Source: a virus (lineage: Duplodnaviria; Caudoviricetes). Taken from it: a DNA stretch of 64,000 bases. Under the pieces are notes generated by a model. The model had not been told where the DNA came from. It saw only the letters and a program-made list of their open reading frames with translations, and searched no databases. Positions 1 through 64,000 of this stretch are shown here, in pieces. Location of the stretch: positions 64,001 through 128,000 of the IMG/VR virus record IMGVR_UViG_3300046820_001270; one strand, given 5' to 3'. The translations under genes were made by a program, and so were the position numbers. Each line of letters starts with the position of its first letter. Within the stretch, counting starts at the first letter, position 1.

Positions 1-2
1 AT

Positions 3-863
3 GATGATGCTAATATAGTAAATAATAGATGGAATGTTATCAGAAGTATTGATATATTATATGGTGGTGAATTAGATGTTTTAAATATGGGATCATATAA
101 AACATCCGTATTTGTTGATGTAGATGCGTGGGCGGATGAATATGAATCAGATGGTACTACACTCACTAAAAAAAGTAGATATACATGGGTAAATAAGCCA
201 GTGTACAATACAGGTGATTTTAATTATCATACAAATGGTGAATCATTAGTATTGGGTAGTGATGGGACATTATTAAATTTAAATAATTTACAAATCGGTA
301 ACCCAATAGCGTCGGTTAATTTTACAGACGAAGACGGATTATCACCAAATTCATACGATGCAGATAGTTTTAGAACTCCACATAGACAATGGGGTAGTAC
401 AATAGAACAAGCACAATCAACTTTAACTAATACCCCATCGGAAGTATTAGATATAACATCAAAAACAGTTTCAGAAATAATGTTAAAAATAACATTAGAA
501 AATGGAGTTAGTTGGAATGAACCAAGAGATACAATTTACTTAATCCAAGCTGCAAATTCAAATGTTACTCATTTTGACAGATTAAATACGGTAGAAATTG
601 GAGATAAAATGGTTACTTATAATAAAACTACATTAGAATTATCAACTTTAGTAATTACAGGGATTGAAATAGTATATGATGAGATCATCGGATACAATAT
701 AAATATTCAACCATCGGATCTATTTTTAGTTGATGTAACTACCGATTTATTTGTGGTACAACATAATTATAGTTGTGACTTTTGCGGTTGGTACTCTTGT
801 GGTGATTATTTTTGTAGCTATAACTGTCCTGGATGTAATCAAGGACTTCCCCCTAAAGTTTAA
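3..863 (+). CDS. Hint (intein-like) domain protein with C-terminal six-cysteine peptide; 5'-truncated by window edge
   Basis: Frame open from position 3 (DDANIVNNRW...). Hint block-A-like HTNGESLVLGSDG...LQIGNPI from 228 and block-G-like VVQHN (CAT AAT 762-767), then 31 aa with 6 Cys. Confidence 0.7.
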   Translation, partial: DDANIVNNRWNVIRSIDILYGGELDVLNMGSYKTSVFVDVDAWADEYESDGTTLTKKSRYTWVNKPVYNTGDFNYHTNGESLVLGSDGTLLNLNNLQIGNPIASVNFTDEDGLSPNSYDADSFRTPHRQWGSTIEQAQSTLTNTPSEVLDITSKTVSEIMLKITLENGVSWNEPRDTIYLIQAANSNVTHFDRLNTVEIGDKMVTYNKTTLELSTLVITGIEIVYDEIIGYNINIQPSDLFLVDVTTDLFVVQHNYSCDFCGWYSCGDYFCSYNCPGCNQGLPPKV

Positions 864-890
864 ATTAAATATAAAATTAAATAAAAAATT

Positions 891-1034
891 ATGCAAGAAT
901 TACCTTTAACGAAATTAGAAAGACCAAATCAACACATTAAGGTTCAAATCAATTCACTTTCAACTGATTTAAAAAATAAAGTTAAAGTTGCGGTTCAAGA
1001 AGTTGTAACTAAGATTAAAGAAAAACATCTTTAA
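891..1034 (+). CDS. 47-aa hypothetical protein (not in ORF track)
   Basis: ATG 891 after A-rich leader, MQELPLTKLERP...KIKEKHL, TAA 1032-1034; fills the gap between co-oriented genes. Confidence 0.7.
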   Translation: MQELPLTKLERPNQHIKVQINSLSTDLKNKVKVAVQEVVTKIKEKHL

Positions 1035-1048
1035 TATATTGATGCATT

Positions 1049-1891
1049 ATGAAATTATTTGCATTTGGTGATAGCTGGACTGCCGGCCAAGGCTGTAATT
1101 TAAAAGTAGAGAATAGTTTTACCGATGAAAATGAACGAAAGATATATAGAAATAGTATGTCTTGGCCTAAATATTTATCCGAACATTTAAATGTAGATTT
1201 TGAAAATTTAAGTAAATCTGGATCATCCAATAAAGAAATTTTTGACACTATTATTGAAACCATCAAATCGAACATCATAAAAGATAATGATTTGGTGGTT
1301 ATTATGTGGAGTTCGTCGTTAAGAGATAATACTCCCTTTTTTCCAAATGGAGAATGTCACATTTGGGGCAAAACTCATATAGAAAACAAATGGAAATTTA
1401 ATTGGATTATAAACTCAATTAGAAATTCAAAAGGAGAGTTAAAACACGAATCTGATTTAAAATATAATCATTTTTTAAAATCTTATAAACAATTTTACAT
1501 TGATGACTTATATAACGATTCATACTATAACATAGTAAATCAAAATTACATTCTATTCATTCAAAAATTATTAGAATCGTATAATATTAATTATGTTTTT
1601 TGTGATGCGTTTGATTTTATGATCACTAAAAACATAAAGATTGATTTAGATAAAACACATTTTATTAATAAATCCAATTATTATAAATTTGGAGAAGTAA
1701 CAGCTAAAGACTTTTTAATTTCATTAGACCCAACTGATTCGGATTTATGGGAGGACTCTTCAAAATGGACAAATATATCCGGAAAACACCCAAATGCAAA
1801 AGGATATCAAAAAATATCTGATGAATTATACGATTTTATAATAAAATCAAATATTATAAAAAAGAACAAATCAATAATTAAAATGTTATAA
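1049..1891 (+). CDS. SGNH/GDSL hydrolase-family protein
   Basis: FGDSWT, NLSKSGSSN and C-terminal HPNAKG motifs. Confidence 0.8.
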   Translation: MKLFAFGDSWTAGQGCNLKVENSFTDENERKIYRNSMSWPKYLSEHLNVDFENLSKSGSSNKEIFDTIIETIKSNIIKDNDLVVIMWSSSLRDNTPFFPNGECHIWGKTHIENKWKFNWIINSIRNSKGELKHESDLKYNHFLKSYKQFYIDDLYNDSYYNIVNQNYILFIQKLLESYNINYVFCDAFDFMITKNIKIDLDKTHFINKSNYYKFGEVTAKDFLISLDPTDSDLWEDSSKWTNISGKHPNAKGYQKISDELYDFIIKSNIIKKNKSIIKML

Positions 1892-2436
1892 TGGAATTTT
1901 CAATAAATAAATTTTTTGACAAAGAAGAGTGTAATTCCATATTAGAATATGTGGATGGTATAGGTGTGCCATTTTCTTATAACCCAAACGAAACATGGGA
2001 TTGTAAAAGAATATATGATGAAAGTTTTAAAACGAATATTCTTAACAGATTAATATTGAATTACGAAAAAAATAAATTTAAATTATGGTTTGATTTAAAT
2101 GAGTTTGACATAAAAGATATTAATGTTAGTTTAACAAAATATTATGACGGTAGATGGTTAGATTTGCATTTAGACTCCACATCTCAATTCACATCTGTTA
2201 TAATATTAACAGATGAATTTGACGATGGTAGATTTGCATTGTCAAATACATATGAAGATATTAATAATACCGAAAAATATCATTTAGATATTGGACAATC
2301 AATATCATTTGACGGTAGTAAAATTTATCACGGAGTAATGCCAGTTAAAAAAGGTTTAAGATGTGCATTAAATATATGGACAACTAATACCGATTTTAAA
2401 TATAGACCTTTAAAAAATAATAAAAGTATTATATGA
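1891..2436 (+). CDS. 2OG-Fe(II) oxygenase (prolyl-4-hydroxylase-like)
   Basis: HLD ... YHGVMPV ... R facial triad and 2OG-binding Arg. Confidence 0.85.
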   Translation: MEFSINKFFDKEECNSILEYVDGIGVPFSYNPNETWDCKRIYDESFKTNILNRLILNYEKNKFKLWFDLNEFDIKDINVSLTKYYDGRWLDLHLDSTSQFTSVIILTDEFDDGRFALSNTYEDINNTEKYHLDIGQSISFDGSKIYHGVMPVKKGLRCALNIWTTNTDFKYRPLKNNKSII

Positions 2437-3086
2437 GAATAGCAATAGTGTGTAATGGTAGGAGCGGATCTAGCTCAATGATTAATTATATAAATTGTTG
2501 TTTGTTAAACGAATATAAAAAATATAACATTTTTTTTGAACCATTTAATTATCTGAACATCGACGCGTCCGGTAAACTAAAAGTAATTGATGAAATAGTA
2601 AATAAAAAAGATGTGTTATTGAAAACCTTCATAGATAATGATAATTATCCATATGAATCATTCGATAATATTGAACAATATTGGGAATGGGTATATTCAT
2701 TTTTTGATAAAATAATAGTATTAGAAAGAAAAAATAAAAGATTACAAGCGGAATCGTTAGTTTATCATATTAGAATATCTAAAAACAGAACTGTATCACC
2801 ACGTTGGCTTAAACCTAAATACTATGATTTAAACGAATTAGATGAACAACATATAATAGATTTAACAAAACATTTGGAATCTGAATCTTTAGTTTTAAAA
2901 TCAATTTCAAATAAAGGATACCCATTATTTTATTATGAGGATATATTTGTGGACAAAGATATTGAAACAATAAAACGTTTAAACGAATATTGTGAGATAG
3001 AGTATAATCAAATATGTATTGATGAATGGATTAATTCACCATATAAAAAAGTAAGAATAGAAACAAAATCTAATAAATTAATATGA
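2433..3086 (+). CDS. sulfotransferase-like protein
   Basis: N-terminal RSGSS 5'-phosphosulfate loop, EPF motif, LERKN, YYEDIF. Confidence 0.6.
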   Translation: MRIAIVCNGRSGSSSMINYINCCLLNEYKKYNIFFEPFNYLNIDASGKLKVIDEIVNKKDVLLKTFIDNDNYPYESFDNIEQYWEWVYSFFDKIIVLERKNKRLQAESLVYHIRISKNRTVSPRWLKPKYYDLNELDEQHIIDLTKHLESESLVLKSISNKGYPLFYYEDIFVDKDIETIKRLNEYCEIEYNQICIDEWINSPYKKVRIETKSNKLI

Positions 3087-3607
3087 AAATTTTAATAATC
3101 GCATTACCAAGAACAGGTTCTACAAGTTTAGGGGAACTGCAGACCAAAAAACACAATATAAAAAAATATTTATTTGAACCATTTAATCCAAAAAATACTG
3201 AAAGATATAATTCTAACGAAAGTAATGTTGTAGTTAAAACACTTGTATTTCAAATTTTAGAGGACATTAAAGAAGAAAATAGAATTGAATGGTTGATAAA
3301 TTTAACAAAAGAATTTGATGAGGTTATTTTATTGACAAGAAAAGATTTAGTAGCTTGTGGAGAAAGTTGGGCGTATTTAAATTATTTTCACGAAACAAAA
3401 AAGTTTATGTATTATGAGAATTATTTATGGAAATCAACTCCATATGATACATCAGCATATAATCAAATACTTTCATTTAATGAAGATTTAAAATTTATTT
3501 CCAAAAGTATAAATGTACCTATAACATATTATGAAGATATTTTTGACATAAACGGAGAAGGAAGATTAAGAAAAGGTAATAGAACAAATACATTAAATAT
3601 TATATAA
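3083..3607 (+). CDS. sulfotransferase-like protein (paralog of preceding gene)
   Basis: PRTGSTS loop, FEPFN, LTRKD, YYEDIF shared with upstream gene. Confidence 0.6.
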   Translation: MKILIIALPRTGSTSLGELQTKKHNIKKYLFEPFNPKNTERYNSNESNVVVKTLVFQILEDIKEENRIEWLINLTKEFDEVILLTRKDLVACGESWAYLNYFHETKKFMYYENYLWKSTPYDTSAYNQILSFNEDLKFISKSINVPITYYEDIFDINGEGRLRKGNRTNTLNII

Positions 3608-4671
3608 TGATTAATTTAAATGAATATGTTTGTACCGTACCGTTTACATCAATGGAAATACATGATGAATCATATTTTCTTTGTTGTGCTAGTTGGTTAA
3701 CAAAATACTTACCGAAAAATCAGCCAATGGATGGTATGTGGAATTCGGAAGAATCTATTGATATAAGAAAATCGGTAATGGATGGAACATATCGTAATTG
3801 TGATAAAACACAATGTCCATATCTGTCACAGTTAATTAACTTAAATAATAAGAGTTTAGGACCTATTAAACATATAAATGAATTACCCGAAGACATAAAA
3901 AAATATGTAAACGAACAAAATGGTATTATGGAAACTGGACCGAAAATAGTTCACATGTCATTTGATAGAAGTTGTAATTTAAAATGTCCATCATGTAGAA
4001 TAGAATCTATAATGGCAAATGGTGAAAAATTAGAAAAAATAGATATAACAATTGAAAAAATGGAGGAGTTATATTCCAACTCGATTGAAACAATTTATTG
4101 TTCTGGGACGGCGGATCCATTTGCTTCTAAATCGTATAGAAATTATCTTAAAAATTTTAATTTTAAAAAATATCCAAATTTAAAATATATTCATCTACAT
4201 ACAAATGCAACTTTATGGGATGAGAAAATGTGGGAAGAAATGAAAAATATACATCCATATGTTAAAACTTGTGAAATAAGTATAGATGCCGCGAGAAAAG
4301 AAACATATGAAAATGTAACTAGATTAGGTGGAAATTGGGATAAATTAATATCAAATTTAAAATTTATATCAACAATAAAAAGTTTAACAAGTGTTAAGTG
4401 TTCATTTGTTGTTCAACAAAGCAATTATACCGAAATGACTGAATTTTTAGAACTAATACATGATATTTTTGGTATGAAAACAAAAGTGTTTTTTGGTAAA
4501 ATAACAAATTGGGGAACTTTTAGTGATGGACAATATAAATTATTAAAAGTGTGGGACAATAGTCATCCCGAGTTTAATCTATTTTTAGAAGAGTTTAAAA
4601 AAGTGGCATTAAATCCATTTGTATTTCATAATATGTATGAATTATTGGACAATAAAAAGTCTTTAATATAA
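3607..4671 (+). CDS. radical SAM protein with N-terminal SPASM/twitch-like Cys cluster
   Basis: CNLKCPSC (CxxxCxxC), GTADPF, TNAT, SIDA; N-terminal C...CC...C...C. Confidence 0.9.
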   Translation: MINLNEYVCTVPFTSMEIHDESYFLCCASWLTKYLPKNQPMDGMWNSEESIDIRKSVMDGTYRNCDKTQCPYLSQLINLNNKSLGPIKHINELPEDIKKYVNEQNGIMETGPKIVHMSFDRSCNLKCPSCRIESIMANGEKLEKIDITIEKMEELYSNSIETIYCSGTADPFASKSYRNYLKNFNFKKYPNLKYIHLHTNATLWDEKMWEEMKNIHPYVKTCEISIDAARKETYENVTRLGGNWDKLISNLKFISTIKSLTSVKCSFVVQQSNYTEMTEFLELIHDIFGMKTKVFFGKITNWGTFSDGQYKLLKVWDNSHPEFNLFLEEFKKVALNPFVFHNMYELLDNKKSLI

Positions 4672-4707
4672 ATTGACATTTTAATATATTTTCATTATAT
4701 TATACCA

Positions 4708-7700
4708 ATGAAAATACTTGCACATACATGTTTTATCGGAGTCACAGGATATGCTAACCACGCAAAGTCCTTTTTTTGTGCTCTGAACAAATACCATACA
4801 GTTAAAGTTAGGAACTCAACAATCGGAAGTGGTTGGAAGGGGATGAATAACACACCTCACGATGATGAACCATATATCACCGATGAGATGAAGGATATGT
4901 TAATTCTACAAACCCTAATCAATGGTGATGGTAGTAGATCTCATTTACCTATGTATGGTTATAAGAATGATTTTAAACCTGATGTTCATATTGTATTGGT
5001 GGATATGAACAACTATTATTTTCACGAGAATTACGATGGATATAAGATAGCATATAACGTTTGGGAATCAACACGTTATCCGCAAGATTTCTTTAAAAGA
5101 TTAATGTACTTTGATGAAGTATGGGTACCAACACAATGGCAATTTGATTGTTTGGTTGAACAGGGTTATCCTAAGTCTAAAATATCAATAGTTCCTGAGG
5201 GAGTTGATGTGGGGACATTTAAACCATTAAGTAAGATACCAAAGAAGGACAAATTTAGGTTCTTACATTTTGGTAGATGGGATTATAGAAAAGGAACTAC
5301 AGAGGTTTTAAGGACATTTGGTGAGGTTTTTAAAGGTAGAACTGATGTTGAATTAATCGCGTCAGTTGAAAACCCATACGCGTATGACGGAATTAAAACA
5401 ACCGAAGAAAGAGTTAAGTACCATAATATTAACGACGAGAATATAAAGTTTATTAAGTTCACACCAAGAGAGGAATATGTGAAGTATCTACAAGAAGGTG
5501 ACGTGTTCGTTACTTGTGCCCGTAGTGAAGGGTGGAACTTACCGTTGATTGAATCGATGGCTTGCGGAACACCATCATTATATTCAAATTGGGGAGGTCA
5601 GTTAGAATTTGCGGAAGGTAACGGTGTTCCCGTTAAGATAGATGGTTTAAGACCCGCAAATGTAGAACATAAACATTTTCCTGGTGAATATTGTGAACCA
5701 GATTGGAAAGATTTGGGAGAACAAATGTTAAATGTAATGAATGATTATAAAAAGTTTAAATCATTCGCAATAGAAGAATCAAAAGAAATTCATATAGATT
5801 TCAATTGGGATAAAATAGCAAAAACAGCATCAAATATATTAATGGAAAAGAAAACAATTAGAGAAGATGATTTTTATAAATCAGGAAAATTCTACACAGA
5901 TGTAGATGTATTAGAAAATTTAGGAGACATTAAAGACTACCAAGGAGGAACACTTGAAGTGGCGAATAAGTTTGGTTGGCCAAGAGCAATATATCATGAG
6001 ATTTATAATTTAATGGATTACTATAAGCGTCCAAATAATGACAAAAGAATTTACGATGGTGATGTTGTTGTTGATTTAGGTGGGAATATAGGAATTTTTA
6101 ATAGATGGGCATATAGTCAAGGTGCGTCTAAAGTAATTTCATTTGAACCAGATAGAAGATATTTTGAACTATTATCTAAAAATGCAGATCCCCGTTCTAT
6201 TTTATATAATGGAGCCGTTGCCGACGAGGTTGGTGAGATGGTTCTTTCTGAAACAGGTCATCTCGGTGGATCTACATTACTTGAAACAGAAGAAATGACA
6301 AACACATACACAGTTAAAACATATACATTAAATTATTTGTTTGAAACTGGTGTAGTAAATAAAATAGATTTTTTAAAGATGGATATTGAAGGTGCCGAGC
6401 ATCATGCGTTTTTAGGAATATCAGATGAAAATTTATTAAAAGTTAGGAACATCTCAATGGAGTATCATCATAATTTATTGGGACACAATGTTGAACTGAG
6501 AGAAAGTTTAATTCAAAGAATGTCAAGATTAGGATTTAGTCATTATACTCTGTTTATGGGCGGAAACGATAATTTACAGATGTTATATTTTGAAAGAAAA
6601 GAAAAATCAATTAGAAAATCTAATATTCATTTTGTTGATGGTCCATTTGCTGAAGTGAACGAAGACGTGGAACATTTATACAATGTTCAATTTATTGATG
6701 GAGACACCGGTAAAATTGAATATGAAACGAATATCAAGAGTAATCATTGGACAAGAGCATCTAAAAAATATTATGTTAATTGGATTGTAAAAATTAAAGG
6801 TATTGATAATGATTTTTATAGAGAAGAGAAATTTAATCCACAAGGACAAAGAATTATGATTTGTTTTGAATCAAAATCGTTAGGTGATAGTTTAGCTTGG
6901 ATCCCATATGTAGAAGAATTTAGAGTTAAAAATAATTGCCAAGTTATTTGTTCAACATTTAAAAATGATTTATTTAAAGGACAATACCCTGAAATTGAGT
7001 TTGTTGAACCTGGAACGGGAGTTAATAATATATATGGTTTATTTAGATTGGGGTTATTTCAAGACGATGAAAGAAAAATAAAATATGATAAACACCCATC
7101 TAACCCAAGGGTAGAACCTTTAGGTAAAATGGCTTCAGACATATTAGGACTTGAATTTGAGGAGATAAGACCAAAATTACCAAAATTTAACAAAAAGAAA
7201 ACAAAGAGAGTTTGTATAGCCATACATTCAACTGCTCAGGCAAAATATTGGAATAATCCAATAGGATGGCAACAGGTTGTTACCCATTTAAAGAAAAAGG
7301 GATATGAAGTTAGATTATTATCAAGGGAAGAGGATGGTTATATGGGAAATAAAAATCCACAGGGTGTTAAACAACAAAAACCAGGACCGATTGAGAAAGT
7401 TATTGAAGTTCTAGAAGAATCTGAGTTGTTTATAGGTATTGGAAGTGGTTTAAGTTGGTTGGCATGGTCAGTAGGTGTACCATGTATTATTATATCGGGA
7501 TTTAGTGAAGAATATAGTGAACCTATGTCGGGAGTATCAAGACTTATTAATAAGGATGTGTGTCATGGATGTTGGAATGTATACGATTTTAATCCGGGGG
7601 ATTGGAATTGGTGCCCCGTTCATAAAGACACTAAACGACAATTCGAATGTTCAAAATCAATCAAAGGGGACGATGTAATAAAAGAAATCGAAAAACTTCT

Positions 7701-7710
7701 ACCAATTTAG
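4708..7710 (+). CDS. three-domain fusion: GT4 glycosyltransferase + FkbM-type methyltransferase + AAH/TibC-like autotransporter heptosyltransferase
   Basis: GT4 EGWNLPLIESMACG; FkbM DLGGNIG...FEP...KMDIEGAE; BAHT-like FESKSLGDSLAW...GIGSGLSWLAW and four-Cys CHGC...WCP...FEC. Confidence 0.85.
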   Translation: MKILAHTCFIGVTGYANHAKSFFCALNKYHTVKVRNSTIGSGWKGMNNTPHDDEPYITDEMKDMLILQTLINGDGSRSHLPMYGYKNDFKPDVHIVLVDMNNYYFHENYDGYKIAYNVWESTRYPQDFFKRLMYFDEVWVPTQWQFDCLVEQGYPKSKISIVPEGVDVGTFKPLSKIPKKDKFRFLHFGRWDYRKGTTEVLRTFGEVFKGRTDVELIASVENPYAYDGIKTTEERVKYHNINDENIKFIKFTPREEYVKYLQEGDVFVTCARSEGWNLPLIESMACGTPSLYSNWGGQLEFAEGNGVPVKIDGLRPANVEHKHFPGEYCEPDWKDLGEQMLNVMNDYKKFKSFAIEESKEIHIDFNWDKIAKTASNILMEKKTIREDDFYKSGKFYTDVDVLENLGDIKDYQGGTLEVANKFGWPRAIYHEIYNLMDYYKRPNNDKRIYDGDVVVDLGGNIGIFNRWAYSQGASKVISFEPDRRYFELLSKNADPRSILYNGAVADEVGEMVLSETGHLGGSTLLETEEMTNTYTVKTYTLNYLFETGVVNKIDFLKMDIEGAEHHAFLGISDENLLKVRNISMEYHHNLLGHNVELRESLIQRMSRLGFSHYTLFMGGNDNLQMLYFERKEKSIRKSNIHFVDGPFAEVNEDVEHLYNVQFIDGDTGKIEYETNIKSNHWTRASKKYYVNWIVKIKGIDNDFYREEKFNPQGQRIMICFESKSLGDSLAWIPYVEEFRVKNNCQVICSTFKNDLFKGQYPEIEFVEPGTGVNNIYGLFRLGLFQDDERKIKYDKHPSNPRVEPLGKMASDILGLEFEEIRPKLPKFNKKKTKRVCIAIHSTAQAKYWNNPIGWQQVVTHLKKKGYEVRLLSREEDGYMGNKNPQGVKQQKPGPIEKVIEVLEESELFIGIGSGLSWLAWSVGVPCIIISGFSEEYSEPMSGVSRLINKDVCHGCWNVYDFNPGDWNWCPVHKDTKRQFECSKSIKGDDVIKEIEKLLPI

Positions 7711-7742
7711 AGATATTTTTTATTTAATTTGAAAATTCAAAG

Positions 7743-7749
7743 TATTTAT
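7743..7749 (+). promoter_or_regulatory. putative late-promoter motif TATTTAT
   Basis: Upstream of tail fibre ATG 7772; same motif precedes about 14 virion-type genes. Confidence 0.5.
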
Positions 7750-7771
7750 ATGAGTATAACAATATAACCAT

Positions 7772-9670
7772 ATGAAAATATTTGACGCAAACATCTCGGG
7801 ATCCCTAAACGTATCGGGCGCAGCTCGTTTCTTCGGTGATCTTACGGTAGACGGAACAATAAATGCTGCGATTAGTGGTACATCCACAAACGCACTATCC
7901 CTAAACACAACGGGTTCTGCTCGTTTCGCTACCACAGGTAGTAACCTATTCACAGCAAACCAAACAATTAGCGGATCTATAATCCCATCTGTTAATAATG
8001 CTTACGATTTGGGTGATGCGACACATTGGTGGAAGGACATCTATGTATCTACAGGATCTATCTTTATTGGTGGTATAAAAGCTATCAGTACAAACACTGA
8101 TGGTACAATCCAAATAGGTACTCAAGTTGTACAAACTTCAGCAAGTTTAGCATCAGTTGGTCTACCAGTTCCTCCAACAGGTTCTGCAGGATCAAGTCAA
8201 AGTACATTAGTAGGTAGTCAAAATATTACAGGTAGTCAATCTATCACTGGTAGTATGTCAGTAAGTGGTAGTATGGTTGTAACAGGTTCTTTATTTATTA
8301 ACGGAACCTCATATACTGCGGCTTCTTCAGGAACTTCAGGAACTTCAGGAACTTCAGGTTCTTCAGGTTCTAGTGGATCTAACGGTTCATCAGGAACTTC
8401 AGGATCTAACGGAACAAATGGTTCTTCAGGAACTAGTGGTTCTAACGGTACTGACGGTTCTTCAGGTTCTAACGGAACAAATGGTTCTTCAGGAACTAGT
8501 GGATCTAACGGAACAAATGGTTCTTCAGGAACTAGTGGATCTAACGGAACAAATGGTTCTTCAGGTACTTCAGTAACCGTTTCAGGTACAAACAATGTAC
8601 TTGGTAAATTCAGTTCAGGAACTATGGTTAACTCAACAATAACTGACGATGGTACGACAGTTACTATTGGAGGTAATTTAACGGTTAATGGTACAACCAC
8701 TTCAGTCAATTCAAATACAGTTAATATTGGTGACAATATTTTAATTCTTAATTCAGATGAAGCGGGTGTTCCATCACAAAATGGTGGTATTGAAATTGAA
8801 AGAGGAACATCTACAAACGCAAGTTTAATATGGGACGAAACAACTGATGTGTGGGAAGTTGGTTTAGCGGGTGCTGAACTTGAAATTGCAACCATTAGTG
8901 GAACACAAACACTTACTAACAAAACAATAAATGGTTCACAATTAGTTGACTTGTCGGTTGCAAATGGTAAATTGACAAACTCATCAGTAACCGTTTCAGC
9001 AGGAACGGGTATGAGTGGAGGTGGTGCGGTATCATTAGGTGGTACTGTAACATTAACAAATGCGGGTGTAACGTCAATCACAACAAATACAGGTTTAAGT
9101 TCAAACGTAAGTGCGACAGGTGCGGTTACAATCACAAATACAATAACCAATAATAACCAATTAACCAATGGTGCTGGATATCTTACAACGGCTGTAACTT
9201 CAGCGGTTGGAGGTACGGGTGTTGGTGTGAGTTCGGGAACAGGAGCGGTTACATTCTCAATCGGTCAAGCGGTTGCAACATCATCAAACGTTCAATTTAA
9301 CTCATTGGGTGTAGGAACGGCAGGTCCTGGAACAACAGGTTTAATCAGAGCAACAAATGACGTTATCGCTTACTTCTCATCAGATGAGAGATTAAAGGAA
9401 AACTTTGAAAATATCCCTAATTCTTTAGATAAGTTAAAACAAATTAACGGTTATTCATTTGATTGGATCCCTATGGAAGGTATTCACGAAAATGAAGGTC
9501 ACGATATCGGTGTTAAAGCACAAGAAATTGAAGCTGTTTTACCTGAAATTGTTACAACAAGAGAAAACGGATATAAGGCGGTTAAATATGATAAATTAGT
9601 TGCTTTATTGATTGAAACAAATAAAGAATTATTAAATCGTATTGAAGCTTTAGAAGCTAAAATAAAATAA
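7772..9670 (+). CDS. tail fibre with C-terminal peptidase S74 intramolecular chaperone
   Basis: Gly/Ser/Thr-rich body; SSDERLKEN cleavage motif, IGVKAQEIE, VKYDKL and terminal coiled coil. Confidence 0.9.
   Translation: MKIFDANISGSLNVSGAARFFGDLTVDGTINAAISGTSTNALSLNTTGSARFATTGSNLFTANQTISGSIIPSVNNAYDLGDATHWWKDIYVSTGSIFIGGIKAISTNTDGTIQIGTQVVQTSASLASVGLPVPPTGSAGSSQSTLVGSQNITGSQSITGSMSVSGSMVVTGSLFINGTSYTAASSGTSGTSGTSGSSGSSGSNGSSGTSGSNGTNGSSGTSGSNGTDGSSGSNGTNGSSGTSGSNGTNGSSGTSGSNGTNGSSGTSVTVSGTNNVLGKFSSGTMVNSTITDDGTTVTIGGNLTVNGTTTSVNSNTVNIGDNILILNSDEAGVPSQNGGIEIERGTSTNASLIWDETTDVWEVGLAGAELEIATISGTQTLTNKTINGSQLVDLSVANGKLTNSSVTVSAGTGMSGGGAVSLGGTVTLTNAGVTSITTNTGLSSNVSATGAVTITNTITNNNQLTNGAGYLTTAVTSAVGGTGVGVSSGTGAVTFSIGQAVATSSNVQFNSLGVGTAGPGTTGLIRATNDVIAYFSSDERLKENFENIPNSLDKLKQINGYSFDWIPMEGIHENEGHDIGVKAQEIEAVLPEIVTTRENGYKAVKYDKLVALLIETNKELLNRIEALEAKIK
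8324..8566 (+). repeat. coding tandem repeat: 27 X-Y-Gly triplets (9-bp units, 36-bp higher-order unit)
   Basis: SSG/TSG/SNG/TNG triplets; two exact adjacent 36-bp copies ggaacaaatggttcttcaggaactagtggatctaac near 8474-8545. Confidence 0.95.
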
Positions 9671-9682
9671 TTATATTAATTG

Positions 9683-9721
9683 ATACTCACCATGTTATAA
9701 AAAAATATGGTGAGTATTTAT
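9683..9721 (+). terminator. hairpin after tail fibre, overlapping a TATTTAT motif
   Basis: atactcaccat (9683-9693) / atggtgagtat (9707-9717) perfect 11-bp inverted repeat; TATTTAT at 9715-9721. Confidence 0.5.
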
Positions 9722-9752
9722 AACATACGGATATTAAATTAAAAGATAGATT

Positions 9753-9968
9753 ATGGGCGTTTTACCAGCAACAGGGTCAGAAATTAGTATGGGAAGAATA
9801 GGTGCAGCATTAGGTGTTGTTCCAAATTCTACAACGCAAGTCGCATTGAATGCTCAACTCGGTACAGGTAGAAATAGAAACTCATCTGGTGTCGGAAGTA
9901 TTCCTAGTGGATCACAAACTGCAGAATCTGCAGGTTTTGGTAGTCTGATCACTCCAAATAACTATTAA
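9753..9968 (+). CDS. small Gly/Ser-rich probable virion (fibre-associated) protein
   Basis: MGVLPATGSEISMGRI N-terminus, late motif upstream, adjacent to fibre. Confidence 0.6.
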   Translation: MGVLPATGSEISMGRIGAALGVVPNSTTQVALNAQLGTGRNRNSSGVGSIPSGSQTAESAGFGSLITPNNY

Positions 9969-10004
9969 TTTTACATTTTCATATTTTTTTCTTATATTAT
10001 ACGT

Positions 10005-10448
10005 ATGAATATAACGTATAAAAAATATCCCTCAAAATACGAATTACAGTACGTTAAATGGAATGGAATTAACTTTGATAGAGAAAGATTAATTAACTTC
10101 ATTAAACGTCTTAAATTAACGTATTTTTTGTCATTTATACCCTATTACAGAAAGGAACATCAAATACTTACAGAAATATTAAACACATACGATAAAGTTC
10201 GTATTCAAGGTCTTTTAAATAATGATGAAGATATTTTAAGAAGATGTTTTATTGAAAAATGGGCAAGAATTGCGTCAACTGACATTTTATTAACAAATGT
10301 TTATTCAAGATCAACATTTACAACGATATTTAATTTACCAATCAAAGATTACCAACTACTTATGAAAAGAGTGGAAGAAATGGTTGAGGCCGGAAGAAAT
10401 TTAACATATCAAAGTATAATAATTACAGACAATACACCTGGAACATGA
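10005..10448 (+). CDS. hypothetical protein
   Basis: 147-aa ORF with ATGA overlap to next gene. Confidence 0.8.
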   Translation: MNITYKKYPSKYELQYVKWNGINFDRERLINFIKRLKLTYFLSFIPYYRKEHQILTEILNTYDKVRIQGLLNNDEDILRRCFIEKWARIASTDILLTNVYSRSTFTTIFNLPIKDYQLLMKRVEEMVEAGRNLTYQSIIITDNTPGT

Positions 10449-11080
10449 GTAAATCAATCAACAACAGTTCAATGTGGGAAATAAAACCACTTAAGTTATC
10501 AATATTAGTACCAACAAGAGATATGGTACATTCACAATTTTCATATAGTTTAACTCAATTATTTAACACAACGAGAGAGGCGGGAATTGATGTTTATTTA
10601 TTTTTTGATTCTAGTACAATATTATTAAATCAAAGAAATAATCTTATTAAGAAGGCAATGGAAGTAAAATCCGATTATGTTCTTTGGTTAGATAGTGATA
10701 TGATGTTCCCACCAACCACAGCATTACGTCTTTTAGAACACAATAAGGACATCGTCGCATGTAACTATATGAAACGTTCAAAGCCTCTTAAACCTGTTGC
10801 ATATAGGGATCTAAATGATTGGGATAGTTGGGTACCGATGGAAATACATGACGAACTTGTTAAAGTGGAGGGAGTAGGTATGGGATGTATGTTAATGAAA
10901 TTAGATATGTTCGATAAATTAGAAAAACCATATTTTGAGTTTAGATATAAAGAAGACACCGAAGATTACTTCGGAGAAGACTTTATTTTATTGGGTAAGT
11001 TAAGAGAATTAGGATATGAAGTGTTTATTGATACATACTTAAGTATGATGGTTAAACACGTCGGCAATTACGCCTTTTGA
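10445..11080 (+). CDS. GT-A fold (GT2-like) glycosyltransferase
   Basis: ILVPTR, LWLDSD (DxD), GMGCML, GEDF. Confidence 0.8.
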   Translation: MSKSINNSSMWEIKPLKLSILVPTRDMVHSQFSYSLTQLFNTTREAGIDVYLFFDSSTILLNQRNNLIKKAMEVKSDYVLWLDSDMMFPPTTALRLLEHNKDIVACNYMKRSKPLKPVAYRDLNDWDSWVPMEIHDELVKVEGVGMGCMLMKLDMFDKLEKPYFEFRYKEDTEDYFGEDFILLGKLRELGYEVFIDTYLSMMVKHVGNYAF

Positions 11081-12180
11081 TCCTTATCTATTATCAACAC
11101 AGTTATATTACCATTTTCATAAACACCAGGTCCATAATCATCAAGAGATACTCTCAATGCGTTGACCATGTTAAAATCATCCTGATTAAAGTTATCGGTA
11201 ACAAATACTTTAATATCAACATCATTAACATCTTCAAATTTCTTAGTTAAATTGTAACGAGTAGATCGTTGTTCCTTCTCAACATATTCCGTTGGGAACT
11301 CATCAATCTCAATCTTATCGAAGAATGGTTCTAATAATTCAATATGTTTGGTACTACTTAATTTAACACCAACAATTTTCTTAACGTATGTAAAGTTATC
11401 TGTTGTTTGATAATCCATCGCGTTAAACATTGGAATACTAATCCCCCATTTTCTTATAAAGTTTCTAATGGAATGAGCTTCAATTGTTCCACGTACATCT
11501 TTCATTTCATCACTGAACCTTGATGTCTGCGAAACAAAATGATAGGTAATTGCAGAATCACAAGTTTTTAATTCATACCCTTTTAGTTTCGCACGGATTA
11601 AAAAGTCATCATCTTCACAAAAACATGGAACAAAACTAAATCCATCAAAACCACCTAAGTCAATAAATGTTTTCTTATATGCCGACATAAAGAAGACCGC
11701 ACCATCATGTAGTGTATCAGTATCTTTCCATTTTTGAATGTAATTATCAAAATGAGTTTGATCAAAATTATCAAACCCACTACCCAAATCTAATAATACT
11801 TTACCAGGTCTTGAATGACCTTTAAAAATAGGAGGTTCAATTGTTGTGTAGGATAAGATCATATTCTCAGTTAATAGTCTTTCTATTGCCTCTAAGAAAC
11901 CTTCACCAATAACCATATCGTTATGGATAAGAACAATCTTTTCCGTATCAACAAGATCAATACCCGCGTTATATGTTTCTGAGAATGTTAAACGATCATC
12001 ATCGTGGAAGAAAGATAAGTTTTCATCTTCTAATGATTCTAACCATTCTTTAGTACCGTCACTTGATCCACCACTACTAATTACTAACGGTGCATCGGGA
12101 TATAACACACGTAATCTTTTATAACATTCCGTTGTTAGATCTAATTTATTATAGACAGCCAATACAAAGCTTATATTCAT
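11068..12180 (-). CDS. GT2 glycosyltransferase
   Basis: FVLAVYN, YNAG, HND, LGGFD...EDDD, YHFVS. Confidence 0.85.
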   Translation of the reverse strand: MNISFVLAVYNKLDLTTECYKRLRVLYPDAPLVISSGGSSDGTKEWLESLEDENLSFFHDDDRLTFSETYNAGIDLVDTEKIVLIHNDMVIGEGFLEAIERLLTENMILSYTTIEPPIFKGHSRPGKVLLDLGSGFDNFDQTHFDNYIQKWKDTDTLHDGAVFFMSAYKKTFIDLGGFDGFSFVPCFCEDDDFLIRAKLKGYELKTCDSAITYHFVSQTSRFSDEMKDVRGTIEAHSIRNFIRKWGISIPMFNAMDYQTTDNFTYVKKIVGVKLSSTKHIELLEPFFDKIEIDEFPTEYVEKEQRSTRYNLTKKFEDVNDVDIKVFVTDNFNQDDFNMVNALRVSLDDYGPGVYENGNITVLIIDKDQKA

Positions 12181-12216
12181 TTTATTTTATTTTATATGTA
12201 ATAACTTATTTATATT

Positions 12217-13002
12217 TTAAAATTTTAATACTTGTTTCCATAAATTAAAAATATCATCATTTGTTAAATTAGAAACTTCATGTAGTGTTTGATCACAACC
12301 AAAAAACTTGGTATTTGTATAAAAACATTCATCTTTTACTAAACATGCAACTTCACCAATCGATGAATGATATACTCTACCCACACTATCATACATTTCT
12401 TGTTTAGAATTGGTATAACCCACAAATTCAACATAAGGATGATTTTCATATTTTTTTATATTTTTATTATAATACCCATCCATCACAATTTTACCACAAA
12501 TATAAATTTTTGTACATCCGTCCTTCAACGCTCTTTCAATAGATTGATGAGTTTGTTTTCTTTCTTCCACCGTACCAATAACACCAGCAACTAAATCTAA
12601 TTCAGATTTTTCTTTTGATACTAACAATTCTTTAGGGTTTGGTATTGTAGTGTATGGACCATTATATCTTGAGTGATAGTTTCTATGTTCTTCATGACTA
12701 AAAACTAACGTATCCCAATAATTTGGTATGTCTGCAACCTCAAACCACCATTTTTCATGACAACATAATACAACACTTTTCACATTTGGTCTTTTTTCTA
12801 ATTTTAAAAAATGTGTTAATAAAATGTCATCTTTATCTAATTTTAAATTACTTAACTTATCTGATTTACATTTATTTAAATGAAAATCATGAGGACCATA
12901 AAAAATTGTCTTGACCCCTCTTTCGTTAAACATATTTGTTAAATTGATAAGAATAGTTGTTGACCCTCCTTCGGCCGAATATCCCGAAATAATTTTTACC
13001 AT
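12217..13002 (-). CDS. GT-B (GT4-like) glycosyltransferase, compact
   Basis: GGS N-terminal loop, IPNP, GTVEERK, FVGY. Confidence 0.55.
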   Translation of the reverse strand: MVKIISGYSAEGGSTTILINLTNMFNERGVKTIFYGPHDFHLNKCKSDKLSNLKLDKDDILLTHFLKLEKRPNVKSVVLCCHEKWWFEVADIPNYWDTLVFSHEEHRNYHSRYNGPYTTIPNPKELLVSKEKSELDLVAGVIGTVEERKQTHQSIERALKDGCTKIYICGKIVMDGYYNKNIKKYENHPYVEFVGYTNSKQEMYDSVGRVYHSSIGEVACLVKDECFYTNTKFFGCDQTLHEVSNLTNDDIFNLWKQVLKF

Positions 13003-13550
13003 ATTCTTTTTAAAATTGTTAAACCATTATTATTATAAAATCTTTCCGCAATAATCCAATGAGGATTATTATTCATAAATTCCTCAATTGCCGGCCATAA
13101 ACCAATAGTATCTCCATTCATACCACTAAATTCAAATGATGTAGTATCATGAAAAATAATGTATTTTCTTGATTTATTACCGTGTAATGTTAATTCACCT
13201 TTAACTTGTTTATATGTGTGATCGGTATCTAAAAATAATAAATCAGTTTCTTCAATTTCAATATCTAAAGTACTACCTAAAATAAAATTAAAGTCAATTT
13301 CATTTTTTTTACCAAGTTCAATTACGTCATTTACATTAATTCCCCAATTTTCTAATGGATCAATATCATAGGAAATTAATTTTTTAGGTAGACCCATCAT
13401 AAACGCAATCGTTGAAACTAACCATCTAACCCCCATTTCTGTTATATGATCACAATCTTCGGCATATTTTTTTAAAGTTGGTAAATGCTCATTAATATCT
13501 GATACCAAATTACACCTATATTCGTAGTTATCTATTAAATCTTGTGTCAT
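12996..13550 (-). CDS. class I SAM-dependent methyltransferase (Methyltransf_24-like)
   Basis: TEMGVR, DLLFLDTDHTY, IIFHDT. Confidence 0.8.
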   Translation of the reverse strand: MTQDLIDNYEYRCNLVSDINEHLPTLKKYAEDCDHITEMGVRWLVSTIAFMMGLPKKLISYDIDPLENWGINVNDVIELGKKNEIDFNFILGSTLDIEIEETDLLFLDTDHTYKQVKGELTLHGNKSRKYIIFHDTTSFEFSGMNGDTIGLWPAIEEFMNNNPHWIIAERFYNNNGLTILKRIW

Positions 13551-14161
13551 ACTTTATAATAATTTTCTTTTAAATCATTTTCATTCACATAATTTATTTT
13601 TTTCATAATTACTTGATAACCATTATGAACTATTTCTAAATATTTGTGATAACCATGATAGAACGCATCGGCACCTGTTTTAACTTGTAAGTATTGTTCT
13701 TGTTCAAGTCCACCACCATAATCATCGAATATAATATAACCATTATTTTTCAAACAGTAAAATGCATTTACCGCATCTTCTAAAACATATTTACACATAT
13801 GATTACCATCTATGTAAACAAAGTCTAAAAACTCTTTAGTTTCACCATTATGGTTAAATGTTTTAAAACTATCGGCAGATTCACCTAATTGATATGTTAC
13901 TTTATCTTTATATGGTTTAATGTTATTTTCAATGAATTCATTTGTATTAATATCCATAATGTAATGATGAGATCCTTCTTTTTTACAGAATTTATCTAAG
14001 ATATAAACTGATGAACCACCATATAGTGCACCAATTTCTAAACATACTCTTGGTTCATCACCATAGTTAGGCAAATAATGATCCCAAGAATCGACATGAT
14101 TTAAAAAGAAATAACGTTCTCCTTCTGGATATTTAAAATGTTCTGGATATTGATAACTCAT
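13547..14161 (-). CDS. class I SAM-dependent methyltransferase (Methyltransf_24-like)
   Basis: LEIGALYGGS, FVYIDGNH, GYIIFDDY. Confidence 0.85.
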   Translation of the reverse strand: MSYQYPEHFKYPEGERYFFLNHVDSWDHYLPNYGDEPRVCLEIGALYGGSSVYILDKFCKKEGSHHYIMDINTNEFIENNIKPYKDKVTYQLGESADSFKTFNHNGETKEFLDFVYIDGNHMCKYVLEDAVNAFYCLKNNGYIIFDDYGGGLEQEQYLQVKTGADAFYHGYHKYLEIVHNGYQVIMKKINYVNENDLKENYYKV

Positions 14162-14778
14162 AATGAATTGTATAAATTGTTTTGTTTTTCTTGACGTTCA
14201 ATTGTCTTATGGTGCTGAATACAATATTCTTCGTCATTCGGTAATGAAGAAAACTTTTGACCACCTATTATTCTTTCATGTACCTTACCATACCAAGTCA
14301 TACCTTTACGATATATTCGTCCTTGAGCATCGGGAAAATTAACCCACCCATTTTCATTAACTCTCCAACCCCATTTTTTTACATGTTCTTCCGTCAAACC
14401 GTTAACAGTATTAATACGAGGAACAAATATTAAATCTACCTTTGGATTTAATTCTAAAATCTCGTGAAGATTTTTAACCATATATTCACTAATCATTTCG
14501 TCAGCGTCTAATTGATAGATGTAATCACCGGTACAATACTCATTCAATTTATTTTTCCAATCGGCAAAGTTTCCTTCAAAACCAAAACCTCTCCATGTTT
14601 GTACATTCGGTTTAATATTGTATGGTAAAAGAAAATCTAATATTTCAGGATTACCGTTCTTCTGATCATATAAAATTACTATTTCATCATTGTATCTTTT
14701 ATGTTCCAATAAAAACGGAACTAATCTTTTTATTTCCTTTAGTTCATTACAAACCGTAATTGCAAAACTTATTTTCAT
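14158..14778 (-). CDS. GT2 glycosyltransferase
   Basis: FAITVCNE, NFADWKN, LDADE, VHERI. Confidence 0.85.
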   Translation of the reverse strand: MKISFAITVCNELKEIKRLVPFLLEHKRYNDEIVILYDQKNGNPEILDFLLPYNIKPNVQTWRGFGFEGNFADWKNKLNEYCTGDYIYQLDADEMISEYMVKNLHEILELNPKVDLIFVPRINTVNGLTEEHVKKWGWRVNENGWVNFPDAQGRIYRKGMTWYGKVHERIIGGQKFSSLPNDEEYCIQHHKTIERQEKQNNLYNSL

Positions 14779-14779
14779 A

Positions 14780-15022
14780 TTATGCTCTTTGTCCTCCGTT
14801 TATTCTTCCCGTTAATATATTTATTACTTCGTTGTCAATTTCTTCCACAATTTGTTCCGACATTAATCTTGTTAATTCTGCCTCAGCATCAATTGAGTAA
14901 ACAGTATTTAAATCATCAACCAACTCAGGTCTCCATTGAGCACGTAGTGTTCTAACGATATTCTGAATACCTTCCGATTGAATTGTTATCCCATGAAAAA
15001 ATCTAAACTCTCTAACTCCCAT
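14780..15022 (-). CDS. small protein: FRFFHG tag + fragment resembling T4 gp23-type major capsid protein
   Basis: Start moved to ATG 15022. RTLRAQWRPELVDDL...SIDAEAELTRLMSEQIVEEIDNEVI matches my recollection of gp23 R-x-LKA-x-W/Y-x-x-ELAQDL...DAEAEL...EI-x-x-EI-x-x-E. Confidence 0.7.
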   Translation of the reverse strand: MGVREFRFFHGITIQSEGIQNIVRTLRAQWRPELVDDLNTVYSIDAEAELTRLMSEQIVEEIDNEVINILTGRINGGQRA

Positions 15023-15023
15023 A

Positions 15024-15254
15024 TTATTCTCTTTCTCTTGCGAATAATTTAAATACTCTACCATTATCATTAAATGTCATTTCAGTATTACTCGTTGGAC
15101 TTAAACGAATACTACAATCATTTGGACCATGGGCAAAAACGACTGGTTCGTCATCACCAAATTGAAAACAAAATTCAACATTTGATGGTTCAAATGAGAC
15201 CGGAGTAAAACATAATGTAGGTGTTTCATCACCTTTAAAAAATTTGAAGTTCAT
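15024..15254 (-). CDS. hypothetical protein with N-terminal FKFFKG tag
   Basis: MNFKFFKG start; abuts neighbouring genes. Confidence 0.75.
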   Translation of the reverse strand: MNFKFFKGDETPTLCFTPVSFEPSNVEFCFQFGDDEPVVFAHGPNDCSIRLSPTSNTEMTFNDNGRVFKLFARERE

Positions 15255-16516
15255 TATTTAACTTTATTTAATTTAGGTAATATTAATTTAGTTTGTTGTG
15301 GAGCAGGTTGTACAACAACTAAGTATGGTTTTAAAATTTCTTGAAAACGTTCTTTCATTTTTTCTAAAGAAAAGTTTTCTGAGTTCTGATCTTTTAATAA
15401 AATACTATTTGATGAAAATCTTGAATAATCATCTCTAACTAATTTCATTACTTCCACTACTTCATTATAATTTGCGGTGAACCACTTAGATCCTTTAATT
15501 ATGAATTGATCAATTGCACTATCATCAACATCGGTTAATTTACCACCAATCATAATACTTTTATCTGTCGGTAAAAAATCTTTTTGTCCTGACCAATTGG
15601 ACGCAATTACTGGTTTACCTGACATTGTGAATTCCAATAACGGTCTACCAAATCCCTCACCTTTAGTAATTGATATCATTGACTTAATCTTTTTATGATT
15701 ATATAAATCATTCATTTCTTTATTTGTTAAATCACCAAACAATAAATAAATAGATGGAGGGTTAGGTGTCTCACCGACTATATCTTTAATTCTTTTAATA
15801 AACACCTCACGTTCTTTAATTGAGAAACTTGATGATGATGTTTTTAAAACTAAAGCGGGAGATTTTTCATCGTCTTTAAATGCTTCAACGAAACACTTAA
15901 TTAACATACCAATATCTTTTCTATCTTGACCTACGTTTCCCTTTAACCAATGACCAACAAATAAAAATGCGAAGTCTTCTTTAACATTTAATTTAAATTT
16001 AGGATTAATAGTATCGTTATAGATTTTAGTATCAACACCTTCAAATAACACTTCAATTGGTTTTGTTATTTTATATTGATTAGTTAATTCATTTGTTGTT
16101 TTATTTCTTTCATCATAAACTGTCGATAATAAAACATTTTTAGAAAAATTGGAAGTGGCAATTATTAAATCCATTTGATTACAACCGTCTATCCAATCCT
16201 TAGGTGCTACAGTTGTTTCAATTCCTGCGGTGATACCAATATTAAACTTACCATATCTTTTAAATTCATTCGGTACGGTTACTTGTATATAGATATCAGG
16301 TAAACCGTCAAATTTAGATACAATATTACTTTCAATCCATTTGTGGAATATGTTATCAGACTCTAATGCTGTCATTGGAGTATTTCCCCACATACAACTA
16401 TCAATCTTAATATCAAATAAATTCATTTGATAAAGTGCTTCTAATAAATCTCTTGAGTGTGAACCATATCCACTTCTTGTTTTAACTGGTCCTCTAAATA
16501 ATATTGTTGGTTTCAT
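15254..16516 (-). CDS. GT4 glycosyltransferase
   Basis: SGYG, GEGFGRPLLEF, NWSG; similar to N-terminal domain of 4708-7710. Confidence 0.85.
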   Translation of the reverse strand: MKPTILFRGPVKTRSGYGSHSRDLLEALYQMNLFDIKIDSCMWGNTPMTALESDNIFHKWIESNIVSKFDGLPDIYIQVTVPNEFKRYGKFNIGITAGIETTVAPKDWIDGCNQMDLIIATSNFSKNVLLSTVYDERNKTTNELTNQYKITKPIEVLFEGVDTKIYNDTINPKFKLNVKEDFAFLFVGHWLKGNVGQDRKDIGMLIKCFVEAFKDDEKSPALVLKTSSSSFSIKEREVFIKRIKDIVGETPNPPSIYLLFGDLTNKEMNDLYNHKKIKSMISITKGEGFGRPLLEFTMSGKPVIASNWSGQKDFLPTDKSIMIGGKLTDVDDSAIDQFIIKGSKWFTANYNEVVEVMKLVRDDYSRFSSNSILLKDQNSENFSLEKMKERFQEILKPYLVVVQPAPQQTKLILPKLNKVK

Positions 16517-17886
16517 TAAATTACTTTATATAAATTAAATCTTTCACGTGGTGTAAAATTCTTTATTGTTTTTTCTATTCCTTCACTCATAGAGTCACAC
16601 ATAACTTTTGACGATAAGTTATTGATTGCCCACTCTCTTCCTACTTGACCATTCTCTTTTCTTTTTTCTTTACCTAACAAATACATTTCATTAATTGCAT
16701 TAGCAACTTCATTATTATTAACTCTATCATCATAGATATACGGTGTCAATGGAGATCCGTTTATGTTTGTTGCTGCCGGCCATACAGGTTTAACCCACAC
16801 ACCATGATCTGGTTTAACAAGTGAATTACTTAAAGTTTCGATAACAATGTATTGGTCGGGAGTTAAAAATTTACCATCATACCCAAACCCACATTGGTCT
16901 TGTAAACCACCTGTTACACTTACAATGATGGGTGTTCCCGCCATCATACTTTCCGCCGTACCTAAACCAAATCCTTCATTATTTGCAATGTTAATCGTAC
17001 AATCGGCAATGTTATATAGTTTATTTAAGAGATCATTTTCAATTTTGGTCGTTGAAAAAACGATATCATAATTTGGACATACCTTATCTTTAACAGCGTA
17101 TAAGTCTGTACCATTATTATCGATAGGAGCGGTGTGCATAACCAATACACACTTTTTAGATTGTTCTTTACTTAATTTATCACAGAATAATTTAAATGAT
17201 TCTATAACGTCCGCAGGTTGTTTTCTACGAATATTTCTGTTATTAAAAAATAAAACAAAATCGTATTCTTTACCCTCAAATAAATCCTTTTTAACTTGAG
17301 TTAATTCTTTTTCATCTAATGGTTTAAAAATATTTTCATTAATACCGTGAGGAACATAACTAATTTGCCAATCTTCCAATGGTTTACGAATACCATCTTC
17401 AATCTTACCAACACGATTAACAATACCGTATGTCAATTTAGAAATACAACCTAACCAATCACAACTTTCATAGTAATCTTTATTGTATAATGGATCGGGT
17501 ACGTTATCCCAAATGTGATAATATAAAATTGGGACTTGTTGTCTTATCTCATGTTCAGAATCATATAACCATTGCCAATAGTGAGGATCAGTAAAATGTA
17601 AGATAGCATCTATTTTCATTTCGCTTAATATTTTCCTCAACATTACAATATCACCATATGAATTATATGGTATAATTTTTAATTCGGCATCAGGAACACC
17701 AGTTTTTTCTCTAATATCAGTATCAACATCCACAAATTTACCAGCTTCATTATGATTAATACCCGCACCTAATTGAACCCAATTAAAACGATCAACGGTA
17801 CCCATCACAAACTCTCTTGACATTGTGGCGATACCCGATGTCATTCGTAAATCGTCTGATAGTAATAATATTCTTGGTTTACCCAT
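16516..17886 (-). CDS. GT4 glycosyltransferase
   Basis: Start moved to ATG 17886; TSGIA, NRNIRRK, NEGFGLGTAESMMAGTP. Confidence 0.85.
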   Translation of the reverse strand: MGKPRILLLSDDLRMTSGIATMSREFVMGTVDRFNWVQLGAGINHNEAGKFVDVDTDIREKTGVPDAELKIIPYNSYGDIVMLRKILSEMKIDAILHFTDPHYWQWLYDSEHEIRQQVPILYYHIWDNVPDPLYNKDYYESCDWLGCISKLTYGIVNRVGKIEDGIRKPLEDWQISYVPHGINENIFKPLDEKELTQVKKDLFEGKEYDFVLFFNNRNIRRKQPADVIESFKLFCDKLSKEQSKKCVLVMHTAPIDNNGTDLYAVKDKVCPNYDIVFSTTKIENDLLNKLYNIADCTINIANNEGFGLGTAESMMAGTPIIVSVTGGLQDQCGFGYDGKFLTPDQYIVIETLSNSLVKPDHGVWVKPVWPAATNINGSPLTPYIYDDRVNNNEVANAINEMYLLGKEKRKENGQVGREWAINNLSSKVMCDSMSEGIEKTIKNFTPRERFNLYKVI

Positions 17887-17887
17887 A

Positions 17888-18085
17888 TTAATATTTTGAT
17901 CCACTCACAGCTAAATCTGTGTAGTTATTTATTTTGCTTCTAAATGATTCATCTTTAACATAAAGATCTAATGTACGATTAACTAACTTTTGTAGGTTAA
18001 TATTACCATCAATTGCATTTATTTTAAATTTTCTGTAAACGTCTTCCAATACATGGACACTCGTTAATTTTTTTTCTACTTTCAT
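17888..18085 (-). CDS. small protein, possible ribbon-helix-helix DNA-binding fold
   Basis: KLTSVHV strand then two helices (YRKFKINA, LQKLVNRTLDLY). Confidence 0.6.
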   Translation of the reverse strand: MKVEKKLTSVHVLEDVYRKFKINAIDGNINLQKLVNRTLDLYVKDESFRSKINNYTDLAVSGSKY

Positions 18086-18120
18086 ATTCAATTATATATT
18101 TAGATATATATTACTAAATT

Positions 18121-18149
18121 GAAAAAATATCGTCAATAAAGACGATATT
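18121..18149 (-). terminator. intrinsic terminator
   Basis: aatatcgtc/gacgatatt 9-bp stem, 6-nt loop, T-run on minus strand. Confidence 0.6.
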
Positions 18150-18175
18150 CTCAATTATCTATAATATTGACGATA

Positions 18176-18352
18176 CTATTGTTTGATTTGATTCAATTTC
18201 TCAACAATTGCGTCGACTATTAATTGTTGTTGATCAGGTAATGTACCGTTATTAGTTTGTTGATTAACTTGGTTTTCATCTAATGAAACGTTAATTTGTG
18301 TTGGTTCAGCTACTACTTGAGTAGTCTTGTTTTTTTTACATCCGCATCCCAT
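18176..18352 (-). CDS. 58-aa MGCGCKK protein (not in ORF track)
   Basis: ATG 18352 to TAG 18176, MGCGCKKNKTTQ...EKLNQIKQ; TATTTAT upstream and terminator downstream. Confidence 0.75.
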   Translation of the reverse strand: MGCGCKKNKTTQVVAEPTQINVSLDENQVNQQTNNGTLPDQQQLIVDAIVEKLNQIKQ

Positions 18353-18367
18353 AGTATTTCTTTTTTT

Positions 18368-18374
18368 ATAAATA
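18368..18374 (-). promoter_or_regulatory. putative late-promoter motif TATTTAT
   Basis: Upstream of ATG 18352 on minus strand. Confidence 0.45.
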
Positions 18375-18436
18375 TTTTGGTTTATTGTTTTTTATTTCTT
18401 ATATTTTAATAATACAAAAAATAAATTTAAATATCA

Positions 18437-19126
18437 ATGGATAAAGACTTTAAAATGGTGAAAAGTGTCTACACCTCAAACTACGACGCAATTACGAATA
18501 TAATGCACCTTTATAACATAGAAAGGTTTGATTTAGACTGTACATATTCTAAGGGTAGTTTTTGGAAAGACCTACCTGGACCCGTTTACAAGACAGATTT
18601 AATTCCATCAAACGATAGTGTAGTTGAGGCCAATTCTGAGAACTTACCGTTTGAGGATGGGTCAATGAGAACTATTATGTATGATCCTCCATTCGTTGTG
18701 GCGGGAGCATCCTATAAGAACAATAAAGAAGGTAGTTCAATCATTGCAAAACGATTTGAGGGGTATACTAACTATAAAGAATTAACTGACAATTATTACA
18801 ATACATTAAAGGAATTATATAGGGTATGTCAGAAAGGTGGGTATGTTGTAATGAAATGTCAGGACACCGTATCAGGGGGTAAGAATCACTTTACACATTG
18901 TCTTATTATGAACATGGCGATGGAGATTGGGTTTTATCCAAGAGATATGTTTATTTTACATAACAAGGTGAGGATCAATAGTTTCGGTACTAAATGGACT
19001 AAACAAGAACATGCAAGAAAATATCACAGTTACTATTGGGTGTTTGAGAAAGTTAAACCAAAGGTTAAATATGATTTTATTACTCCAATTATCGAACAGG
19101 GTTTTGAGGAGTCCCCAAATACATAG
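18437..19126 (+). CDS. amino-group (N6-adenine/N4-cytosine) DNA methyltransferase-like protein
   Basis: DCTYSKG motif-I-like segment followed by YDPPF motif IV. Confidence 0.7.
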   Translation: MDKDFKMVKSVYTSNYDAITNIMHLYNIERFDLDCTYSKGSFWKDLPGPVYKTDLIPSNDSVVEANSENLPFEDGSMRTIMYDPPFVVAGASYKNNKEGSSIIAKRFEGYTNYKELTDNYYNTLKELYRVCQKGGYVVMKCQDTVSGGKNHFTHCLIMNMAMEIGFYPRDMFILHNKVRINSFGTKWTKQEHARKYHSYYWVFEKVKPKVKYDFITPIIEQGFEESPNT

Positions 19127-19454
19127 CAACTTTGTCCCCCACCTTCCAACCATCACATGTGCCGGCAGGGAATTCAATAACATGATCGCCAATACCTGTG
19201 TAACGAGGTAGGGTCATACGATGAGAATCTTCAACGGGACAATTGGGATGAATACGGTTGATACGGTTATTGAGAATAAAAACAATATCAAGTGGTACGA
19301 GGCAATTCTTCATCCAAAACGAATGATGACCTTTACCCATCTTGAATACCATACAACCGTTTAGTTCTTCTCTACCCATCATACCTCTTTCAATATCCTC
19401 AGGTGTGGATAAGTATTCGGCGGTGAATGTTTTGTTATTAATGTGAACTGACAT
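19089..19454 (-). CDS. DUF192-family protein
   Basis: RGMMGR, FWMKNCLVPLDIVFI, VIEFPAG. Confidence 0.85.
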   Translation of the reverse strand: MSVHINNKTFTAEYLSTPEDIERGMMGREELNGCMVFKMGKGHHSFWMKNCLVPLDIVFILNNRINRIHPNCPVEDSHRMTLPRYTGIGDHVIEFPAGTCDGWKVGDKVAMYLGTPQNPVR

Positions 19455-19465
19455 AACTATAATTA

Positions 19466-19497
19466 TTTGGAATTATCAAAATATATCATTATATTTG
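19466..19497 (+). promoter_or_regulatory. Bacteroidota-type housekeeping promoter
   Basis: TTTG 19466-19469, 20-nt spacer, TATATTTG 19490-19497, ATG 19502. Confidence 0.75.
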
Positions 19498-19501
19498 AAC
19501 T

Positions 19502-19753
19502 ATGGAAAGTATATTTGGAAGTTTAATAGAATTTGACAGTCAGAAAGAACTGAATGAATACATGGAAAATTTGGACGTACTCAGTGCGACACAAATTATT
19601 GAAAAACAAATTGAATATGTTGCTTCACATGGTGGATTTACTATTGTTGAAAGTCACGTTTTATATAAATGTTTAATTAAATTAAAAGAAGATGCAAATA
19701 AGAATCAAAGAGATCATCTACATAATGATGATACTAACGGGGATATTGGTTGA
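19502..19753 (+). CDS. hypothetical protein
   Basis: 83-aa ORF right after promoter. Confidence 0.7.
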   Translation: MESIFGSLIEFDSQKELNEYMENLDVLSATQIIEKQIEYVASHGGFTIVESHVLYKCLIKLKEDANKNQRDHLHNDDTNGDIG

Positions 19754-19871
19754 GAAATACGGACTTAAAGGTGCGGATCCCGAATTGGTAAAATACTTTG
19801 GATGGGGTGTTATAAGTCTCGGTTCATTCAATTTAGTATTAGATTACATTAGAAAACCTAAAAAGAAATAA
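19692..19871 (+). CDS. 59-aa membrane protein (not in ORF track)
   Basis: MQIRIKEIIYIMMILTG...RKPKKK, two hydrophobic segments, ends 1 nt before next ATG. Confidence 0.55.
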   Translation: MQIRIKEIIYIMMILTGILVEKYGLKGADPELVKYFGWGVISLGSFNLVLDYIRKPKKK

Positions 19872-19872
19872 T

Positions 19873-20439
19873 ATGTCAAAGTTTACAAAAAAATGGCAGA
19901 AGGAATTTGAGAAAAGATATTCCACTGCGGTTCTCGAATTAAAAAATTTGGAGGCTGAATATAAAGAAATGAAGGATACAAATCCTGATGAATGGTCACT
20001 AAGTTTTATGACCCCAAAGGAAAGTGAAATTGATTTTGGAGTATTAGGTGATTATAGTATATACGATTACGGAGATAAAGTTGATATCAGATTTAATGGT
20101 AGTATCATTAGTGTTGATTTTTCAATAACAGAATTGAAAAAATTAATTGAATTAAGAAATGAATTGATAAAAGCAATTGATACATTCCAAAGACCAATAG
20201 TGAAAGAAAAAGTTGTTGTTGATACTGATAATTGCGATGATGAGGAAGACGCCGAAGAACAAGAATGGGAAATTAAAGCTGAAAGGTCATTAACCGAATC
20301 ATGGACATACACCGTAACGGCAATAAGTGCGTGTGAGGCTATAAAAATGTTAGAACAAGACGAAGATCAAGTAGGTATAAAACATAATGATGACAGTGAA
20401 TATTATGATTATGGTGATATAGAATACGAATCAATTTAA
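19873..20439 (+). CDS. hypothetical acidic protein
   Basis: 188-aa ORF in operon. Confidence 0.8.
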   Translation: MSKFTKKWQKEFEKRYSTAVLELKNLEAEYKEMKDTNPDEWSLSFMTPKESEIDFGVLGDYSIYDYGDKVDIRFNGSIISVDFSITELKKLIELRNELIKAIDTFQRPIVKEKVVVDTDNCDDEEDAEEQEWEIKAERSLTESWTYTVTAISACEAIKMLEQDEDQVGIKHNDDSEYYDYGDIEYESI

Positions 20440-20455
20440 TAATAAAAATAAAAAA

Positions 20456-20743
20456 ATGACAAAAAGAAATTACGAAAACGAACTTATGGAAGCAATCGCA
20501 CCATTTGTTGCCGATTACCAAGAATTCCCTCGTGGATTTGCTGAAACTGACAATCTTAATGATATTAACGAATGTCAAAAAATAGTGAATGAAATGTTAA
20601 GAGATTTTAATGTTTTTTATACTATTTCAGATAAAAAACAGGCCATCAAAGAAGAAAAAAATAGATGGGAACAAGGAAAAAACGCATGGTGTTATGGTAG
20701 ATACATAGCTAGATTAAACTATCTTAAAAATAATAAAAATTAA
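20456..20743 (+). CDS. hypothetical protein
   Basis: 95-aa ORF in operon. Confidence 0.75.
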   Translation: MTKRNYENELMEAIAPFVADYQEFPRGFAETDNLNDINECQKIVNEMLRDFNVFYTISDKKQAIKEEKNRWEQGKNAWCYGRYIARLNYLKNNKN

Positions 20744-20747
20744 TTAT

Positions 20748-21179
20748 ATGAGTCAAGTAAAATTTTCAACAGCAAAAGGGGATATGATTGCTGAGTTATA
20801 CGATAACGAAACCCCAATTACAGTCAATAACTTTAAAGAGTTAATTAGTAAAGGATTTTATAATGGATTAAACTTCCATAGAGTATTACCTAACTTTGTA
20901 ATTCAGGGAGGGTGTCCAAATGGAACAGGATCTGGTGGACCAGGTTATAACATTCCTTGTGAAGTAAATGCAGATAAACAATATCACGACAGAGGAGTTC
21001 TGTCAATGGCACATGCAGGAAGAAATACCGGTGGTTCACAGTTCTTTATTTGCCACAGTAGACAAGGAACACAACACTTAGATAAAAACCATACATGTTT
21101 TGGTAAAGTCATCGAAGGTTTAGATATAATTGATTCTATTCAACAAGGAGATAAAATTAATTCAATAGAAATTTTATAA
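20748..21179 (+). CDS. cyclophilin-type peptidyl-prolyl cis-trans isomerase
   Basis: FHRVLPNFVIQGG, LSMAHAG, GSQFFI, HLD, FGKV. Confidence 0.95.
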   Translation: MSQVKFSTAKGDMIAELYDNETPITVNNFKELISKGFYNGLNFHRVLPNFVIQGGCPNGTGSGGPGYNIPCEVNADKQYHDRGVLSMAHAGRNTGGSQFFICHSRQGTQHLDKNHTCFGKVIEGLDIIDSIQQGDKINSIEIL

Positions 21180-21373
21180 TGTTAAAGAATTATTACAAAG
21201 ACTTTTTTGTCTATAAGAAGAACCATCACTGGTATATTTTACCGGCTATCATATTTTATTATGATAAGCATTCAATTTATGATGACGGTAAAATGGCACC
21301 ATCATACGGTTTAACGGTTAGATGGTTACGTTATATGATTGGAATACAAATACAAAAGATAGATGAAAATTGA
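21179..21373 (+). CDS. hypothetical protein
   Basis: 64-aa ORF coupled to both neighbours. Confidence 0.65.
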   Translation: MLKNYYKDFFVYKKNHHWYILPAIIFYYDKHSIYDDGKMAPSYGLTVRWLRYMIGIQIQKIDEN

Positions 21374-21641
21374 ATTATACCCAACGACAATTGAAACATA
21401 CATGACTTGGCAAGAGGCTAATGATTATTGTGTTAAATTACAAGATGATTGGAGATTACCAACTAAAGAAGAGTTAATCTATATGTTTGACACAACCCCA
21501 AATGAATTTGGTAATTACGGATGTTGGGGAGAAAGACATAGTATATTTTATTCTTGGTCCATCGGTTTTAAAACTGGAAATGTGTATTTAAATTTAACTG
21601 AAAACAAAAATTATTTAAGACCGGTAAGAGATATAAAATGA
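21363..21641 (+). CDS. DUF1566/Lcl-like (C-type lectin fold) small protein
   Basis: TWQEANDYC, WRLPTKEEL, C-terminal LRPVR. Confidence 0.75.
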   Translation: MKIELYPTTIETYMTWQEANDYCVKLQDDWRLPTKEELIYMFDTTPNEFGNYGCWGERHSIFYSWSIGFKTGNVYLNLTENKNYLRPVRDIK

Positions 21642-22087
21642 TAGTAGATAAAACATATTGGGGTAGTGATTTACCATTACCTTTATCACCATCCGATAGA
21701 GATGTTGAAGTTTATAAAAATTATTTAAAAAAGGGGACAACTTTAATGTTAGGTTGTACTAAAAAGTTAATACCATTGAGTGATAGACAATTGGATATTG
21801 ACCCATGGTACAATGAAAACACAGTTATTAATGGAGATTGGGTAGATAACCAACATTTTTACAATAACATTATTATAGACGGTGGATTATGTTTCACTAA
21901 AAAATTGTGTGATGATATTGTGAAAATGGCGAGTAAAAATTGTGAAGTTTTTATATCAAGATCATTTAAACATAAATTAGACACGATGAAAATTGCGGAA
22001 TATTTCCCAAAGACATCCGACTTCAAAATTATACCAAAAGAAGTTGTAGTTTATGATGATTATTTTTTTTACATATGGAGATTTTAA
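21638..22087 (+). CDS. hypothetical protein, possibly degenerate SAM-methyltransferase fold
   Basis: LMLGCT, LDIDP, GDW, IIIDG pattern; coupled to next gene. Confidence 0.5.
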   Translation: MIVDKTYWGSDLPLPLSPSDRDVEVYKNYLKKGTTLMLGCTKKLIPLSDRQLDIDPWYNENTVINGDWVDNQHFYNNIIIDGGLCFTKKLCDDIVKMASKNCEVFISRSFKHKLDTMKIAEYFPKTSDFKIIPKEVVVYDDYFFYIWRF

Positions 22088-23118
22088 ATGACGAACAAAT
22101 AGATAAAGATGTTCTTAAGTTGTTAGAGATGTTTGAAACAACCCAATACAAAGAACATAAGATCAAACCTGAGATGATATCAGGACCAATCATTACACGA
22201 GACGATTTAAGGAACATGAAAATGGAGAAAGGACTTTACACAAGTAAATCGTCTGGATCCACTGGCGAACCTGTGAGCGTTGAGAAAACATATCAGGATA
22301 TGATATGGTCATTAGCAACAAACATTCGTGAAATCCGTTGGAGAAATTGGGACGTAACAAAGACTGTTGCGGTTATTAAAGCAACCCATAAAACAGATGA
22401 ACTTGATAGTTGGGGAATATCTAAACGTATAGAACCGGTACAAGGTAAAACCTACACAAATTCATATAAGACCATATCAGAATTACAGGAGTGGTTAGAA
22501 GAGGTAAACCCACATTATATTCAATGTATCCCATCAATACTTAAACAATTGAATGTTGCTAAGATTAGTAATTTTATTGATTGGAAAGGAACGGGGGAAT
22601 TAGGTGGAACAATGTATTCAACCGAAGAATGTGGAACAATTGCTATTTTGTGTCCTGAGAACCCACACGTATATCATGTGATGGAGAACATACATGTTGA
22701 GACGGACACAGATGGAGGTATTATAGTCACGTCAATGACTAACCCTTACATTAAACGATACAAACACGGAGATCATATTGAGATGGGGGAATGTACCTGT
22801 GGACGAACGATGCAAACAATAAAGGAAATTAAAGGTAGAACTCGTAATATGTTTACATTACCTAATGGTGATAAGAAATGGCCTCTATTAGGTTCACATC
22901 ATTACTATGAAAGATTTGGTATTAAACGATATAAAGCAACTCAAACATCTATTAATGAATTAACATTGGAGATAATTGCGGAACCATTAGAAGGAGAGGA
23001 AAGAGAATTAAAAGATTTGGTTTGTGAGTTTTTACAAACGGACATTAACATTACGATTAAATATGTGGATAACTTTCCAAACTATAAGTTTGAGGAGTTC
23101 GTGAGTTTAGTGAATTAA
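22075..23118 (+). CDS. phenylacetate-CoA ligase-like (PaaK/CapK) adenylate-forming enzyme
   Basis: TSKSSGSTGEP AMP loop, YSTEECG, IKRYKHGD, CTCGR, GR. Confidence 0.8.
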   Translation: MEILNDEQIDKDVLKLLEMFETTQYKEHKIKPEMISGPIITRDDLRNMKMEKGLYTSKSSGSTGEPVSVEKTYQDMIWSLATNIREIRWRNWDVTKTVAVIKATHKTDELDSWGISKRIEPVQGKTYTNSYKTISELQEWLEEVNPHYIQCIPSILKQLNVAKISNFIDWKGTGELGGTMYSTEECGTIAILCPENPHVYHVMENIHVETDTDGGIIVTSMTNPYIKRYKHGDHIEMGECTCGRTMQTIKEIKGRTRNMFTLPNGDKKWPLLGSHHYYERFGIKRYKATQTSINELTLEIIAEPLEGEERELKDLVCEFLQTDINITIKYVDNFPNYKFEEFVSLVN

Positions 23119-23120
23119 AA

Positions 23121-23152
23121 AACCCTGACGTTAGTTGTAAAAAATCAGGGTT
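23121..23152. terminator. hairpin between convergent genes
   Basis: aaccctga / tcagggtt inverted repeat. Confidence 0.45.
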
Positions 23153-23177
23153 AATTAGATAGTTGAAAATCAATTAC

Positions 23178-23303
23178 TTAGCGTCCTTGACCTCTGTAGT
23201 TTTTTTCAGTTCTATCGTGTTTGTTGTGAGTTTTTGTTGCTGAACCTTTTTTTCTCTTACCAAAAGAGACTTTGTTGTTACTAGCACTTTTTCCTTTTGC
23301 CAT
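23178..23303 (-). CDS. 41-aa basic peptide ending YRGQGR (not in ORF track)
   Basis: MAKGKSASNNKVSFGKRKKG...KNYRGQGR; TATTTAT at 23320-23326. Confidence 0.8.
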   Translation of the reverse strand: MAKGKSASNNKVSFGKRKKGSATKTHNKHDRTEKNYRGQGR

Positions 23304-23319
23304 AATTGTGTGTTTTTTA

Positions 23320-23326
23320 ATAAATA
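23320..23326 (-). promoter_or_regulatory. putative late-promoter motif TATTTAT
   Basis: Upstream of ATG 23303 on minus strand. Confidence 0.45.
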
Positions 23327-23374
23327 CACGTATATTCTAACTTTTTTCGTATATTTGACATCTAAACTTACTTT

Positions 23375-25300
23375 ATGGAAGAAATATTACTTTATCAACG
23401 ATACTCTTACGCGAAGATCACACCATATAAGAATTACTCTAAATTCCCAAGAGAGGTACAACCACATAGTGGAATACATAAACAATTATCGTATGATGAT
23501 GATTTTAGTACCATAACTCACTATTACGATGCGGAAGAAGGTATTGGATTAACTCCTTTATTAGATGGTACTAGAAAGAAAAACACAAGATACTTTTATT
23601 GGAAGGACGAACTTAAAGATATACCGGTCATAAAGTACGCATCTAAACATAAATTGGATGGTGGAATGGGAGTATTTTACACCACGAAAGATAGACACAT
23701 TAAGAAATATTATAACGAACCATTCAGTGATATATTAGTGGTTATTCTTGAGAGATCCATTATAAGAAGAGGAGATAAGGTCACCATAAAAACAAACAAA
23801 TATACAAAACACAGAGGTTTTAATTGTAAGTATTTTAAATCAAACAGATACACCACATCAGTTACTTTTGATATGGTTAAAGGTGATTTTTTAATTATCA
23901 ATGCAAGTTTTTTAGGTAAAAAGAAAAATAATCCTGTTTTTAGAAAAAATAGTTTTAACTATCTTATGAATTTCATAAAAAGTCCTGATGGACCATTTAG
24001 ATTTTTGAGAAATCACATGGGAAAAAATAATAGACTATATAAAGAATTATATTATGCGTTCGACGATAAACAGTTTAACCAAGCTCTTTATTCAGTATTC
24101 AATCGTATGATCACATATCCAACCGACGGAACATTATTTAGAGATTTATTTTATGACGAAGTAATGAGGTGGTTTATTAATACTAAGAAAATAAAAACAC
24201 CAAATGAATATAGGGATTTGATACTTAGATATTACCCAACTGAAAAGTATTTGAAAAAGAATGATAGGAAATTAGTTGCGTCAATATTAGATGTATTTCA
24301 AATCAAATCAAAAATAACAATTAAGTTATTACATGAAAAACCTAATGTAGATTTAAGGTCTCTAATTAAATTATGTTATTTATTTGGTGATCAATATCAA
24401 AAATATATCGGATCTATTAGTTTTGATATGTTTGGGATTATGAGTACAATTAATGACTTACCTTCATCTTCTTTAAGAATGATGGAAAGTACTTGTAATG
24501 ATTATAAAAATCATGGGTATGATATTAATGATATTGAGAAAGAAAATTTATTAAAAGTATTATTAAGTGAACCCGAAAGAGAAAGAGGAAATACTGTAAA
24601 TGAAAATTTTATGGGATTAGTTGTGGATCATTTTAGAATGTTAAATAGAATTAGAGAGTATGATCCTAATATTAGAATGAGAGCAAATAATAAAACTAAA
24701 TTTCATACTGAACATATGGAATTATCTAAAGTTATATCTCAAATTAAAAAGGGTTGGGTCATTCAATATTTTTATCCTGAGGAAACAATTAGACAAATAC
24801 AACAACCAATTAGTTGTGAGAAAAAAAGTGAGTTGTGGAAACACGATAGTGATGGTAGTAAAGAATTAATTACAATTGTACATGATGGTGATGTAATGAT
24901 TTATCCATATGTATTAACACGAGAGGAAGAATACATTGAGGAAGGTAAATTTATGCATCACTGTGTTGCATCATATGCTGAGACCGATACATCAATGATT
25001 GTTTCTTTACGAACTGAAAATCAACAAGATAGAGTTACATGTGAATTTCAAATATCAAGTGGTAAATTAATACAAGCAAAACATTTTTCAAATGCACAAC
25101 CACCAAAACATTATGAAGATGCGATAGATTGTGTGAGTGATTTGATTAGAATACACGCAAGATTTGGAACTCTTAATTGGTTAAAGAAAGACAGAGTTGC
25201 GATTAAAATAAATGGTGTTGAAATACCGGCGGAGAAAAGAGAACCAAGAAGATTGATAGATATTTTAGATTTAGATGATGCACTACCATTACCATTTTAA
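23375..25300 (+). CDS. large protein with C-terminal PcfJ-like domain
   Basis: EEGKFMHHCVASY ... SLR ... TCEF ... QAKHFSN. Confidence 0.7.
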   Translation: MEEILLYQRYSYAKITPYKNYSKFPREVQPHSGIHKQLSYDDDFSTITHYYDAEEGIGLTPLLDGTRKKNTRYFYWKDELKDIPVIKYASKHKLDGGMGVFYTTKDRHIKKYYNEPFSDILVVILERSIIRRGDKVTIKTNKYTKHRGFNCKYFKSNRYTTSVTFDMVKGDFLIINASFLGKKKNNPVFRKNSFNYLMNFIKSPDGPFRFLRNHMGKNNRLYKELYYAFDDKQFNQALYSVFNRMITYPTDGTLFRDLFYDEVMRWFINTKKIKTPNEYRDLILRYYPTEKYLKKNDRKLVASILDVFQIKSKITIKLLHEKPNVDLRSLIKLCYLFGDQYQKYIGSISFDMFGIMSTINDLPSSSLRMMESTCNDYKNHGYDINDIEKENLLKVLLSEPERERGNTVNENFMGLVVDHFRMLNRIREYDPNIRMRANNKTKFHTEHMELSKVISQIKKGWVIQYFYPEETIRQIQQPISCEKKSELWKHDSDGSKELITIVHDGDVMIYPYVLTREEEYIEEGKFMHHCVASYAETDTSMIVSLRTENQQDRVTCEFQISSGKLIQAKHFSNAQPPKHYEDAIDCVSDLIRIHARFGTLNWLKKDRVAIKINGVEIPAEKREPRRLIDILDLDDALPLPF

Positions 25301-25335
25301 CTACACATTTTCATTAAATCCATATATATTACTAT

Positions 25336-26751
25336 ATGGATTTATTATTTTCGTACTCCCAACAAAAGAAGGATAAGAATAGAAAGAGAGATGAGTCTAT
25401 TAGTCAATGTTTATTGAGATTACATAAACATAATGATGAGTTGACTTATGAAGGTATATTTGAATTTGATTACGATAGATATGGAAAAGAGCAACACATA
25501 ACTTTTGAACATAATTTAGTTGTTAATTTAATTAGTGGTGATGTGTTTATAAAATACAAAATTAAAAACAATTTAGACACAGATGTTAAGATGTTTAGAA
25601 ACACCGACAGGGAAAAGAAAAATGATTTTAAGTTATTGTTTGATTTAATTGAGAATGGTATTATACGTGGAGAAAAACGAAGAGGGTATTGGGGAGTGAA
25701 ATATGAGAGAGCGGTTGAAAAGATAAGTAATTTATTTGTGCAACACATATTACCAAATTTTAAGTCACAATTTTATAAAGAAAAGAATTACGATTTAAAA
25801 CCTTTTTATAACACTATCTATGATATGTTAGTTGATTATCATTTAGACATTAAAGGTATTAAAGGACATAACGCGGTATATTACGACATTCAAAATGATT
25901 ACCCAAAAAAGAAATGGTTAGATGAAAATGATAATAAATTTTTACCGGCAGTATTAGATTATTATGGAATTAAATCTAAGTATCTTATTAAAGAATTAAG
26001 TCAGAATGTTAGACAAATTCAAATCAGTACGTTAAATTATTTCTGTAAATTATTTGGAGATAATCATGTTGAGTACTTAAAGAAATTTATATGGGAAATA
26101 CATTGTTATGATACACCACCTAACAAAAAAATACATTATTTAAAGAATGATTCGGAAAAAGATTATTTAGTAAAAGTTATTAATGATTGGGAGATAGATA
26201 CAATTAAAACCGATTCATTAATCTATACATTAAACAAATTGTTTACAATTAGAGATCTATTAGAACAAAGAGGACTTAATCTTAAATTCAAAGCAAAGAG
26301 CGATAATGAATTTGACAATATAATGGAGATGTGGTCAGGATTAAAATTACACTTTGCACGTGGGTATAAAGTAAAATACCTTATATCGGAAGATTTTGTA
26401 AAAGAAATAGAAGAAGAAATTATAATTGGTGATGAAATATTCAAACCAAAGATATTACTTACCGAGGACGATTTTAGAATTGAGGGGTTTAATATGAAAA
26501 ATTGTATGTCCAAACAGTTTGCACATGGGGCCATTTACATATTCGTTTCATTACAACATAAGAGGAAAAGAATTAATCTACAATATCGAAAGGGTAATTT
26601 GATACAATCTTATGGTAAAGCAAATACCCCTGTCACTCAAATATTTGAAGACCCAACGAATATATTAACAGAAAGATTTAAGAAATACCCAACAATAGAA
26701 TGGAAGAAAGAAAAATATGACTTTCTAACTAATTCACAATCAATAAGTTAG
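25336..26751 (+). CDS. PcfJ-like domain protein (distant paralog of preceding gene)
   Basis: IEGFNMKNCM ... VSL ... QSYGKAN; shared YPKKKWL..ND.K / YPTEKYLKKNDRK segment. Confidence 0.65.
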   Translation: MDLLFSYSQQKKDKNRKRDESISQCLLRLHKHNDELTYEGIFEFDYDRYGKEQHITFEHNLVVNLISGDVFIKYKIKNNLDTDVKMFRNTDREKKNDFKLLFDLIENGIIRGEKRRGYWGVKYERAVEKISNLFVQHILPNFKSQFYKEKNYDLKPFYNTIYDMLVDYHLDIKGIKGHNAVYYDIQNDYPKKKWLDENDNKFLPAVLDYYGIKSKYLIKELSQNVRQIQISTLNYFCKLFGDNHVEYLKKFIWEIHCYDTPPNKKIHYLKNDSEKDYLVKVINDWEIDTIKTDSLIYTLNKLFTIRDLLEQRGLNLKFKAKSDNEFDNIMEMWSGLKLHFARGYKVKYLISEDFVKEIEEEIIIGDEIFKPKILLTEDDFRIEGFNMKNCMSKQFAHGAIYIFVSLQHKRKRINLQYRKGNLIQSYGKANTPVTQIFEDPTNILTERFKKYPTIEWKKEKYDFLTNSQSIS

Positions 26752-26817
26752 TATTTTTATTCACATTTGTTTTTTATTGCAAAAATAATTTGATATATTT
26801 GTATAAACATTTAAGAT

Positions 26818-26982
26818 ATGCAAGAAAAAGAATCAAAAACAAACACACACTTTTGGATTAGTTTAGTTAAATCTTTTTTTAGGATTTGTGCCGGTGTGGC
26901 TTTATTTGATGGATCATTAATGGAAGCAGGTGGTTTATTAATTATAGCCGAGGCTCTCGGTATCGCTGAAGAAATATTTTAA
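26818..26982 (+). CDS. 54-aa membrane protein (not in ORF track)
   Basis: MQEKESKTNTHFWISLVKS...AEALGIAEEIF; TATATTTG at 26794-26801. Confidence 0.7.
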   Translation: MQEKESKTNTHFWISLVKSFFRICAGVALFDGSLMEAGGLLIIAEALGIAEEIF

Positions 26983-26984
26983 TT

Positions 26985-27245
26985 ATGAAAACATTTAAAG
27001 ATTTAACATTTGAACCTCATCCATCTGGAACGGGTAAAATAGCAAGAATGGAATTCGGTAATCAACATGGAATAAGTGTTGTTCAAGGACATATATTTTT
27101 ACATGAAATCGATTTATTTGACATGGCGGAAATATTTAATGGAGAAGTTGTGACATCAACTAACATTATGGAGGCAACTGAAGAAGATATTACAAATAAA
27201 ATGATTGAATTACAAAAACAAGTAAATTATGGGAATATTAAATAA
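26985..27245 (+). CDS. hypothetical protein
   Basis: 86-aa ORF in operon. Confidence 0.75.
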   Translation: MKTFKDLTFEPHPSGTGKIARMEFGNQHGISVVQGHIFLHEIDLFDMAEIFNGEVVTSTNIMEATEEDITNKMIELQKQVNYGNIK

Positions 27246-27531
27246 ATCAGAAAATTGGTGGTTAAGATTATCATTAGTTTTATTTGCGTTAATTACGTTA
27301 GGATCGGCGTCAGTTATTAATAGAAGTGTAACTTCGGAAAAACAAATATTAACCGACAGTTTGAATTATTATAAATTACAAGTTGATAGTTTATATGACG
27401 AAAATTTCCAATTAAATCATCACAATGGTTTACAAGAATTGATGATTTATAATTTAAGTTCTGAAAATCCAAAATATAAAGATTTAGAAAAAGATTTAGA
27501 AAAAGAAAGAAATGGTAACAAATATGAATAA
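27229..27531 (+). CDS. hypothetical protein with N-terminal TM/signal segment
   Basis: WWLRLSLVLFALITLG followed by coiled coil. Confidence 0.7.
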   Translation: MGILNKSENWWLRLSLVLFALITLGSASVINRSVTSEKQILTDSLNYYKLQVDSLYDENFQLNHHNGLQELMIYNLSSENPKYKDLEKDLEKERNGNKYE

Positions 27532-27832
27532 GAAAGAAACAGAAATATTTTTAGGTGCGGGGAATAATATGGAGATGAAATCATCTCAATATGTTAATAC
27601 ACATCAAACATTACATTTAACCACACCCGAAAACGGAGCGATAAGTTTGAATGTTGAAATATCGGCAGATTTTAACACAATACCGCAAGAATATCATGAA
27701 GTATTTTTAAACATGATGTCAGCAAAATATTTAGGTAGAGTTTCATTTGGAGATAACCCATTCTCACAATGTCAACCTGTACCTAAAAGAAAATGGTATC
27801 AATTTTGGAAAAGTAAAACTTTAAGTATATGA
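27524..27832 (+). CDS. hypothetical protein
   Basis: ORF ending KWYQFWK; start likely ATG 27524. Confidence 0.7.
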   Translation: MNKKETEIFLGAGNNMEMKSSQYVNTHQTLHLTTPENGAISLNVEISADFNTIPQEYHEVFLNMMSAKYLGRVSFGDNPFSQCQPVPKRKWYQFWKSKTLSI

Positions 27833-27969
27833 TTTATTTTATTATTGGTATTATTGGAAGCATTTTGTGGATTGCTTATGAAATGTATACAGCACCCATG
27901 ATGGACGAAGATGGAAGAATTACTAAACCAGGTAATAAATTATCAGATCTATTTAAAAAGAAAATATGA
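27829..27969 (+). CDS. 46-aa membrane peptide (not in ORF track)
   Basis: MIYFIIGIIGSILWIAYEMYTAP..., ATGA overlap with upstream stop. Confidence 0.65.
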   Translation: MIYFIIGIIGSILWIAYEMYTAPMMDEDGRITKPGNKLSDLFKKKI

Positions 27970-27992
27970 TATTTATCATATAAACAACTAAT

Positions 27993-28394
27993 ATGGCATA
28001 TTCAGATAAAGTAATTGATCATTATTCTAACCCCAAAAACGTAGGAACATTAGACAAATCCAAATCAAACGTTGGTACTGGATTAGTGGGAGCACCTGAA
28101 TGTGGTGATGTTATGAGATTACAAATTGAAGTGGTAGATAACATTATAGTTGACGCTAAATTCAAAACCTTTGGATGTGGTTCAGCGATAGCTTCATCAT
28201 CGGTTGCAACAGAATGGTTAAAAGGTAAATCATTAGATGACGCAATAACAATTGATAATATGGATTTGGTAGAGGAACTAAACTTACCACCAGTTAAAAT
28301 ACATTGTAGTGTACTCGCAGAAGATGCGATTAAATCTGCGATAAATGATTACCGTGTTAAAAACGGTATGGATGAATTAGTATTTAAACATTAG
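27993..28394 (+). CDS. iscU: Fe-S cluster scaffold IscU
   Basis: YSDKVIDH, APECGD, FKTFGCGSAIASSS, LPPVKIHCSVLA. Confidence 0.95.
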   Translation: MAYSDKVIDHYSNPKNVGTLDKSKSNVGTGLVGAPECGDVMRLQIEVVDNIIVDAKFKTFGCGSAIASSSVATEWLKGKSLDDAITIDNMDLVEELNLPPVKIHCSVLAEDAIKSAINDYRVKNGMDELVFKH

Positions 28395-28395
28395 T

Positions 28396-28728
28396 ATGAT
28401 TACAATATCAGAAAAGGCTTTAAGTCATTTATTTGAATTAATGGTTAGTGAAGGTTTAACTACCGATACTCACCATCTTCGTGTTGGCGTTAAAGGAGGA
28501 GGGTGTAGTGGTTTATCTTACGTAATGGACTTCGATGACACAACAGAAGAATTTGATGAAGTTATCCAACTTGATGGAGGTTTAAAGGTTGTAATTGATA
28601 GAAAATCAGTTCTTTATCTATATGGTACTGAATTAGATTATTCCGACGGACTAAATGGAAAAGGATTCCAATGGGGTAATCCAAATGCAAGTCGGACTTG
28701 TGGATGTGGAGAAAGTTTTGCTCTCTAA
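28396..28728 (+). CDS. iscA: Fe-S cluster carrier IscA/HesB family
   Basis: GGGCSGLSY and terminal CGCGESF. Confidence 0.95.
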   Translation: MITISEKALSHLFELMVSEGLTTDTHHLRVGVKGGGCSGLSYVMDFDDTTEEFDEVIQLDGGLKVVIDRKSVLYLYGTELDYSDGLNGKGFQWGNPNASRTCGCGESFAL

Positions 28729-28763
28729 TTTTTATTTTACATTTATTTTTATTATATTTTACT

Positions 28764-28961
28764 ATGGAACAAATAATAGGTGACTACAAACAATTTGTGG
28801 TATTGGAAAGAACAGTATTAGATGAGTTACTTAAACGTGCTGACGAATTAAGTGAAATGAGTGATGCGTATAGTGGTGTTAGGGCCACCGAAATTAGAAA
28901 TGTTGTGAATTTCATTAAAGAAAATAACATTTATAATAAGGATTTTAAAATTAAAAGTTAA
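28764..28961 (+). CDS. hypothetical protein
   Basis: Start likely ATG 28764 (MEQIIG). Confidence 0.6.
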   Translation: MEQIIGDYKQFVVLERTVLDELLKRADELSEMSDAYSGVRATEIRNVVNFIKENNIYNKDFKIKS

Positions 28962-29060
28962 ATAATATGCAAATGTTAATTATATTAGGATATGTTGGAT
29001 TTGCAACACTATCCGTTTTTTCGTTTATTAATATTATTAGACAAATTAATAAAATACCAA

Positions 29061-29750
29061 ATGAAAAAGATTAAACATCCTTTGGTTAATGGGGTAGTTA
29101 AAGAAATTGTTCCACGAATATATTGTGTCATAGTTGATGATGATTATGATCGAGCAATGTTGTTCTGTCGTTATCAAGAGTTCTATGAATCACCATATAA
29201 AAAATTCAGAGGGAAACCATTCACGTGGATGGAGTATATGAGATTCTATAAAGACGCTTGGAAGAAAGATGTGTTTACATATCCTGAAGATTGGTCTGGT
29301 TATAACATACCAAGTAATATAATGGATAAAGCAAATAATGTTTTCCACAAACAAACCGAGTATGATGAAATCATGAACGATATCTATTTTTATTGTGCGA
29401 TCGATTCACAAAATAAAAATGAGGGAACAAGATGTGATTGGTATTTGATTGGAGCAAGTTCTAAAGATAAAGGAACTATGAATCACGAAATTGCTCACGG
29501 GTTATATTATACCAACAAAGTATATAAAAAGATGGTTGATATATTAATCGGTAATATTAAACCAACTCACTACGATAAGTTGAAAAAGAAACTCATTAAG
29601 ATGGGTTATGTTGATGATAAGAAGATTATTGATGATGAGATCCAAGCATTCATGTCGACAGGTTTATATAATGGATTGGACACAAAAGAACTAAAAGTGT
29701 ACGAAAAGGAGTTTAAAAACAATTTTAAAAAGTTTAACAATGTTACTTAG
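29061..29750 (+). CDS. hypothetical protein with HExxH motif (possible Zn metallopeptidase fold)
   Basis: HEIAH and downstream DEIQAF; start likely ATG 29061. Confidence 0.6.
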   Translation: MKKIKHPLVNGVVKEIVPRIYCVIVDDDYDRAMLFCRYQEFYESPYKKFRGKPFTWMEYMRFYKDAWKKDVFTYPEDWSGYNIPSNIMDKANNVFHKQTEYDEIMNDIYFYCAIDSQNKNEGTRCDWYLIGASSKDKGTMNHEIAHGLYYTNKVYKKMVDILIGNIKPTHYDKLKKKLIKMGYVDDKKIIDDEIQAFMSTGLYNGLDTKELKVYEKEFKNNFKKFNNVT

Positions 29751-29883
29751 TTATTTAGTTGGATTCGGTTGTAGTTTTATATTGGCGGCGGTTGTCTCAT
29801 TCTTTTGGGTGAGGGGAATTGACCATATGAAAGAAAATCACCCCGATTACGAAGGTGAGGACTTTTTTGATAGAAATAATTGA
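29740..29883 (+). CDS. 47-aa membrane peptide (not in ORF track)
   Basis: MLLSYLVGFG...HPDYEGEDFFDRNN. Confidence 0.6.
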   Translation: MLLSYLVGFGCSFILAAVVSFFWVRGIDHMKENHPDYEGEDFFDRNN

Positions 29884-29893
29884 TAAATTGGGA

Positions 29894-29900
29894 TATTTAT
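29894..29900 (+). promoter_or_regulatory. putative late-promoter motif TATTTAT
   Basis: 6 nt before ATG 29907. Confidence 0.5.
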
Positions 29901-29906
29901 ATTGAT

Positions 29907-31373
29907 ATGAAGAAAAGAACCCTTAAAGAAGAAATAGAAAGAATACGTACCATAACATATGGTAAAAATGTTTTATTTGAGAATGATTTCCTAAATACAT
30001 TAATACAAGGAGATGACGACGATAATGTAAAACCATATGACGATCCCGAAAAGGCGGATTTAGTTGACGATAACGTAAGGAAATTCCTAAACGATTTAAA
30101 ATCAATTGATCATGAGTTATCTGAGCAAAAATTCGGTAGTATGGAATTTCAAAAAGAGGTTGAATTGGTTCAAATTGGATTAGTTCTATTAGGATATGAA
30201 TTACCAGTTCACGGTGTTGATGGGTATTTCGGTCCTGAAACGGCAGTTGCGGTTAGAAAATACAAGACGGATAATAATATTTTATCGGAATCTTCATCAC
30301 CATATAAAGGTGGTGGAAACATAACAGTTAATAGTGATATTGACAATAATATCGACGAAAGATTACAGGATAAAATTGAATCTATCGCATCTGAATATGG
30401 TAAACCATTTAGAATTAAATCAGGTTATAGGGATCCTAAAAGAAATGATATAGCTGGTGGTGCAAGTGATTCGGCTCATCTTAGACATAACGCAGTTGAT
30501 ATCGGATTACAAGACGAATCAATTGAAAATACATTAAAATTTATTGCAATTGCGTCTAAAAATGGTATTGGTGGTATTGGTGTTTATGGTCCGGGTAGTA
30601 TACACATAGACTTAGAAGGTCGTAGATCTTGGGGACCAACTTTTAAACGAGCTTCCGTTCCTTCTTGGGCTGAATCGACTATTCAAGATCATTTAAATAG
30701 TAAAATAGATACTGGATATGTGTCTAATTATGACTCAAGTTCAGATAGTCCATCGTCAGATGGTGTAAATGAAACCATCTCAACAGAAATGATACAATCT
30801 ATATCGTCTAAATTAGAAACTAGGGGGGTGACTAAAGATGAATTAGAAAAATTAGTTGATAAAGTTAGTACTGGCGGTGGTGATATTTTCACCGACTTAG
30901 ACTTAACAAATGAAGAAGATTATAAAATATACGCGAAAATTTGTGAATTGTATTTAAAAACGAGACAACCTAATCCATTGGGAATTACGGGTACAATGTT
31001 GGCAGATGGTGCTAAATCGGCATTTATTAAACATAGTAAATACGTACCACCAGAATTAGCATTGGCTCAATTGGCGGCTGAAGGTGGAGTAGGTGATCCT
31101 AATGTTAATAACAAACCAGTAAGAACTAAAAACCCTTATAATATTGCAAACATGGACGACGGTTCAATAAGAACCTATTCAACAATACAAACGGCGATTG
31201 ATGCATATTTTGACCTAATCTCTCGTAATTATTTAGGTAAAGGAAAAACATCTAACGATTTGATTTACAACTTTGTAAATCATGAAAATCAAAGATATGC
31301 AAAAGAAGAGGATTATGAAGATGTTGTAACATCAATTGCAAAACAAGTAAAAAAAATAGCAAATACTATTTAA
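29907..31373 (+). CDS. multidomain peptidoglycan hydrolase: PG-binding + M15A peptidase + glucosaminidase-like domain
   Basis: VQIGL...VDGYFGPET; GYR...SAH...AVDI...IHID; LALAQLAAE...NPYNI...YA. Confidence 0.8.
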   Translation: MKKRTLKEEIERIRTITYGKNVLFENDFLNTLIQGDDDDNVKPYDDPEKADLVDDNVRKFLNDLKSIDHELSEQKFGSMEFQKEVELVQIGLVLLGYELPVHGVDGYFGPETAVAVRKYKTDNNILSESSSPYKGGGNITVNSDIDNNIDERLQDKIESIASEYGKPFRIKSGYRDPKRNDIAGGASDSAHLRHNAVDIGLQDESIENTLKFIAIASKNGIGGIGVYGPGSIHIDLEGRRSWGPTFKRASVPSWAESTIQDHLNSKIDTGYVSNYDSSSDSPSSDGVNETISTEMIQSISSKLETRGVTKDELEKLVDKVSTGGGDIFTDLDLTNEEDYKIYAKICELYLKTRQPNPLGITGTMLADGAKSAFIKHSKYVPPELALAQLAAEGGVGDPNVNNKPVRTKNPYNIANMDDGSIRTYSTIQTAIDAYFDLISRNYLGKGKTSNDLIYNFVNHENQRYAKEEDYEDVVTSIAKQVKKIANTI

Positions 31374-31396
31374 AATATTTTGATTTATTAAAAAAG

Positions 31397-31427
31397 AAGT
31401 TTAGATTTACACTCTAAACTTTTTTTT
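31397..31427 (+). terminator. intrinsic terminator
   Basis: aagtttaga / tctaaactt stem plus T-run. Confidence 0.65.
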
Positions 31428-31814
31428 ATGCCAAATGAAATTTGTATTATCTGCGGAAAACAAACTACCATTGATGTAAACACACATATCGATTTAAGAT
31501 ATGGTTATGTTGAAGGTGCTGGTCAATGTTGTAAACAATGTTATGATAAAACTTACGGACCATCTGAAGATTATGTCAGTACCGTAATGAGAAATCGAAC
31601 AACACTTATCACAATCTCGGCCGAAGACATTTTAAACACATCAAACGATCAAGAACTTGGAGCTAAGGTTAGACAAAAGTATTGGGAGATTACGGGAGAA
31701 ACACCTGAACCACAAATGATATGTAGTCATTGTGGACAAGACACGTCTGAGATTGATTATGATTACTTAGTCAATACAGATCATTTAGAATGTGTACTTA
31801 AAATGAATCCATAA
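31428..31814 (+). CDS. hypothetical protein with CxxC motifs
   Basis: CIICG, CKQC, CSHCG. Confidence 0.7.
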   Translation: MPNEICIICGKQTTIDVNTHIDLRYGYVEGAGQCCKQCYDKTYGPSEDYVSTVMRNRTTLITISAEDILNTSNDQELGAKVRQKYWEITGETPEPQMICSHCGQDTSEIDYDYLVNTDHLECVLKMNP

Positions 31815-32275
31815 TGAATATATTTTATTTAGACAAATCACCGACTAAGTGTGCACAATATCATAATGATAAACATGTCGTTAAAATGATATTGGAAACT
31901 GCCCAATTACTTTGTGGATCTCATTGGGCAACGGGAGGTCAAGCACAATATAAATTATCCCACGTTAATCATCCATCTGCAAAATGGGTGAGAGAAGATC
32001 TACATAACTACATATGGTTATGTGAACTTGGTATCCACCTTTGTTATGAATATACCCACAGATATGGGAAGACACATAAGTCCTATGATGTGATCTTGTG
32101 GTGTTGTGATAACCACCCTAAAATACCCGATATTAAATTTACCCCACCACCAATGGCTATGCCTGACGAGTATAGAGGGGTGAATACTATACAATCTTAT
32201 AGAAATTACTATATGGGTGAGAAAAGATTGTTCTGCACTTGGAAGAATAGAGACATCCCAAGTTGGTTTAATTAA
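31814..32275 (+). CDS. pyrimidine-dimer DNA glycosylase (DenV/Pyr_excise)-like protein
   Basis: MNIFYLD...DKHVVKMILE.AQLL, NHPSAKW, EYTHRYGKTH, YRNYY. Confidence 0.75.
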   Translation: MNIFYLDKSPTKCAQYHNDKHVVKMILETAQLLCGSHWATGGQAQYKLSHVNHPSAKWVREDLHNYIWLCELGIHLCYEYTHRYGKTHKSYDVILWCCDNHPKIPDIKFTPPPMAMPDEYRGVNTIQSYRNYYMGEKRLFCTWKNRDIPSWFN

Positions 32276-32286
32276 TATAATCGGAG

Positions 32287-32293
32287 TATTTAT
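32287..32293 (+). promoter_or_regulatory. putative late-promoter motif TATTTAT
   Basis: Upstream of ATG 32316. Confidence 0.5.
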
Positions 32294-32315
32294 ATAGACA
32301 TAGAAGTATACTCAA

Positions 32316-33551
32316 ATGAAAGAAATATCAAAGAAAGACTTATTAGTTCAATTAAGAGAACAAGGTGAAGTGGATGAGTTCGCTTATTCTAAAAAAGGAA
32401 CACAGGACACATCTAATAAACTTGCGGCGTTCAGACCTATTTTTAGAGATGGGAATAATACAGATATACCTGATGGATGGGAACTTAAAAAGTTAAATAC
32501 AATTGAAGACCCTAACACAGGTATAAAGAGAAAGGAACTTGTTCCTGGTAGTGAACGTATTTGGATCCCGTTGGATGGTATGGAATTGGAGGCTTTTAAA
32601 GAGGCAAACCAAGAATGGTTAGATAGTTTAGCGGATCAATATGGAATGGAACCTGAATTGGTGGCAGCTAAAAAAGTTAAAGATCAACCAAGAAGTGGTA
32701 AGGCGGGAACAACATATCAACATTCAGGTAATATTAAACCAGCAACTACTAAAATTAAAATAGAACTTAATCGTACAGTTGAAGAATACTTAGGTAATCC
32801 TGAAGTATCGGCTCGTTTAGAAAGATTGAGTATCCCTGAGATTAAATCAAGAGATAGAAAACATTTAAATAGATATGGTAGAGTAGATAATGATCAAATC
32901 AATTATCAAACACATACGTTCAATTCATACTTATCGTCAACTCAGTTTTTAAAGTTCGTAACAGCGAGAATTAGTGGTAAGAAATTAGAAGATGAATATA
33001 AATCATATCATTTGGCTCGTCAGTTTAACCAACAATACATGAATTGGGAAGAGACCAAGAAGAATAGCCAACAATATTTGGGTAAAACCCCGTCATATAT
33101 GTTGGACGCTTATGGTTTTGATGAGGCAAATTTGGATGTAACGGTTAGAATGGACTTATCAATTAAAGGACAACTACTTGATAATCAATATCTTTGGACT
33201 GTTAGATTTAAAACTAAATTCGGTAGAAAACTTAAGGAAGACAGATGGGTTAATAATGGTTTGGAATTAGATAGAGATGAAACAATTAGAAAGACCGCAG
33301 AATTGGAACCAGGAACTGAATTTAACGATAAAATGACGGTTATGGATAGTTTACCTATCAAGACCGCACTTATCGAAGCATTGGACGAATTAAAGGACAT
33401 GATTATGACCCAATTCAAACCAGTTGAGATGTTGAAGAAAGCTAACGTTAAACAATACGATATTACCAAGAAAAATAACGTTAATGAAAGTGTTAATGTA
33501 GCAAAACAAGTTATTAATAAAATTAATGATATAAAGAAACCAAAAAAATAA
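32316..33551 (+). CDS. hypothetical protein, probable virion-internal
   Basis: 411-aa ORF, late motif, LRE near N-terminus and VNE near C-terminus. Confidence 0.8.
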   Translation: MKEISKKDLLVQLREQGEVDEFAYSKKGTQDTSNKLAAFRPIFRDGNNTDIPDGWELKKLNTIEDPNTGIKRKELVPGSERIWIPLDGMELEAFKEANQEWLDSLADQYGMEPELVAAKKVKDQPRSGKAGTTYQHSGNIKPATTKIKIELNRTVEEYLGNPEVSARLERLSIPEIKSRDRKHLNRYGRVDNDQINYQTHTFNSYLSSTQFLKFVTARISGKKLEDEYKSYHLARQFNQQYMNWEETKKNSQQYLGKTPSYMLDAYGFDEANLDVTVRMDLSIKGQLLDNQYLWTVRFKTKFGRKLKEDRWVNNGLELDRDETIRKTAELEPGTEFNDKMTVMDSLPIKTALIEALDELKDMIMTQFKPVEMLKKANVKQYDITKKNNVNESVNVAKQVINKINDIKKPKK

Positions 33552-33606
33552 AGAGCCCCTCCCTGGATAGTATCCTTGGATTGACACACGTACGTGTTTC
33601 GCCCTG

Positions 33607-33635
33607 ATCCCCACATTTCTGTGGGGATTTTTTTT
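33607..33635 (+). terminator. intrinsic terminator
   Basis: atccccac / gtggggat stem, 6-nt loop, T-run. Confidence 0.8.
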
Positions 33636-33687
33636 GTACGAATTTTTATTTGTCATTATATTTTGTTATATTTTATTTAATAAATAA

Positions 33688-34503
33688 ATGATAATTAAAA
33701 TGATAAACATTGATACCACATTAATTCACAAAGAAAACTTATTCAATCAATTAGAAGACTCCCTAATTGAAAAGGAAAGTTTTAGTGATCAATATGAAAG
33801 AGTTAGAAAGAAAAGAATATGGGAACAAGAAGAATCTACAGTAAATATTTTAAAAAAATTTATTAATAATGAAATTGACTTATCTGATAAGGAAATTTGG
33901 GATAGTTTAAGGAGTGGAATTTGCAGATATTCTGAACAAAATGATTTAGAACCAATTCAATTTGTTAAAACTTTAATAATAGAATATTATAAAAATATTG
34001 TATCGGCAAAATCACTAATATTAAGTTTAGGTAAGGACCCATCAAGACAAAATCTTTCAGAAGAATTACAAGAACAAACTTGGAAAGAAAATGGAATTAC
34101 TTTAAAAAAATTAACACAGAGTGGTAAAAAAAGTTTACATATTTATAATGGAGAGTGGGTTAAAGGAAAAGATTTAGTAGAAAACGATAAAGGATTAGCC
34201 ACGAAGGCAATGGACTTTAAAGTAGTTAGTTCGTTATATAACATAGTAACATATAATAAATATAATAAATGGATTGGTGGTTCTACTAAAGATGTTTTTA
34301 ATGATGTAAATAAAACCATTGAAGATTTTAATTCAATTAAAAATAATGATACAAAATTATTAATTATTTTAGATGGAAAATATTGGGACGATGGATGTAG
34401 AAATTCTTTAATGAGATATAATAATAAAATGTTAATGATTACTTGTACTGACGATTGTGGATGTCAAGAAGTTATTGATTTTATAGGAATAAAAAAAGAT
34501 TAA
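33688..34503 (+). CDS. putative type II restriction endonuclease (PD-(D/E)xK-like)
   Basis: KAMDF...NKYNK..GG...D...IILDG.YW; directly upstream of a methyltransferase. Confidence 0.5.
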   Translation: MIIKMINIDTTLIHKENLFNQLEDSLIEKESFSDQYERVRKKRIWEQEESTVNILKKFINNEIDLSDKEIWDSLRSGICRYSEQNDLEPIQFVKTLIIEYYKNIVSAKSLILSLGKDPSRQNLSEELQEQTWKENGITLKKLTQSGKKSLHIYNGEWVKGKDLVENDKGLATKAMDFKVVSSLYNIVTYNKYNKWIGGSTKDVFNDVNKTIEDFNSIKNNDTKLLIILDGKYWDDGCRNSLMRYNNKMLMITCTDDCGCQEVIDFIGIKKD

Positions 34504-34506
34504 TTA

Positions 34507-35361
34507 ATGATAGAAAGTAATAAAATATACAATGAAAGTTGTTTAGAAACCATGTCAAAAATGGATAATGAATCTATTGATTTGGTACTAACATCACCAC
34601 CTTATGATGATTTAAGAACTTATAATAAATTCGTTACTGGTAATAAAACTGAATTTAACGGATACTCATTTCCATTTGAAGATATTGCTAAGGAATTATA
34701 TCGTATAACCAAACCAGGTGGAGTAGTAGTTTGGGTTGTTGGAGACGCAACAAATAAAGGATCAGAAACGGGAACGTCATTCAGGCAAGCTTTATTTTTT
34801 AAAGAATGTGGATTTGATTTATATGATACTATGATATATCAAAAAACAGGTACACCTTTTCCTCAGAAAGATAGGTACAATCAAATTTTTGAATATATGT
34901 TTGTATTTTCTAAAGGAAAACCAAAAACGTTTAATCCTGTTATGAAGAAAAATGTAACAGCGGGTGCTGTGAGAAATAGTAGAAAATTTAGAAATGCTGA
35001 AGGTGAAATGATTCCTGGTTTTAATGGAAAACCAGTAAATGAATGGGGGGTTGAGAATAATATTTGGGTAATAAGAAACGGTATGTATAAATCTAGTAAA
35101 GATATAGTAGCATTTGAACACCCTGCAATATTTCCCGAAGAATTAGCATTAAAACACATTATAAGTTGGACGACAGAAAATGACTTAGTTTATGATCCTT
35201 TTATGGGTAGTGGAACCACAGCTAAATGTTCAATTCAATTAAATAGAAATTGGATTGGTTCTGAAATTGATAATGATTATTATGAATTGATAAAAAAAAG
35301 AATGTTAAATGTTTCAAATGAAATGATAGATACTTTTATAACTAGAAAAGATTTAAAATAA
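34507..35361 (+). CDS. beta-class N4-cytosine/N6-adenine DNA methyltransferase
   Basis: TSPPY, HPAIFP, DPFMGSGTT, GSEI. Confidence 0.92.
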   Translation: MIESNKIYNESCLETMSKMDNESIDLVLTSPPYDDLRTYNKFVTGNKTEFNGYSFPFEDIAKELYRITKPGGVVVWVVGDATNKGSETGTSFRQALFFKECGFDLYDTMIYQKTGTPFPQKDRYNQIFEYMFVFSKGKPKTFNPVMKKNVTAGAVRNSRKFRNAEGEMIPGFNGKPVNEWGVENNIWVIRNGMYKSSKDIVAFEHPAIFPEELALKHIISWTTENDLVYDPFMGSGTTAKCSIQLNRNWIGSEIDNDYYELIKKRMLNVSNEMIDTFITRKDLK

Positions 35362-35362
35362 T

Positions 35363-35393
35363 TTTGTATATTCAAAAACATTTCATATCTTTG
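35363..35393 (+). promoter_or_regulatory. Bacteroidota-type promoter
   Basis: TTTG 35363-35366, 19-nt spacer, TATCTTTG 35386-35393. Confidence 0.75.
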
Positions 35394-35398
35394 TTGGT

Positions 35399-35812
35399 AT
35401 GAATATATTACTAATAATTTTTATAATATTGGTTTGGGTAACCTCATCTGTATATGTGATGTATTATCATAATAAACATTACACATTAGGTTTGGATATG
35501 GTAATAGGTGCAATATTGTTAGGTCCAATATTGGCTTTAATAGTAGGAAAGGATGTTGAAGAGAAGAAGAAATATTATGGGGTAATGGAACAGGAGAGTA
35601 ATAATAGACATAGAGGATGGTTTAGAACAATGGGGGAAATTAATAGACAACGAATGACAAGTTTTGGTAGATCCATTCCACCTCCACCACCGATATCACG
35701 AATTGCCCAAGCACAATCAGAGAGAGATGAAGCAGTTAGGTCGGCAATAGAAAGAATAGATAAAAATAAATTAAAAGACTTCAAATTTTTGAGGAGTAAT
35801 GTTAAAGATTGA
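35399..35812 (+). CDS. membrane protein with C-terminal FKFLRS tag
   Basis: Two TM segments, PPPPP stretch, ends KDFKFLRSNVKD. Confidence 0.75.
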   Translation: MNILLIIFIILVWVTSSVYVMYYHNKHYTLGLDMVIGAILLGPILALIVGKDVEEKKKYYGVMEQESNNRHRGWFRTMGEINRQRMTSFGRSIPPPPPISRIAQAQSERDEAVRSAIERIDKNKLKDFKFLRSNVKD

Positions 35813-36452
35813 TAACGATAGAAAAGTATGGGTGACTTCGGACACACACTATTCACACACAAACATATGTCGTGGAATAACTAATTGGAGATTGCCTAAT
35901 GGTGATGTACCAGAGAAACAAACACGCCCATTTGAAACATTGGATAAGATGAATGCGTCAATTGTAAACAACATCAATGAGGTTGTTGGTCAGGATGATG
36001 TGTTGATACATTTTGGCGACTGGTCATTTGGTGGATTTGAAACTATTGAAGAACTTCGTAATAGAATATGGTGTAAAGAAATACATTTAATTTATGGGAA
36101 TCATGACCACCATCTGGTTAACAATAGAGATAACTGTCAGAAACTATTCACATCAACACAATGGTTCTTACAATTGAACTATATGGGTGAGACAATGGAA
36201 TGTATGCACTTTCCTATCCTGTCATGGAATGGACTGGGTAAGGGTCGTATACACCTTCACGGACATTCTCACCTCCCCAATGAAAAGAAAATATCATTTA
36301 GAAGAATGGATGTTGGTATGGATGGACACCCTGAATTTAGACCTTATGATTTACATAGGGAGATAATGAATCCAATGAAGAAACAACCAATAGGTTCTGA
36401 ACTTGGAGCTGACGAACATCATATTGATAAATTGAAAAATGTTGTAGGATAA
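35799..36452 (+). CDS. calcineurin-like metallophosphoesterase
   Basis: SDTH, GD, GNHD, HFP, HGHSH. Confidence 0.9.
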   Translation: MLKIDNDRKVWVTSDTHYSHTNICRGITNWRLPNGDVPEKQTRPFETLDKMNASIVNNINEVVGQDDVLIHFGDWSFGGFETIEELRNRIWCKEIHLIYGNHDHHLVNNRDNCQKLFTSTQWFLQLNYMGETMECMHFPILSWNGLGKGRIHLHGHSHLPNEKKISFRRMDVGMDGHPEFRPYDLHREIMNPMKKQPIGSELGADEHHIDKLKNVVG

Positions 36453-36487
36453 TTTTTTTATATCATAATTTTTATTTATATTATACC

Positions 36488-36730
36488 ATGACTTTAGAAG
36501 AAATAATTGAAATGTTTCCTGAAGAGGAGTTCTTAACCGCAGATGGTTTTGATAGTGCTATCGTTGGCGTTGAACCAAATAGTATGAGATTAGTATATAA
36601 TCGTGATAAGATGATTGGTATACTAATTGCGGATGAGGAGATGGAAGAGATTGATGCAATAGAGTATTTGGAATATAATACTTGGAACGCTTATGTCGGT
36701 GAGAAGACACCAATTTTTATTGAAATTTAA
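36488..36730 (+). CDS. conserved-looking phage hypothetical protein
   Basis: ADGFDSAIVG...VY...AIEYLEYN...AYVGEKTPIF. Confidence 0.75.
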   Translation: MTLEEIIEMFPEEEFLTADGFDSAIVGVEPNSMRLVYNRDKMIGILIADEEMEEIDAIEYLEYNTWNAYVGEKTPIFIEI

Positions 36731-36740
36731 AACAAAGTAT

Positions 36741-37022
36741 ATGGAACTATTTGGAATTATTTTATTGAGTGTCGGTCTTGTCTCAGGAGGGATTTTTTTA
36801 TGGATGGAGATAGGTATAACAAACGATAGACTACGATGGTTAGAAGAAAGATTAACCAAGTTAGAAAAGGATGCGGTTAAGATTACATTTACCCCAAAAC
36901 CAAATCCAAAAAAATTTGATGGAGTTAAAAGTGAAGAACCGTTTGTTAAAACTAGAACCAAACGCAAACCCAAATCAGTAAAAGATTGGGAAGATAATTA
37001 TGATTTAGGAGGACACGAATAA
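36741..37022 (+). CDS. hypothetical protein with N-terminal TM
   Basis: Start likely ATG 36741 (MELFGIIL). Confidence 0.65.
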   Translation: MELFGIILLSVGLVSGGIFLWMEIGITNDRLRWLEERLTKLEKDAVKITFTPKPNPKKFDGVKSEEPFVKTRTKRKPKSVKDWEDNYDLGGHE

Positions 37023-37048
37023 TGACCATTTTTGTTATATTTAATAAT

Positions 37049-37147
37049 ATGACAAAAAAACAAATTAAAGCCAAAAGTAGACTTAAAATGGGTAAGAAAA
37101 CCCGAAACCAAATGCAAAAAAAGGGAGTTCATATGAAGAAATCCTAA
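37049..37147 (+). CDS. 32-aa highly basic peptide (not in ORF track)
   Basis: MTKKQIKAKSRLKMGKKTRNQMQKKGVHMKKS. Confidence 0.45.
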   Translation: MTKKQIKAKSRLKMGKKTRNQMQKKGVHMKKS

Positions 37148-37154
37148 TCCAAAG

Positions 37155-37161
37155 TATTTAT
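37155..37161 (+). promoter_or_regulatory. putative late-promoter motif TATTTAT
   Basis: Upstream of ATG 37176. Confidence 0.5.
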
Positions 37162-37175
37162 ATAAAAAGAAGATT

Positions 37176-37388
37176 ATGTCAAAAGTAGTAAAGATTAAAC
37201 AATCTGATATTGAAACTATCGTTGAAAATATCATTTCAGATAAAATGGACCAAGAGAACTCAATTGCGAAAGAAGAGGAAGTGTCTGAAAATCAAGGAGG
37301 TGGAGAACAATTCATGGTTGCCAAAAGTGAAGATGGAAAGTACGCCGTGATCAATATCAAGACAGGTGAAGTATTAGGAATGAAATAA
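37176..37388 (+). CDS. small probable virion-internal protein
   Basis: MSKVVKIKQSDIETIVE N-terminus, late motif. Confidence 0.7.
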   Translation: MSKVVKIKQSDIETIVENIISDKMDQENSIAKEEEVSENQGGGEQFMVAKSEDGKYAVINIKTGEVLGMK

Positions 37389-37389
37389 G

Positions 37390-37409
37390 TTATCCACATA
37401 TTATACACA
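37390..37409 (+). promoter_or_regulatory. two tandem DnaA-box consensus matches
   Basis: TTATCCACA 37390-37398 and TTATACACA 37401-37409, intergenic. Confidence 0.4.
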
Positions 37410-37414
37410 TTTAG

Positions 37415-37443
37415 AACCCCAAAAAATATTTTGGGGTTTTTTT
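37415..37443 (+). terminator. intrinsic terminator
   Basis: aaccccaaaa / ttttggggtt stem plus T-run. Confidence 0.8.
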
Positions 37444-37452
37444 ATTATTTTC

Positions 37453-37484
37453 TTTGATATTCTAAAATATATTTTATATCTTTG
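37453..37484 (+). promoter_or_regulatory. Bacteroidota-type promoter
   Basis: TTTG 37453-37456, 20-nt spacer, TATCTTTG 37477-37484. Confidence 0.75.
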
Positions 37485-37488
37485 TCGA

Positions 37489-37809
37489 ATGAGTTATATT
37501 ATAGGTAGTAAGTGTGTTAGTTGTATTGATGGAGCATGTCTAAAAGTGTGTCCTGTCGATTGTATTAACGGTCCGATCCATCCCGATGGGATGGGTAAAG
37601 AGTCTCTTGGAATGACTGATGAAGAGAAGGTGGGTAAACAGCTATATATTAACCCTGACGTGTGTATTGACTGTGGTGCGTGCGTTCCTGAGTGTCCTGT
37701 GGATGCCATCCACCCAACGGAAGTATGGGCAATAAAGGAAGGTGAGTTGGAATATGTCAATAAGAATTACGAATTTTACGGACAAACTTATAAACCTAGA
37801 ACAAAATGA
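37489..37809 (+). CDS. dicluster ferredoxin (FdxA-like)
   Basis: CVSCIDGACLKVCPVDC and CIDCGACVPECPVDAI. Confidence 0.92.
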   Translation: MSYIIGSKCVSCIDGACLKVCPVDCINGPIHPDGMGKESLGMTDEEKVGKQLYINPDVCIDCGACVPECPVDAIHPTEVWAIKEGELEYVNKNYEFYGQTYKPRTK

Positions 37810-37994
37810 AACTACTAACTTACTACAAAGGGCCAGAGATATTCTGGTTCCGGATCTTTGGGTATGGATTATCCTTTAGATCCTTTAAACACGGATTTGT
37901 ACCATTTTCAATAAGATATGGATATCGCAAAACATTTAAACTTTTCGGTTATCGAATTGAAATTTTAAAAAGAGACAAATGGCAAAGAGGATAA
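37806..37994 (+). CDS. hypothetical protein
   Basis: 62-aa aromatic-rich ORF, ATGA coupling. Confidence 0.6.
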   Translation: MKLLTYYKGPEIFWFRIFGYGLSFRSFKHGFVPFSIRYGYRKTFKLFGYRIEILKRDKWQRG

Positions 37995-38113
37995 TCCAAA
38001 AAAAAATACTATATTACGAAACATTATTGACCGAAACAAAAGGATTTCTTAGGAGATTACAAATAAAGTTTTGGATGTACAATGAAAAGTGTAAATTAAA
38101 AAAATACAAATAA
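37979..38113 (+). CDS. 44-aa hypothetical protein (not in ORF track)
   Basis: MAKRIIQKK...KLKKYK; TAA overlaps next ATG at 38113. Confidence 0.55.
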   Translation: MAKRIIQKKILYYETLLTETKGFLRRLQIKFWMYNEKCKLKKYK

Positions 38114-38364
38114 TGATTTTTATTTTAATCTATATCGTGGGATTTATCCTAACACTTACATTCCTTAAACTATATGGGAAGAAGATAGGATTTGATTATG
38201 ATCCACCACATGAAGGAGATTATGATGATTGGGAAGACAATGCACAAGCATATACTTTCTTTTCATTCTTTTGGATTGCATTTGTTCCAATGGCATCAAT
38301 TGTTGGATTGATTAGAGGTTTATATAAATTTACTCAATGGTTTTTAAAATACCCAAACGTTTAA
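38113..38364 (+). CDS. small membrane protein
   Basis: Two hydrophobic segments. Confidence 0.7.
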   Translation: MIFILIYIVGFILTLTFLKLYGKKIGFDYDPPHEGDYDDWEDNAQAYTFFSFFWIAFVPMASIVGLIRGLYKFTQWFLKYPNV

Positions 38365-38365
38365 T

Positions 38366-38569
38366 ATGACAATACTATTAATATACTGGATACTAACAAC
38401 AATATACGGAGTGTATTGGTTAGTTAAACACCCATCAGATAGAAGATGCGAGGATGAAAATGAATTTACATTATTGGAAGTTGTTGCTAAAACTGTTCCG
38501 GCGGCGATGATAGCTTGGGCGATCGTCCCAATGCTGTTATTAAATAAAGTTAAATTTAAAAGAAGATAA
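38366..38569 (+). CDS. small membrane protein
   Basis: Two hydrophobic segments. Confidence 0.65.
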   Translation: MTILLIYWILTTIYGVYWLVKHPSDRRCEDENEFTLLEVVAKTVPAAMIAWAIVPMLLLNKVKFKRR

Positions 38570-38570
38570 T

Positions 38571-38720
38571 ATGAAAAAATACGAATACTTAGCGAGACCT
38601 TTACTAACACAAGATCATTTAAATACATTAGGTCAAGATGGGTGGGACTTAGTTTGTGTAAATCAAAACATATACATCTTTAAAAGAGAGATAGTTGAAC
38701 CTAAAACTAAAAAGAAATAA
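38571..38720 (+). CDS. 49-aa DUF4177-like protein (not in ORF track)
   Basis: KYEY...LNTLGQDGWDLV...YIFKR. Confidence 0.7.
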   Translation: MKKYEYLARPLLTQDHLNTLGQDGWDLVCVNQNIYIFKREIVEPKTKKK

Positions 38721-38721
38721 T

Positions 38722-38967
38722 ATGGCAAAGGCAACATTAGAGTTTAATTTAGATGATCATGATGATGTGAAGGCACATTTAAGATGTGTTAAATCTACAA
38801 GTATGGCAATTGCATTATGGGAAATTACCCATAACACAAAGAAAGGATTAGAGTGGTCGATGGAAGGAAAAGAGATTGACAAATACGACGCATTGGAATT
38901 GGTATATGAAAAGATATATGAAATCTTAAACGATCATAACATTAAAACGGATGAATTAATTGATTAA
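38722..38967 (+). CDS. hypothetical protein
   Basis: Start ATG 38722 (MAKATLEFNL). Confidence 0.75.
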   Translation: MAKATLEFNLDDHDDVKAHLRCVKSTSMAIALWEITHNTKKGLEWSMEGKEIDKYDALELVYEKIYEILNDHNIKTDELID

Positions 38968-39018
38968 ATTTGGAATTACAAAAAAAAGTATTTATATTTT
39001 AGAATAAAACAATACACC

Positions 39019-40047
39019 ATGTCAAGAATTAAAGAGTTAAGAACCAACGAAGATTACAATTTAAATATTGTTTCTATTTTAGAAATGTTTAGTCCTGAGG
39101 GTAAATCAAAATATACGGAGACATTACTTCGTATGATGAAGAATACTCCTAATTTGAAAGAACACACTAAAGAAATTAAGTTAGTTCTTATGGAGAAGTT
39201 TCCATTCATGGAGAAGAGTAAGTTAGATATAATGAGCGACGTTCAAATAATGTTGATTTATAAATTTATTGATGGGTTCTTTAATTTCGAAGACTTACAG
39301 AAATATAGAAAGTTTTGTGAATACAACGAAAGAAATTTAATTGAAGAAAATGATTTAACAAAATACAAATCATTCGATCAGATGATTGCTGCGATGGGTG
39401 TTGCAGAGATGAAAGCGGAAGAGAAAGAATTAGAAACACAAGTAATTAAAATACACGAAGATAGTCAGTGGTTATTAATTAGACCATTAACATTTAAATC
39501 ATCTTGTAAGTACGGTGCAAATACTAAATGGTGTACCACTACTGAACATAATCCTGAATACTATAACAAGTATGCTAAAAGAGGAGTGTTAGTTTATTGT
39601 GTTAATAAGAAGAACGGTTATAAAGTTGCGGCGTTTTATTCATTAGATAAGAATGAACCTGAATTTTCATATTGGAATCAAAAAGATACCCGTATCGATT
39701 CAACTGATTCACAATTACCATTAGAATTGATTGGTTTTATTCGTGATTATGTTAAAGACCCTAAGGTAAAATCTAATTGGTCTATGTTAGATAGTAATGA
39801 TAGAAAAAAAGAATCAGGTGGTAGAAAAAGTGCAATTAGTGAGAGAGTAGCATCTGCGGTAAGAAGAGCACAAGAAGAGATTGAAGTACGAGAACCAATG
39901 GTTATGGAAGAATCTGTAATGGAACAACCTGAATTACCATTTTATGATCAAAGAAGTGATGAAACGGAAGAACCTGAAAGTTCAATTGATAGAATGCAAT
40001 GGATATCAACAATTCAAACTACAAACGATGGCGATAGACGCGGTTAA
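39019..40047 (+). CDS. hypothetical protein with SCKYGANTKWC motif
   Basis: 342-aa ORF; promoter-like TTTG...TATATTTT upstream. Confidence 0.8.
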   Translation: MSRIKELRTNEDYNLNIVSILEMFSPEGKSKYTETLLRMMKNTPNLKEHTKEIKLVLMEKFPFMEKSKLDIMSDVQIMLIYKFIDGFFNFEDLQKYRKFCEYNERNLIEENDLTKYKSFDQMIAAMGVAEMKAEEKELETQVIKIHEDSQWLLIRPLTFKSSCKYGANTKWCTTTEHNPEYYNKYAKRGVLVYCVNKKNGYKVAAFYSLDKNEPEFSYWNQKDTRIDSTDSQLPLELIGFIRDYVKDPKVKSNWSMLDSNDRKKESGGRKSAISERVASAVRRAQEEIEVREPMVMEESVMEQPELPFYDQRSDETEEPESSIDRMQWISTIQTTNDGDRRG

Positions 40048-40237
40048 GATTGATAAATTACAACAGAAATTAAAAAAACTCAAGGAGGATCTCCACTATT
40101 GGGAAGTGGAGTTCCAACCTTCGGGTAATATGGGTAAATGGGGTCGAAGTGTTCGTTTAAATAGTTTAAATGAAAAGATTGAAAAGACCCAATCTAAAAT
40201 AATGATTGAAATGAAAAAAGGATATTATGGAGAATAA
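40028..40237 (+). CDS. hypothetical coiled-coil protein
   Basis: Start likely ATG 40028. Confidence 0.65.
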   Translation: MAIDAVKIDKLQQKLKKLKEDLHYWEVEFQPSGNMGKWGRSVRLNSLNEKIEKTQSKIMIEMKKGYYGE

Positions 40238-40424
40238 AAATAAACCATCTAAATTAAAAAGAACAATACAAATTGGGTTTTTTACATTTATCGGAGCTTC
40301 GATAATTGGATACATGTTTTACCCAATTATAACCGGAATATTTGATATATTATTTGTTTGGTTTGTTTTCAAATGGTTAAAAAAAAGAGGGGTCATAGTT
40401 AATTTTCATAAAAAGAATAAATAA
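40227..40424 (+). CDS. small membrane protein
   Basis: Hydrophobic core. Confidence 0.65.
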   Translation: MENKNKPSKLKRTIQIGFFTFIGASIIGYMFYPIITGIFDILFVWFVFKWLKKRGVIVNFHKKNK

Positions 40425-40428
40425 ACGA

Positions 40429-40435
40429 TATTTAT
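40429..40435 (+). promoter_or_regulatory. putative late-promoter motif TATTTAT
   Basis: 5 nt before ATG 40441. Confidence 0.5.
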
Positions 40436-40440
40436 AGACT

Positions 40441-40686
40441 ATGAAGGTTATTTTAACAGAAAGTCAATATACTCGTTTAATTGAAACCCAAAGTGAGGGT
40501 GAATGGGATAGTCAAAAGTTATATGAAAGGGAAAAAGTGGTTAAATTACTTAAAAAAGGACCTAAATACATAAGGGAATATATTAAAAAATTACCTCATA
40601 TTGAGGTACAAAATGACGAGGGAGACGTTAAAATAGCTACTCGTATACCTCAAACCATCCATCAATATTTATTTGGGAATTTCTAA
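40441..40686 (+). CDS. small probable virion-internal protein
   Basis: MKVILTESQYTRLIE N-terminus. Confidence 0.75.
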   Translation: MKVILTESQYTRLIETQSEGEWDSQKLYEREKVVKLLKKGPKYIREYIKKLPHIEVQNDEGDVKIATRIPQTIHQYLFGNF

Positions 40687-40702
40687 AATATTTTAAAAAA
40701 TA

Positions 40703-40734
40703 TTTGGAATATTCAAAAACCCCCCATATCTTTG
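40703..40734 (+). promoter_or_regulatory. Bacteroidota-type promoter
   Basis: TTTG 40703-40706, 20-nt spacer, TATCTTTG 40727-40734. Confidence 0.75.
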
Positions 40735-40751
40735 TACCCTAAATTAAAAAT

Positions 40752-41150
40752 ATGGGTAAAAAAACAGTACGTCTTAGTCCTTATGTGTTCCCTGGATTAA
40801 AACTCACACAAAAAGAAAGAGAAGGTCTTAAAAATTCTCAAAGGTCATTAAGATACAAAATGTCTAAAGATGAGATCTTAGAAATCATTGCCGAAGAATG
40901 TTCAATCAAAGTAAGTGATATCGCTTCTAAAACAAGAAAGACAGAAGTGGTTAATGGTCGTTTTATTTTCTGTGGTGTTATGAAAGAATACTTTGGATAC
41001 TCATTAAAAAAGATCGGCGAATTTGTTGGGGGTAGAGATCATACAACTATTATTCATTCAATTAGAGAATATAAAAATAGATATCAAAACGAAGAACATT
41101 ATCGTTATATGGTAAACAACATTTATAACAAAATAGGTTTAACAAAATAA
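40752..41150 (+). CDS. stand-alone DnaA domain IV (Bac_DnaA_C) DNA-binding protein
   Basis: SKTRKTEVVNGR...YSLKKIGEFVGGRDHTTIIHSIR; no AAA+ domain. Confidence 0.85.
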   Translation: MGKKTVRLSPYVFPGLKLTQKEREGLKNSQRSLRYKMSKDEILEIIAEECSIKVSDIASKTRKTEVVNGRFIFCGVMKEYFGYSLKKIGEFVGGRDHTTIIHSIREYKNRYQNEEHYRYMVNNIYNKIGLTK

Positions 41151-41151
41151 T

Positions 41152-41697
41152 ATGAAAACATTAATCATACATCCTGAGGATTCGAGCACATCCTTTCTTG
41201 ATATTGTATATGCTCCTATCGAAAATAAAACAGTAATAACAGGTGGAATTAGTAAATCTGAAGTCCAACAATTAATCCGTGAACATGATCGAGTGATGAT
41301 GATGGGACACGGCAGTCCTGGTGGATTGTTTAATGTTGGTCGGTTCACTAATTGTGGTGCTTATGTCATAGATCAGCAAATGGTACCACTATTAAAAGAG
41401 AAAGACAATAGTGTATTCATATGGTGTAATGCTGACAAATTTGTTGAGGTATTTGGATTGAAAGGTTTTTATTCGGGAATGTTCATCAGCGAAGTAGGTG
41501 AGGCAAATTATTGTGGTTTACCCGGTATGAGTCAAGAAGTTGTTGACGAATCTAATTATGGATTTTGTAATATTATTGCAAAATATATTAATGACGATAA
41601 AGAACTTATTCATGAAAATGTTAAGAAAGAATATGGTCTTATTGCAGAACAAAATCCAGTTGCATTTTACAACAACAATCGTTTATATAAATTTTAA
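41152..41697 (+). CDS. hypothetical protein
   Basis: MMGHGSPGGL, IWCNAD (His/Cys pair, possibly caspase-like fold). Confidence 0.7.
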   Translation: MKTLIIHPEDSSTSFLDIVYAPIENKTVITGGISKSEVQQLIREHDRVMMMGHGSPGGLFNVGRFTNCGAYVIDQQMVPLLKEKDNSVFIWCNADKFVEVFGLKGFYSGMFISEVGEANYCGLPGMSQEVVDESNYGFCNIIAKYINDDKELIHENVKKEYGLIAEQNPVAFYNNNRLYKF

Positions 41698-41707
41698 AAA
41701 TAAAAAA

Positions 41708-43018
41708 ATGAAAAATAATTACATGTCGTTTATTAAAAATTTTATGTTAATAACATTATTAACATTTGTAGTATCATGTACTAAAAAAGATATTACGGTT
41801 CCTGAACCAGTTGCGGTACAACCAGCACCAATTGAAGTAACGGACACCCAAAGTCTTAAATTATCTAAAGGACCATTACTTTATAATGAGTTTGTTGAGG
41901 AGATTAGAGTAGAAGATTATTTATCAAAACCAGCAATTGGAAGTAAATTAATTGTTCCGGTTATTGTTATTGATTGGATACCAACTGAAAATAATGTAGT
42001 GTTGCAATCTGTTAAAAATAGTCTTAAAGATTATGGAGATAAAGTAGTTAACGATTTAAATGAAACTGACATTTATAATTGGATGACAAATAACAATTAT
42101 AAAACAAAGTACTCAATCGAAGAAGGATCTAAATTTAGAGGATATAGTAATCCAACGGCAACACCCTATGTTGGTATTCAAGTTGTTAAACATTATAAAG
42201 TACATAAATGGGATTTAGTTAATAGTCCATTAAATGGTAGAAAACAACCAAACTATAAACAAATCTTTGACATGATTAAATTACAAGATTTAGTTGAACA
42301 AAATGGAGTTAAAGAAGTTTGGATTAACTATCCATATTATGTCGATGGATTAATAGTTGAGGAATCTAATATGTCTTCACCAAGAATAAAAAATGAGGGA
42401 TCATCTGCGGATGTATCTAATAGTTATCACATCACGACTGATTTACCCATCTACGATAAAACTTATGTTGTTTATGGTAATGCTGCGGATAGATGGTTTG
42501 CAGAAATGATACATTGTCGTGGACATCAAATTGAAGCTCAAATGGCGAAATTAAACAAAACTTTTTTTTGGAATGATTTTGTTGGATATAAAAGAGATGG
42601 AACCGCATATAAGCAAGAAGGTAGAGCAGGATCCACACATTTTACACCTAATTCAAACGGTGATTATGATTACAATAACCCAACATCAGTTTTATCTGAT
42701 ATCGGTGATTGGAAACCTGATAGAAGTGGAGTTAAAAAAATGGTTAACAACTCAACATGGGTTGGAGAAAGAAAAAATATGCCGTATCCGATTGTATCAA
42801 TACCAAAACATCAAAAATGGAATCAATTAATGAGACAAGGTGTTGGTGGAGACCCACAAAGTGCGTGGATCATATATTGGTATCAATCAATACCAAGTAC
42901 AACTCAAATAAAATACACAGACACAACAACCAAAACAATTAGAACGGTTGAAAATTGGTGGGATTTATTTTACAATTGGGAAAACGCGTTAAGGACAAAT
43001 AAAAATTTATACAAATAA
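41708..43018 (+). CDS. putative lipoprotein
   Basis: Start likely ATG 41708; lipobox-like LLTFVVSC-TKKD. Confidence 0.7.
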   Translation: MKNNYMSFIKNFMLITLLTFVVSCTKKDITVPEPVAVQPAPIEVTDTQSLKLSKGPLLYNEFVEEIRVEDYLSKPAIGSKLIVPVIVIDWIPTENNVVLQSVKNSLKDYGDKVVNDLNETDIYNWMTNNNYKTKYSIEEGSKFRGYSNPTATPYVGIQVVKHYKVHKWDLVNSPLNGRKQPNYKQIFDMIKLQDLVEQNGVKEVWINYPYYVDGLIVEESNMSSPRIKNEGSSADVSNSYHITTDLPIYDKTYVVYGNAADRWFAEMIHCRGHQIEAQMAKLNKTFFWNDFVGYKRDGTAYKQEGRAGSTHFTPNSNGDYDYNNPTSVLSDIGDWKPDRSGVKKMVNNSTWVGERKNMPYPIVSIPKHQKWNQLMRQGVGGDPQSAWIIYWYQSIPSTTQIKYTDTTTKTIRTVENWWDLFYNWENALRTNKNLYK

Positions 43019-43019
43019 T

Positions 43020-43250
43020 ATGAATAGATACAACTGTTTATTAATTTTACCTGAAGGTACTAAAGATATAACAATATTAGCGGATACGGTACATCCTGAT
43101 TCGACATGTGCAACAAGATTTCAAAAAAAAGTTGAGGTAATAGGTCTTTATGGGACACCTGAAACATCTTTTCAATTAGTGAGTCAATATCCAACAGATA
43201 AATTTGTTATTGAATCTATTGATTACAATGTAATAGATAACGATGAATAA
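43020..43250 (+). CDS. hypothetical protein
   Basis: 76-aa ORF in operon. Confidence 0.65.
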   Translation: MNRYNCLLILPEGTKDITILADTVHPDSTCATRFQKKVEVIGLYGTPETSFQLVSQYPTDKFVIESIDYNVIDNDE

Positions 43251-44640
43251 AATTTTATTTACATTAACTTTATTTGTATTTGTTAGTTGTTCTAAAACGG
43301 CACCAATAATTAAAGAGGTCGTTAATAATCCAATTGATAATAAACCAATTACCACATCACAATTTCAAGGTTATAAAGTACAACCATTTAATAAAAAAGA
43401 TGAAGTTAAATATTGGAGAGATTGTGGTGTGATGTGGGATATAATTGCCGATAAATTTTTGGTTAAAATAGATGGAAAAATTGGTTCATATTTTTTACCA
43501 CAAATAACAGTTGGAGATTTTAATAATGATGGTTGGATCGATATTTTTAATCCAGGTACTGGTTTATTTAAAAATGAAGTTGTAGATAATGTTGGTTGGT
43601 TAATTTGGAATACAACAACTAAAACATTTGATAACAAAAATCTGTTTAATGATAAGACATTAAAATCATTTGGTGGTAATCAAAGAAGAAGTGTTACTTT
43701 AGATTTAAATAAAGATGGATATAGTGATGTTGTCATATTCGATAGTGGAGACGATGTTCCATTGCCAGGAACCATTCCCGAATTACAACCAATAAGAATT
43801 GTTTTGTCAGATGGGAATGGAGGATATTCATTAAATAATATTCAAACTACAAGTACAATACTTTATAATCATTCTGGTGATATTGGAGATTTAAATAATG
43901 ACGGTTATCCCGATTTAGTTTCAGCAACGGGAGGATCACTTTTCATTTCATGGGGAATACCCAATTACCCATATTTTTCAACAAACGTAACGTTATTTGA
44001 TTTATGGAAAAAAACTGATAATGGATTTGGTGAATGGTTTAGAGAAGCCTCAGGTCAAGTTTATAATGTTACAATTGGAGATGTCGATAAGGATGGAAAC
44101 GAAGATATGATTTTGGGTTGTAATGAAATGAAATATCCATCAGCTTATAATTTAAGTGGGTTTGATTTTACAACTAAAATTATACTAAATCAAGGTAGAG
44201 GAGAATTTAGTAAAAGAAGTTTAATTAATTTACCCTATTATACAAAAGACGTTCAAAATTTCTTAGCAAACGATTTTAGAATTGTGGATATTAATAACGA
44301 CGGTCTGAATGATATAATATCAACGGGTAGTGTGAATTATGATGATTGGTCAATTTATACTTATATGCAAACCTCCAAAAATTCATTCTCAATCGATACA
44401 AGTAAATTTATTTATACGATAAACACCAATCGTAAATCAAATTCAATAGGATTATCTTGGAAACCTTGGTTAATATATTATGATTTTAATGGAGACGGTA
44501 AGAAAGATATATCATATATAGATGCTCACGATTTTTGGAATAACTCACTTAAAAGAAAAACTATATTCATTAGGAAAGGAAATAACTTTGAAGAAGAGGA
44601 TTTTTACAAATATGACAATTACATAAACAAACTTAAATAA
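43243..44640 (+). CDS. lipoprotein with FG-GAP/VCBS beta-propeller repeats
   Basis: LFVFVSC-SK; six DxNxDGxxD-type loops. Confidence 0.85.
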   Translation: MNKILFTLTLFVFVSCSKTAPIIKEVVNNPIDNKPITTSQFQGYKVQPFNKKDEVKYWRDCGVMWDIIADKFLVKIDGKIGSYFLPQITVGDFNNDGWIDIFNPGTGLFKNEVVDNVGWLIWNTTTKTFDNKNLFNDKTLKSFGGNQRRSVTLDLNKDGYSDVVIFDSGDDVPLPGTIPELQPIRIVLSDGNGGYSLNNIQTTSTILYNHSGDIGDLNNDGYPDLVSATGGSLFISWGIPNYPYFSTNVTLFDLWKKTDNGFGEWFREASGQVYNVTIGDVDKDGNEDMILGCNEMKYPSAYNLSGFDFTTKIILNQGRGEFSKRSLINLPYYTKDVQNFLANDFRIVDINNDGLNDIISTGSVNYDDWSIYTYMQTSKNSFSIDTSKFIYTINTNRKSNSIGLSWKPWLIYYDFNGDGKKDISYIDAHDFWNNSLKRKTIFIRKGNNFEEEDFYKYDNYINKLK

Positions 44641-44987
44641 TGGATTATAGTAAAATATTTTTAGGTGTTATATTTGGACTAATGGGTCAAGTTGGGACAT
44701 TTATACAATTACAGGGATCATATAAGTACGGTTGGTATGAAAAATACACATGGATGGTCATATTGGCAAGTGTCCCACTTGGTTGGTTATATATTAAATC
44801 CGTAAATTATTTCATTGCAGGGTTCGGTGGTCAGATATGGCCAAGTCGTCTACTTGGATTTTCAGTGGGGATTATAGTTTTTACACTAATGAGCCATTAT
44901 CTATTTAAAGAACCGTTAGATCTTAAAAACGGAATTTGTCTATTATTAGGGTTTAGTATATTAATGATCCAGTTATTTGTTAAATAG
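44640..44987 (+). CDS. small multi-pass membrane protein (DMT/SMR-like)
   Basis: Four hydrophobic helices, FKEPL before last helix. Confidence 0.65.
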   Translation: MDYSKIFLGVIFGLMGQVGTFIQLQGSYKYGWYEKYTWMVILASVPLGWLYIKSVNYFIAGFGGQIWPSRLLGFSVGIIVFTLMSHYLFKEPLDLKNGICLLLGFSILMIQLFVK

Positions 44988-45032
44988 CCGTAAAAATATC
45001 TAAAATTTATGATACATATCGTAGAATTAGAA

Positions 45033-45039
45033 TATTTAT
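45033..45039 (+). promoter_or_regulatory. putative late-promoter motif TATTTAT
   Basis: Upstream of ATG 45044. Confidence 0.5.
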
Positions 45040-45043
45040 GTTT

Positions 45044-47977
45044 ATGGCAATTACAAACAAAATCAAATACGTAAGCGGTAACACCATTCATAATGGTTCA
45101 ATTACCAATAATAACGTCGCCTTAGGTGTAGATATGGATCTAGATTATGGCGAAACAATCAATACAGGATATTGGGCGGGAGTTAATCCATCCAATAATG
45201 GTTATACCATTTATTATCTTGACGGTACCAATCAACCAAGAATTATGTCGGCAGATGACGACAATGCTCTTATCTTCTTCGCCAACGAATTTGGTGCTTC
45301 AAATGTAACAACCGTAACGGACGCATTACTATACTTCAAAGATAATGCGGGTTATTTCATAACCAACCGTAAAGTTGAATCAATCACAACCTCAGGGATG
45401 ACTTTAATGTACGACCCAGGTTTGGTTCAATCATATCCTAAGTCAGGAACTACAATGAGTAACTTGGGTAGTGTAGGTTTAGGTAATAATGGTCCAGCAA
45501 TGTACTTGTCAGGAACAACTTACAATTCTGAAAAGGGCGGTTCTTTACTTTACTCTAATACGGGTAACACCTTTTCTGAGGCCGCAACAACTGAATTTTT
45601 AACTGATTTCACATATAATATTTGGTTTAAGGCAACAGCATTTGAAACAAATAACATTTTGATGTCACGTGGATATGGTTTATGTAAATTGTCTTTAGGT
45701 AAAAGTCTTGATAACCCAACACTTAGTAGAGTAGAATTTTATGATAACAACACATCGTTAGATATGTATTCGGTAAGTGGTTATACAATTGGACTTGACA
45801 CTTGGACTAACGTTACTGTTAAACATATTGAAGGAACCTCAACACAAGTTTTTGTAAATGGAGCGCTAGTTCTCTCGGACACAACAACAACTAATTTATA
45901 TAACGAAAATATTAGTGATCTTTTTATCGGTGGTGAACGTGGTAGTAATGGTAATGGATTTACTGGTTACATAGGACACGTTGCTTATTATGATAGGGCA
46001 TTAAGTGTTTCTGAGATTGGGAAGAACTACAACGCTTTACGTGATAGATACTACGGTGCATCGGGCGGTGAATCATTCTTTATAATGGCACAAATGCCGG
46101 GTAGTAATAACTTCGGTTATGTTATATTAGAAGCAACAACAGGAACGGCATCTGAAGTAATAGATACAGGTTTAGACCGTGATATATATTATCAAGATGA
46201 AATACTTCAAGTAAATCACGGAGGTTATTCATTATTATTTGGAAATGATGATACCGGTGATAAAAAGGTATTATTCATTGACGCTTTTGGTACTCTTGTT
46301 GATACGTTTGATTTCCCTAATACCAACTGGAATTCTAGTCGTGCTAGTGGTTTTGTAAATATATTTACCGATAATGCGGGTGGTGTAATGAAGTTTTTTG
46401 ACGGAACATCAGTTGGAACATATACTTGGGACCCAAGTTCTGAAGAGGCCAATTTTAACAATAACTGGGATCCGACATCGATAGATAAAACGTTTGCAAT
46501 TTACACAAGAAACACCAATACGAATGTGGTAACTTGGAAACTTGCAAATGCTCAGACAGGTGTTGTAAACTTGAGATCGTACAATGATGCTGATTTTACT
46601 ACTGAACCGATAATTTACACTAGTGGGAATTATGTGATTCTACCATTCCAAGATGATAATACTTTACTACACAGTAGTTTGGAGGTTTATGGTACTGATG
46701 GAACATTAAAACATACACAAAGTTTAACCGGATTAACGTTAAATAGTTGGAATGCTCGAACTTTTGGAACCGGAAAATTCTCAATACTTTATACGAATAA
46801 TAGTGACGAAGATGTCGATTATCATTTATATGCATACATCGAATCCACAAATTCATTTATATCGACAACTCACGCAAGAGGAGCTAATTATCGTAATAAT
46901 GATGTATATTCAGAATCTATAGATTACGTAAGTGAAAACACTAATTGCGAAAGTGTTCATTATGTGTTCCGTTCTGATAGTACCCATAATAATAATGATT
47001 TAAATTATTACGATTACATCGATTACGTTTCCTTATTTGAGGGAGAAAGTAATTTTATAACTAGTGTTTTCGCCAATAATACATCTAAGGGAATAGCCAG
47101 AGAAGGTGATACCACCAAATATTATAATGATCTTGTTAATACTGGTGACAATAAATTAAAATCTATGTTGATTACTCCGTCAGGATTTACATACACAGAA
47201 ATAGTTACGGATGTTACAACGGTTACCTATATTAGTCAAGATTTATTAAATAATGATATACTATATTTATTATATCTTAATGATGTAAACAACGAATATC
47301 ACTATTACGTAATAAATGGTACAACAGGTGCAATAAGAGACACATTAACACATACAACCGTAAATGATTGGAATGATTGGTATAATACAGAATTTGATAC
47401 ATTATACATTAAAAACGTCGACACGGCAGAAGCTTGGTATATGTGTAGAAGTCAATATGAATTTGCACAAACAACAAATTATGAAAGTGACACAAATGCT
47501 AGTGATTTTTACAATGAAGATGGTTGGACTGAAGAACCTGTTTTAGTAATGTATAATGGAGACACCGATGGTAAGTGTAGAGTATTGACACCTGATGGGA
47601 TTTCAGATGAGTTTACATTACCATTGTCTACACAATGGGGATATGATTTAGTACTTGGTAAATCCTTTTTCACTTGGAGATATCATAATGCTGATGGTTT
47701 TCCATCAATGAGAATATACGATTTTAGTGGAAATATACTTAATGATTATGTTAGTCCTTTCTCGGTAGATGTAAATGGGAATTTCCACCAATATGGAACA
47801 ATTGGTAATTTGGCTTATGTTGTTGCGGGTGAAGGATGTCCTGATAATCAATGTGGAACATTGGTACCGACAATCCTTAATACAGACGGAACAACGTCAT
47901 CTCGAACAATATTCTATAATAACATTGGTAGCTACTACACATCGGCAACTGACTACTTCTGGTGGGATAACTGCTAA
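45044..47977 (+). CDS. large LamG/concanavalin-A-like domain protein, probable virion appendage
   Basis: FTYNIWFK...WTNVTV...QVFVNG...FIG...FTGYIGHVAYYDRALSVSEI.KNYN; beta-rich C-terminal part. Confidence 0.8.
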   Translation: MAITNKIKYVSGNTIHNGSITNNNVALGVDMDLDYGETINTGYWAGVNPSNNGYTIYYLDGTNQPRIMSADDDNALIFFANEFGASNVTTVTDALLYFKDNAGYFITNRKVESITTSGMTLMYDPGLVQSYPKSGTTMSNLGSVGLGNNGPAMYLSGTTYNSEKGGSLLYSNTGNTFSEAATTEFLTDFTYNIWFKATAFETNNILMSRGYGLCKLSLGKSLDNPTLSRVEFYDNNTSLDMYSVSGYTIGLDTWTNVTVKHIEGTSTQVFVNGALVLSDTTTTNLYNENISDLFIGGERGSNGNGFTGYIGHVAYYDRALSVSEIGKNYNALRDRYYGASGGESFFIMAQMPGSNNFGYVILEATTGTASEVIDTGLDRDIYYQDEILQVNHGGYSLLFGNDDTGDKKVLFIDAFGTLVDTFDFPNTNWNSSRASGFVNIFTDNAGGVMKFFDGTSVGTYTWDPSSEEANFNNNWDPTSIDKTFAIYTRNTNTNVVTWKLANAQTGVVNLRSYNDADFTTEPIIYTSGNYVILPFQDDNTLLHSSLEVYGTDGTLKHTQSLTGLTLNSWNARTFGTGKFSILYTNNSDEDVDYHLYAYIESTNSFISTTHARGANYRNNDVYSESIDYVSENTNCESVHYVFRSDSTHNNNDLNYYDYIDYVSLFEGESNFITSVFANNTSKGIAREGDTTKYYNDLVNTGDNKLKSMLITPSGFTYTEIVTDVTTVTYISQDLLNNDILYLLYLNDVNNEYHYYVINGTTGAIRDTLTHTTVNDWNDWYNTEFDTLYIKNVDTAEAWYMCRSQYEFAQTTNYESDTNASDFYNEDGWTEEPVLVMYNGDTDGKCRVLTPDGISDEFTLPLSTQWGYDLVLGKSFFTWRYHNADGFPSMRIYDFSGNILNDYVSPFSVDVNGNFHQYGTIGNLAYVVAGEGCPDNQCGTLVPTILNTDGTTSSRTIFYNNIGSYYTSATDYFWWDNC

Positions 47978-48023
47978 TAGGTAGATAAATAAATAAATAA
48001 AACAAATTAAATAAAAATAAAAG

Positions 48024-48302
48024 ATGCAATATAATATTAAAATAACCGTAACTAAGGGGTTAGTTGATGTTGAAAAAAGAACTAAAGTAAAAACTATAGA
48101 TAAATTTTTGGTTAATAAGGATTTCCCAAATGTGGCAACAGTTAAAGAAATCAAAGATTTCGGAAAAACAATTCAAATCAAAAATTACACTGACGAGGAG
48201 ATTAACGGAGCGGTTCTAATGTTAGAAGATAAAGTGGCAATTGACGATAATGAATCAGTTAAACAACACGCCAACATCAATTACGTTATTAACTTAAAAT
48301 AA
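48024..48302 (+). CDS. hypothetical protein
   Basis: 92-aa ORF followed by terminator. Confidence 0.7.
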   Translation: MQYNIKITVTKGLVDVEKRTKVKTIDKFLVNKDFPNVATVKEIKDFGKTIQIKNYTDEEINGAVLMLEDKVAIDDNESVKQHANINYVINLK

Positions 48303-48329
48303 GATATAATAAAAATATCATTATACAAT

Positions 48330-48357
48330 ATGGGTAATAGAAATATTACCCATTTTT
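48330..48357 (+). terminator. intrinsic terminator
   Basis: atgggtaata-GAAA-tattacccat, 10-bp stem plus T-run. Confidence 0.8.
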
Positions 48358-48393
48358 GTTTGTAATATCCAAACAATTTCTTATATTAGATAT

Positions 48394-48750
48394 ATGTTTA
48401 AACAAGGAGACAAATACATACATTTCACCAAATATGGTGGAGTAAATAAAGGTGAGGTTGAATGGTATGGACCAACAATGAATTACGATTATGAAAATGA
48501 GGTAGTTTATGTTTCATACTATATTAAATCAACGGTTGGACATATCATATCCATAGATGGAAGTGATGGTAGAGTTTATAAAATAAACGAAGAGATGGAT
48601 CCCGAAACACTTAGAATGTTAAAGAATTCAACTGATGTAATGGATGAATTAAAGAATAGAAAATCCGTTAATATTGAGAAACCAATAGAACCATTAAGTG
48701 AATCATTAGTAAAAAAGATAAATAAACAAATAGATGAGAGAAGCTTTTGA
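48394..48750 (+). CDS. hypothetical protein
   Basis: 118-aa ORF after promoter-like TTTG...TATATTAG. Confidence 0.75.
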   Translation: MFKQGDKYIHFTKYGGVNKGEVEWYGPTMNYDYENEVVYVSYYIKSTVGHIISIDGSDGRVYKINEEMDPETLRMLKNSTDVMDELKNRKSVNIEKPIEPLSESLVKKINKQIDERSF

Positions 48751-48754
48751 TGTA

Positions 48755-48847
48755 ATGAGTGAACACCCATTCCTTACTCTTTTCTTGGGATTTGTGTTGA
48801 TGGTGGTGGTAAGTGAAATAACCGAGATATTTAAGAGAAAGGAGTAA
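48755..48847 (+). CDS. 30-aa membrane peptide (not in ORF track)
   Basis: MSEHPFLTLFLGFVLMVVVSEITEIFKRKE. Confidence 0.55.
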   Translation: MSEHPFLTLFLGFVLMVVVSEITEIFKRKE

Positions 48848-48848
48848 C

Positions 48849-49211
48849 ATGAAAACATTTTTATTTTTCCGCGGATTCGTAGAGAGTCCTTTATTGGATA
48901 TTGATTGGGAAGAAATCAATAGAAGAATGAATACCAATATAATACCAATAACGACATATCCAACTTGGACAGGGACGACTTATACTCCGACATGGGTTGT
49001 AAATCCGGGTTATATTACGTATACACAACCAAATTATTTAGCAACAACCGGTACATTTATAAATCCATATAATAATACCACAACAACTGCAACTAGTTTT
49101 AGTTTGACAACATCAAACCCAAATGGAATAACATATACCACAACAAGAAATGCAGGAACTTTAACAACAGGAACAGATTTATATTCAAGTAGTAGTTTTA
49201 AATTACAATAA
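48849..49211 (+). CDS. Thr-rich low-complexity protein with N-terminal FLFFRG tag
   Basis: MKTFLFFRG start; T/Y/P-rich tail. Confidence 0.7.
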   Translation: MKTFLFFRGFVESPLLDIDWEEINRRMNTNIIPITTYPTWTGTTYTPTWVVNPGYITYTQPNYLATTGTFINPYNNTTTTATSFSLTTSNPNGITYTTTRNAGTLTTGTDLYSSSSFKLQ

Positions 49212-50039
49212 ATGAAAAAAATAATTAATTTTACACCAACAGGTACTCAAACTACTCGTGAAAATTCATATGCACCATTATTACCAAATGAAATAATTGA
49301 AGAGGTTCATGAGGCAAATGAATTAGGTATTTCGATTGTTCATTTACACGCAAGAGATGAAGAAACATTAAAGAATACATATAAGAAAGAAGTTTACACT
49401 AAAATTATCGAGGGAATAAAAAAACATTGTCCTGAATTATTAATTTGTGTTTCATTAACAGGTAGAAACTTTCCTGAGTTAGAAAAAAGAACTGAGGTTC
49501 TACAACTACATCCCGATATGGGATCATTAACGATGTCATCATTAAACTTCCCAACAGGTGCGTCGGTTAATGAACCAAATATGATTTTATCATTAATTAA
49601 TGAAATGGAAAAGTATGGAGTTAATCCTGAGATAGAATGTTTTGATTCTGGTATGTTAAACTATACAAATTATTTAATATCAAAAAACATATTAAAAGGT
49701 CCACATTACATCAATGTGATATTGGGGAACATATACAATTCACAATCTGATATTCATACAATTGCATCAATTAAATCTTCATTACCTAAAAACTCTAAAG
49801 TTTGTTTTGGTGGTATTGGTTCGCAACAATTGAGAAGTAATGTTTATGGGTTACTTGAAGCAGATGGAGTTAGAATTGGTTTAGAAGATAACTTATATTA
49901 TAAAGATAAAGAGAAGGCAACCAACACACAATTATTAAAAAGAATTCATAACATTATGAATGACATGGAATTAGAAATTTTATCATCAAAAGAATTAAGA
50001 GATTTAGGATATGGAAACAAAAATATTAGTATTAGGTAA
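49212..50039 (+). CDS. beta-keto acid cleavage enzyme (BKACE/Kce, DUF849 family)
   Basis: TPTG, IVHLHARD, EIECFDSG, RIGLEDN. Confidence 0.9.
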   Translation: MKKIINFTPTGTQTTRENSYAPLLPNEIIEEVHEANELGISIVHLHARDEETLKNTYKKEVYTKIIEGIKKHCPELLICVSLTGRNFPELEKRTEVLQLHPDMGSLTMSSLNFPTGASVNEPNMILSLINEMEKYGVNPEIECFDSGMLNYTNYLISKNILKGPHYINVILGNIYNSQSDIHTIASIKSSLPKNSKVCFGGIGSQQLRSNVYGLLEADGVRIGLEDNLYYKDKEKATNTQLLKRIHNIMNDMELEILSSKELRDLGYGNKNISIR

Positions 50040-50682
50040 GGGAGATAATGTTATCACAATGATATTAGATAATCTATATTCTTACTCTATAGATAGATTA
50101 TTATATTTTGGTAAAGATATTGTTGTGTATAATAATTTAGATTTACCAATTTTAAATTCATTTGACCATGGCAAATTCAATATAGAAGTTTTAAATGAGG
50201 TTAATGTAGATGACTTTAATTTATATATATTAGGAATTTACCAACCTAAAAATAAAATTAAAATTATAGAATCGTTAAATCCTGATAAAAATAAATTCAT
50301 TAATGTTATTCATAAAGGAGAAGATATTTCATATACAAGTACACTTGGTTATGGATTATTAATTAATTCTAAAGTATCAATTGCAGCACATACGACAATC
50401 GGTAATTTTGTTTCAATAAACAGACATGTATCAATCGGTCATCACACAACTATCGGAGACTTCACCTCAATAAATCCAGGTGTCAATATTGCCGGTAATG
50501 TAACTATAGGTAAAGGTTGTCAAATAGGTATCGGTGCAAACATACTTGACGGAATCACAATAGGAGATAACACGGTAATAGGTGCGGGTTCATTAGTCAC
50601 CAAAGACATTCCAAATAATGTGGTTGCCTATGGTAGCCCTTGTAAAATAATAAATCATCAATATGAAACACAATCCATATAA
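50011..50682 (+). CDS. PglD/NeuD-like hexapeptide-repeat acetyltransferase
   Basis: IGHHTTIG, IGIGA, IGAGSLVTKDIP, GSPCK. Confidence 0.9.
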   Translation: METKILVLGKGDNVITMILDNLYSYSIDRLLYFGKDIVVYNNLDLPILNSFDHGKFNIEVLNEVNVDDFNLYILGIYQPKNKIKIIESLNPDKNKFINVIHKGEDISYTSTLGYGLLINSKVSIAAHTTIGNFVSINRHVSIGHHTTIGDFTSINPGVNIAGNVTIGKGCQIGIGANILDGITIGDNTVIGAGSLVTKDIPNNVVAYGSPCKIINHQYETQSI

Positions 50683-51259
50683 AATAGTTGAAATGTTTGA
50701 GGAGGAGATTGCGGAATATACTGGATCCCCTTACGCAATTGCGTTAGATAATTGTACTGATGCATTATTTCTGTGTTGTGTATATTCAAAGGTAACAGAA
50801 GTAACTATTCCTAAAAAAACGTATCTATCGGTACCACAAGCGATTATGTCTTCAGGTGGTAAAGTAATATTTGAGGATACGGAATGGAAAGGTCTTTATG
50901 AGTTAAAACCATATAAGATATATGATTCGGCAAGAAGATTTACAAGTGGTATGTACATACCAAATAGTTTTATGTGTCTTTCTTTTCATCCTAAAAAAAT
51001 ATTACAAATGAGAAAAGGTGGTATGATATTGACAGATAATGAAGATGCTTATAAATGGTTTAAAAAGGCTAGACACGAGGGGAGAGATGAAATACCATAT
51101 ACACAAGATAATATTAAGTTTTTAGGTTGGAATATGTATATGACACCACCAGATGCTGCCGATGGATTATGGTTGATGTCATCAATGCCAAAACATAACG
51201 AGGATACAATTGAAAATTACCCTGACTTAACAAAAAATGATTTATTCAATAAATTTTAA
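50663..51259 (+). CDS. short DegT/DnrJ/EryC1/StrS PLP aminotransferase-like protein
   Basis: FEEEIAEY, NCTDAL, DSA, SFHPKK (PLP Lys), GGMILTD; only 198 aa. Confidence 0.8.
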   Translation: MKHNPYKIVEMFEEEIAEYTGSPYAIALDNCTDALFLCCVYSKVTEVTIPKKTYLSVPQAIMSSGGKVIFEDTEWKGLYELKPYKIYDSARRFTSGMYIPNSFMCLSFHPKKILQMRKGGMILTDNEDAYKWFKKARHEGRDEIPYTQDNIKFLGWNMYMTPPDAADGLWLMSSMPKHNEDTIENYPDLTKNDLFNKF

Positions 51260-52222
51260 ATGATGGAGGATTTAATACTTATAACCGCATATTGCGAAAC
51301 TGAAAAACAAGAAGAGGCATTAAATAGATGTATTGATTCGGTAAGTAAACTCGGATTTCACATTTTACTAATATCTCATTCACATATACCAACATACATA
51401 CAAAAAAAATGTAATTATTATTTTTACGATTATAATAATGACGTTAGTGAGGATCATAATTTATTAGGACATTTTACTTTTAACTTTGATAATAAAAAAA
51501 TAAATTCTAGATTCTTTATTAAAAAATTTTACGGGTTTGCAATATATAGAATGTTTTCAATTGCTAGTCAAATAGCCACAAATTTTGGATATGATAATCT
51601 ACATCATATTGAATATGATTGTGAATTGTTGGATGAAAATTTAATCTTTGAAAATAAAGAAAATCTTAAAAAGTATGATTCAGTAATTTGTACTGACACT
51701 GGCGATAAAAACGGGTGGTTATATGGTTCATTTAAGTCATTCAAAGTTAAATCATTACCAGATAAATTTAAAAATTACGACAGAGATTTTATTGAATCTG
51801 AAATGAAAAATTTAACTAAAACACATTTAGAATTTTTAACAAAAAAATTATTTATTGATGGAGGAAAAACTTTATTTAAAAATGAACCACCTAAGGATAA
51901 GTTTAAAAAGGGAAATATATCCGAACATAGGTATCTACATTTTACACTTTATTTTGACCCTGAAAATGGAACATTGAATATTTTTTATAATGCAATTAAC
52001 TTAAAAAAATCGGAAGAAATAACTGTAATTGTAAATAGAGAAAAGGTAATTAATTTAATAACAAAACCTGGATTTTGGACTACAAGAGAACTGGGTAATT
52101 TTAATCAAATAACACACGTCAGAGTGGATAATAATAAAAAAGTTATTTATGAAATTGCATTTGACGACGATTTTAGAGAAATATTCAAAATAAAATCATA
52201 TATTACCGATAATGATAAATAA
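51260..52222 (+). CDS. hypothetical protein, possibly GT-A-like
   Basis: LISH, YDYNN, HIEYD motif; end of sugar-modification operon. Confidence 0.6.
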   Translation: MMEDLILITAYCETEKQEEALNRCIDSVSKLGFHILLISHSHIPTYIQKKCNYYFYDYNNDVSEDHNLLGHFTFNFDNKKINSRFFIKKFYGFAIYRMFSIASQIATNFGYDNLHHIEYDCELLDENLIFENKENLKKYDSVICTDTGDKNGWLYGSFKSFKVKSLPDKFKNYDRDFIESEMKNLTKTHLEFLTKKLFIDGGKTLFKNEPPKDKFKKGNISEHRYLHFTLYFDPENGTLNIFYNAINLKKSEEITVIVNREKVINLITKPGFWTTRELGNFNQITHVRVDNNKKVIYEIAFDDDFREIFKIKSYITDNDK

Positions 52223-52724
52223 ATTCAAATTTTTCAGAGGGTATATTGGAACGTTAGATATAATGGACGGACAAACATATGCAACAGCATCGTTATATTA
52301 CCCAAGATTAGATTCCAATAATGAAATGGAAAGATATTATGCTGAACATTTCCGAAGTCCTACTTATGGATCTCATATGGAAATGATTAGAGAAAATAGA
52401 CGTTTTGAACAAATGCGTAATCATGGAAGGATTTCACATGAACAATACATGAGAAATAGAGATATGTTGATTGAACAAGAAAGAATAAGAAGATTAGGAA
52501 TGATAAATCATTCAAGAGAAACCGATGAACGAATTAGATTGTTTCAAGCAACAACAACCATAACGGTGAATCCAACACTATGGACTAAAGTTAAAATATT
52601 CGGAACACGAGTTAAATTATTCTTCAAAGAATGTTTTAGACAAGAACCAATTGGTTTAATTTTTGTGACTTTATTGAGTTGTCTGATAACATTCGTCGGG
52701 ATTGCAAAATTATTTGGAGCATGA
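52212..52724 (+). CDS. FKFFRG-tagged hypothetical protein with C-terminal TM
   Basis: MINKFKFFRG. Confidence 0.75.
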   Translation: MINKFKFFRGYIGTLDIMDGQTYATASLYYPRLDSNNEMERYYAEHFRSPTYGSHMEMIRENRRFEQMRNHGRISHEQYMRNRDMLIEQERIRRLGMINHSRETDERIRLFQATTTITVNPTLWTKVKIFGTRVKLFFKECFRQEPIGLIFVTLLSCLITFVGIAKLFGA

Positions 52725-52999
52725 TAGGAAAATTCAAATTTTTTAGTTCCAATGAAAAAATAACAATGAGATTTAGTCCTCATTGTTGTTATGACAATGC
52801 AAAATATATTCTTGAAAGTTTAATTAGTACTGATGAATGGGAAACAACAGTATTCCCAAAAGAATATCCACATGATCGAGGAACTTGGAGAATTCTTTAT
52901 ATTCAACAAAGAGAAAATAATTATCATTCTGTTGTTTGTTGGGTACCAAGAAATCCAGGATACATAACCGAAAGATTTTTAGTTAATATAGATTTATGA
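52721..52999 (+). CDS. FKFF-tagged hypothetical protein
   Basis: Start ATG 52721 (ATGA overlap), MIGKFKFFSS. Confidence 0.7.
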   Translation: MIGKFKFFSSNEKITMRFSPHCCYDNAKYILESLISTDEWETTVFPKEYPHDRGTWRILYIQQRENNYHSVVCWVPRNPGYITERFLVNIDL

Positions 53000-53331
53000 T
53001 TAGAAACTTTAAATTTTTAACGGATAATGATACCAATGAATTAGAATTCGGAGGATTTGTTCATGATCTTCATGACGGATTTGCAAGTTGGATGTGGACA
53101 GGAAGAGACTATTTAGATAGAGACCCAAATTGGGTGGAAGAAGTAATGACCACCACAAGTATTAGAACTTTTTTAATGAACTTTCCTGAACAAATGATAG
53201 TACCAATATTATCTATAACGGGAGATAATATAACGATGACAATAGATAATGACCACGATCCGTGGCCTTTTAATATATTAGGAGGAACACCACTTCGTAT
53301 AACCTTTTTAAGATGGATACCAGAAGTTTAA
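52996..53331 (+). CDS. FKFL-tagged hypothetical protein
   Basis: MIRNFKFLTD. Confidence 0.75.
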   Translation: MIRNFKFLTDNDTNELEFGGFVHDLHDGFASWMWTGRDYLDRDPNWVEEVMTTTSIRTFLMNFPEQMIVPILSITGDNITMTIDNDHDPWPFNILGGTPLRITFLRWIPEV

Positions 53332-53332
53332 A

Positions 53333-53339
53333 TATTTAT
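53333..53339 (+). promoter_or_regulatory. putative late-promoter motif TATTTAT
   Basis: 4 nt before ATG 53344. Confidence 0.5.
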
Positions 53340-53343
53340 TAAT

Positions 53344-53466
53344 ATGAGTTCAAAATTTTTTACTAACCCACAACAATCTAAGATAGATAAAGGGGCAAAG
53401 AAACCAGCAACAACTAAACCAGTCAAAACCAATACCCAAATTAAGAAGACGGGAAGAGGTAAATAG
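53344..53466 (+). CDS. 40-aa basic peptide (not in ORF track)
   Basis: MSSKFFTNPQQ...IKKTGRGK. Confidence 0.65.
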   Translation: MSSKFFTNPQQSKIDKGAKKPATTKPVKTNTQIKKTGRGK

Positions 53467-53468
53467 GA

Positions 53469-53475
53469 TATTTAT
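53469..53475 (+). promoter_or_regulatory. putative late-promoter motif TATTTAT
   Basis: 5 nt before ATG 53481. Confidence 0.5.
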
Positions 53476-53480
53476 ATCTA

Positions 53481-54296
53481 ATGAGTGGATTAACAACAAT
53501 TAAATTAAGTAGTGAAGACCTTAAGAAAGAACAAGAACGCCAACGAAAAAGAGGTAGATTGATCTTTAATACCTTTAAAAAAGGTAAGGTTAAGGTTGTA
53601 ATTGGTCGATATGATGAAGACGGAACAGTTCCTGACATTATATTTCAATATCAAATACATGACGCACACTTTAGATCAATTGTAGATTACACTAACGGAG
53701 AAGTAATCTGTGTAATGGATTGTTATTATGATGATATAGATATTCTTAATGAAGACGGTAGTGAAATAACAGAAAAATTACCTCTTTGGTTAGTTTCGGA
53801 AATTGAGAACAAAATTGAAGATAAGTTTGGTGGTTTTAACATCGAACTCCGTTATATGCAACAATCAGACGGGAAAGGAAAGAAAAGTTTGGTTAATGAA
53901 GATGTAAGTGAACATCAGAAAATGATCAACAAGGTTAGGGTAATATATAAAGCACACAGAAACGGACATTATGATTTTAAGTACGGTCCTCAAAAAGACG
54001 AAATAAAACACGTAAGTTGGGTACTCCCACCTAAATTTAGTATTAAAATAAAAGAATATAGTCAAGAAGACAGTGAAAGATTTGGTTATGAAAATTACCC
54101 TATTTTGACGTTGAACACAGAAACTATTAATTTTATTACAGAAGACGGTAAACCTATTCAGAGTGGAGAGAAAATGGTCATTGGTTCAAAAATAACGAGT
54201 ATCTTTAAGAAACATAGAATAACCGTATATTGGACAGGAAATAAGAATACAACGGACGATTACACACAGATAGATATTACCCCAAAATCAAAATAA
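53481..54296 (+). CDS. repeat-domain family protein A (2 domain copies)
   Basis: RGRLIFNTFKKG and KVRVIYKAHRNG, linker LVNE. Confidence 0.8.
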   Translation: MSGLTTIKLSSEDLKKEQERQRKRGRLIFNTFKKGKVKVVIGRYDEDGTVPDIIFQYQIHDAHFRSIVDYTNGEVICVMDCYYDDIDILNEDGSEITEKLPLWLVSEIENKIEDKFGGFNIELRYMQQSDGKGKKSLVNEDVSEHQKMINKVRVIYKAHRNGHYDFKYGPQKDEIKHVSWVLPPKFSIKIKEYSQEDSERFGYENYPILTLNTETINFITEDGKPIQSGEKMVIGSKITSIFKKHRITVYWTGNKNTTDDYTQIDITPKSK

Positions 54297-54297
54297 A

Positions 54298-54329
54298 TTT
54301 GGATATTCCAAATGGGGGTTGTATATTTG
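54298..54329 (+). promoter_or_regulatory. Bacteroidota-type promoter
   Basis: TTTG 54298-54301, 20-nt spacer, TATATTTG 54322-54329. Confidence 0.75.
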
Positions 54330-54333
54330 TTTC

Positions 54334-54510
54334 ATGAAAGTAAAAATAACAGTAAAATACCATATTGAAATTGGTAATGAAGTCATTGAGTGTGAATCAC
54401 TTGAACAGGCTGAACGTAAATTAAAACACATCTCAGAGGTTGAGAGATATCTTATCAAAACCGAATTAAAGGGAGATCAAATCGTTGCTCAGTATTTAAT
54501 AGGTCAATAA
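54334..54510 (+). CDS. hypothetical protein
   Basis: Start ATG 54334 just after promoter. Confidence 0.65.
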   Translation: MKVKITVKYHIEIGNEVIECESLEQAERKLKHISEVERYLIKTELKGDQIVAQYLIGQ

Positions 54511-54512
54511 GG

Positions 54513-54519
54513 TATTTAT
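54513..54519 (+). promoter_or_regulatory. putative late-promoter motif TATTTAT
   Basis: Upstream of HNH gene. Confidence 0.4.
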
Positions 54520-54524
54520 TATGA

Positions 54525-54848
54525 ATGAACAGAAAAGAGTATAGGAGACTATTACAGGACCCCAAATGGAAGATCAAGGCTTCCTTCATCAGGAAGAGAG
54601 ATAACCACTCCTGCGTCAGATGTGGGAAGAAATCACATAGATTACAGGTTCATCACACCAAATATGAAGATGGTTTAATGCCGTGGGAGTATGATAATGA
54701 TACGTTAGAGTCGTTATGTTCGGGTTGTCATAAGAAAGAACATAACATTAAACCTAAAAGGAGATTTACCCCGAGAAAGAAGAAAGAACCCAAATTACAA
54801 ACAAGGGTGATTAAGATTAAACCAATTGACGATAACTCTTGGAGTTAG
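54525..54848 (+). CDS. HNH endonuclease
   Basis: RDNHSCVRCG...LQVHH...LESLCSGCHKKEH. Confidence 0.88.
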   Translation: MNRKEYRRLLQDPKWKIKASFIRKRDNHSCVRCGKKSHRLQVHHTKYEDGLMPWEYDNDTLESLCSGCHKKEHNIKPKRRFTPRKKKEPKLQTRVIKIKPIDDNSWS

Positions 54849-54849
54849 A

Positions 54850-54856
54850 TATTTAT
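54850..54856 (+). promoter_or_regulatory. putative late-promoter motif TATTTAT
   Basis: 5 nt before ATG 54862. Confidence 0.5.
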
Positions 54857-54861
54857 ATACA

Positions 54862-55587
54862 ATGAAGTTCATAGATTTAATAAAAGAAGACGAATATACA
54901 AGACAATACAAGAAAGCTCATACTATCTATAAAGCACTTAGAAAGGGTAAAGCAACTGTTTCGGTAAATGTAGCTTATACCGAAAGAAATGGAATTGAAT
55001 TACACACATTTGAATACATGTTACCAAAAGAGAATTATATAATAAATGTTACTAATTTGTATGGAAGTACCACGACACATATTCGTTGTGAAAAAATGGT
55101 AATAATCGGTAAAAAAATACCAATTATGGACACATTGATTATTGGTGCGGTTAGTAAAAGATTTTCAAAGGATTTTGGAATTGATTTAATTATTAATGAT
55201 GTTGAATATACTGAGGAAGGTGTTAGAAATGATGGTTTATTAAAAGAAGAACCAAACGAACGTGAATTGGAAATAGAAAAAGTTAAAACCAAAACAAAGA
55301 CTGTTTATAAGGCACTTAAAAAAGGAACTTTAAATGTTCGTTATGCACATGGACAACCGGATGTGAAATTTAAATATGAATTACCTGACGAATATAGAAT
55401 AAAAGTATTAGGGAGTACGACAGAAGGATTTAAATCATACATCAAATTAACATGTAATCATGTTAAAATTGAAACATTAGATGGTATTGAACGTGACGAC
55501 AACCAAAAATTTGGGATAGGTTTTCCGGCAATTAAACACAAATTCGGTTCTTTTGATATTGAAATGGATTGTCTTTTTGGTAGTTAA
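54862..55587 (+). CDS. repeat-domain family protein B (2 domain copies)
   Basis: Start ATG 54862 MKFIDLIKE; KAHTIYKALRKG, KTKTVYKALKKG, linker LLKE. Confidence 0.8.
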   Translation: MKFIDLIKEDEYTRQYKKAHTIYKALRKGKATVSVNVAYTERNGIELHTFEYMLPKENYIINVTNLYGSTTTHIRCEKMVIIGKKIPIMDTLIIGAVSKRFSKDFGIDLIINDVEYTEEGVRNDGLLKEEPNERELEIEKVKTKTKTVYKALKKGTLNVRYAHGQPDVKFKYELPDEYRIKVLGSTTEGFKSYIKLTCNHVKIETLDGIERDDNQKFGIGFPAIKHKFGSFDIEMDCLFGS

Positions 55588-55687
55588 CAATTCTTGTTTG
55601 GTTTTACCCAAATAAACTTTATGATGTCCAAAAAATTATTTAAATTAATAGTACTTATTTAAGATTAGACAAATACAATTATACATT

Positions 55688-55924
55688 ATGGATATTAATG
55701 AATTATATGAAAGATATATGACGGCGTATAAAATAGAAATCAGGGAATGTGAAACACCATATAGTGTTGATCTATTAAGAGATATAGATATGTTAGAAAA
55801 TTTAACTATCGATGAGTTTAAAGACAAATTAAAAAACCCAACGTTTAATAATAAATGGGGTGATGAGCCAAACAATTCAAGTAACTTTATGTACAACTGG
55901 ATTAGGGATAAGAGCGGTAAATAG
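55688..55924 (+). CDS. hypothetical protein
   Basis: 78-aa ORF. Confidence 0.6.
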   Translation: MDINELYERYMTAYKIEIRECETPYSVDLLRDIDMLENLTIDEFKDKLKNPTFNNKWGDEPNNSSNFMYNWIRDKSGK

Positions 55925-55927
55925 TTT

Positions 55928-57160
55928 TTATAATTTAACCCAAGTTCCGTTATGTTTTAAACGAAATTTTGTTGCTCTAAGAATAATGTTCAACCCAAAG
56001 TTGTTAAATTTTTTCTTAACAATATTAAGAATGTCCATTTTAATTGTTTGAATATTATTTAAATTTGGGTTTTCGTCACAGTTAATTTTAATTGATGGTA
56101 TTAAAACTTTGACATTGTAATTATTTTCAAATGGATCTGTCTCAACAATATATACATCACCTAAATCATAATCAAATGTGTATTTTTGTGGGTCAGTTGC
56201 ACCTCGATAAAATAATCTTATTGCATCAACCTCCATTGTTACCTTACCTTTCTTTAAAGCTTTAAAAACAGTTGGTGCTTTTTTAACAAGTGTTTCATGT
56301 TCGTTCTCATTCTCTTCTTTTACAATATGAGTTTCAGTATTTTTAAATGCATCTTTGTATTTGGTGAATATCATATCACAATTAGAATCAAAATTAATAA
56401 ATCTCATTTTAATTTTATGGCGAAACGATTCTAACAATTCAATTTGAACTGCACCATTTTTTGCTTTGAAATCGTATTCAATCTTTACATCTTCAATCGG
56501 AATAAAAAATGATACGGGTCGATTAAAAATGTTATTAAAATCTAATCTTATTCTAAATTTTTTTGGTAATTCGTAATCAGCAACAACCACAACCTGTTCT
56601 CCGTTATTAAATATTGGAGGTACTTTAACTTTAACTTTTCCTTTTCTAAAACTTTTGTAAACTAATTTGGACTTATTAATTATTCTTTGTTTTTCTTGTT
56701 CATCATCAACACTTTCATCAATCATATTTTCATATGCACTTGGAACGTTATGTTTTTTTCTAATACTAAATCTAATTTGTTCACCTTCGTCGAATGTACC
56801 CTTTAATGAATTATTAAATTTACGAGCAAGTTTTCTTAATATATCTTCTCTAATATCAATATCATCAGCAAGAGAAGGATATCTTTCACAGTTTATAGTT
56901 ATACCTGTTATTATCACTTCATAAGCTAACATTTGATTTCCTGACGTTAGATGATATGTGGTAGGTAGTTCATATGTGATAACAACATCTTTATCATCAA
57001 TTATTTCAAATCCAGTCCAAAATGGAACCATATCGGGGAGTAGATTACCAATCTTAAAACCACCTGTTCTTAGTGTCTTATACATAAGTTTAACCTTACG
57101 AGACACCTTACGGTAATCGTCACTTAACTCAGCTTCCCCCAAAATATCCACAAATTTCAT
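55928..57160 (-). CDS. repeat-domain family protein C (3 domain copies)
   Basis: MKFVDILGE; KVKLMYKTLRTG, KSKLVYKSFRKG, KAPTVFKALKKG; linkers MIDE, IVKE. Confidence 0.85.
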   Translation of the reverse strand: MKFVDILGEAELSDDYRKVSRKVKLMYKTLRTGGFKIGNLLPDMVPFWTGFEIIDDKDVVITYELPTTYHLTSGNQMLAYEVIITGITINCERYPSLADDIDIREDILRKLARKFNNSLKGTFDEGEQIRFSIRKKHNVPSAYENMIDESVDDEQEKQRIINKSKLVYKSFRKGKVKVKVPPIFNNGEQVVVVADYELPKKFRIRLDFNNIFNRPVSFFIPIEDVKIEYDFKAKNGAVQIELLESFRHKIKMRFINFDSNCDMIFTKYKDAFKNTETHIVKEENENEHETLVKKAPTVFKALKKGKVTMEVDAIRLFYRGATDPQKYTFDYDLGDVYIVETDPFENNYNVKVLIPSIKINCDENPNLNNIQTIKMDILNIVKKKFNNFGLNIILRATKFRLKHNGTWVKL

Positions 57161-57166
57161 ATCTTT

Positions 57167-57173
57167 ATAAATA
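57167..57173 (-). promoter_or_regulatory. putative late-promoter motif TATTTAT
   Basis: 6 nt before ATG 57160 on minus strand. Confidence 0.5.
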
Positions 57174-57185
57174 TACCTGAAATTG

Positions 57186-57217
57186 TTTGGATATTATACT
57201 AAAAACTCTTATATTTG
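57186..57217 (+). promoter_or_regulatory. Bacteroidota-type promoter
   Basis: TTTG 57186-57189, 20-nt spacer, TATATTTG 57210-57217. Confidence 0.75.
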
Positions 57218-57235
57218 GGTATAAAACTATATATT

Positions 57236-57544
57236 ATGGCAATTGCAAAGAAAGCGGCTAAGAAAGCTGTACCAAAAGTGGTGGAACAACCAAAACAAAT
57301 CGTTTTAACCCAAGATCAGTATGATCAATTGGTTGGTTTTAAATGGGAGGTTAATTCAATTTCACATGAAATTAAAAGTGTTGTGGTTGATGATGATAAG
57401 AATGTTAGAGAGATTTCTTTTGATCTTGGAACTTTACAAGTTAGACTTAATAAACTATATGATGATCTAACTAAAATATCTGATGATGTTGATCCAGACC
57501 CATACGTTTGGGAAGATGATGACAACGATGATGATAACAATTAA
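57236..57544 (+). CDS. hypothetical protein (basic N-terminus, acidic C-terminus)
   Basis: Start ATG 57236 MAIAKKAAKK. Confidence 0.75.
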   Translation: MAIAKKAAKKAVPKVVEQPKQIVLTQDQYDQLVGFKWEVNSISHEIKSVVVDDDKNVREISFDLGTLQVRLNKLYDDLTKISDDVDPDPYVWEDDDNDDDNN

Positions 57545-57547
57545 GTT

Positions 57548-57874
57548 ATGCGTGATTTCAAATTTCTTGCCAAAAACGATATATCAAGTTATAACGGACA
57601 AATGTCTCGTGAGGCTATTGACTATCTATATGATTATAACAATCGTGTAAGGAGTCATGAGAGGACCACAACGATTGCGACATATAAAATGGTGGATTAT
57701 ACCTATGGTGATGGTGATATTGTTGCAGGAACCGTCAATGCATATCCATTAAATGCTTCGAATATAAGAATCACTTTTAGAATAAGAAACGGAGAGATTA
57801 CATCACACACCATAGATATTGACTATTGGAATACGATGGGACAATTAGTAAATGCATTAAGGAGGGAAGATTAG
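57548..57874 (+). CDS. FKFL-tagged hypothetical protein
   Basis: MRDFKFLAK. Confidence 0.75.
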   Translation: MRDFKFLAKNDISSYNGQMSREAIDYLYDYNNRVRSHERTTTIATYKMVDYTYGDGDIVAGTVNAYPLNASNIRITFRIRNGEITSHTIDIDYWNTMGQLVNALRRED

Positions 57875-58347
57875 AGATTAGTTGGTCTTCCCGCACCTCT
57901 ATATGCCGAAATATACTTTGGTTCATTTAAACTACTAACCTTTACACCTTCGTATCTATTTGATGCGTGAACAAATAAAGACTCACCAATATAAGTTCCA
58001 CAGTGCCATCTACTTGGTGATTGTCTACTCCTAAAAAATAATAGATCACCAACCTGTAAACTATCCTTCTTAATTCGCGGAGTTGTTTCCCACTGCAACG
58101 AACAAGTATTCTCAATATTAATTTTAAAAACATCCTGAGCCAATCTTTTATTGAACTGAGAACAATCAATACCTTTCTCCGTTGATCCCCCTAACCTATA
58201 TGGTTTACGTAACCAATTGATTACAAATGTATTGAGAGTACTATCAACGGCAAAACGAGGGATTGAATCTAAATAAACCTTTTTAGTTTGTGATGTTCCT
58301 AATATTGAGATGAACATCAATAATGTAATAATTAAAAATTTCTTCAT
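57871..58347 (-). CDS. secreted NlpC/P60 (C40) cell-wall peptidase
   Basis: Signal peptide; PYRLGG...GIDCS; GDLLFF; HCG.YIG...FVHAS. Confidence 0.92.
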   Translation of the reverse strand: MKKFLIITLLMFISILGTSQTKKVYLDSIPRFAVDSTLNTFVINWLRKPYRLGGSTEKGIDCSQFNKRLAQDVFKINIENTCSLQWETTPRIKKDSLQVGDLLFFRSRQSPSRWHCGTYIGESLFVHASNRYEGVKVSSLNEPKYISAYRGAGRPTNL

Positions 58348-58393
58348 AACTTATATTATACATAAAATATTTGAGAATAGAAAGGTAGGGGTA

Positions 58394-58425
58394 TTTAATA
58401 TATTCACAAAAATATTGTATATTTG
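58394..58425 (+). promoter_or_regulatory. Bacteroidota-type promoter (near-copy of 59236-59266)
   Basis: TTTA 58394-58397, 20-nt spacer, TATATTTG 58418-58425. Confidence 0.65.
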
Positions 58426-58452
58426 TTGTTGGGAATATTAAAAAATTATAAT

Positions 58453-59214
58453 ATGATGTATTTTAAAAAAATTGAAATAAATAATTTAAAAATTGTAGCA
58501 CCATTAAAATGTGGAACAAGATGGTTACATGAAAAATCGGAAAAATCATCATACATAAACATTGAAGATTTAAAGGAGGAAACGGATAGTGAAACTATAT
58601 TTTTATATAGAGAACCTAAAGATCATTTAATATCGGCATTACAAACAGATTATATATTAAATGAATGTGATTTAAATAAAACTTTAAATGATTTATTAAA
58701 TAATAGATCGACACATTGGCGTGGAGATATGTACGAATATACTCACATGGATTGGTGTTATAATAAGTTTAAAATGGTTAACTATTTGAATATTTGCGAT
58801 TTAATAGGTGATTACGATTTTGATAAAAAAAAATATGATTTCTCTAAAGAACCATATCTTTTTACGAAAGAAATGGTGTTAGATTTGGTACCGATTGACG
58901 TTAAAGAAGAATTATTTAAAATGGCGGACAATAATGAATATTGGTTAAAACAAATTCAAGAAAAAAATGATAAAATTGCCTCAAAAATTGTATTGGATAA
59001 ACTAAACGATACTATATTGGAAAATCAAAAAATAGATAAACTAAATCATATTATGTTGGAGTATCAAAAAGTAGATAAAAAAAATATATTTGATCTTGAA
59101 TCCGTAGTTTTAAATAAAGAATCAATAATTTTAAATTACGAATCGGTAATAAAAAAAAATTACATAATCATGGAAGATTATCGTAAAAATTATGTAAAAA
59201 AATCTTTATTATAG
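58453..59214 (+). CDS. sulfotransferase-like N-terminus plus coiled-coil C-terminus
   Basis: PLKCGT loop, YREP...LISA, THW; start likely ATG 58453. Confidence 0.5.
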   Translation: MMYFKKIEINNLKIVAPLKCGTRWLHEKSEKSSYINIEDLKEETDSETIFLYREPKDHLISALQTDYILNECDLNKTLNDLLNNRSTHWRGDMYEYTHMDWCYNKFKMVNYLNICDLIGDYDFDKKKYDFSKEPYLFTKEMVLDLVPIDVKEELFKMADNNEYWLKQIQEKNDKIASKIVLDKLNDTILENQKIDKLNHIMLEYQKVDKKNIFDLESVVLNKESIILNYESVIKKNYIIMEDYRKNYVKKSLL

Positions 59215-59235
59215 ATTATTAAAAAATAGAGATAT

Positions 59236-59266
59236 TTTGTATATTCACAAAGATATTGTATATTTG
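59236..59266 (+). promoter_or_regulatory. Bacteroidota-type promoter
   Basis: TTTG 59236-59239, 19-nt spacer, TATATTTG 59259-59266. Confidence 0.8.
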
Positions 59267-59268
59267 TT

Positions 59269-59817
59269 ATGATGAATCAATTATTCACTTTTTTCCACGG
59301 GATAACTAAGAAAAGTAGGGTTAATACTATTATCACTAATAATAGATTAAGAAGATTACCCAATAGTCAAGTGCCGACTTGTGAAGGATATGATACACCA
59401 GAACTTCGTAGTATATTCTTACAGGGGTGGAGAGCATGTGAAAGAGGTGAGGAAATATATAATAATCCATACGGTCATTTAGAAAATCTACTATATTCAC
59501 TACATAATGCGTGGGAAAGAGGTTATTTTGAATGTTATAACACAAGAAGAACTAATCCATATGTGGCACAAACGAGAGAATTTATTACTGATATGTTTCG
59601 TGATGCACAAACACACGGATTTTGTGCAGGAGTACAAAACACCCGATTAGAATTACATTATGAAGGGGACATGGATGAATTATCCGTTAGGTCGATGTTG
59701 GATGAGTTAATATATAGATATAGAACTTGTGTTTCATTTAGCGATTTTACATTAAATAATATGGAAGATTATTTAAATGAACATTTAAGTGGAACATCAA
59801 CAATAAGATTAGCATGA
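59269..59817 (+). CDS. FTFFHG-tagged protein: Rmf/CrpP-like module + shared C-terminal module
   Basis: QGWRA...NNPY...AWERGY; C-terminal 66 aa has 43 identities to 61713-62054 (hand alignment). Confidence 0.75.
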   Translation: MMNQLFTFFHGITKKSRVNTIITNNRLRRLPNSQVPTCEGYDTPELRSIFLQGWRACERGEEIYNNPYGHLENLLYSLHNAWERGYFECYNTRRTNPYVAQTREFITDMFRDAQTHGFCAGVQNTRLELHYEGDMDELSVRSMLDELIYRYRTCVSFSDFTLNNMEDYLNEHLSGTSTIRLA

Positions 59818-60275
59818 CCGATGCTCAAATAGTAATATCAGTAATTTTTGCTGTGATATTTTTCGTAATTCTTATCTTTAATGTGGTTTCATACCCAAAC
59901 GTGAAATTATATAAAAAGAAATATAATGAGTTGGAACGCGGTGTGTATAAATATGAACCAGCAGAACATAGCGAATCAAATTATTTTTATCTATACAGTT
60001 ATGATATTACTACCTTAACATTTACTCGCACCGATGTTAACATCATATTCTTTCTTGATGGTGATATAAAACTAACAGATAATTTATACATACACAAAAG
60101 TCATTTGTTTATGTCGTTTGTTAAATGGTATTATTGGAGAAAGTTTCAAAAGTTAAAAGATGAGTTGGTTGAGACATATAATATTAGAAATCAAAGAGGT
60201 CGTTATGAACAATCCCATCAGGAACGATATATGAAACAACAGAACAAATTAGATTTTAAATTTTTTAGAGGATGA
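59814..60275 (+). CDS. membrane-anchored protein with C-terminal FKFFRG tag
   Basis: N-terminal TM; ends KLDFKFFRG. Confidence 0.75.
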   Translation: MTDAQIVISVIFAVIFFVILIFNVVSYPNVKLYKKKYNELERGVYKYEPAEHSESNYFYLYSYDITTLTFTRTDVNIIFFLDGDIKLTDNLYIHKSHLFMSFVKWYYWRKFQKLKDELVETYNIRNQRGRYEQSHQERYMKQQNKLDFKFFRG

Positions 60276-60715
60276 TAAAACATTTCAAATTTTTTGAGGG
60301 TCCCGCAAAAAAACAAAGAGTGTTCACAGACTTCATGGATGCGTTGGATGACTATTTTCTCGGTGATATTCCATTAGCTACACACGTGCAAAGAGGACAA
60401 CGAAGAGAAGTACCAGGCCCACGACTTAAACCATTTACATTAAATTTGTTTGCGGAAGTGTTAGGTAGAATACCAACATTTTCAATGGCATTTGAATCAT
60501 CTGATCTTAATACTTATGAAACACTTCGTGGAACAACAATAGGACAATTAACAAGTGGTGAATTAGGTATTCCTTGGTGTTTCACGGAATTACATATAAC
60601 AAGAATATCCGATAATTCACACGTATCAATACATTATGATAATGTAGATGAGATGGATAGAAGAGGATTAATATTTGACCCACAAGATGCAGTAACAATC
60701 TGTTATAAACCGTAA
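60272..60715 (+). CDS. FKFFEG-tagged hypothetical protein
   Basis: MIKHFKFFEG. Confidence 0.75.
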   Translation: MIKHFKFFEGPAKKQRVFTDFMDALDDYFLGDIPLATHVQRGQRREVPGPRLKPFTLNLFAEVLGRIPTFSMAFESSDLNTYETLRGTTIGQLTSGELGIPWCFTELHITRISDNSHVSIHYDNVDEMDRRGLIFDPQDAVTICYKP

Positions 60716-60719
60716 TGAT

Positions 60720-61010
60720 ATGGCAAAAGAATTAAAAGTTCCTGGTGAATATCAAAGTAGAACACCAAGAAGTAAACAAAACATATTCCCAAAACAAAAA
60801 CAAACTATGAATAGAGAATACACCGAACAGGATTACAAAAACTATATGAAAGTAGTTGAACACGTTATTTGGGAAACCGAAGAAAAATTAAAGTCATATG
60901 AAAAAAATAAAAAAATATTCAGTTTAACATTTGAGCAGTGGGTTCAATGGCAAAACAATGTAATAAGTTTAGATGACATTAAAATAGATAGTGATGATAA
61001 AACCATTTAA
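60720..61010 (+). CDS. hypothetical protein
   Basis: 96-aa ORF in operon. Confidence 0.7.
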   Translation: MAKELKVPGEYQSRTPRSKQNIFPKQKQTMNREYTEQDYKNYMKVVEHVIWETEEKLKSYEKNKKIFSLTFEQWVQWQNNVISLDDIKIDSDDKTI

Positions 61011-61464
61011 ATTTTTTGAAGGTAGAATAAAAAGGTTGTATCATTATAACACTCCGTACATACCACTGCTACGAACTCCGCCAGGTAGTTATTACGATAG
61101 AACAATTAATCCAGATTTGTATGGTGGAGTAAGATTGAGTGAGTTATCAGATAGAGTTCAACAAATAGTGAGAAGTCCAGAATATATACCAGCAGGTTAT
61201 GTTCAAGTGCCAATAACAGAACAACAAAGATATAATAATATGGTTATTCGTTATGTCAGAAGTTTTATGAGAGGAAATACAAATTGGAGAGGATATGAAG
61301 AAGCTTGGATAGATGAAAGAAATGAATATGTAAGATTAAAGATATTGGGTGGTATTAATATCGGTGGGATGATGCATATTACTTATGAAATAACAACACA
61401 CCACACAACGTCACAAAGATATCGTGTAAGTGTCCCATTAGTTAATTTACAAAGAAGAGGATAA
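60994..61464 (+). CDS. FKFFEG-tagged hypothetical protein
   Basis: MIKPFKFFEGRIKRLYHY. Confidence 0.75.
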   Translation: MIKPFKFFEGRIKRLYHYNTPYIPLLRTPPGSYYDRTINPDLYGGVRLSELSDRVQQIVRSPEYIPAGYVQVPITEQQRYNNMVIRYVRSFMRGNTNWRGYEEAWIDERNEYVRLKILGGINIGGMMHITYEITTHHTTSQRYRVSVPLVNLQRRG

Positions 61465-61465
61465 T

Positions 61466-61729
61466 ATGGCAAAAGCAAGAAAGATTTTATCAAACACAAT
61501 AAGTGAATTGTTAAAAGAAACATCGTTGGAAACAAGAATTAAAATGTCGTGTTGGTTTATAATTAACAATCTTATTCATGAATCAGGCGCAAGAGAAGAA
61601 GCTGCGTGGGATGAAACAAATCCAAAAGACATTGAGATGATGAAACTATTGGATGATAAAACAAAAGAACTAACGGAAACAATATTAAGAAACATTAAAG
61701 AGTGGGAAGAAGATGGTAAACCAATTTAA
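61466..61729 (+). CDS. hypothetical protein
   Basis: 87-aa ORF ending WEEDGKPI. Confidence 0.7.
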   Translation: MAKARKILSNTISELLKETSLETRIKMSCWFIINNLIHESGAREEAAWDETNPKDIEMMKLLDDKTKELTETILRNIKEWEEDGKPI

Positions 61730-62054
61730 ATTTTTTGAGGGGAGACCAAAAAGATTATATCACTACGACCTATTGGTTGGAGGTATACCTGTTGAGGTAA
61801 TAACTTCAAACGAACCACCAACACATTTTTTTTCTAGTCCCACACAACATCTTGGTTTTTATGTGGGAGTTCAAAATACACAATTAGAATTAATTTACGA
61901 TGGTGACATGGACGAATTATCCGTTATGGCAATGGTAGATGAATTAAAATATAGATACGCAAATTATGTTTCAATAAATGAACAGGTAATTGGATTTATG
62001 GAAGATTTTTTAAATGAACATTTAGATGGAACATCCACAATAAGATACGCATGA
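61713..62054 (+). CDS. FKFFEG-tagged protein with shared C-terminal module
   Basis: MVNQFKFFEGRPKRLYHY; C-terminal module homologous to 59269-59817. Confidence 0.8.
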   Translation: MVNQFKFFEGRPKRLYHYDLLVGGIPVEVITSNEPPTHFFSSPTQHLGFYVGVQNTQLELIYDGDMDELSVMAMVDELKYRYANYVSINEQVIGFMEDFLNEHLDGTSTIRYA

Positions 62055-62587
62055 TGAAACCTTTTAAACTACTTAACGGATACACATATAGTGATGAGTA
62101 TACATTACCAGTACGAATAGATCCACCATATGGAATATCGAATCGTCATTGGAATATGTTGCCACAAGATTTAAGAGGTGGAGAACGAGAAGATATGTTA
62201 CTTTATATTGAAGGATGGGAAGCGTCGGCACGTGCTGATTACAATAATCCATATCCCGACCAACTAAGAGGTGAGGTGTGGAATAGAGGATGGCACGCGT
62301 GGTTTGAACGTCGTAATGGAGAAACACATACTGAAAGGGATATGGAACACTATCACGCAGATAGAGAATTTTTCAATAGAAGAACAAGAGTGTATACTGA
62401 AAGGGATATGGAATACTATCACACAGAAGAGTTTTTGTTCTTTGATGTGTCCGAAGAAAGATACGACCCTATTTGGCCGCAACCATATAAAGTTATGTTG
62501 TTTAGAAGTATTGAAGAAGGGAACACAGTGGAAGGACAAACAATTTATCCAGACCACTATATGTATAATTTTCCTGATGTAATTTAA
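62051..62587 (+). CDS. FKLLNG-tagged protein with Rmf/CrpP-like module and internal duplication
   Basis: EGWEA...NNPY...VWNRGW; TERDMExYH twice. Confidence 0.75.
   Translation: MMKPFKLLNGYTYSDEYTLPVRIDPPYGISNRHWNMLPQDLRGGEREDMLLYIEGWEASARADYNNPYPDQLRGEVWNRGWHAWFERRNGETHTERDMEHYHADREFFNRRTRVYTERDMEYYHTEEFLFFDVSEERYDPIWPQPYKVMLFRSIEEGNTVEGQTIYPDHYMYNFPDVI
62329..62427 (+). repeat. 33-bp direct repeat, 2 mismatches, 66-bp period
   Basis: tactgaaagggatatggaa(c/t)actatcac(g/a)caga at 62329 and 62395. Confidence 0.9.
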
Positions 62588-62606
62588 AATAAAAAACAAA
62601 TAACCT

Positions 62607-62801
62607 ATGAAAACAGCAATGCAAGAATTAATGGAATGGCTTGATGATTCAATACCAGAAACAATTAAAGAAAAATATCTTGAAAAAGAAAAAGAGCAGA
62701 TAATAGATGCTTATGATAAAGGAGGTGATGTAAATGATGATTTACAACCATTATATGGAACACCTGAAGAATACTACAAAACCTATAACCAAAACAATTA
62801 A
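62607..62801 (+). CDS. hypothetical protein
   Basis: MKTAMQELMEWL...KEKEQIIDAY. Confidence 0.75.
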   Translation: MKTAMQELMEWLDDSIPETIKEKYLEKEKEQIIDAYDKGGDVNDDLQPLYGTPEEYYKTYNQNN

Positions 62802-62802
62802 T

Positions 62803-62967
62803 ATGAGATTAAACGTAGAACTATTCGCATTTGACTTCTACCGAGTAGGAAGAAGTTGGATTTCTTTTTTAGAAATTAATTATGGTCACCCATTATTTTA
62901 TATAGAATGGGGACAAGGTATGAAAATACAAATCAGTTTCTTATTTGGATTACTTAAAAATTATTAA
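62803..62967 (+). CDS. hypothetical protein
   Basis: Start ATG 62803. Confidence 0.6.
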   Translation: MRLNVELFAFDFYRVGRSWISFLEINYGHPLFYIEWGQGMKIQISFLFGLLKNY

Positions 62968-62968
62968 T

Positions 62969-63160
62969 ATGAATACAGTTTATTTTCAACCAGAAGGTAT
63001 TAAACCCGAATACTGCGAAATTGGTATGATTCACGAAACAGACAAAGAACATATTTGGTATTTAAATGAGCCTTGTAAAATATTGATAAGTGAGGTTAAA
63101 ATTATACCAAAAGAAAATGTATTTTATGATGTGAAAAATAAATCATATAAAATAAAATAA
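62969..63160 (+). CDS. hypothetical protein
   Basis: Start ATG 62969. Confidence 0.65.
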   Translation: MNTVYFQPEGIKPEYCEIGMIHETDKEHIWYLNEPCKILISEVKIIPKENVFYDVKNKSYKIK

Positions 63161-63161
63161 T

Positions 63162-63392
63162 ATGAAATTTGAAGAAGCGGAAGAAAAATCATTAACTGTA
63201 AAATGGGAAATCGGAACTTGCTCACAAGGAGAAAAATGTTGGTGTAGAACAATTAAACCAATTGAACCCATACTTTTTGATGACGGGGGTCAAGATGAAT
63301 ATTGGATAGTTGGATCTGGTGAGCTACATAAAAATATTGCGGAGTATTTTGTTGAACTTCATAATAAAAATATTGAAAACAAAATTAAATAA
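63162..63392 (+). CDS. hypothetical protein
   Basis: 76-aa ORF with C...CWC. Confidence 0.7.
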   Translation: MKFEEAEEKSLTVKWEIGTCSQGEKCWCRTIKPIEPILFDDGGQDEYWIVGSGELHKNIAEYFVELHNKNIENKIK

Positions 63393-63393
63393 T

Positions 63394-63573
63394 ATGAAAT
63401 TTAGAAAAACACTCACAGATAAACGTCTTGAAGAATTATCTGATAAGGTAAGAAGAGGAACCCCAATCTTAATGAGTGAGGCGATTGAGGTAGTGGAATA
63501 TCAAGAGATGTTAAAGAAGAATAAACTACCTTTCACAGATAGAATGCTTAATTTCTTTAAAATAAAAAAATAA
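63394..63573 (+). CDS. hypothetical protein
   Basis: Start ATG 63394. Confidence 0.65.
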   Translation: MKFRKTLTDKRLEELSDKVRRGTPILMSEAIEVVEYQEMLKKNKLPFTDRMLNFFKIKK

Positions 63574-63574
63574 T

Positions 63575-63784
63575 ATGAAAACAACATATATAGACAGAGA
63601 TAGTAAATTATCTGTTCATAATGGTTTTAACTTTAATGGTAAAATAATAGACTTAATTAAAATATTAAATGGTGTTGTTAAAGAACACGGTGAAGATACG
63701 ACTTGTGGAATAGAAGTTATGAGTAGTTTTCCTCATCGTCATAGCACTAATATTGTTTTAACAAATAAAACATTAAACGTATAA
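63575..63784 (+). CDS. hypothetical protein
   Basis: 69-aa ORF in operon. Confidence 0.6.
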   Translation: MKTTYIDRDSKLSVHNGFNFNGKIIDLIKILNGVVKEHGEDTTCGIEVMSSFPHRHSTNIVLTNKTLNV

Positions 63785-63785
63785 T

Positions 63786-63980
63786 ATGAATATCTTTGCA
63801 AACCCAAACGATTTATTAAAACACTTATCCTTCTGGCATAACAAAACAGATGACGAGTGTGTTGAAATGGCAACAGGTGAATTTGGTGTTGATGCTGAAC
63901 GAGCATTAATTAATATACTTGAAAGAGATTTCTGTACCAACATTAATAATAATGTAATTGAAAAATTAAAAACATTATGA
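63786..63980 (+). CDS. hypothetical protein
   Basis: 64-aa ORF; next ORF starts at 63977 and runs off the window. Confidence 0.6.
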   Translation: MNIFANPNDLLKHLSFWHNKTDDECVEMATGEFGVDAERALINILERDFCTNINNNVIEKLKTL

Positions 63981-64000
63981 CACCAAGAGAAAGAAGATAT

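What the first reader, a model, noticed from the sequence alone, without database searches (positions are those of the whole stretch)
14780..15022. Stand-alone fragment of a gp23-like major capsid protein carrying the FxFF tag
Seen: in this 80-aa ORF, about 50 residues (RTLRAQWRPELVDDL...IDAEAELTRLMSEQIVEEIDNEVI) follow the pattern I recall for the segment leading into and including the long backbone helix of T4 gp23-type capsid proteins. The rest of the HK97 fold is absent, the N-terminus is MGVREFRFFHG, and the gene sits within the GT island. Inference: a capsid mimic, acting either as a dominant-negative inhibitor of a competing phage's head assembly (by analogy with satellite capsid interference) or as an adaptor recruiting GTs or chaperonin to capsid protein. 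It also suggests the phage has a T4-like head.
Basis: partly seen in the sequence, partly recalled or inferred. Interest (0 to 1): 0.76.

Follow-up and report, generated by a model that had tools for sequence, protein, structure and literature searches.

The report
Stand-alone capsid-protein fragment gene
A giant freshwater phage and hundreds of uncultured relatives keep a tiny, strongly selected gene that encodes only one inner piece of their T4-type capsid protein, always inside a sugar-transferase operon. It is a real protein derived from the capsid protein, and its job is still unknown.

Summary
ORF 14780-15022 (minus strand, 80 aa) matches Pfam Gp23 above the curated cut-off (E 4.8e-12) and matches the clade's own capsid proteins (hhalign E 1e-25). 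The homology covers residues 14-74. These equal T4 gp23 254-314: the E-loop return strand, the short P-domain helix and the spine helix, including the four T4 head-length sites A268, A275, D285 and D287.

It is not a decaying relic:
- All 40 loci with a complete copy have an intact tag-to-stop frame.
- dN/dS is about 0.21 overall and 0.08 over the N-terminal 31 codons.
- More than 500 protein clusters exist, reaching down to about 37% identity.

Relatives are about 335-kb phages. One complete relative encodes a separate full 591-aa capsid protein that is only 49% identical to the fragment.

The gene always sits directly behind the same 416-420-aa glycosyltransferase and, where the contig continues, ahead of a GT2 or another sugar-pathway gene. 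A small beta-sandwich protein precedes it in all but one locus. It carries the N-terminal F-K/R-F-F-x-G motif shared with about 25 other small proteins. One allele has spread by recombination across diverged genomes.

The function is inferred only. My lead reading is a capsid-protein mimic that ties the operon to the head. A defence decoy and a capsid-unrelated role remain open. The scan noted the same kind of gene in another genome.

The parts
14780..15022 (-). Gene for the 80-aa stand-alone capsid-protein fragment ('mini-MCP'), stop codon included
   Evidence: ORF. Pfam Gp23 E 4.8e-12. A frame running from the tag motif to a stop is intact in all 40 related loci that hold a complete copy. 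dN/dS is 0.21.
14990..15007 (-). Codons 6-11, the N-terminal motif F-R-F-F-H-G (family consensus F-K-F-F-x-G)
   Evidence: F6, F8 and F9 are at least 90% conserved and G11 is invariant in the family alignment. The same motif opens at least 10 ORFs in the window and about 25 in the complete relative G003. Codons 1-31 have dN/dS 0.08.
14801..14983 (-). Codons 14-74, the stretch homologous to the capsid protein: E-loop return strand (about 14-30), short P-domain helix (32-42) and spine helix (46-about 72)
   Evidence: hhalign against the capsid-protein alignment places residues 14-74 on MCP 349-409. BLASTP gives 49% identity to the relative's MCP. Mapping to T4 gp23 254-314 comes from the phmmer alignment to PDB chains. 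AF2 predicts helices at 32-42 and 46-74 with low confidence.
14783..14806 (-). Codons 73-80, the conserved C-terminal end R-I-N-G-G-Q-R-A (family consensus ...R-x-I-N-G-G-x-R-A)
   Evidence: Most family members end in N/Q-R-A.
15024..15254 (-). Upstream partner gene 'small76' (76 aa). It starts MNFKFFKG and its stop lies 1 nt before the fragment's ATG
   Evidence: It stands immediately upstream of the fragment in 15 of the 16 loci examined for neighbours; L044 lacks it. It has 363 homologues and no Pfam family. The AF2 model is a six-strand beta sandwich, pLDDT 68.8, with only generic Ig/FN3-like matches at Z about 4.3.
15254..16516 (-). 420-aa GT-B type glycosyltransferase, always directly upstream of the small-gene pair
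   Evidence: Pfam Glycos_transf_1 at 26.8 bits; phrog_2170 E 3e-22. Synteny.
16516..17904 (-). 462-aa GT4-type glycosyltransferase
   Evidence: Pfam Glycos_transf_1 E 7.4e-11. Synteny.
14158..14778 (-). 206-aa GT2 glycosyltransferase directly downstream. Its first 60 nt or so belong to the same high-identity recombination block as the fragment
   Evidence: Pfam Glycos_transf_2 E 1.8e-09. Block limits.

Best explanation
Shown: this is a genuine, expressed-type small gene and not debris. Its product joins three parts:
- a short N-terminal motif (F-K/R-F-F-x-G) that this phage puts on about 25 small proteins;
- about 60 residues copied from the middle of a T4-type major capsid protein, namely the E-loop return strand, the short P-domain helix and the spine helix;
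- a conserved ...N-G-G-x-R-A end.

Purifying selection holds it, most strongly on the motif plus the strand. It is a fixed member of a glycosyltransferase operon in about 335-kb freshwater phages. These phages also encode a normal, separate capsid protein.

Inferred: the family keeps many of the residues that capsid proteins keep, although the rest of the fold is missing, and it does not fold confidently on its own. It therefore most likely works by mimicry. It would present this capsid-protein surface in soluble form and bind something that normally contacts that surface.

My preferred version is that it docks on the phage's own capsid protein, procapsid or their assembly partners. In that way it would couple the operon's products (the small beta-sandwich protein encoded just upstream, and the sugar transferases) to the head, as an adaptor for head decoration or glycosylation. 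The binding partner, the timing of expression and any glycosylated target are all untested.
For: Homology and extent.

Mapping onto T4 gp23 254-314: the four T4 head-length sites (A268, A275, D285, D287) fall on fragment residues A28, V35, D45 and E47. This comes from the alignment plus PMC9546572 section 13. That paper places the short P-domain helix at the quasi-threefold contacts between capsomers.

Selection:
- 40 of 40 loci with a complete copy are intact.
- Across 137 pairs, dN/dS is 0.21, falling to 0.08 for codons 1-31.
- Against L010 and L011, omega is 0.16-0.19 at dS of about 0.6.

Same constraints as real capsid proteins: per-site conservation correlates (Spearman 0.56, p 4e-6), and the consensus residue is identical at 37 of 59 columns.

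Not self-sufficient: the AF2 model has pLDDT 54.6, with only the two helices formed.

Fixed operon place, down to 37-45% identity.

The upstream neighbour models as a small Ig/FN3-like sandwich. By established knowledge, phages carry this kind of domain mostly on virion proteins.

A separate full capsid protein exists in the complete relative.

One lineage (P0165) has a core much closer to the resident capsid protein: 63% amino-acid and 78% nucleotide identity, against 49% and 57% for the window's fragment. Likeness to the capsid protein therefore appears to be renewed.
Against: No test showed binding to anything.

The short P-domain helix, the element that makes capsomer contacts in T4, is the less conserved part of the fragment family.

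The fragment is no closer to its own clade's capsid protein (49%) than to those of distant phages (54.5% to Flavobacterium phage immuto). There is thus no sign of co-evolution with the resident capsid protein in most lineages.

One near-identical allele sits in genomes whose flanks differ by 15-25%, and next to two very different alleles of the upstream gene. The architecture is also plastic, with inserts and added N-arm pieces. Both patterns are typical of arms-race genes rather than assembly factors.

The sugar island's target is unknown.
Confidence: 0.35

Rival explanations
1. Capsid-unrelated exaptation. The capsid-derived hairpin and helices are only a convenient scaffold for one more member of the phage's F-K-F-F-x-G small-protein family. 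Its partner would be a host factor or the operon's own enzymes, not the head.
For: The most constrained part is the shared motif plus the strand, with omega 0.08. The motif is carried by about 25 unrelated small proteins clustered in one hyperplastic region. Tag-to-tag recombination is visible: P0165 has lost the upstream gene and starts with that gene's motif. The capsomer-contact helix is relaxed.
Against: The family keeps the capsid family's consensus residues at 37 of 59 columns after divergence to about 40% identity. One lineage has been re-matched to the resident capsid protein. Both are hard to explain if the capsid likeness were irrelevant.
Confidence: 0.25
2. Counter-defence decoy. 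The protein imitates a very conserved capsid-protein stretch that a host immune sensor reads. It occupies or misleads that sensor.
For: Capsid proteins are known triggers of bacterial defences: Gol/Lit in T4 (PMC3014915) and CapRel (PMC9712102, listed). The gene shows an allele sweep across diverged genomes, plastic architecture and renewed likeness to the capsid protein. Some variants (P0132, P0149, P0270) add the N-arm stretch that corresponds to the Gol region of T4.
Against: No defence system is known to read this stretch (T4 254-314). A free copy of a trigger would be expected to set off the sensor rather than block it. The gene sits in a sugar-transferase operon, not among early or anti-defence genes.
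Confidence: 0.2
3. Weapon against rival phages. A dominant-negative piece caps or distorts the capsomers of co-infecting relatives, as satellite proteins redirect helper capsids.
For: The stretch covers the T4 sites where single changes alter head length. Capsid-protein homologues that redirect assembly are known, such as Ccm of SaPIbov5 (PMC8569155).
Against: The fragment is as similar to its own phage's capsid protein as to others, so self-poisoning would have to be avoided somehow. The contact helix is the less conserved part. The fixed place in a glycosylation operon is unexplained.
Confidence: 0.1
4. Functionless leftover of a capsid-gene duplication.
For: It is short, covers only a sixth of the capsid profile, and has a poor stand-alone structure model.
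Against: All 40 loci with a complete copy have intact frames. dN/dS is 0.21 overall and 0.08 in the N-terminal third, with synonymous variation at conserved residues. More than 500 clusters of about the same length exist. Synteny is kept down to 37% identity.
Confidence: 0.03

Closest known systems
T4 gp23-family major capsid proteins (Pfam PF07068; PDB 5VF3, 6UZC, 8T9R)
   Same: Clear sequence homology over the E-loop return strand, short P-domain helix and spine helix. The same residues are conserved (R-x-L-R-A-x-W, I-D-A-E-A-E-L-T).
   Different: Only about 60 of about 520-590 residues are present. There is no N-terminal propeptide, insertion domain, A-domain or P-loop, so it cannot build a shell. 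It has a foreign N-terminal motif and its own C-terminal end. It is encoded far from the head genes, while a normal capsid protein exists elsewhere in the genome.
Ccm of SaPIbov5, a satellite-encoded homologue of the helper phage capsid protein that redirects head shape (PMC8569155, PMC5052747), and T4 gp24, the vertex paralogue of gp23
   Same: These are capsid-protein paralogues kept for an accessory role alongside the main capsid protein.
   Different: Both are full-length HK97-fold proteins that enter the shell. This one is a sub-domain fragment, encoded by the phage itself, inside a glycosyltransferase operon.
T4 Gol peptide, the 29-residue stretch in the first quarter of gp23 that binds EF-Tu and activates the Lit protease (PMC3014915)
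   Same: It is a short, highly conserved capsid-protein stretch that is active on its own. Some family variants (P0132, P0149, P0270) append the equivalent N-arm stretch.
   Different: The window's protein maps to T4 254-314, not to the Gol region. Gol is not a separate gene in T4.
T4 internal proteins with the shared N-terminal capsid-targeting sequence
   Same: A short common N-terminal motif sits on otherwise unrelated small proteins that are encoded in a plastic, recombining region.
   Different: The motif here (F-K-F-F-x-G) has no conserved L/I-x-E protease site. No evidence of packaging exists. The fragment itself lies outside the tagged-gene cluster.

Membership tests
Gp23-type major capsid protein (PF07068) | Significant match to the family profile | tested here: met
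   46.4 bits against a gathering score of 24.4, E 4.8e-12. hhalign E 1.1e-25.
Gp23-type major capsid protein (PF07068) | Complete HK97 fold (N-arm, E-loop, P-domain, A-domain) able to form capsomers | tested here: not met
   The protein is 80 aa. The match covers profile positions 135-194 of 376 only, equal to MCP 349-409 of 591. It is a derivative of the family, not a capsid subunit.
Full-length capsid paralogues with accessory roles (gp24, Ccm) | Full-length capsid-protein homologue that co-assembles into the shell | tested here: not met
   Length and coverage as above.
Gol-type capsid peptide | Corresponds to the N-arm stretch in the first quarter of gp23 | tested here: not met
   The fragment maps to T4 254-314. 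The N-arm stretch (T4 91-126) aligns with MCP 70-105 and is present only in variants such as P0132.
T4-type capsid-targeting-sequence proteins | Shared N-terminal leader on unrelated small proteins | tested here: met
   The F-K-F-F-x-G motif opens at least 10 ORFs in the window and about 25 in G003.
T4-type capsid-targeting-sequence proteins | Leader ends in an L/I-x-E prohead-protease site | tested here: not met
   The residue before the invariant Gly varies (H, E, R, K, Q, S), so there is no conserved Glu.
T4-type capsid-targeting-sequence proteins | Protein is packaged in the head | not testable with these tools
   This needs virion proteomics.
Capsid decoration proteins (Soc, Hoc and similar) | Sequence or fold likeness to a known decoration protein | tested here: inconclusive
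   Neither the fragment nor small76 hits a Pfam or PHROG decoration family. The small76 model gives only generic Ig/FN3-like matches, Z about 4.3.

The most novel reading that the evidence does not exclude
The mini-protein is a soluble docking hub. It would keep the part of the HK97 fold that binds scaffold or cargo peptides in procapsids and encapsulins (the spine helix plus a remnant of the N-arm, R-R-I-N-G-G against the capsid proteins' R-R-V-F-G-G). It would use this part to bind short terminal labels. Candidate labels are the similar C-terminal endings of three enzymes of its own operon (N-L-Y-K-V-I, N-L-Y-N-S-L, N-Y-Y-K-V) or the F-K-F-F-x-G motif. It would thereby assemble the sugar-transfer enzymes, or load proteins into the head. 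This would be a capsid-cargo interaction moved outside the capsid.
Probability: 0.07. Interest if true: 0.85.

Novelty: new variant of a known kind. Interest (0 to 1): 0.6.

Why it matters
Capsid proteins are usually thought of as whole building blocks. This case is a widespread family in which about 60 residues of a T4-type capsid protein have been cut out, given a new N-terminal label and kept under strong selection as a separate protein. It occurs in abundant, uncultured freshwater giant phages (more than 500 clusters at 90% identity).

If it acts by mimicry, it would be a simple, testable case of a virus re-using a piece of its own shell protein as a soluble binding module. The partner could be the head, the glycosylation machinery or a host sensor.

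It also marks which stretch of the capsid protein has a partner worth mimicking. In T4 that same stretch carries head-length mutations. Finally, it links two other unexplained features of this phage: the sugar island and the F-K-F-F-x-G protein family.

Tried and rejected
- Complex prediction of the fragment with the upstream 76-aa protein: score 0.02, no answer either way.
- RNA runs: the first query listed none. The second listed three metatranscriptome libraries. Their short contigs lie on 14798-14997, 14743-14891 and 14994-15179 at 85-97% likeness. Contigs in RNA libraries do not prove transcription, so I count this as no more than a hint.
- Whether the upstream 76-aa protein is another capsid piece: hhalign probability 0.2%, rejected.
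- Whether the F-K-F-F-x-G motif is homologous to the outgoing E-loop strand or N-part of the capsid protein: hhalign E 0.43, not supported. A BLAST alignment of P0165 does run the motif onto MCP 330-335 (F-R-L-Y-E-S), but that may be chance.
- A second capsid piece (N-arm-like) in a tagged 157-aa protein of G003 is weak: Pfam 18.9 bits, below the cut-off; hhalign E 2e-4 at probability 45%; clade HMM E 0.47.
- A tree of the 59 shared columns is unresolved. A single clade of capsid proteins is not rejected (p-AU 0.40), so the number of origins is open.
- Cultured phages: tblastn found only full capsid proteins and no stand-alone copy.
- Fold searches for small76 gave only generic sandwiches.
- The TATTTATA motif is not enriched in the window (17 found, 20.6 expected). 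The promoter and terminator scan was uninformative.
- No whole genome is held for the window. Searching loci with the family alignment failed for lack of a conserved block.

Full report
**What is there.** The minus strand carries an ORF from the ATG at 15022 to the stop at 14780-14782. Its 80-aa product begins M-G-V-R-E-F-R-F-F-H-G. A 76-aa ORF (15024-15254) ends one base before this ATG. The pair sits inside a run of minus-strand genes: two GT-B type glycosyltransferases upstream (462 and 420 aa), then a GT2 (206 aa), two methyltransferase-like genes and further transferases downstream. A longer 96-aa reading from 15070 is possible. However, distant homologues all begin M-x(1-3)-F-K-F-F, so the 80-aa form is the likely product.

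**The capsid likeness is real.** The evidence is as follows.
- Pfam Gp23 scores 46.4 bits against a gathering score of 24.4 (E 4.8e-12), covering profile positions 135-194 of 376.
- PHROG 138, major head protein, gives E 2.6e-11.
- tblastn against cultured phages hits only annotated major capsid proteins, at 40-55% identity.
- The window holds no full capsid gene. It is part of a roughly 334-kb phage genome.
- A complete relative (G003, 335,630 bp, CheckV 100%) carries the fragment and, 177 kb away, a normal 591-aa Gp23-family capsid protein (E 1.8e-63).
- The fragment is 49% identical to that capsid protein over residues 349-405.
- A profile of the fragment family aligns to a profile of capsid proteins with probability 99.7% and E 1.1e-25. 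Fragment residues 14-74 fall on MCP 349-409.

**Which part of the capsid protein.** The relative's capsid protein aligns without gaps to solved T4 gp23 in this region. Fragment residue n therefore corresponds to T4 residue n+240, and the fragment covers T4 254-314. The numbering is confirmed by four residues named in Fang et al. 2022 (PMC9546572, section 13): A268, A275, D285 and D287. These fall on the expected letters of the T4 sequence and on fragment A28, V35, D45 and E47. According to that paper, changes at these four sites alter T4 head length. They lie by the short, negatively charged P-domain helix, which contacts neighbouring capsomers near the quasi-threefold axes. The fragment is therefore the E-loop return strand, that short helix and the long spine helix. 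An AF2 model built with a 30-sequence alignment shows helices at 32-42 and 46-74. It has low confidence (pLDDT 54.6) and a disordered N-terminal third. This is what one expects of a piece that needs a partner, but it is not proof.

**It is a selected gene family.**
- The large protein collection holds 503 clusters of similar length at 86-99% identity. Some lie on contigs of 120-335 kb.
- At 50% clustering the family reaches down to about 39% identity.
- In all 40 loci that hold a complete copy, a frame from the N-terminal motif to a stop codon is intact. These loci come from viral and metagenome contigs.
- Among 19 distinct 240-nt alleles (137 pairs, dS 0.15-1.5), dN/dS is 0.21 overall. It is 0.08 for codons 1-31 (motif plus strand) and 0.25 for the rest. 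Synonymous variation occurs at conserved residues.
- Against L010 and L011, omega is 0.16-0.19 at dS of about 0.6, like the neighbouring enzymes.
- Per-site conservation in the family follows that of real capsid proteins (Spearman 0.56, p 4e-6). The consensus residue is identical at 37 of 59 columns. The short P-domain helix is more relaxed than in capsid proteins.

**Context.** In every locus where neighbours could be read, including homologues at 37-45% identity, the fragment follows directly behind the same 416-420-aa transferase. The 76-86-aa gene lies between them in 15 of 16 loci, and where the contig continues a GT2 or another sugar-pathway gene follows. The typical order is GT (about 457 aa), GT (416-420 aa), the 76-86-aa gene, the fragment, then GT2. 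The exception is L044, where the upstream small gene is missing and an epimerase-type gene follows the fragment. There the fragment starts with that neighbour's version of the motif. This looks like a motif-to-motif deletion. One other contig shows two adjacent Gp23-fragment genes among small genes.

The upstream protein has 363 homologues and no known family. It is not capsid-derived. It models as a six-strand beta sandwich (pLDDT 68.8) with only generic Ig/FN3-like matches (Z about 4.3). One of its allele types lacks the F-K-F-F motif altogether.

**Recombination.** In L003-L009 the fragment, together with the first 60 nt or so of the GT2 gene, is 93-100% identical in nucleotides to the window. 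The flanking enzymes are only 77-86% identical (dS 0.6-1.1). The upstream small gene may even be a different allele at 33% amino-acid identity. One allele of the fragment has therefore spread through diverged genomes. In another lineage (P0165), the capsid-like core is 63% (amino acid) and 78% (nucleotide) identical to the resident-type capsid protein, against 49% and 57% for the window's copy. This suggests gene conversion from, or fresh capture of, the capsid gene. A tree of the 59 shared columns cannot resolve the number of origins.

**The motif and the ends.**
- F6, F8 and F9 are at least 90% conserved in the family, and G11 is invariant.
- The same F-K-F-F-x-G start is found on at least 10 small ORFs of the window.
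- In G003 it is found on about 25 ORFs. Almost all of these lie in one 15-kb array of overlapping small genes. The only two outliers are the fragment and its upstream neighbour.
- Family members with very short linkers place the motif 3-5 residues from the return strand (for example F-K-F-F-H-G-F-V-G-P-R-R-I-V-V-N-W). Motif and strand may therefore form a hairpin like the base of an E-loop. This is my inference, and a profile comparison found no homology of the motif to the capsid protein.
- Most members end in ...N-G-G-x-R-A.
- Some variants (P0132, P0149, P0270) instead continue into a clear copy of the capsid N-arm stretch (P-x-I-R-x-V ... V-Q-P-M). That stretch corresponds to T4 91-126, the region that contains the Gol peptide (PMC3014915).

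**How it most likely works.**
- Shown: it is a selected small protein derived from the capsid protein. It has a fixed operon position, spreads by recombination, and co-exists with a separate normal capsid gene.
- Inferred: it acts by presenting a capsid-protein surface in soluble form.
- I give 0.35 to the reading that it docks on the phage's own capsid protein, procapsid or their partners, and links the operon's products to the head.
- I give 0.25 to a capsid-unrelated role as one more member of the tagged small-protein family.
- I give 0.20 to a decoy for a capsid-sensing host defence.
- I give 0.10 to interference with rival phages.
- I give 0.03 to a functionless relic.
- The allele sweep, plastic architecture and renewed capsid likeness favour conflict-type roles. 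The operon position and the Ig-like neighbour favour a virion role. Nothing I could run separates them.

**Comparison with what is known.** It belongs to the Gp23 family by sequence only and cannot be a capsid subunit. The nearest described cases are full-length capsid paralogues with accessory roles (T4 gp24; Ccm of SaPIbov5, PMC8569155) and the Gol peptide, a capsid stretch active on its own. None of these is a separate, tagged, 60-residue sub-domain gene. I found no paper describing such a family. The ESM Atlas lists clusters of about 70-90-aa 'Gp23 domain-containing' proteins without further annotation. Earlier unchecked notes of this scan report the same kind of gene in another genome, and stand-alone Gol-type pieces in other T4-like giant phages. 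I used these notes as leads only.

**Verdict.** This is a new variant of a known kind, and I score interest at 0.6.

Noticed in passing
window 48849-62587 (+); G003 335395-17493 (loci L043, L027): There are arrays of small, often stop-start overlapping genes whose products all begin M-x(1-3)-F-K-F-F-x-G. The recurring C-terminal N-E-T-I of several of them arises because the upstream stop lies inside the next gene's F-K codons (A-ATG-AAA-CCA-TTT-AAA). Two members (59269, 62051) contain a G-W...N-P-Y...W..G-W pattern reminiscent of ribosome modulation factor, but Pfam gives no hit.
   Followed up: partly
G003 12980-13453 (L027): A tagged 157-aa protein carries an N-arm-like stretch (I-A-R-R-G-A-G-R-T-I-A-Q-D-L-V-P-V-Q-P), which could be a second capsid-derived piece. 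Support is weak: Pfam Gp23 at 18.9 bits, below the cut-off; hhalign E 2e-4; clade HMM E 0.47.
   Followed up: partly
window 16516-17904, 14158-14778, 13547-14161 (all -): Three unrelated enzymes of the operon end alike: ...N-L-Y-K-V-I, ...N-L-Y-N-S-L (Y-S-K-I or Y-S-T-I in relatives) and ...N-Y-Y-K-V. This may be the same kind of C-terminal label that an earlier follow-up described in the neighbouring island.
   Followed up: partly
window 17888-18091 (-) and 18176-18352 (-): Two small conserved ORFs head the minus-strand block. One is a 67-aa protein, also present in L012, L014 and L025. The other is a 58-aa protein starting M-G-C-G-C-K-K, preceded by TATTTATA (18367-18374) and followed by a hairpin plus T-run. 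Neither hits Pfam.
   Followed up: partly
window 15024-15254 (-) and loci L003, L005-L008: The upstream 76-aa gene exists as two allele types that are only about 33% identical. One type replaces the F-K-F-F motif by a Lys-rich start (M-A-K-S-T-K-K-K-K), yet it sits next to a fragment gene that is 95-100% identical to the window's.
   Followed up: yes
JGI contig in sample 3300075153 (no DNA available): Two adjacent small genes (92 and 74 aa) both hit Pfam Gp23 and sit among other small genes. This may be a split version of the longer P0132-type architecture.
   Followed up: no

What the first reader, a model, noticed from the sequence alone, without database searches (positions are those of the whole stretch)
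53481..57160. Unknown ~120-aa domain repeated seven times over three late genes, joined by x-x-E linkers
Seen: domain starts are RGRLIFNTFKKG and KVRVIYKAHRNG (53481), KAHTIYKALRKG and KTKTVYKALKKG (54862), and KVKLMYKTLRTG, KSKLVYKSFRKG and KAPTVFKALKKG (57160-). Most have an F/Y-x-Y-x-L-P strand and end in KF..F.I. Copies are separated by acidic linkers LVNE, LLKE, MIDE and IVKE. Each gene has its own TATTTAT, one is inverted, and the copies are highly diverged. Inference: polyproteins cut by the prohead protease into single basic domains, giving a diversified arsenal of injected proteins by analogy with T4 IPI anti-restriction proteins.
Basis: partly seen in the sequence, partly recalled or inferred. 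Interest (0 to 1): 0.7.

Follow-up and report, generated by a model that had tools for sequence, protein, structure and literature searches.

The report
Head-cargo polyproteins of a giant phage
Three late genes of an uncultured 334-kb lake phage string together two or three copies of an undescribed 120-residue domain. Each copy follows the cutting motif of the T4-type head protease, and two of the three genes start with a T4-like head-loading tag. The proteins are therefore probably loaded into the capsid and cut into single domains, though no cut has been measured.

Summary
Genes A (53481-54296 +), B (54862-55587 +) and C (55928-57160 -) contain 2+2+3 diverged copies of one ~125-aa domain, with pairwise z up to 14 against shuffles. 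It matches no Pfam, PHROG or PDB family. A confident model (pLDDT 90.5) has no clear structural relative.

The family is metagenome-only. It comprises 109 clusters at 50% identity, with 1-6 copies per protein, and reaches at least 18 copies in 7 genes of a close relative.

New here:
- 63 of 109 representatives start with a 9-residue leader, MK[FL][IL]D[IL][IL]xE.
- 75 of 102 internal junctions carry [ILVM]-N-E, about 16 times the expected density.
- Orthologous domains occur either behind the leader or behind an internal junction, colinear from the residue after Glu.
- A complete relative encodes a gp21-type protease. Its gp23-type capsid protein has its only such motif at residue 60.
- Head genes in that relative share the TATTTATA upstream motif with the family genes.

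Best reading: T4-style head-targeted cargo, cut into 13-16 kDa domains. Cleavage, packaging and any anti-defence role are untested. Gene A lacks the leader, and two of the seven products are acidic. This scan has reported similar capsid-addressed polyproteins on other DNA.

The parts
53468..53476 (+). ATATTTATA upstream motif of gene A, ending 4 nt before the ATG
   Evidence: the same TATTTATA precedes head genes in relative G001
53481..54296 (+). Gene A, 271 aa, two domain copies; no MKF-type leader
   Evidence: the A lineage lacks the leader in its orthologues too
53892..53900 (+). Junction V-N-E (A residues 138-140) between copies A1 and A2
   Evidence: kept as LVNE in orthologues P0134 and P0181
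54849..54857 (+). ATATTTATA upstream motif of gene B
54862..55587 (+). Gene B, 241 aa, two domain copies
54862..54888 (+). 9-residue leader of B (MKFIDLIKE), a candidate capsid-targeting propeptide ending in I-x-E
   Evidence: compared with the T4 leaders read
55240..55248 (+). Junction L-K-E (B residues 127-129) between B1 and B2; L-N-E in orthologue P0137
55928..57160 (-). Gene C, 410 aa, three domain copies
57134..57160 (-). 9-residue leader of C (MKFVDILGE), ending in L-x-E
56714..56722 (-). Junction I-D-E (C residues 147-149) between C1 and C2; Glu invariant and [ILV]-[DN]-E in 78 of 78 orthologues
56315..56323 (-). Junction V-K-E (C residues 280-282) between C2 and C3; [VL]-K-E with invariant Glu in 78 of 78 orthologues
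56315..56722 (-). Copy C2, the unit that was modelled: long N-terminal helix, five strands, a second long helix, two more strands
   Evidence: pLDDT 90.5, pTM 0.84
57166..57174 (-). ATATTTATA upstream motif of gene C, on the minus strand

Best explanation
A, B and C belong to an expanded, fast-diversifying family of late proteins of T4-related giant freshwater phages. I read them as head cargo. The proposed sequence of events is as follows. The genes are transcribed from the same TATTTATA-type promoters as the head genes. A 9-residue N-terminal leader (MK-hydrophobic-hydrophobic-D-hydrophobic-hydrophobic-x-E) takes the protein into the prohead core, as the T4 capsid targeting sequence does. 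The gp21-type prohead protease then cuts after the Glu of each [ILV]-x-E (usually [IL]-N-E). That removes the leader and separates the copies into single folded alpha/beta domains of 112-140 residues (13-16 kDa). The domains stay in the head with the DNA and probably enter the cell with it.

Shown here: the repeat, the family, the leader, the junction motif and its statistics, fusion and fission at the motif, the protease and capsid-protein genes in a relative, and the shared upstream motif. Inferred: targeting, cleavage, packaging and ejection. What the released domains do is open. The many diverged paralogues and the gene turnover at the locus fit a diversified set of host-directed binders or inhibitors. 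A DNA-associated packing role is the main alternative.
For: (1) The repeat is real.
(2) The family has 109 clusters at 50% identity, with 1-6 copies per protein. There are 13 copies in 8 genes of the complete 335.6-kb relative G001, and at least 18 copies in 7 genes on the 10.8-kb contig L041.
(3) 63 of 109 representatives start with the full leader. Leader codons differ at synonymous sites, so selection acts on the peptide.
(4) In G001 the same leader also heads proteins outside the family: 41170, 44070 and 46935. This mirrors the T4 targeting sequence, which is shared by unrelated internal proteins (PMC3012670, PMC9026906).
(5) 75 of 102 internal junctions have [ILVM]-N-E and 99 of 102 have [ILVM]-x-E. 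Density is 2.13 per 100 aa in linkers, 0.37 elsewhere and 0.13 expected. INE is the commonest tripeptide in linker windows. Its distance to the domain's Gly anchor ranges over 19-37 residues. Only 1 of 109 proteins has the motif in its last 15 residues.
(6) One orthologous domain is found behind a leader in L041 and, at 59-69% identity, behind internal P-I-N-E or P-L-N-E in P0183 and P0155. The sequences are colinear from the residue after Glu.
(7) G001 encodes Peptidase_S77 at 72.5 bits, 29% identical to T4 gp21 with the His and Ser motifs aligned. It also encodes a Gp23-type capsid protein. That protein's only [ILVM]-N-E is at residue 60 (L-I-N-E then A-A), and the same holds in 120 of 120 homologues. 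T4 gp23 loses 65 residues after L-T-E.
(8) gp21 cuts after L/I-x-E, and the T4 targeting sequence is the first 10 residues of IPIII (PMC9026906). T4 leaders were read directly from the T4 record.
(9) TATTTATA precedes the G001 terminase-like, portal-like, protease and scaffold genes as well as the family genes. In the window it also precedes the tail-fibre gene at 7772.
Against: Gene A and its orthologues lack the leader yet keep the V-N-E junction. So either A is targeted some other way or the motif has another role. In many members, including all four window junctions, the motif sits right at the start of the first helix (helix starts at residue 4, just after I-D-E). Hydrophobic-N/D-E is also a common helix N-cap pattern, so part of the conservation could be structural. 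One leader-bearing G001 protein is an HNH or DUF723-type endonuclease, an odd head cargo. Genome-wide in G001, N-terminal [ILVM]-N-E is not enriched: 14 found against about 11 expected. The protease, capsid protein and head-gene promoters were read in a relative whose C orthologue is 56% identical, not in the window's own genome, which is not held. Two predicted products are acidic, unlike T4 internal proteins.
Confidence: 0.55

Rival explanations
1. These are uncleaved tandem-domain late proteins, for example multivalent binders or a structural or decoration component. On this reading the hydrophobic-N-E motif is the N-terminal cap of each repeat unit's first helix. The MKF-type leader is then just the start of the ancestral unit, or an initiation-friendly N-terminus spread by recombination in a plastic region.
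For: The motif lies immediately before helix 1 in the modelled copy. The commonest single spacings to the Gly anchor are 19 and 28. Gene A keeps the junction without a leader. A homing-endonuclease-like protein carries the leader. All leader-bearing genes sit in gene-flux regions with the promoter motif only 4-6 nt upstream, so a promoter-plus-start cassette could move as a block.
Against: The spacing ranges from 19 to 37 residues. In many members 5-12 irregular or Gly-rich residues separate the motif from the helix. Everything around the tripeptide varies while the tripeptide stays. Leader codons vary synonymously. The capsid protein of the lineage has its single such motif at the expected maturation position. 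Fusion and fission occur exactly at Glu.
Confidence: 0.22
2. The proteins are targeted and cleaved as proposed, but they are not injected effectors. They would instead be internal head components that organise or neutralise the packed 334-kb DNA (an inner-body or internal-protein mass), or prohead-core parts whose fragments are expelled.
For: The most conserved element is a Lys-rich amphipathic helix (K.K..YKALKKG), and 5 of 7 products have pI 8.5-9.5. Giant phages such as phiKZ and SPN3US have paralogous, protease-processed inner head proteins (PMC9026906, PMC5694885).
Against: The copies differ by about 80% in sequence, two are acidic, and gene content at the locus turns over between close relatives. 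In L041, B is replaced by an unrelated gene. That pattern is more typical of conflict genes than of a packing scaffold. G001 has a separate acidic scaffold gene next to the protease. The domain is a compact fold, unlike expelled core peptides.
Confidence: 0.18

Closest known systems
Phage T4 internal proteins IPI, IPII and IPIII (also Alt and gp24): capsid targeting sequence plus gp21 processing
   Same: A short N-terminal leader starting MK and ending hydrophobic-x-Glu (T4 MKTYQEFIAE; here MKFIDLIKE and MKFVDILGE). The leader is shared by unrelated proteins. The lineage has a gp21-type protease and a gp23-type capsid protein. The genes appear to be late, and they form a variable, fast-evolving set (PMC3012670, PMC9026906).
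   Different: The mature domain shows no sequence relation to IPI, IPII or IPIII. The leader is 9 residues, not 10, with Asn favoured at P2. T4 internal proteins are single units. Here up to six homologous units are chained, with a cut motif before each, and one genome holds at least 18 units. Gene A lacks the leader. The likely hosts are Bacteroidota, not enterobacteria.
Processed inner-body and ejection protein paralogues of giant phages phiKZ, 201phi2-1 and SPN3US
   Same: Giant phage with paralogous head-protein families, cutting after Glu by a diverged gp21 homologue, and identical N-termini on diverged paralogues (SPN3US gp53 and gp54; PMC5694885).
   Different: Those proteases prefer S/A/G-x-E and the propeptides are often over 100 residues. 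Here the motif is I/L/V-x-E with a 9-residue leader, as in T4. No sequence or fold match was found to BFVD viral models. This phage has the T4-type capsid protein, not the phiKZ type.
Polyvalent proteins of phages and conjugative elements (Iyer et al. 2017, PMC5512222)
   Same: Multi-module proteins predicted to travel with the DNA and to be released by proteolysis.
   Different: Polyvalent proteins combine different enzymatic and binding domains and often carry their own peptidase. Here the modules are copies of one non-enzymatic-looking domain, and the cut would be made by the head protease.
Capsid-addressed, protease-punctuated polyproteins noted earlier in this scan on other T4-like phage genomes
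   Same: A T4-like leader plus hydrophobic-x-Glu at module borders, in T4-type phages (AI notes, unverified by experiment).
   Different: Those chains mostly join unrelated enzymes. This one is a homologous-repeat family of unknown fold, spread over many genes.

Membership tests
T4-type capsid-targeted internal proteins (targeting sequence + gp21 processing) | N-terminal propeptide of about 10 residues ending in L/I-x-E | tested here: met
   B and C start with 9-residue leaders ending I-K-E and L-G-E. 63 of 109 family representatives carry the full leader. Gene A does not.
T4-type capsid-targeted internal proteins (targeting sequence + gp21 processing) | The phage encodes a gp21-type (Peptidase_S77) prohead protease | tested here: met
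   Met in the complete relative G001: 72.5 bits against a 27-bit cut-off, and 29% identity to T4 gp21. The window's own genome is not held, so for it this is an inference.
T4-type capsid-targeted internal proteins (targeting sequence + gp21 processing) | Expressed late, together with the head genes | tested here: inconclusive
   TATTTATA is shared upstream of the family genes and of the G001 terminase-like, portal-like, protease and scaffold genes.
T4-type capsid-targeted internal proteins (targeting sequence + gp21 processing) | Protein present in the virion in its cleaved form | not testable with these tools
   Needs virion mass spectrometry or N-terminal sequencing.
T4-type capsid-targeted internal proteins (targeting sequence + gp21 processing) | Sequence homology of the mature part to IPI, IPII or IPIII | tested here: not met
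   hhalign probability is below 1% for all three. T4 internal proteins are also unrelated to one another, so this bears on homology, not on mechanism.
phiKZ-type processed inner-body proteins | S/A/G-x-E cleavage motif and long propeptides | tested here: not met
   P3 is I, L, V or M in the 75 junctions with N at P2, and the leader is 9 residues.
DUF1934 / YwiB beta-barrel (a name one source gave to P0092) | Match to the Pfam model | tested here: not met
   No Pfam family recurs among 150 domain segments at E <= 0.01. The model is alpha/beta, not a barrel.
Ferredoxin-like cation-efflux C-terminal domains (CzcD, MamM) | Shared fold with significant structural score | tested here: inconclusive
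   Best VIA-align Z is 6.0 (rmsd 3.0 over 77 residues). That is below the 7-8 typical of models with no true match. Foldseek PDB E-values are all 0.25 or higher.

The most novel reading that the evidence does not exclude
Giant T4-related phages of freshwater Bacteroidota use a polyprotein strategy otherwise typical of RNA viruses. Arrays of diversified copies of one new fold, at least 18 per genome, would be addressed to the prohead by a portable 9-residue tag. The head protease would release them as a pre-made, combinatorially shuffled arsenal of injected host-directed binders. New specificities would arise by duplication, fusion and fission at the cut site.
Probability: 0.3. Interest if true: 0.75.

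Novelty: new variant of a known kind. Interest (0 to 1): 0.6.

Why it matters
If the reading holds, it extends the T4 capsid-targeting and processing system far outside the T-even phages. It also gives that system a new form: homologous-repeat polyproteins released by the head protease. It yields three testable predictions for uncultured giant phages: a 9-residue address tag, a protease specificity ([IL]-N-E followed by a small or acidic residue), and a catalogue of likely head cargo. It also defines a new, confidently modelled domain family with no known relative. That family is a candidate source of injected anti-defence or DNA-associated proteins.

Tried and rejected
- Pfam and PHROGs on A, B and C gave only chance-level hits. 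Pfam on 150 domain segments found nothing recurrent, so the DUF1934/YwiB name attached to P0092 is rejected.
- A PDB sequence-profile search gave only marginal glucanase hits, E 0.005.
- The INPHARED phage collection gave no match: blastn of the locus, and tblastn with C and with P0139. No cultured phage in that collection has a detectable member.
- The single-sequence AlphaFold model of C was useless, pLDDT 36.
- Fold searches of the good model in PDB (Foldseek), 48,161 PDB representatives (VIA-align), BFVD and the ESM Atlas gave nothing above noise.
- The ESM Atlas feature search with B gave no usable hit.
- hhalign against T4 IPI, IPII and IPIII found no relation.
- The sigma-70 promoter scan found no more sites than in shuffles.
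- G000 is not held, and L002 could not be searched as a genome.
- The alignment was too diverged for the search for related loci.
- Genome-wide enrichment of N-terminal [ILVM]-N-E in G001 was not found: 14 against about 11 expected.
- Complex prediction was not used, because the report claims no specific binding pair.
Full report
**The observation**

The three ORFs are A 53481-54296 (+, 271 aa), B 54862-55587 (+, 241 aa from the ATG) and C 55928-57160 (-, 410 aa). The seven quoted motif starts are all present.

Cutting the proteins at the four linkers gives seven units of 115-146 residues. Sixteen of the 21 pairs score above all 200 shuffles, with z from 4.4 to 14.1. The units align with a shared K.K..YKALKKG helix, a Y.LP strand and a KF..F element. 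A profile of the seven finds only these seven in the window's six frames. Each gene has ATATTTATA ending 4-5 nt before its ATG. The repeat is real and is not a chance pattern.

**The setting**

The window is AT-rich, about 30% G+C. It carries glycosyltransferases, a collagen-like tail fibre with an S74 chaperone domain, and a lysin.

Protein C is encoded letter for letter on a 334,429-bp JGI metagenome contig (L002). A 335,630-bp IMG/VR genome rated 100% complete (G001) carries a 56%-identical orthologue. G001 was fetched whole. Its capsid protein is closest, among cultured phages, to those of Microcystis phage Mel-JY01 and Flavobacterium phage immuto, at about 41%.

Earlier notes of this scan call the genome a giant uncultured lake phage with likely Chitinophagaceae hosts. 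I did not test that.

**The family**

A, B and C match no Pfam or PHROG family and nothing in 50,697 deposited phage genomes. In metagenomes, however, C has 132 relatives in forms with 2, 3 or 4 units, on contigs up to 339 kb.

A profile search of 1.84 billion representatives finds 109 clusters at 50% identity. Proteins with 1, 2, 3, 4, 5 and 6 units number 36, 38, 18, 14, 2 and 1.

- G001 has 13 units in 8 genes, all between 4.5 and 43 kb.
- A 10.8-kb contig of a close relative (L041) has at least 18 units in 7 genes. There, B is replaced by an unrelated 239-aa ORF.
- In the window's own genome the next family gene starts about 2.9 kb past the window end, with a canonical leader.

**The leader**

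63 begin with one 9-residue leader, MK[FL][IL]D[IL][IL]xE, most often ending I-N-E. B (MKFIDLIKE) and C (MKFVDILGE) have it. The A lineage does not.

Leader codons differ at synonymous sites between paralogues, so the peptide is what is conserved.

In G001 the same leader also heads proteins outside the family. These are a 182-aa ORF, a 405-aa phrog_20046 protein, and a 436-aa HNH/DUF723-type endonuclease. A second leader type (MK[IV].[IL]TE.Q) heads four more ORFs there, and ORF 40441 in the window.

**The junctions**

In 75 of 102 internal unit borders an [ILVM]-N-E lies 19-37 residues before the Gly anchor of the next unit. In 99 of 102 there is an [ILVM]-x-E.

- Motif density is 2.13 per 100 aa in linkers, 0.37 elsewhere and 0.13 expected from composition. 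Pro is at P4 in 27 of the 75.
- Without presupposing the motif, INE is the commonest tripeptide in linker windows (41 of 102) and LNE is joint second with KKA at 23.
- Only 1 of 109 proteins has the motif in its last 15 residues.
- In 78 orthologues of C both junction Glu residues are invariant, within [ILV]-[DN]-E and [VL]-K-E.

One orthologous domain is the first unit of a gene in L041, directly behind a leader ending I-N-E. At 59-69% identity it is the third unit of P0183 and P0155, behind P-I-N-E or P-L-N-E. The sequences are colinear from the residue after Glu and unrelated before it. Genes therefore fuse and split exactly at this point.

**The enzyme and a control substrate**

G001 encodes a Peptidase_S77 protein (72.5 bits). 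It is 29% identical to T4 gp21, with the His and Ser motifs aligned. Beside it lie an acidic scaffold-like gene and a Gp23-family capsid protein (211 bits).

The capsid protein has a single [ILVM]-N-E, at residue 60 (L-I-N-E followed by A-A). This holds in 120 of 120 close homologues, and 117 of them have no other such motif anywhere. T4 gp23 loses a 65-residue propeptide after L-T-E (PMC5694885; sequence read).

T4 gp21 cuts after L/I-x-E. The first 10 residues of IPIII are enough to load proteins into heads, with residues 8 and 10 governing processing (PMC9026906). The T4 leaders read from the T4 record (IPII and IPIII MKTYQEFIAE; gp24 ending L-R-E) resemble the present leader in length, in the initial MK and in the ending.

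TATTTATA precedes the G001 terminase-like, portal-like, protease and scaffold genes as well as the family and leader-bearing genes. In the window it precedes the tail-fibre gene.

**Structure**

With an alignment of 150 diverged units, copy C2 folds confidently: pLDDT 90.5, pTM 0.84. It has a 22-residue helix, five strands, a second 22-residue helix and two more strands. The three residues of the upstream junction are disordered.

No library gives a convincing relative. Foldseek PDB E-values are 0.25 or higher. The best VIA-align Z is 6.0 (CzcD and MamM C-terminal domains), which is below the usual noise level. BFVD E-values are 0.04 or higher. The best Atlas TM-score is 0.52. The function of the domain cannot be read from its fold.

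**Reading**

The simplest account of these facts together is T4-style head cargo. The facts are a portable leader, a cut motif before every unit, fission and fusion at that motif, a matching capsid-protein site, a gp21-type enzyme and a head-gene promoter motif. On this account the leader addresses the protein to the prohead, and the protease removes the leader and separates the units. That gives predicted products of 12.9-16.2 kDa.

I put this at about 0.55, because every functional step is inferred and several points do not fit:
- Gene A keeps a junction but has no leader.
- Two products are acidic.
- An endonuclease carries the leader.
- The motif often abuts helix 1, where hydrophobic-N/D-E could serve as a helix cap.
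- N-terminal occurrences are not enriched genome-wide.
- The protease evidence comes from a relative.

A DNA-associated internal-protein role fits the Lys-rich conserved helix equally well.

**Novelty**

The mechanism class is known: T4 internal proteins, and processed head proteins of giant phages. This scan has already reported leader-plus-junction polyproteins in other T4-like phages.

What is new here is a homologous-repeat form in an undescribed domain family. It is expanded to about 18 units per genome, and it comes with direct comparative evidence that the Glu junction is the unit boundary.

Noticed in passing
window 53344-53466 (+): A 40-aa, very Lys-rich ORF lies directly upstream of gene A, behind its own ATATTTAT. 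It is called as a gene on two independent contigs (L002, L003). It may be a small basic late peptide.
   Followed up: no
window 54525-54848 (+): A 107-aa HNH endonuclease (Pfam HNH, E 1.8e-5) sits between A and B. The same position holds an HNH gene in relatives L002, L003 and L041, while the neighbouring B gene is replaced by an unrelated 239-aa ORF in L041.
   Followed up: partly
window 40441-40686 (+): An 81-aa ORF behind GATATTTATA starts with a second leader type (MK-V-I-L-T-E-S-Q). The same type heads four larger ORFs of G001 (42979, 45693, 48689, 78819) and some family members (P0171, P0204, P0224). It contains a K..KLLKKG stretch and scores weakly with the domain profile (E 0.38).
   Followed up: partly
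G001 (L024) 44070-45380 (+): A 436-aa HNH/DUF723-type endonuclease (phrog_559, 228 bits) carries the same 9-residue leader and the TATTTATA motif as the domain family. It is either a packaged nuclease or a sign that the leader can spread as a cassette.
   Followed up: partly
window 52212, 52679, 52996, 57548 and 59814 onward: Many small ORFs around the locus begin with an x-F-K-F-[FL] N-terminal tag. About 9 kb of such ORFs separates C from the next family gene in this genome, but is absent in relative L041.
   Followed up: no
window 57871-58347 (-): An NlpC/P60 peptidase (E 2.9e-20) with a signal-peptide-like N-terminus is encoded on the opposite strand, next to the cluster. It is conserved there in L002, L003, L004 and L041.
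   Followed up: no
G001 116321-117715 (+) and 121425-122162 (+): Two ORFs of the head module carry the motif at telling places: L-N-E at residue 18 of a 464-aa protein, and I-N-E at 97 plus a site 6 residues from the C-terminus of a 245-aa protein. The scaffold-like protein has three sites. These are further candidate protease substrates.
   Followed up: no
window 57215-57544 (+): A 109-aa ORF divergent from gene C has an Ala/Lys-rich N-terminus and a run of Asp/Asn at its C-terminus. It has no family match.
   Followed up: no
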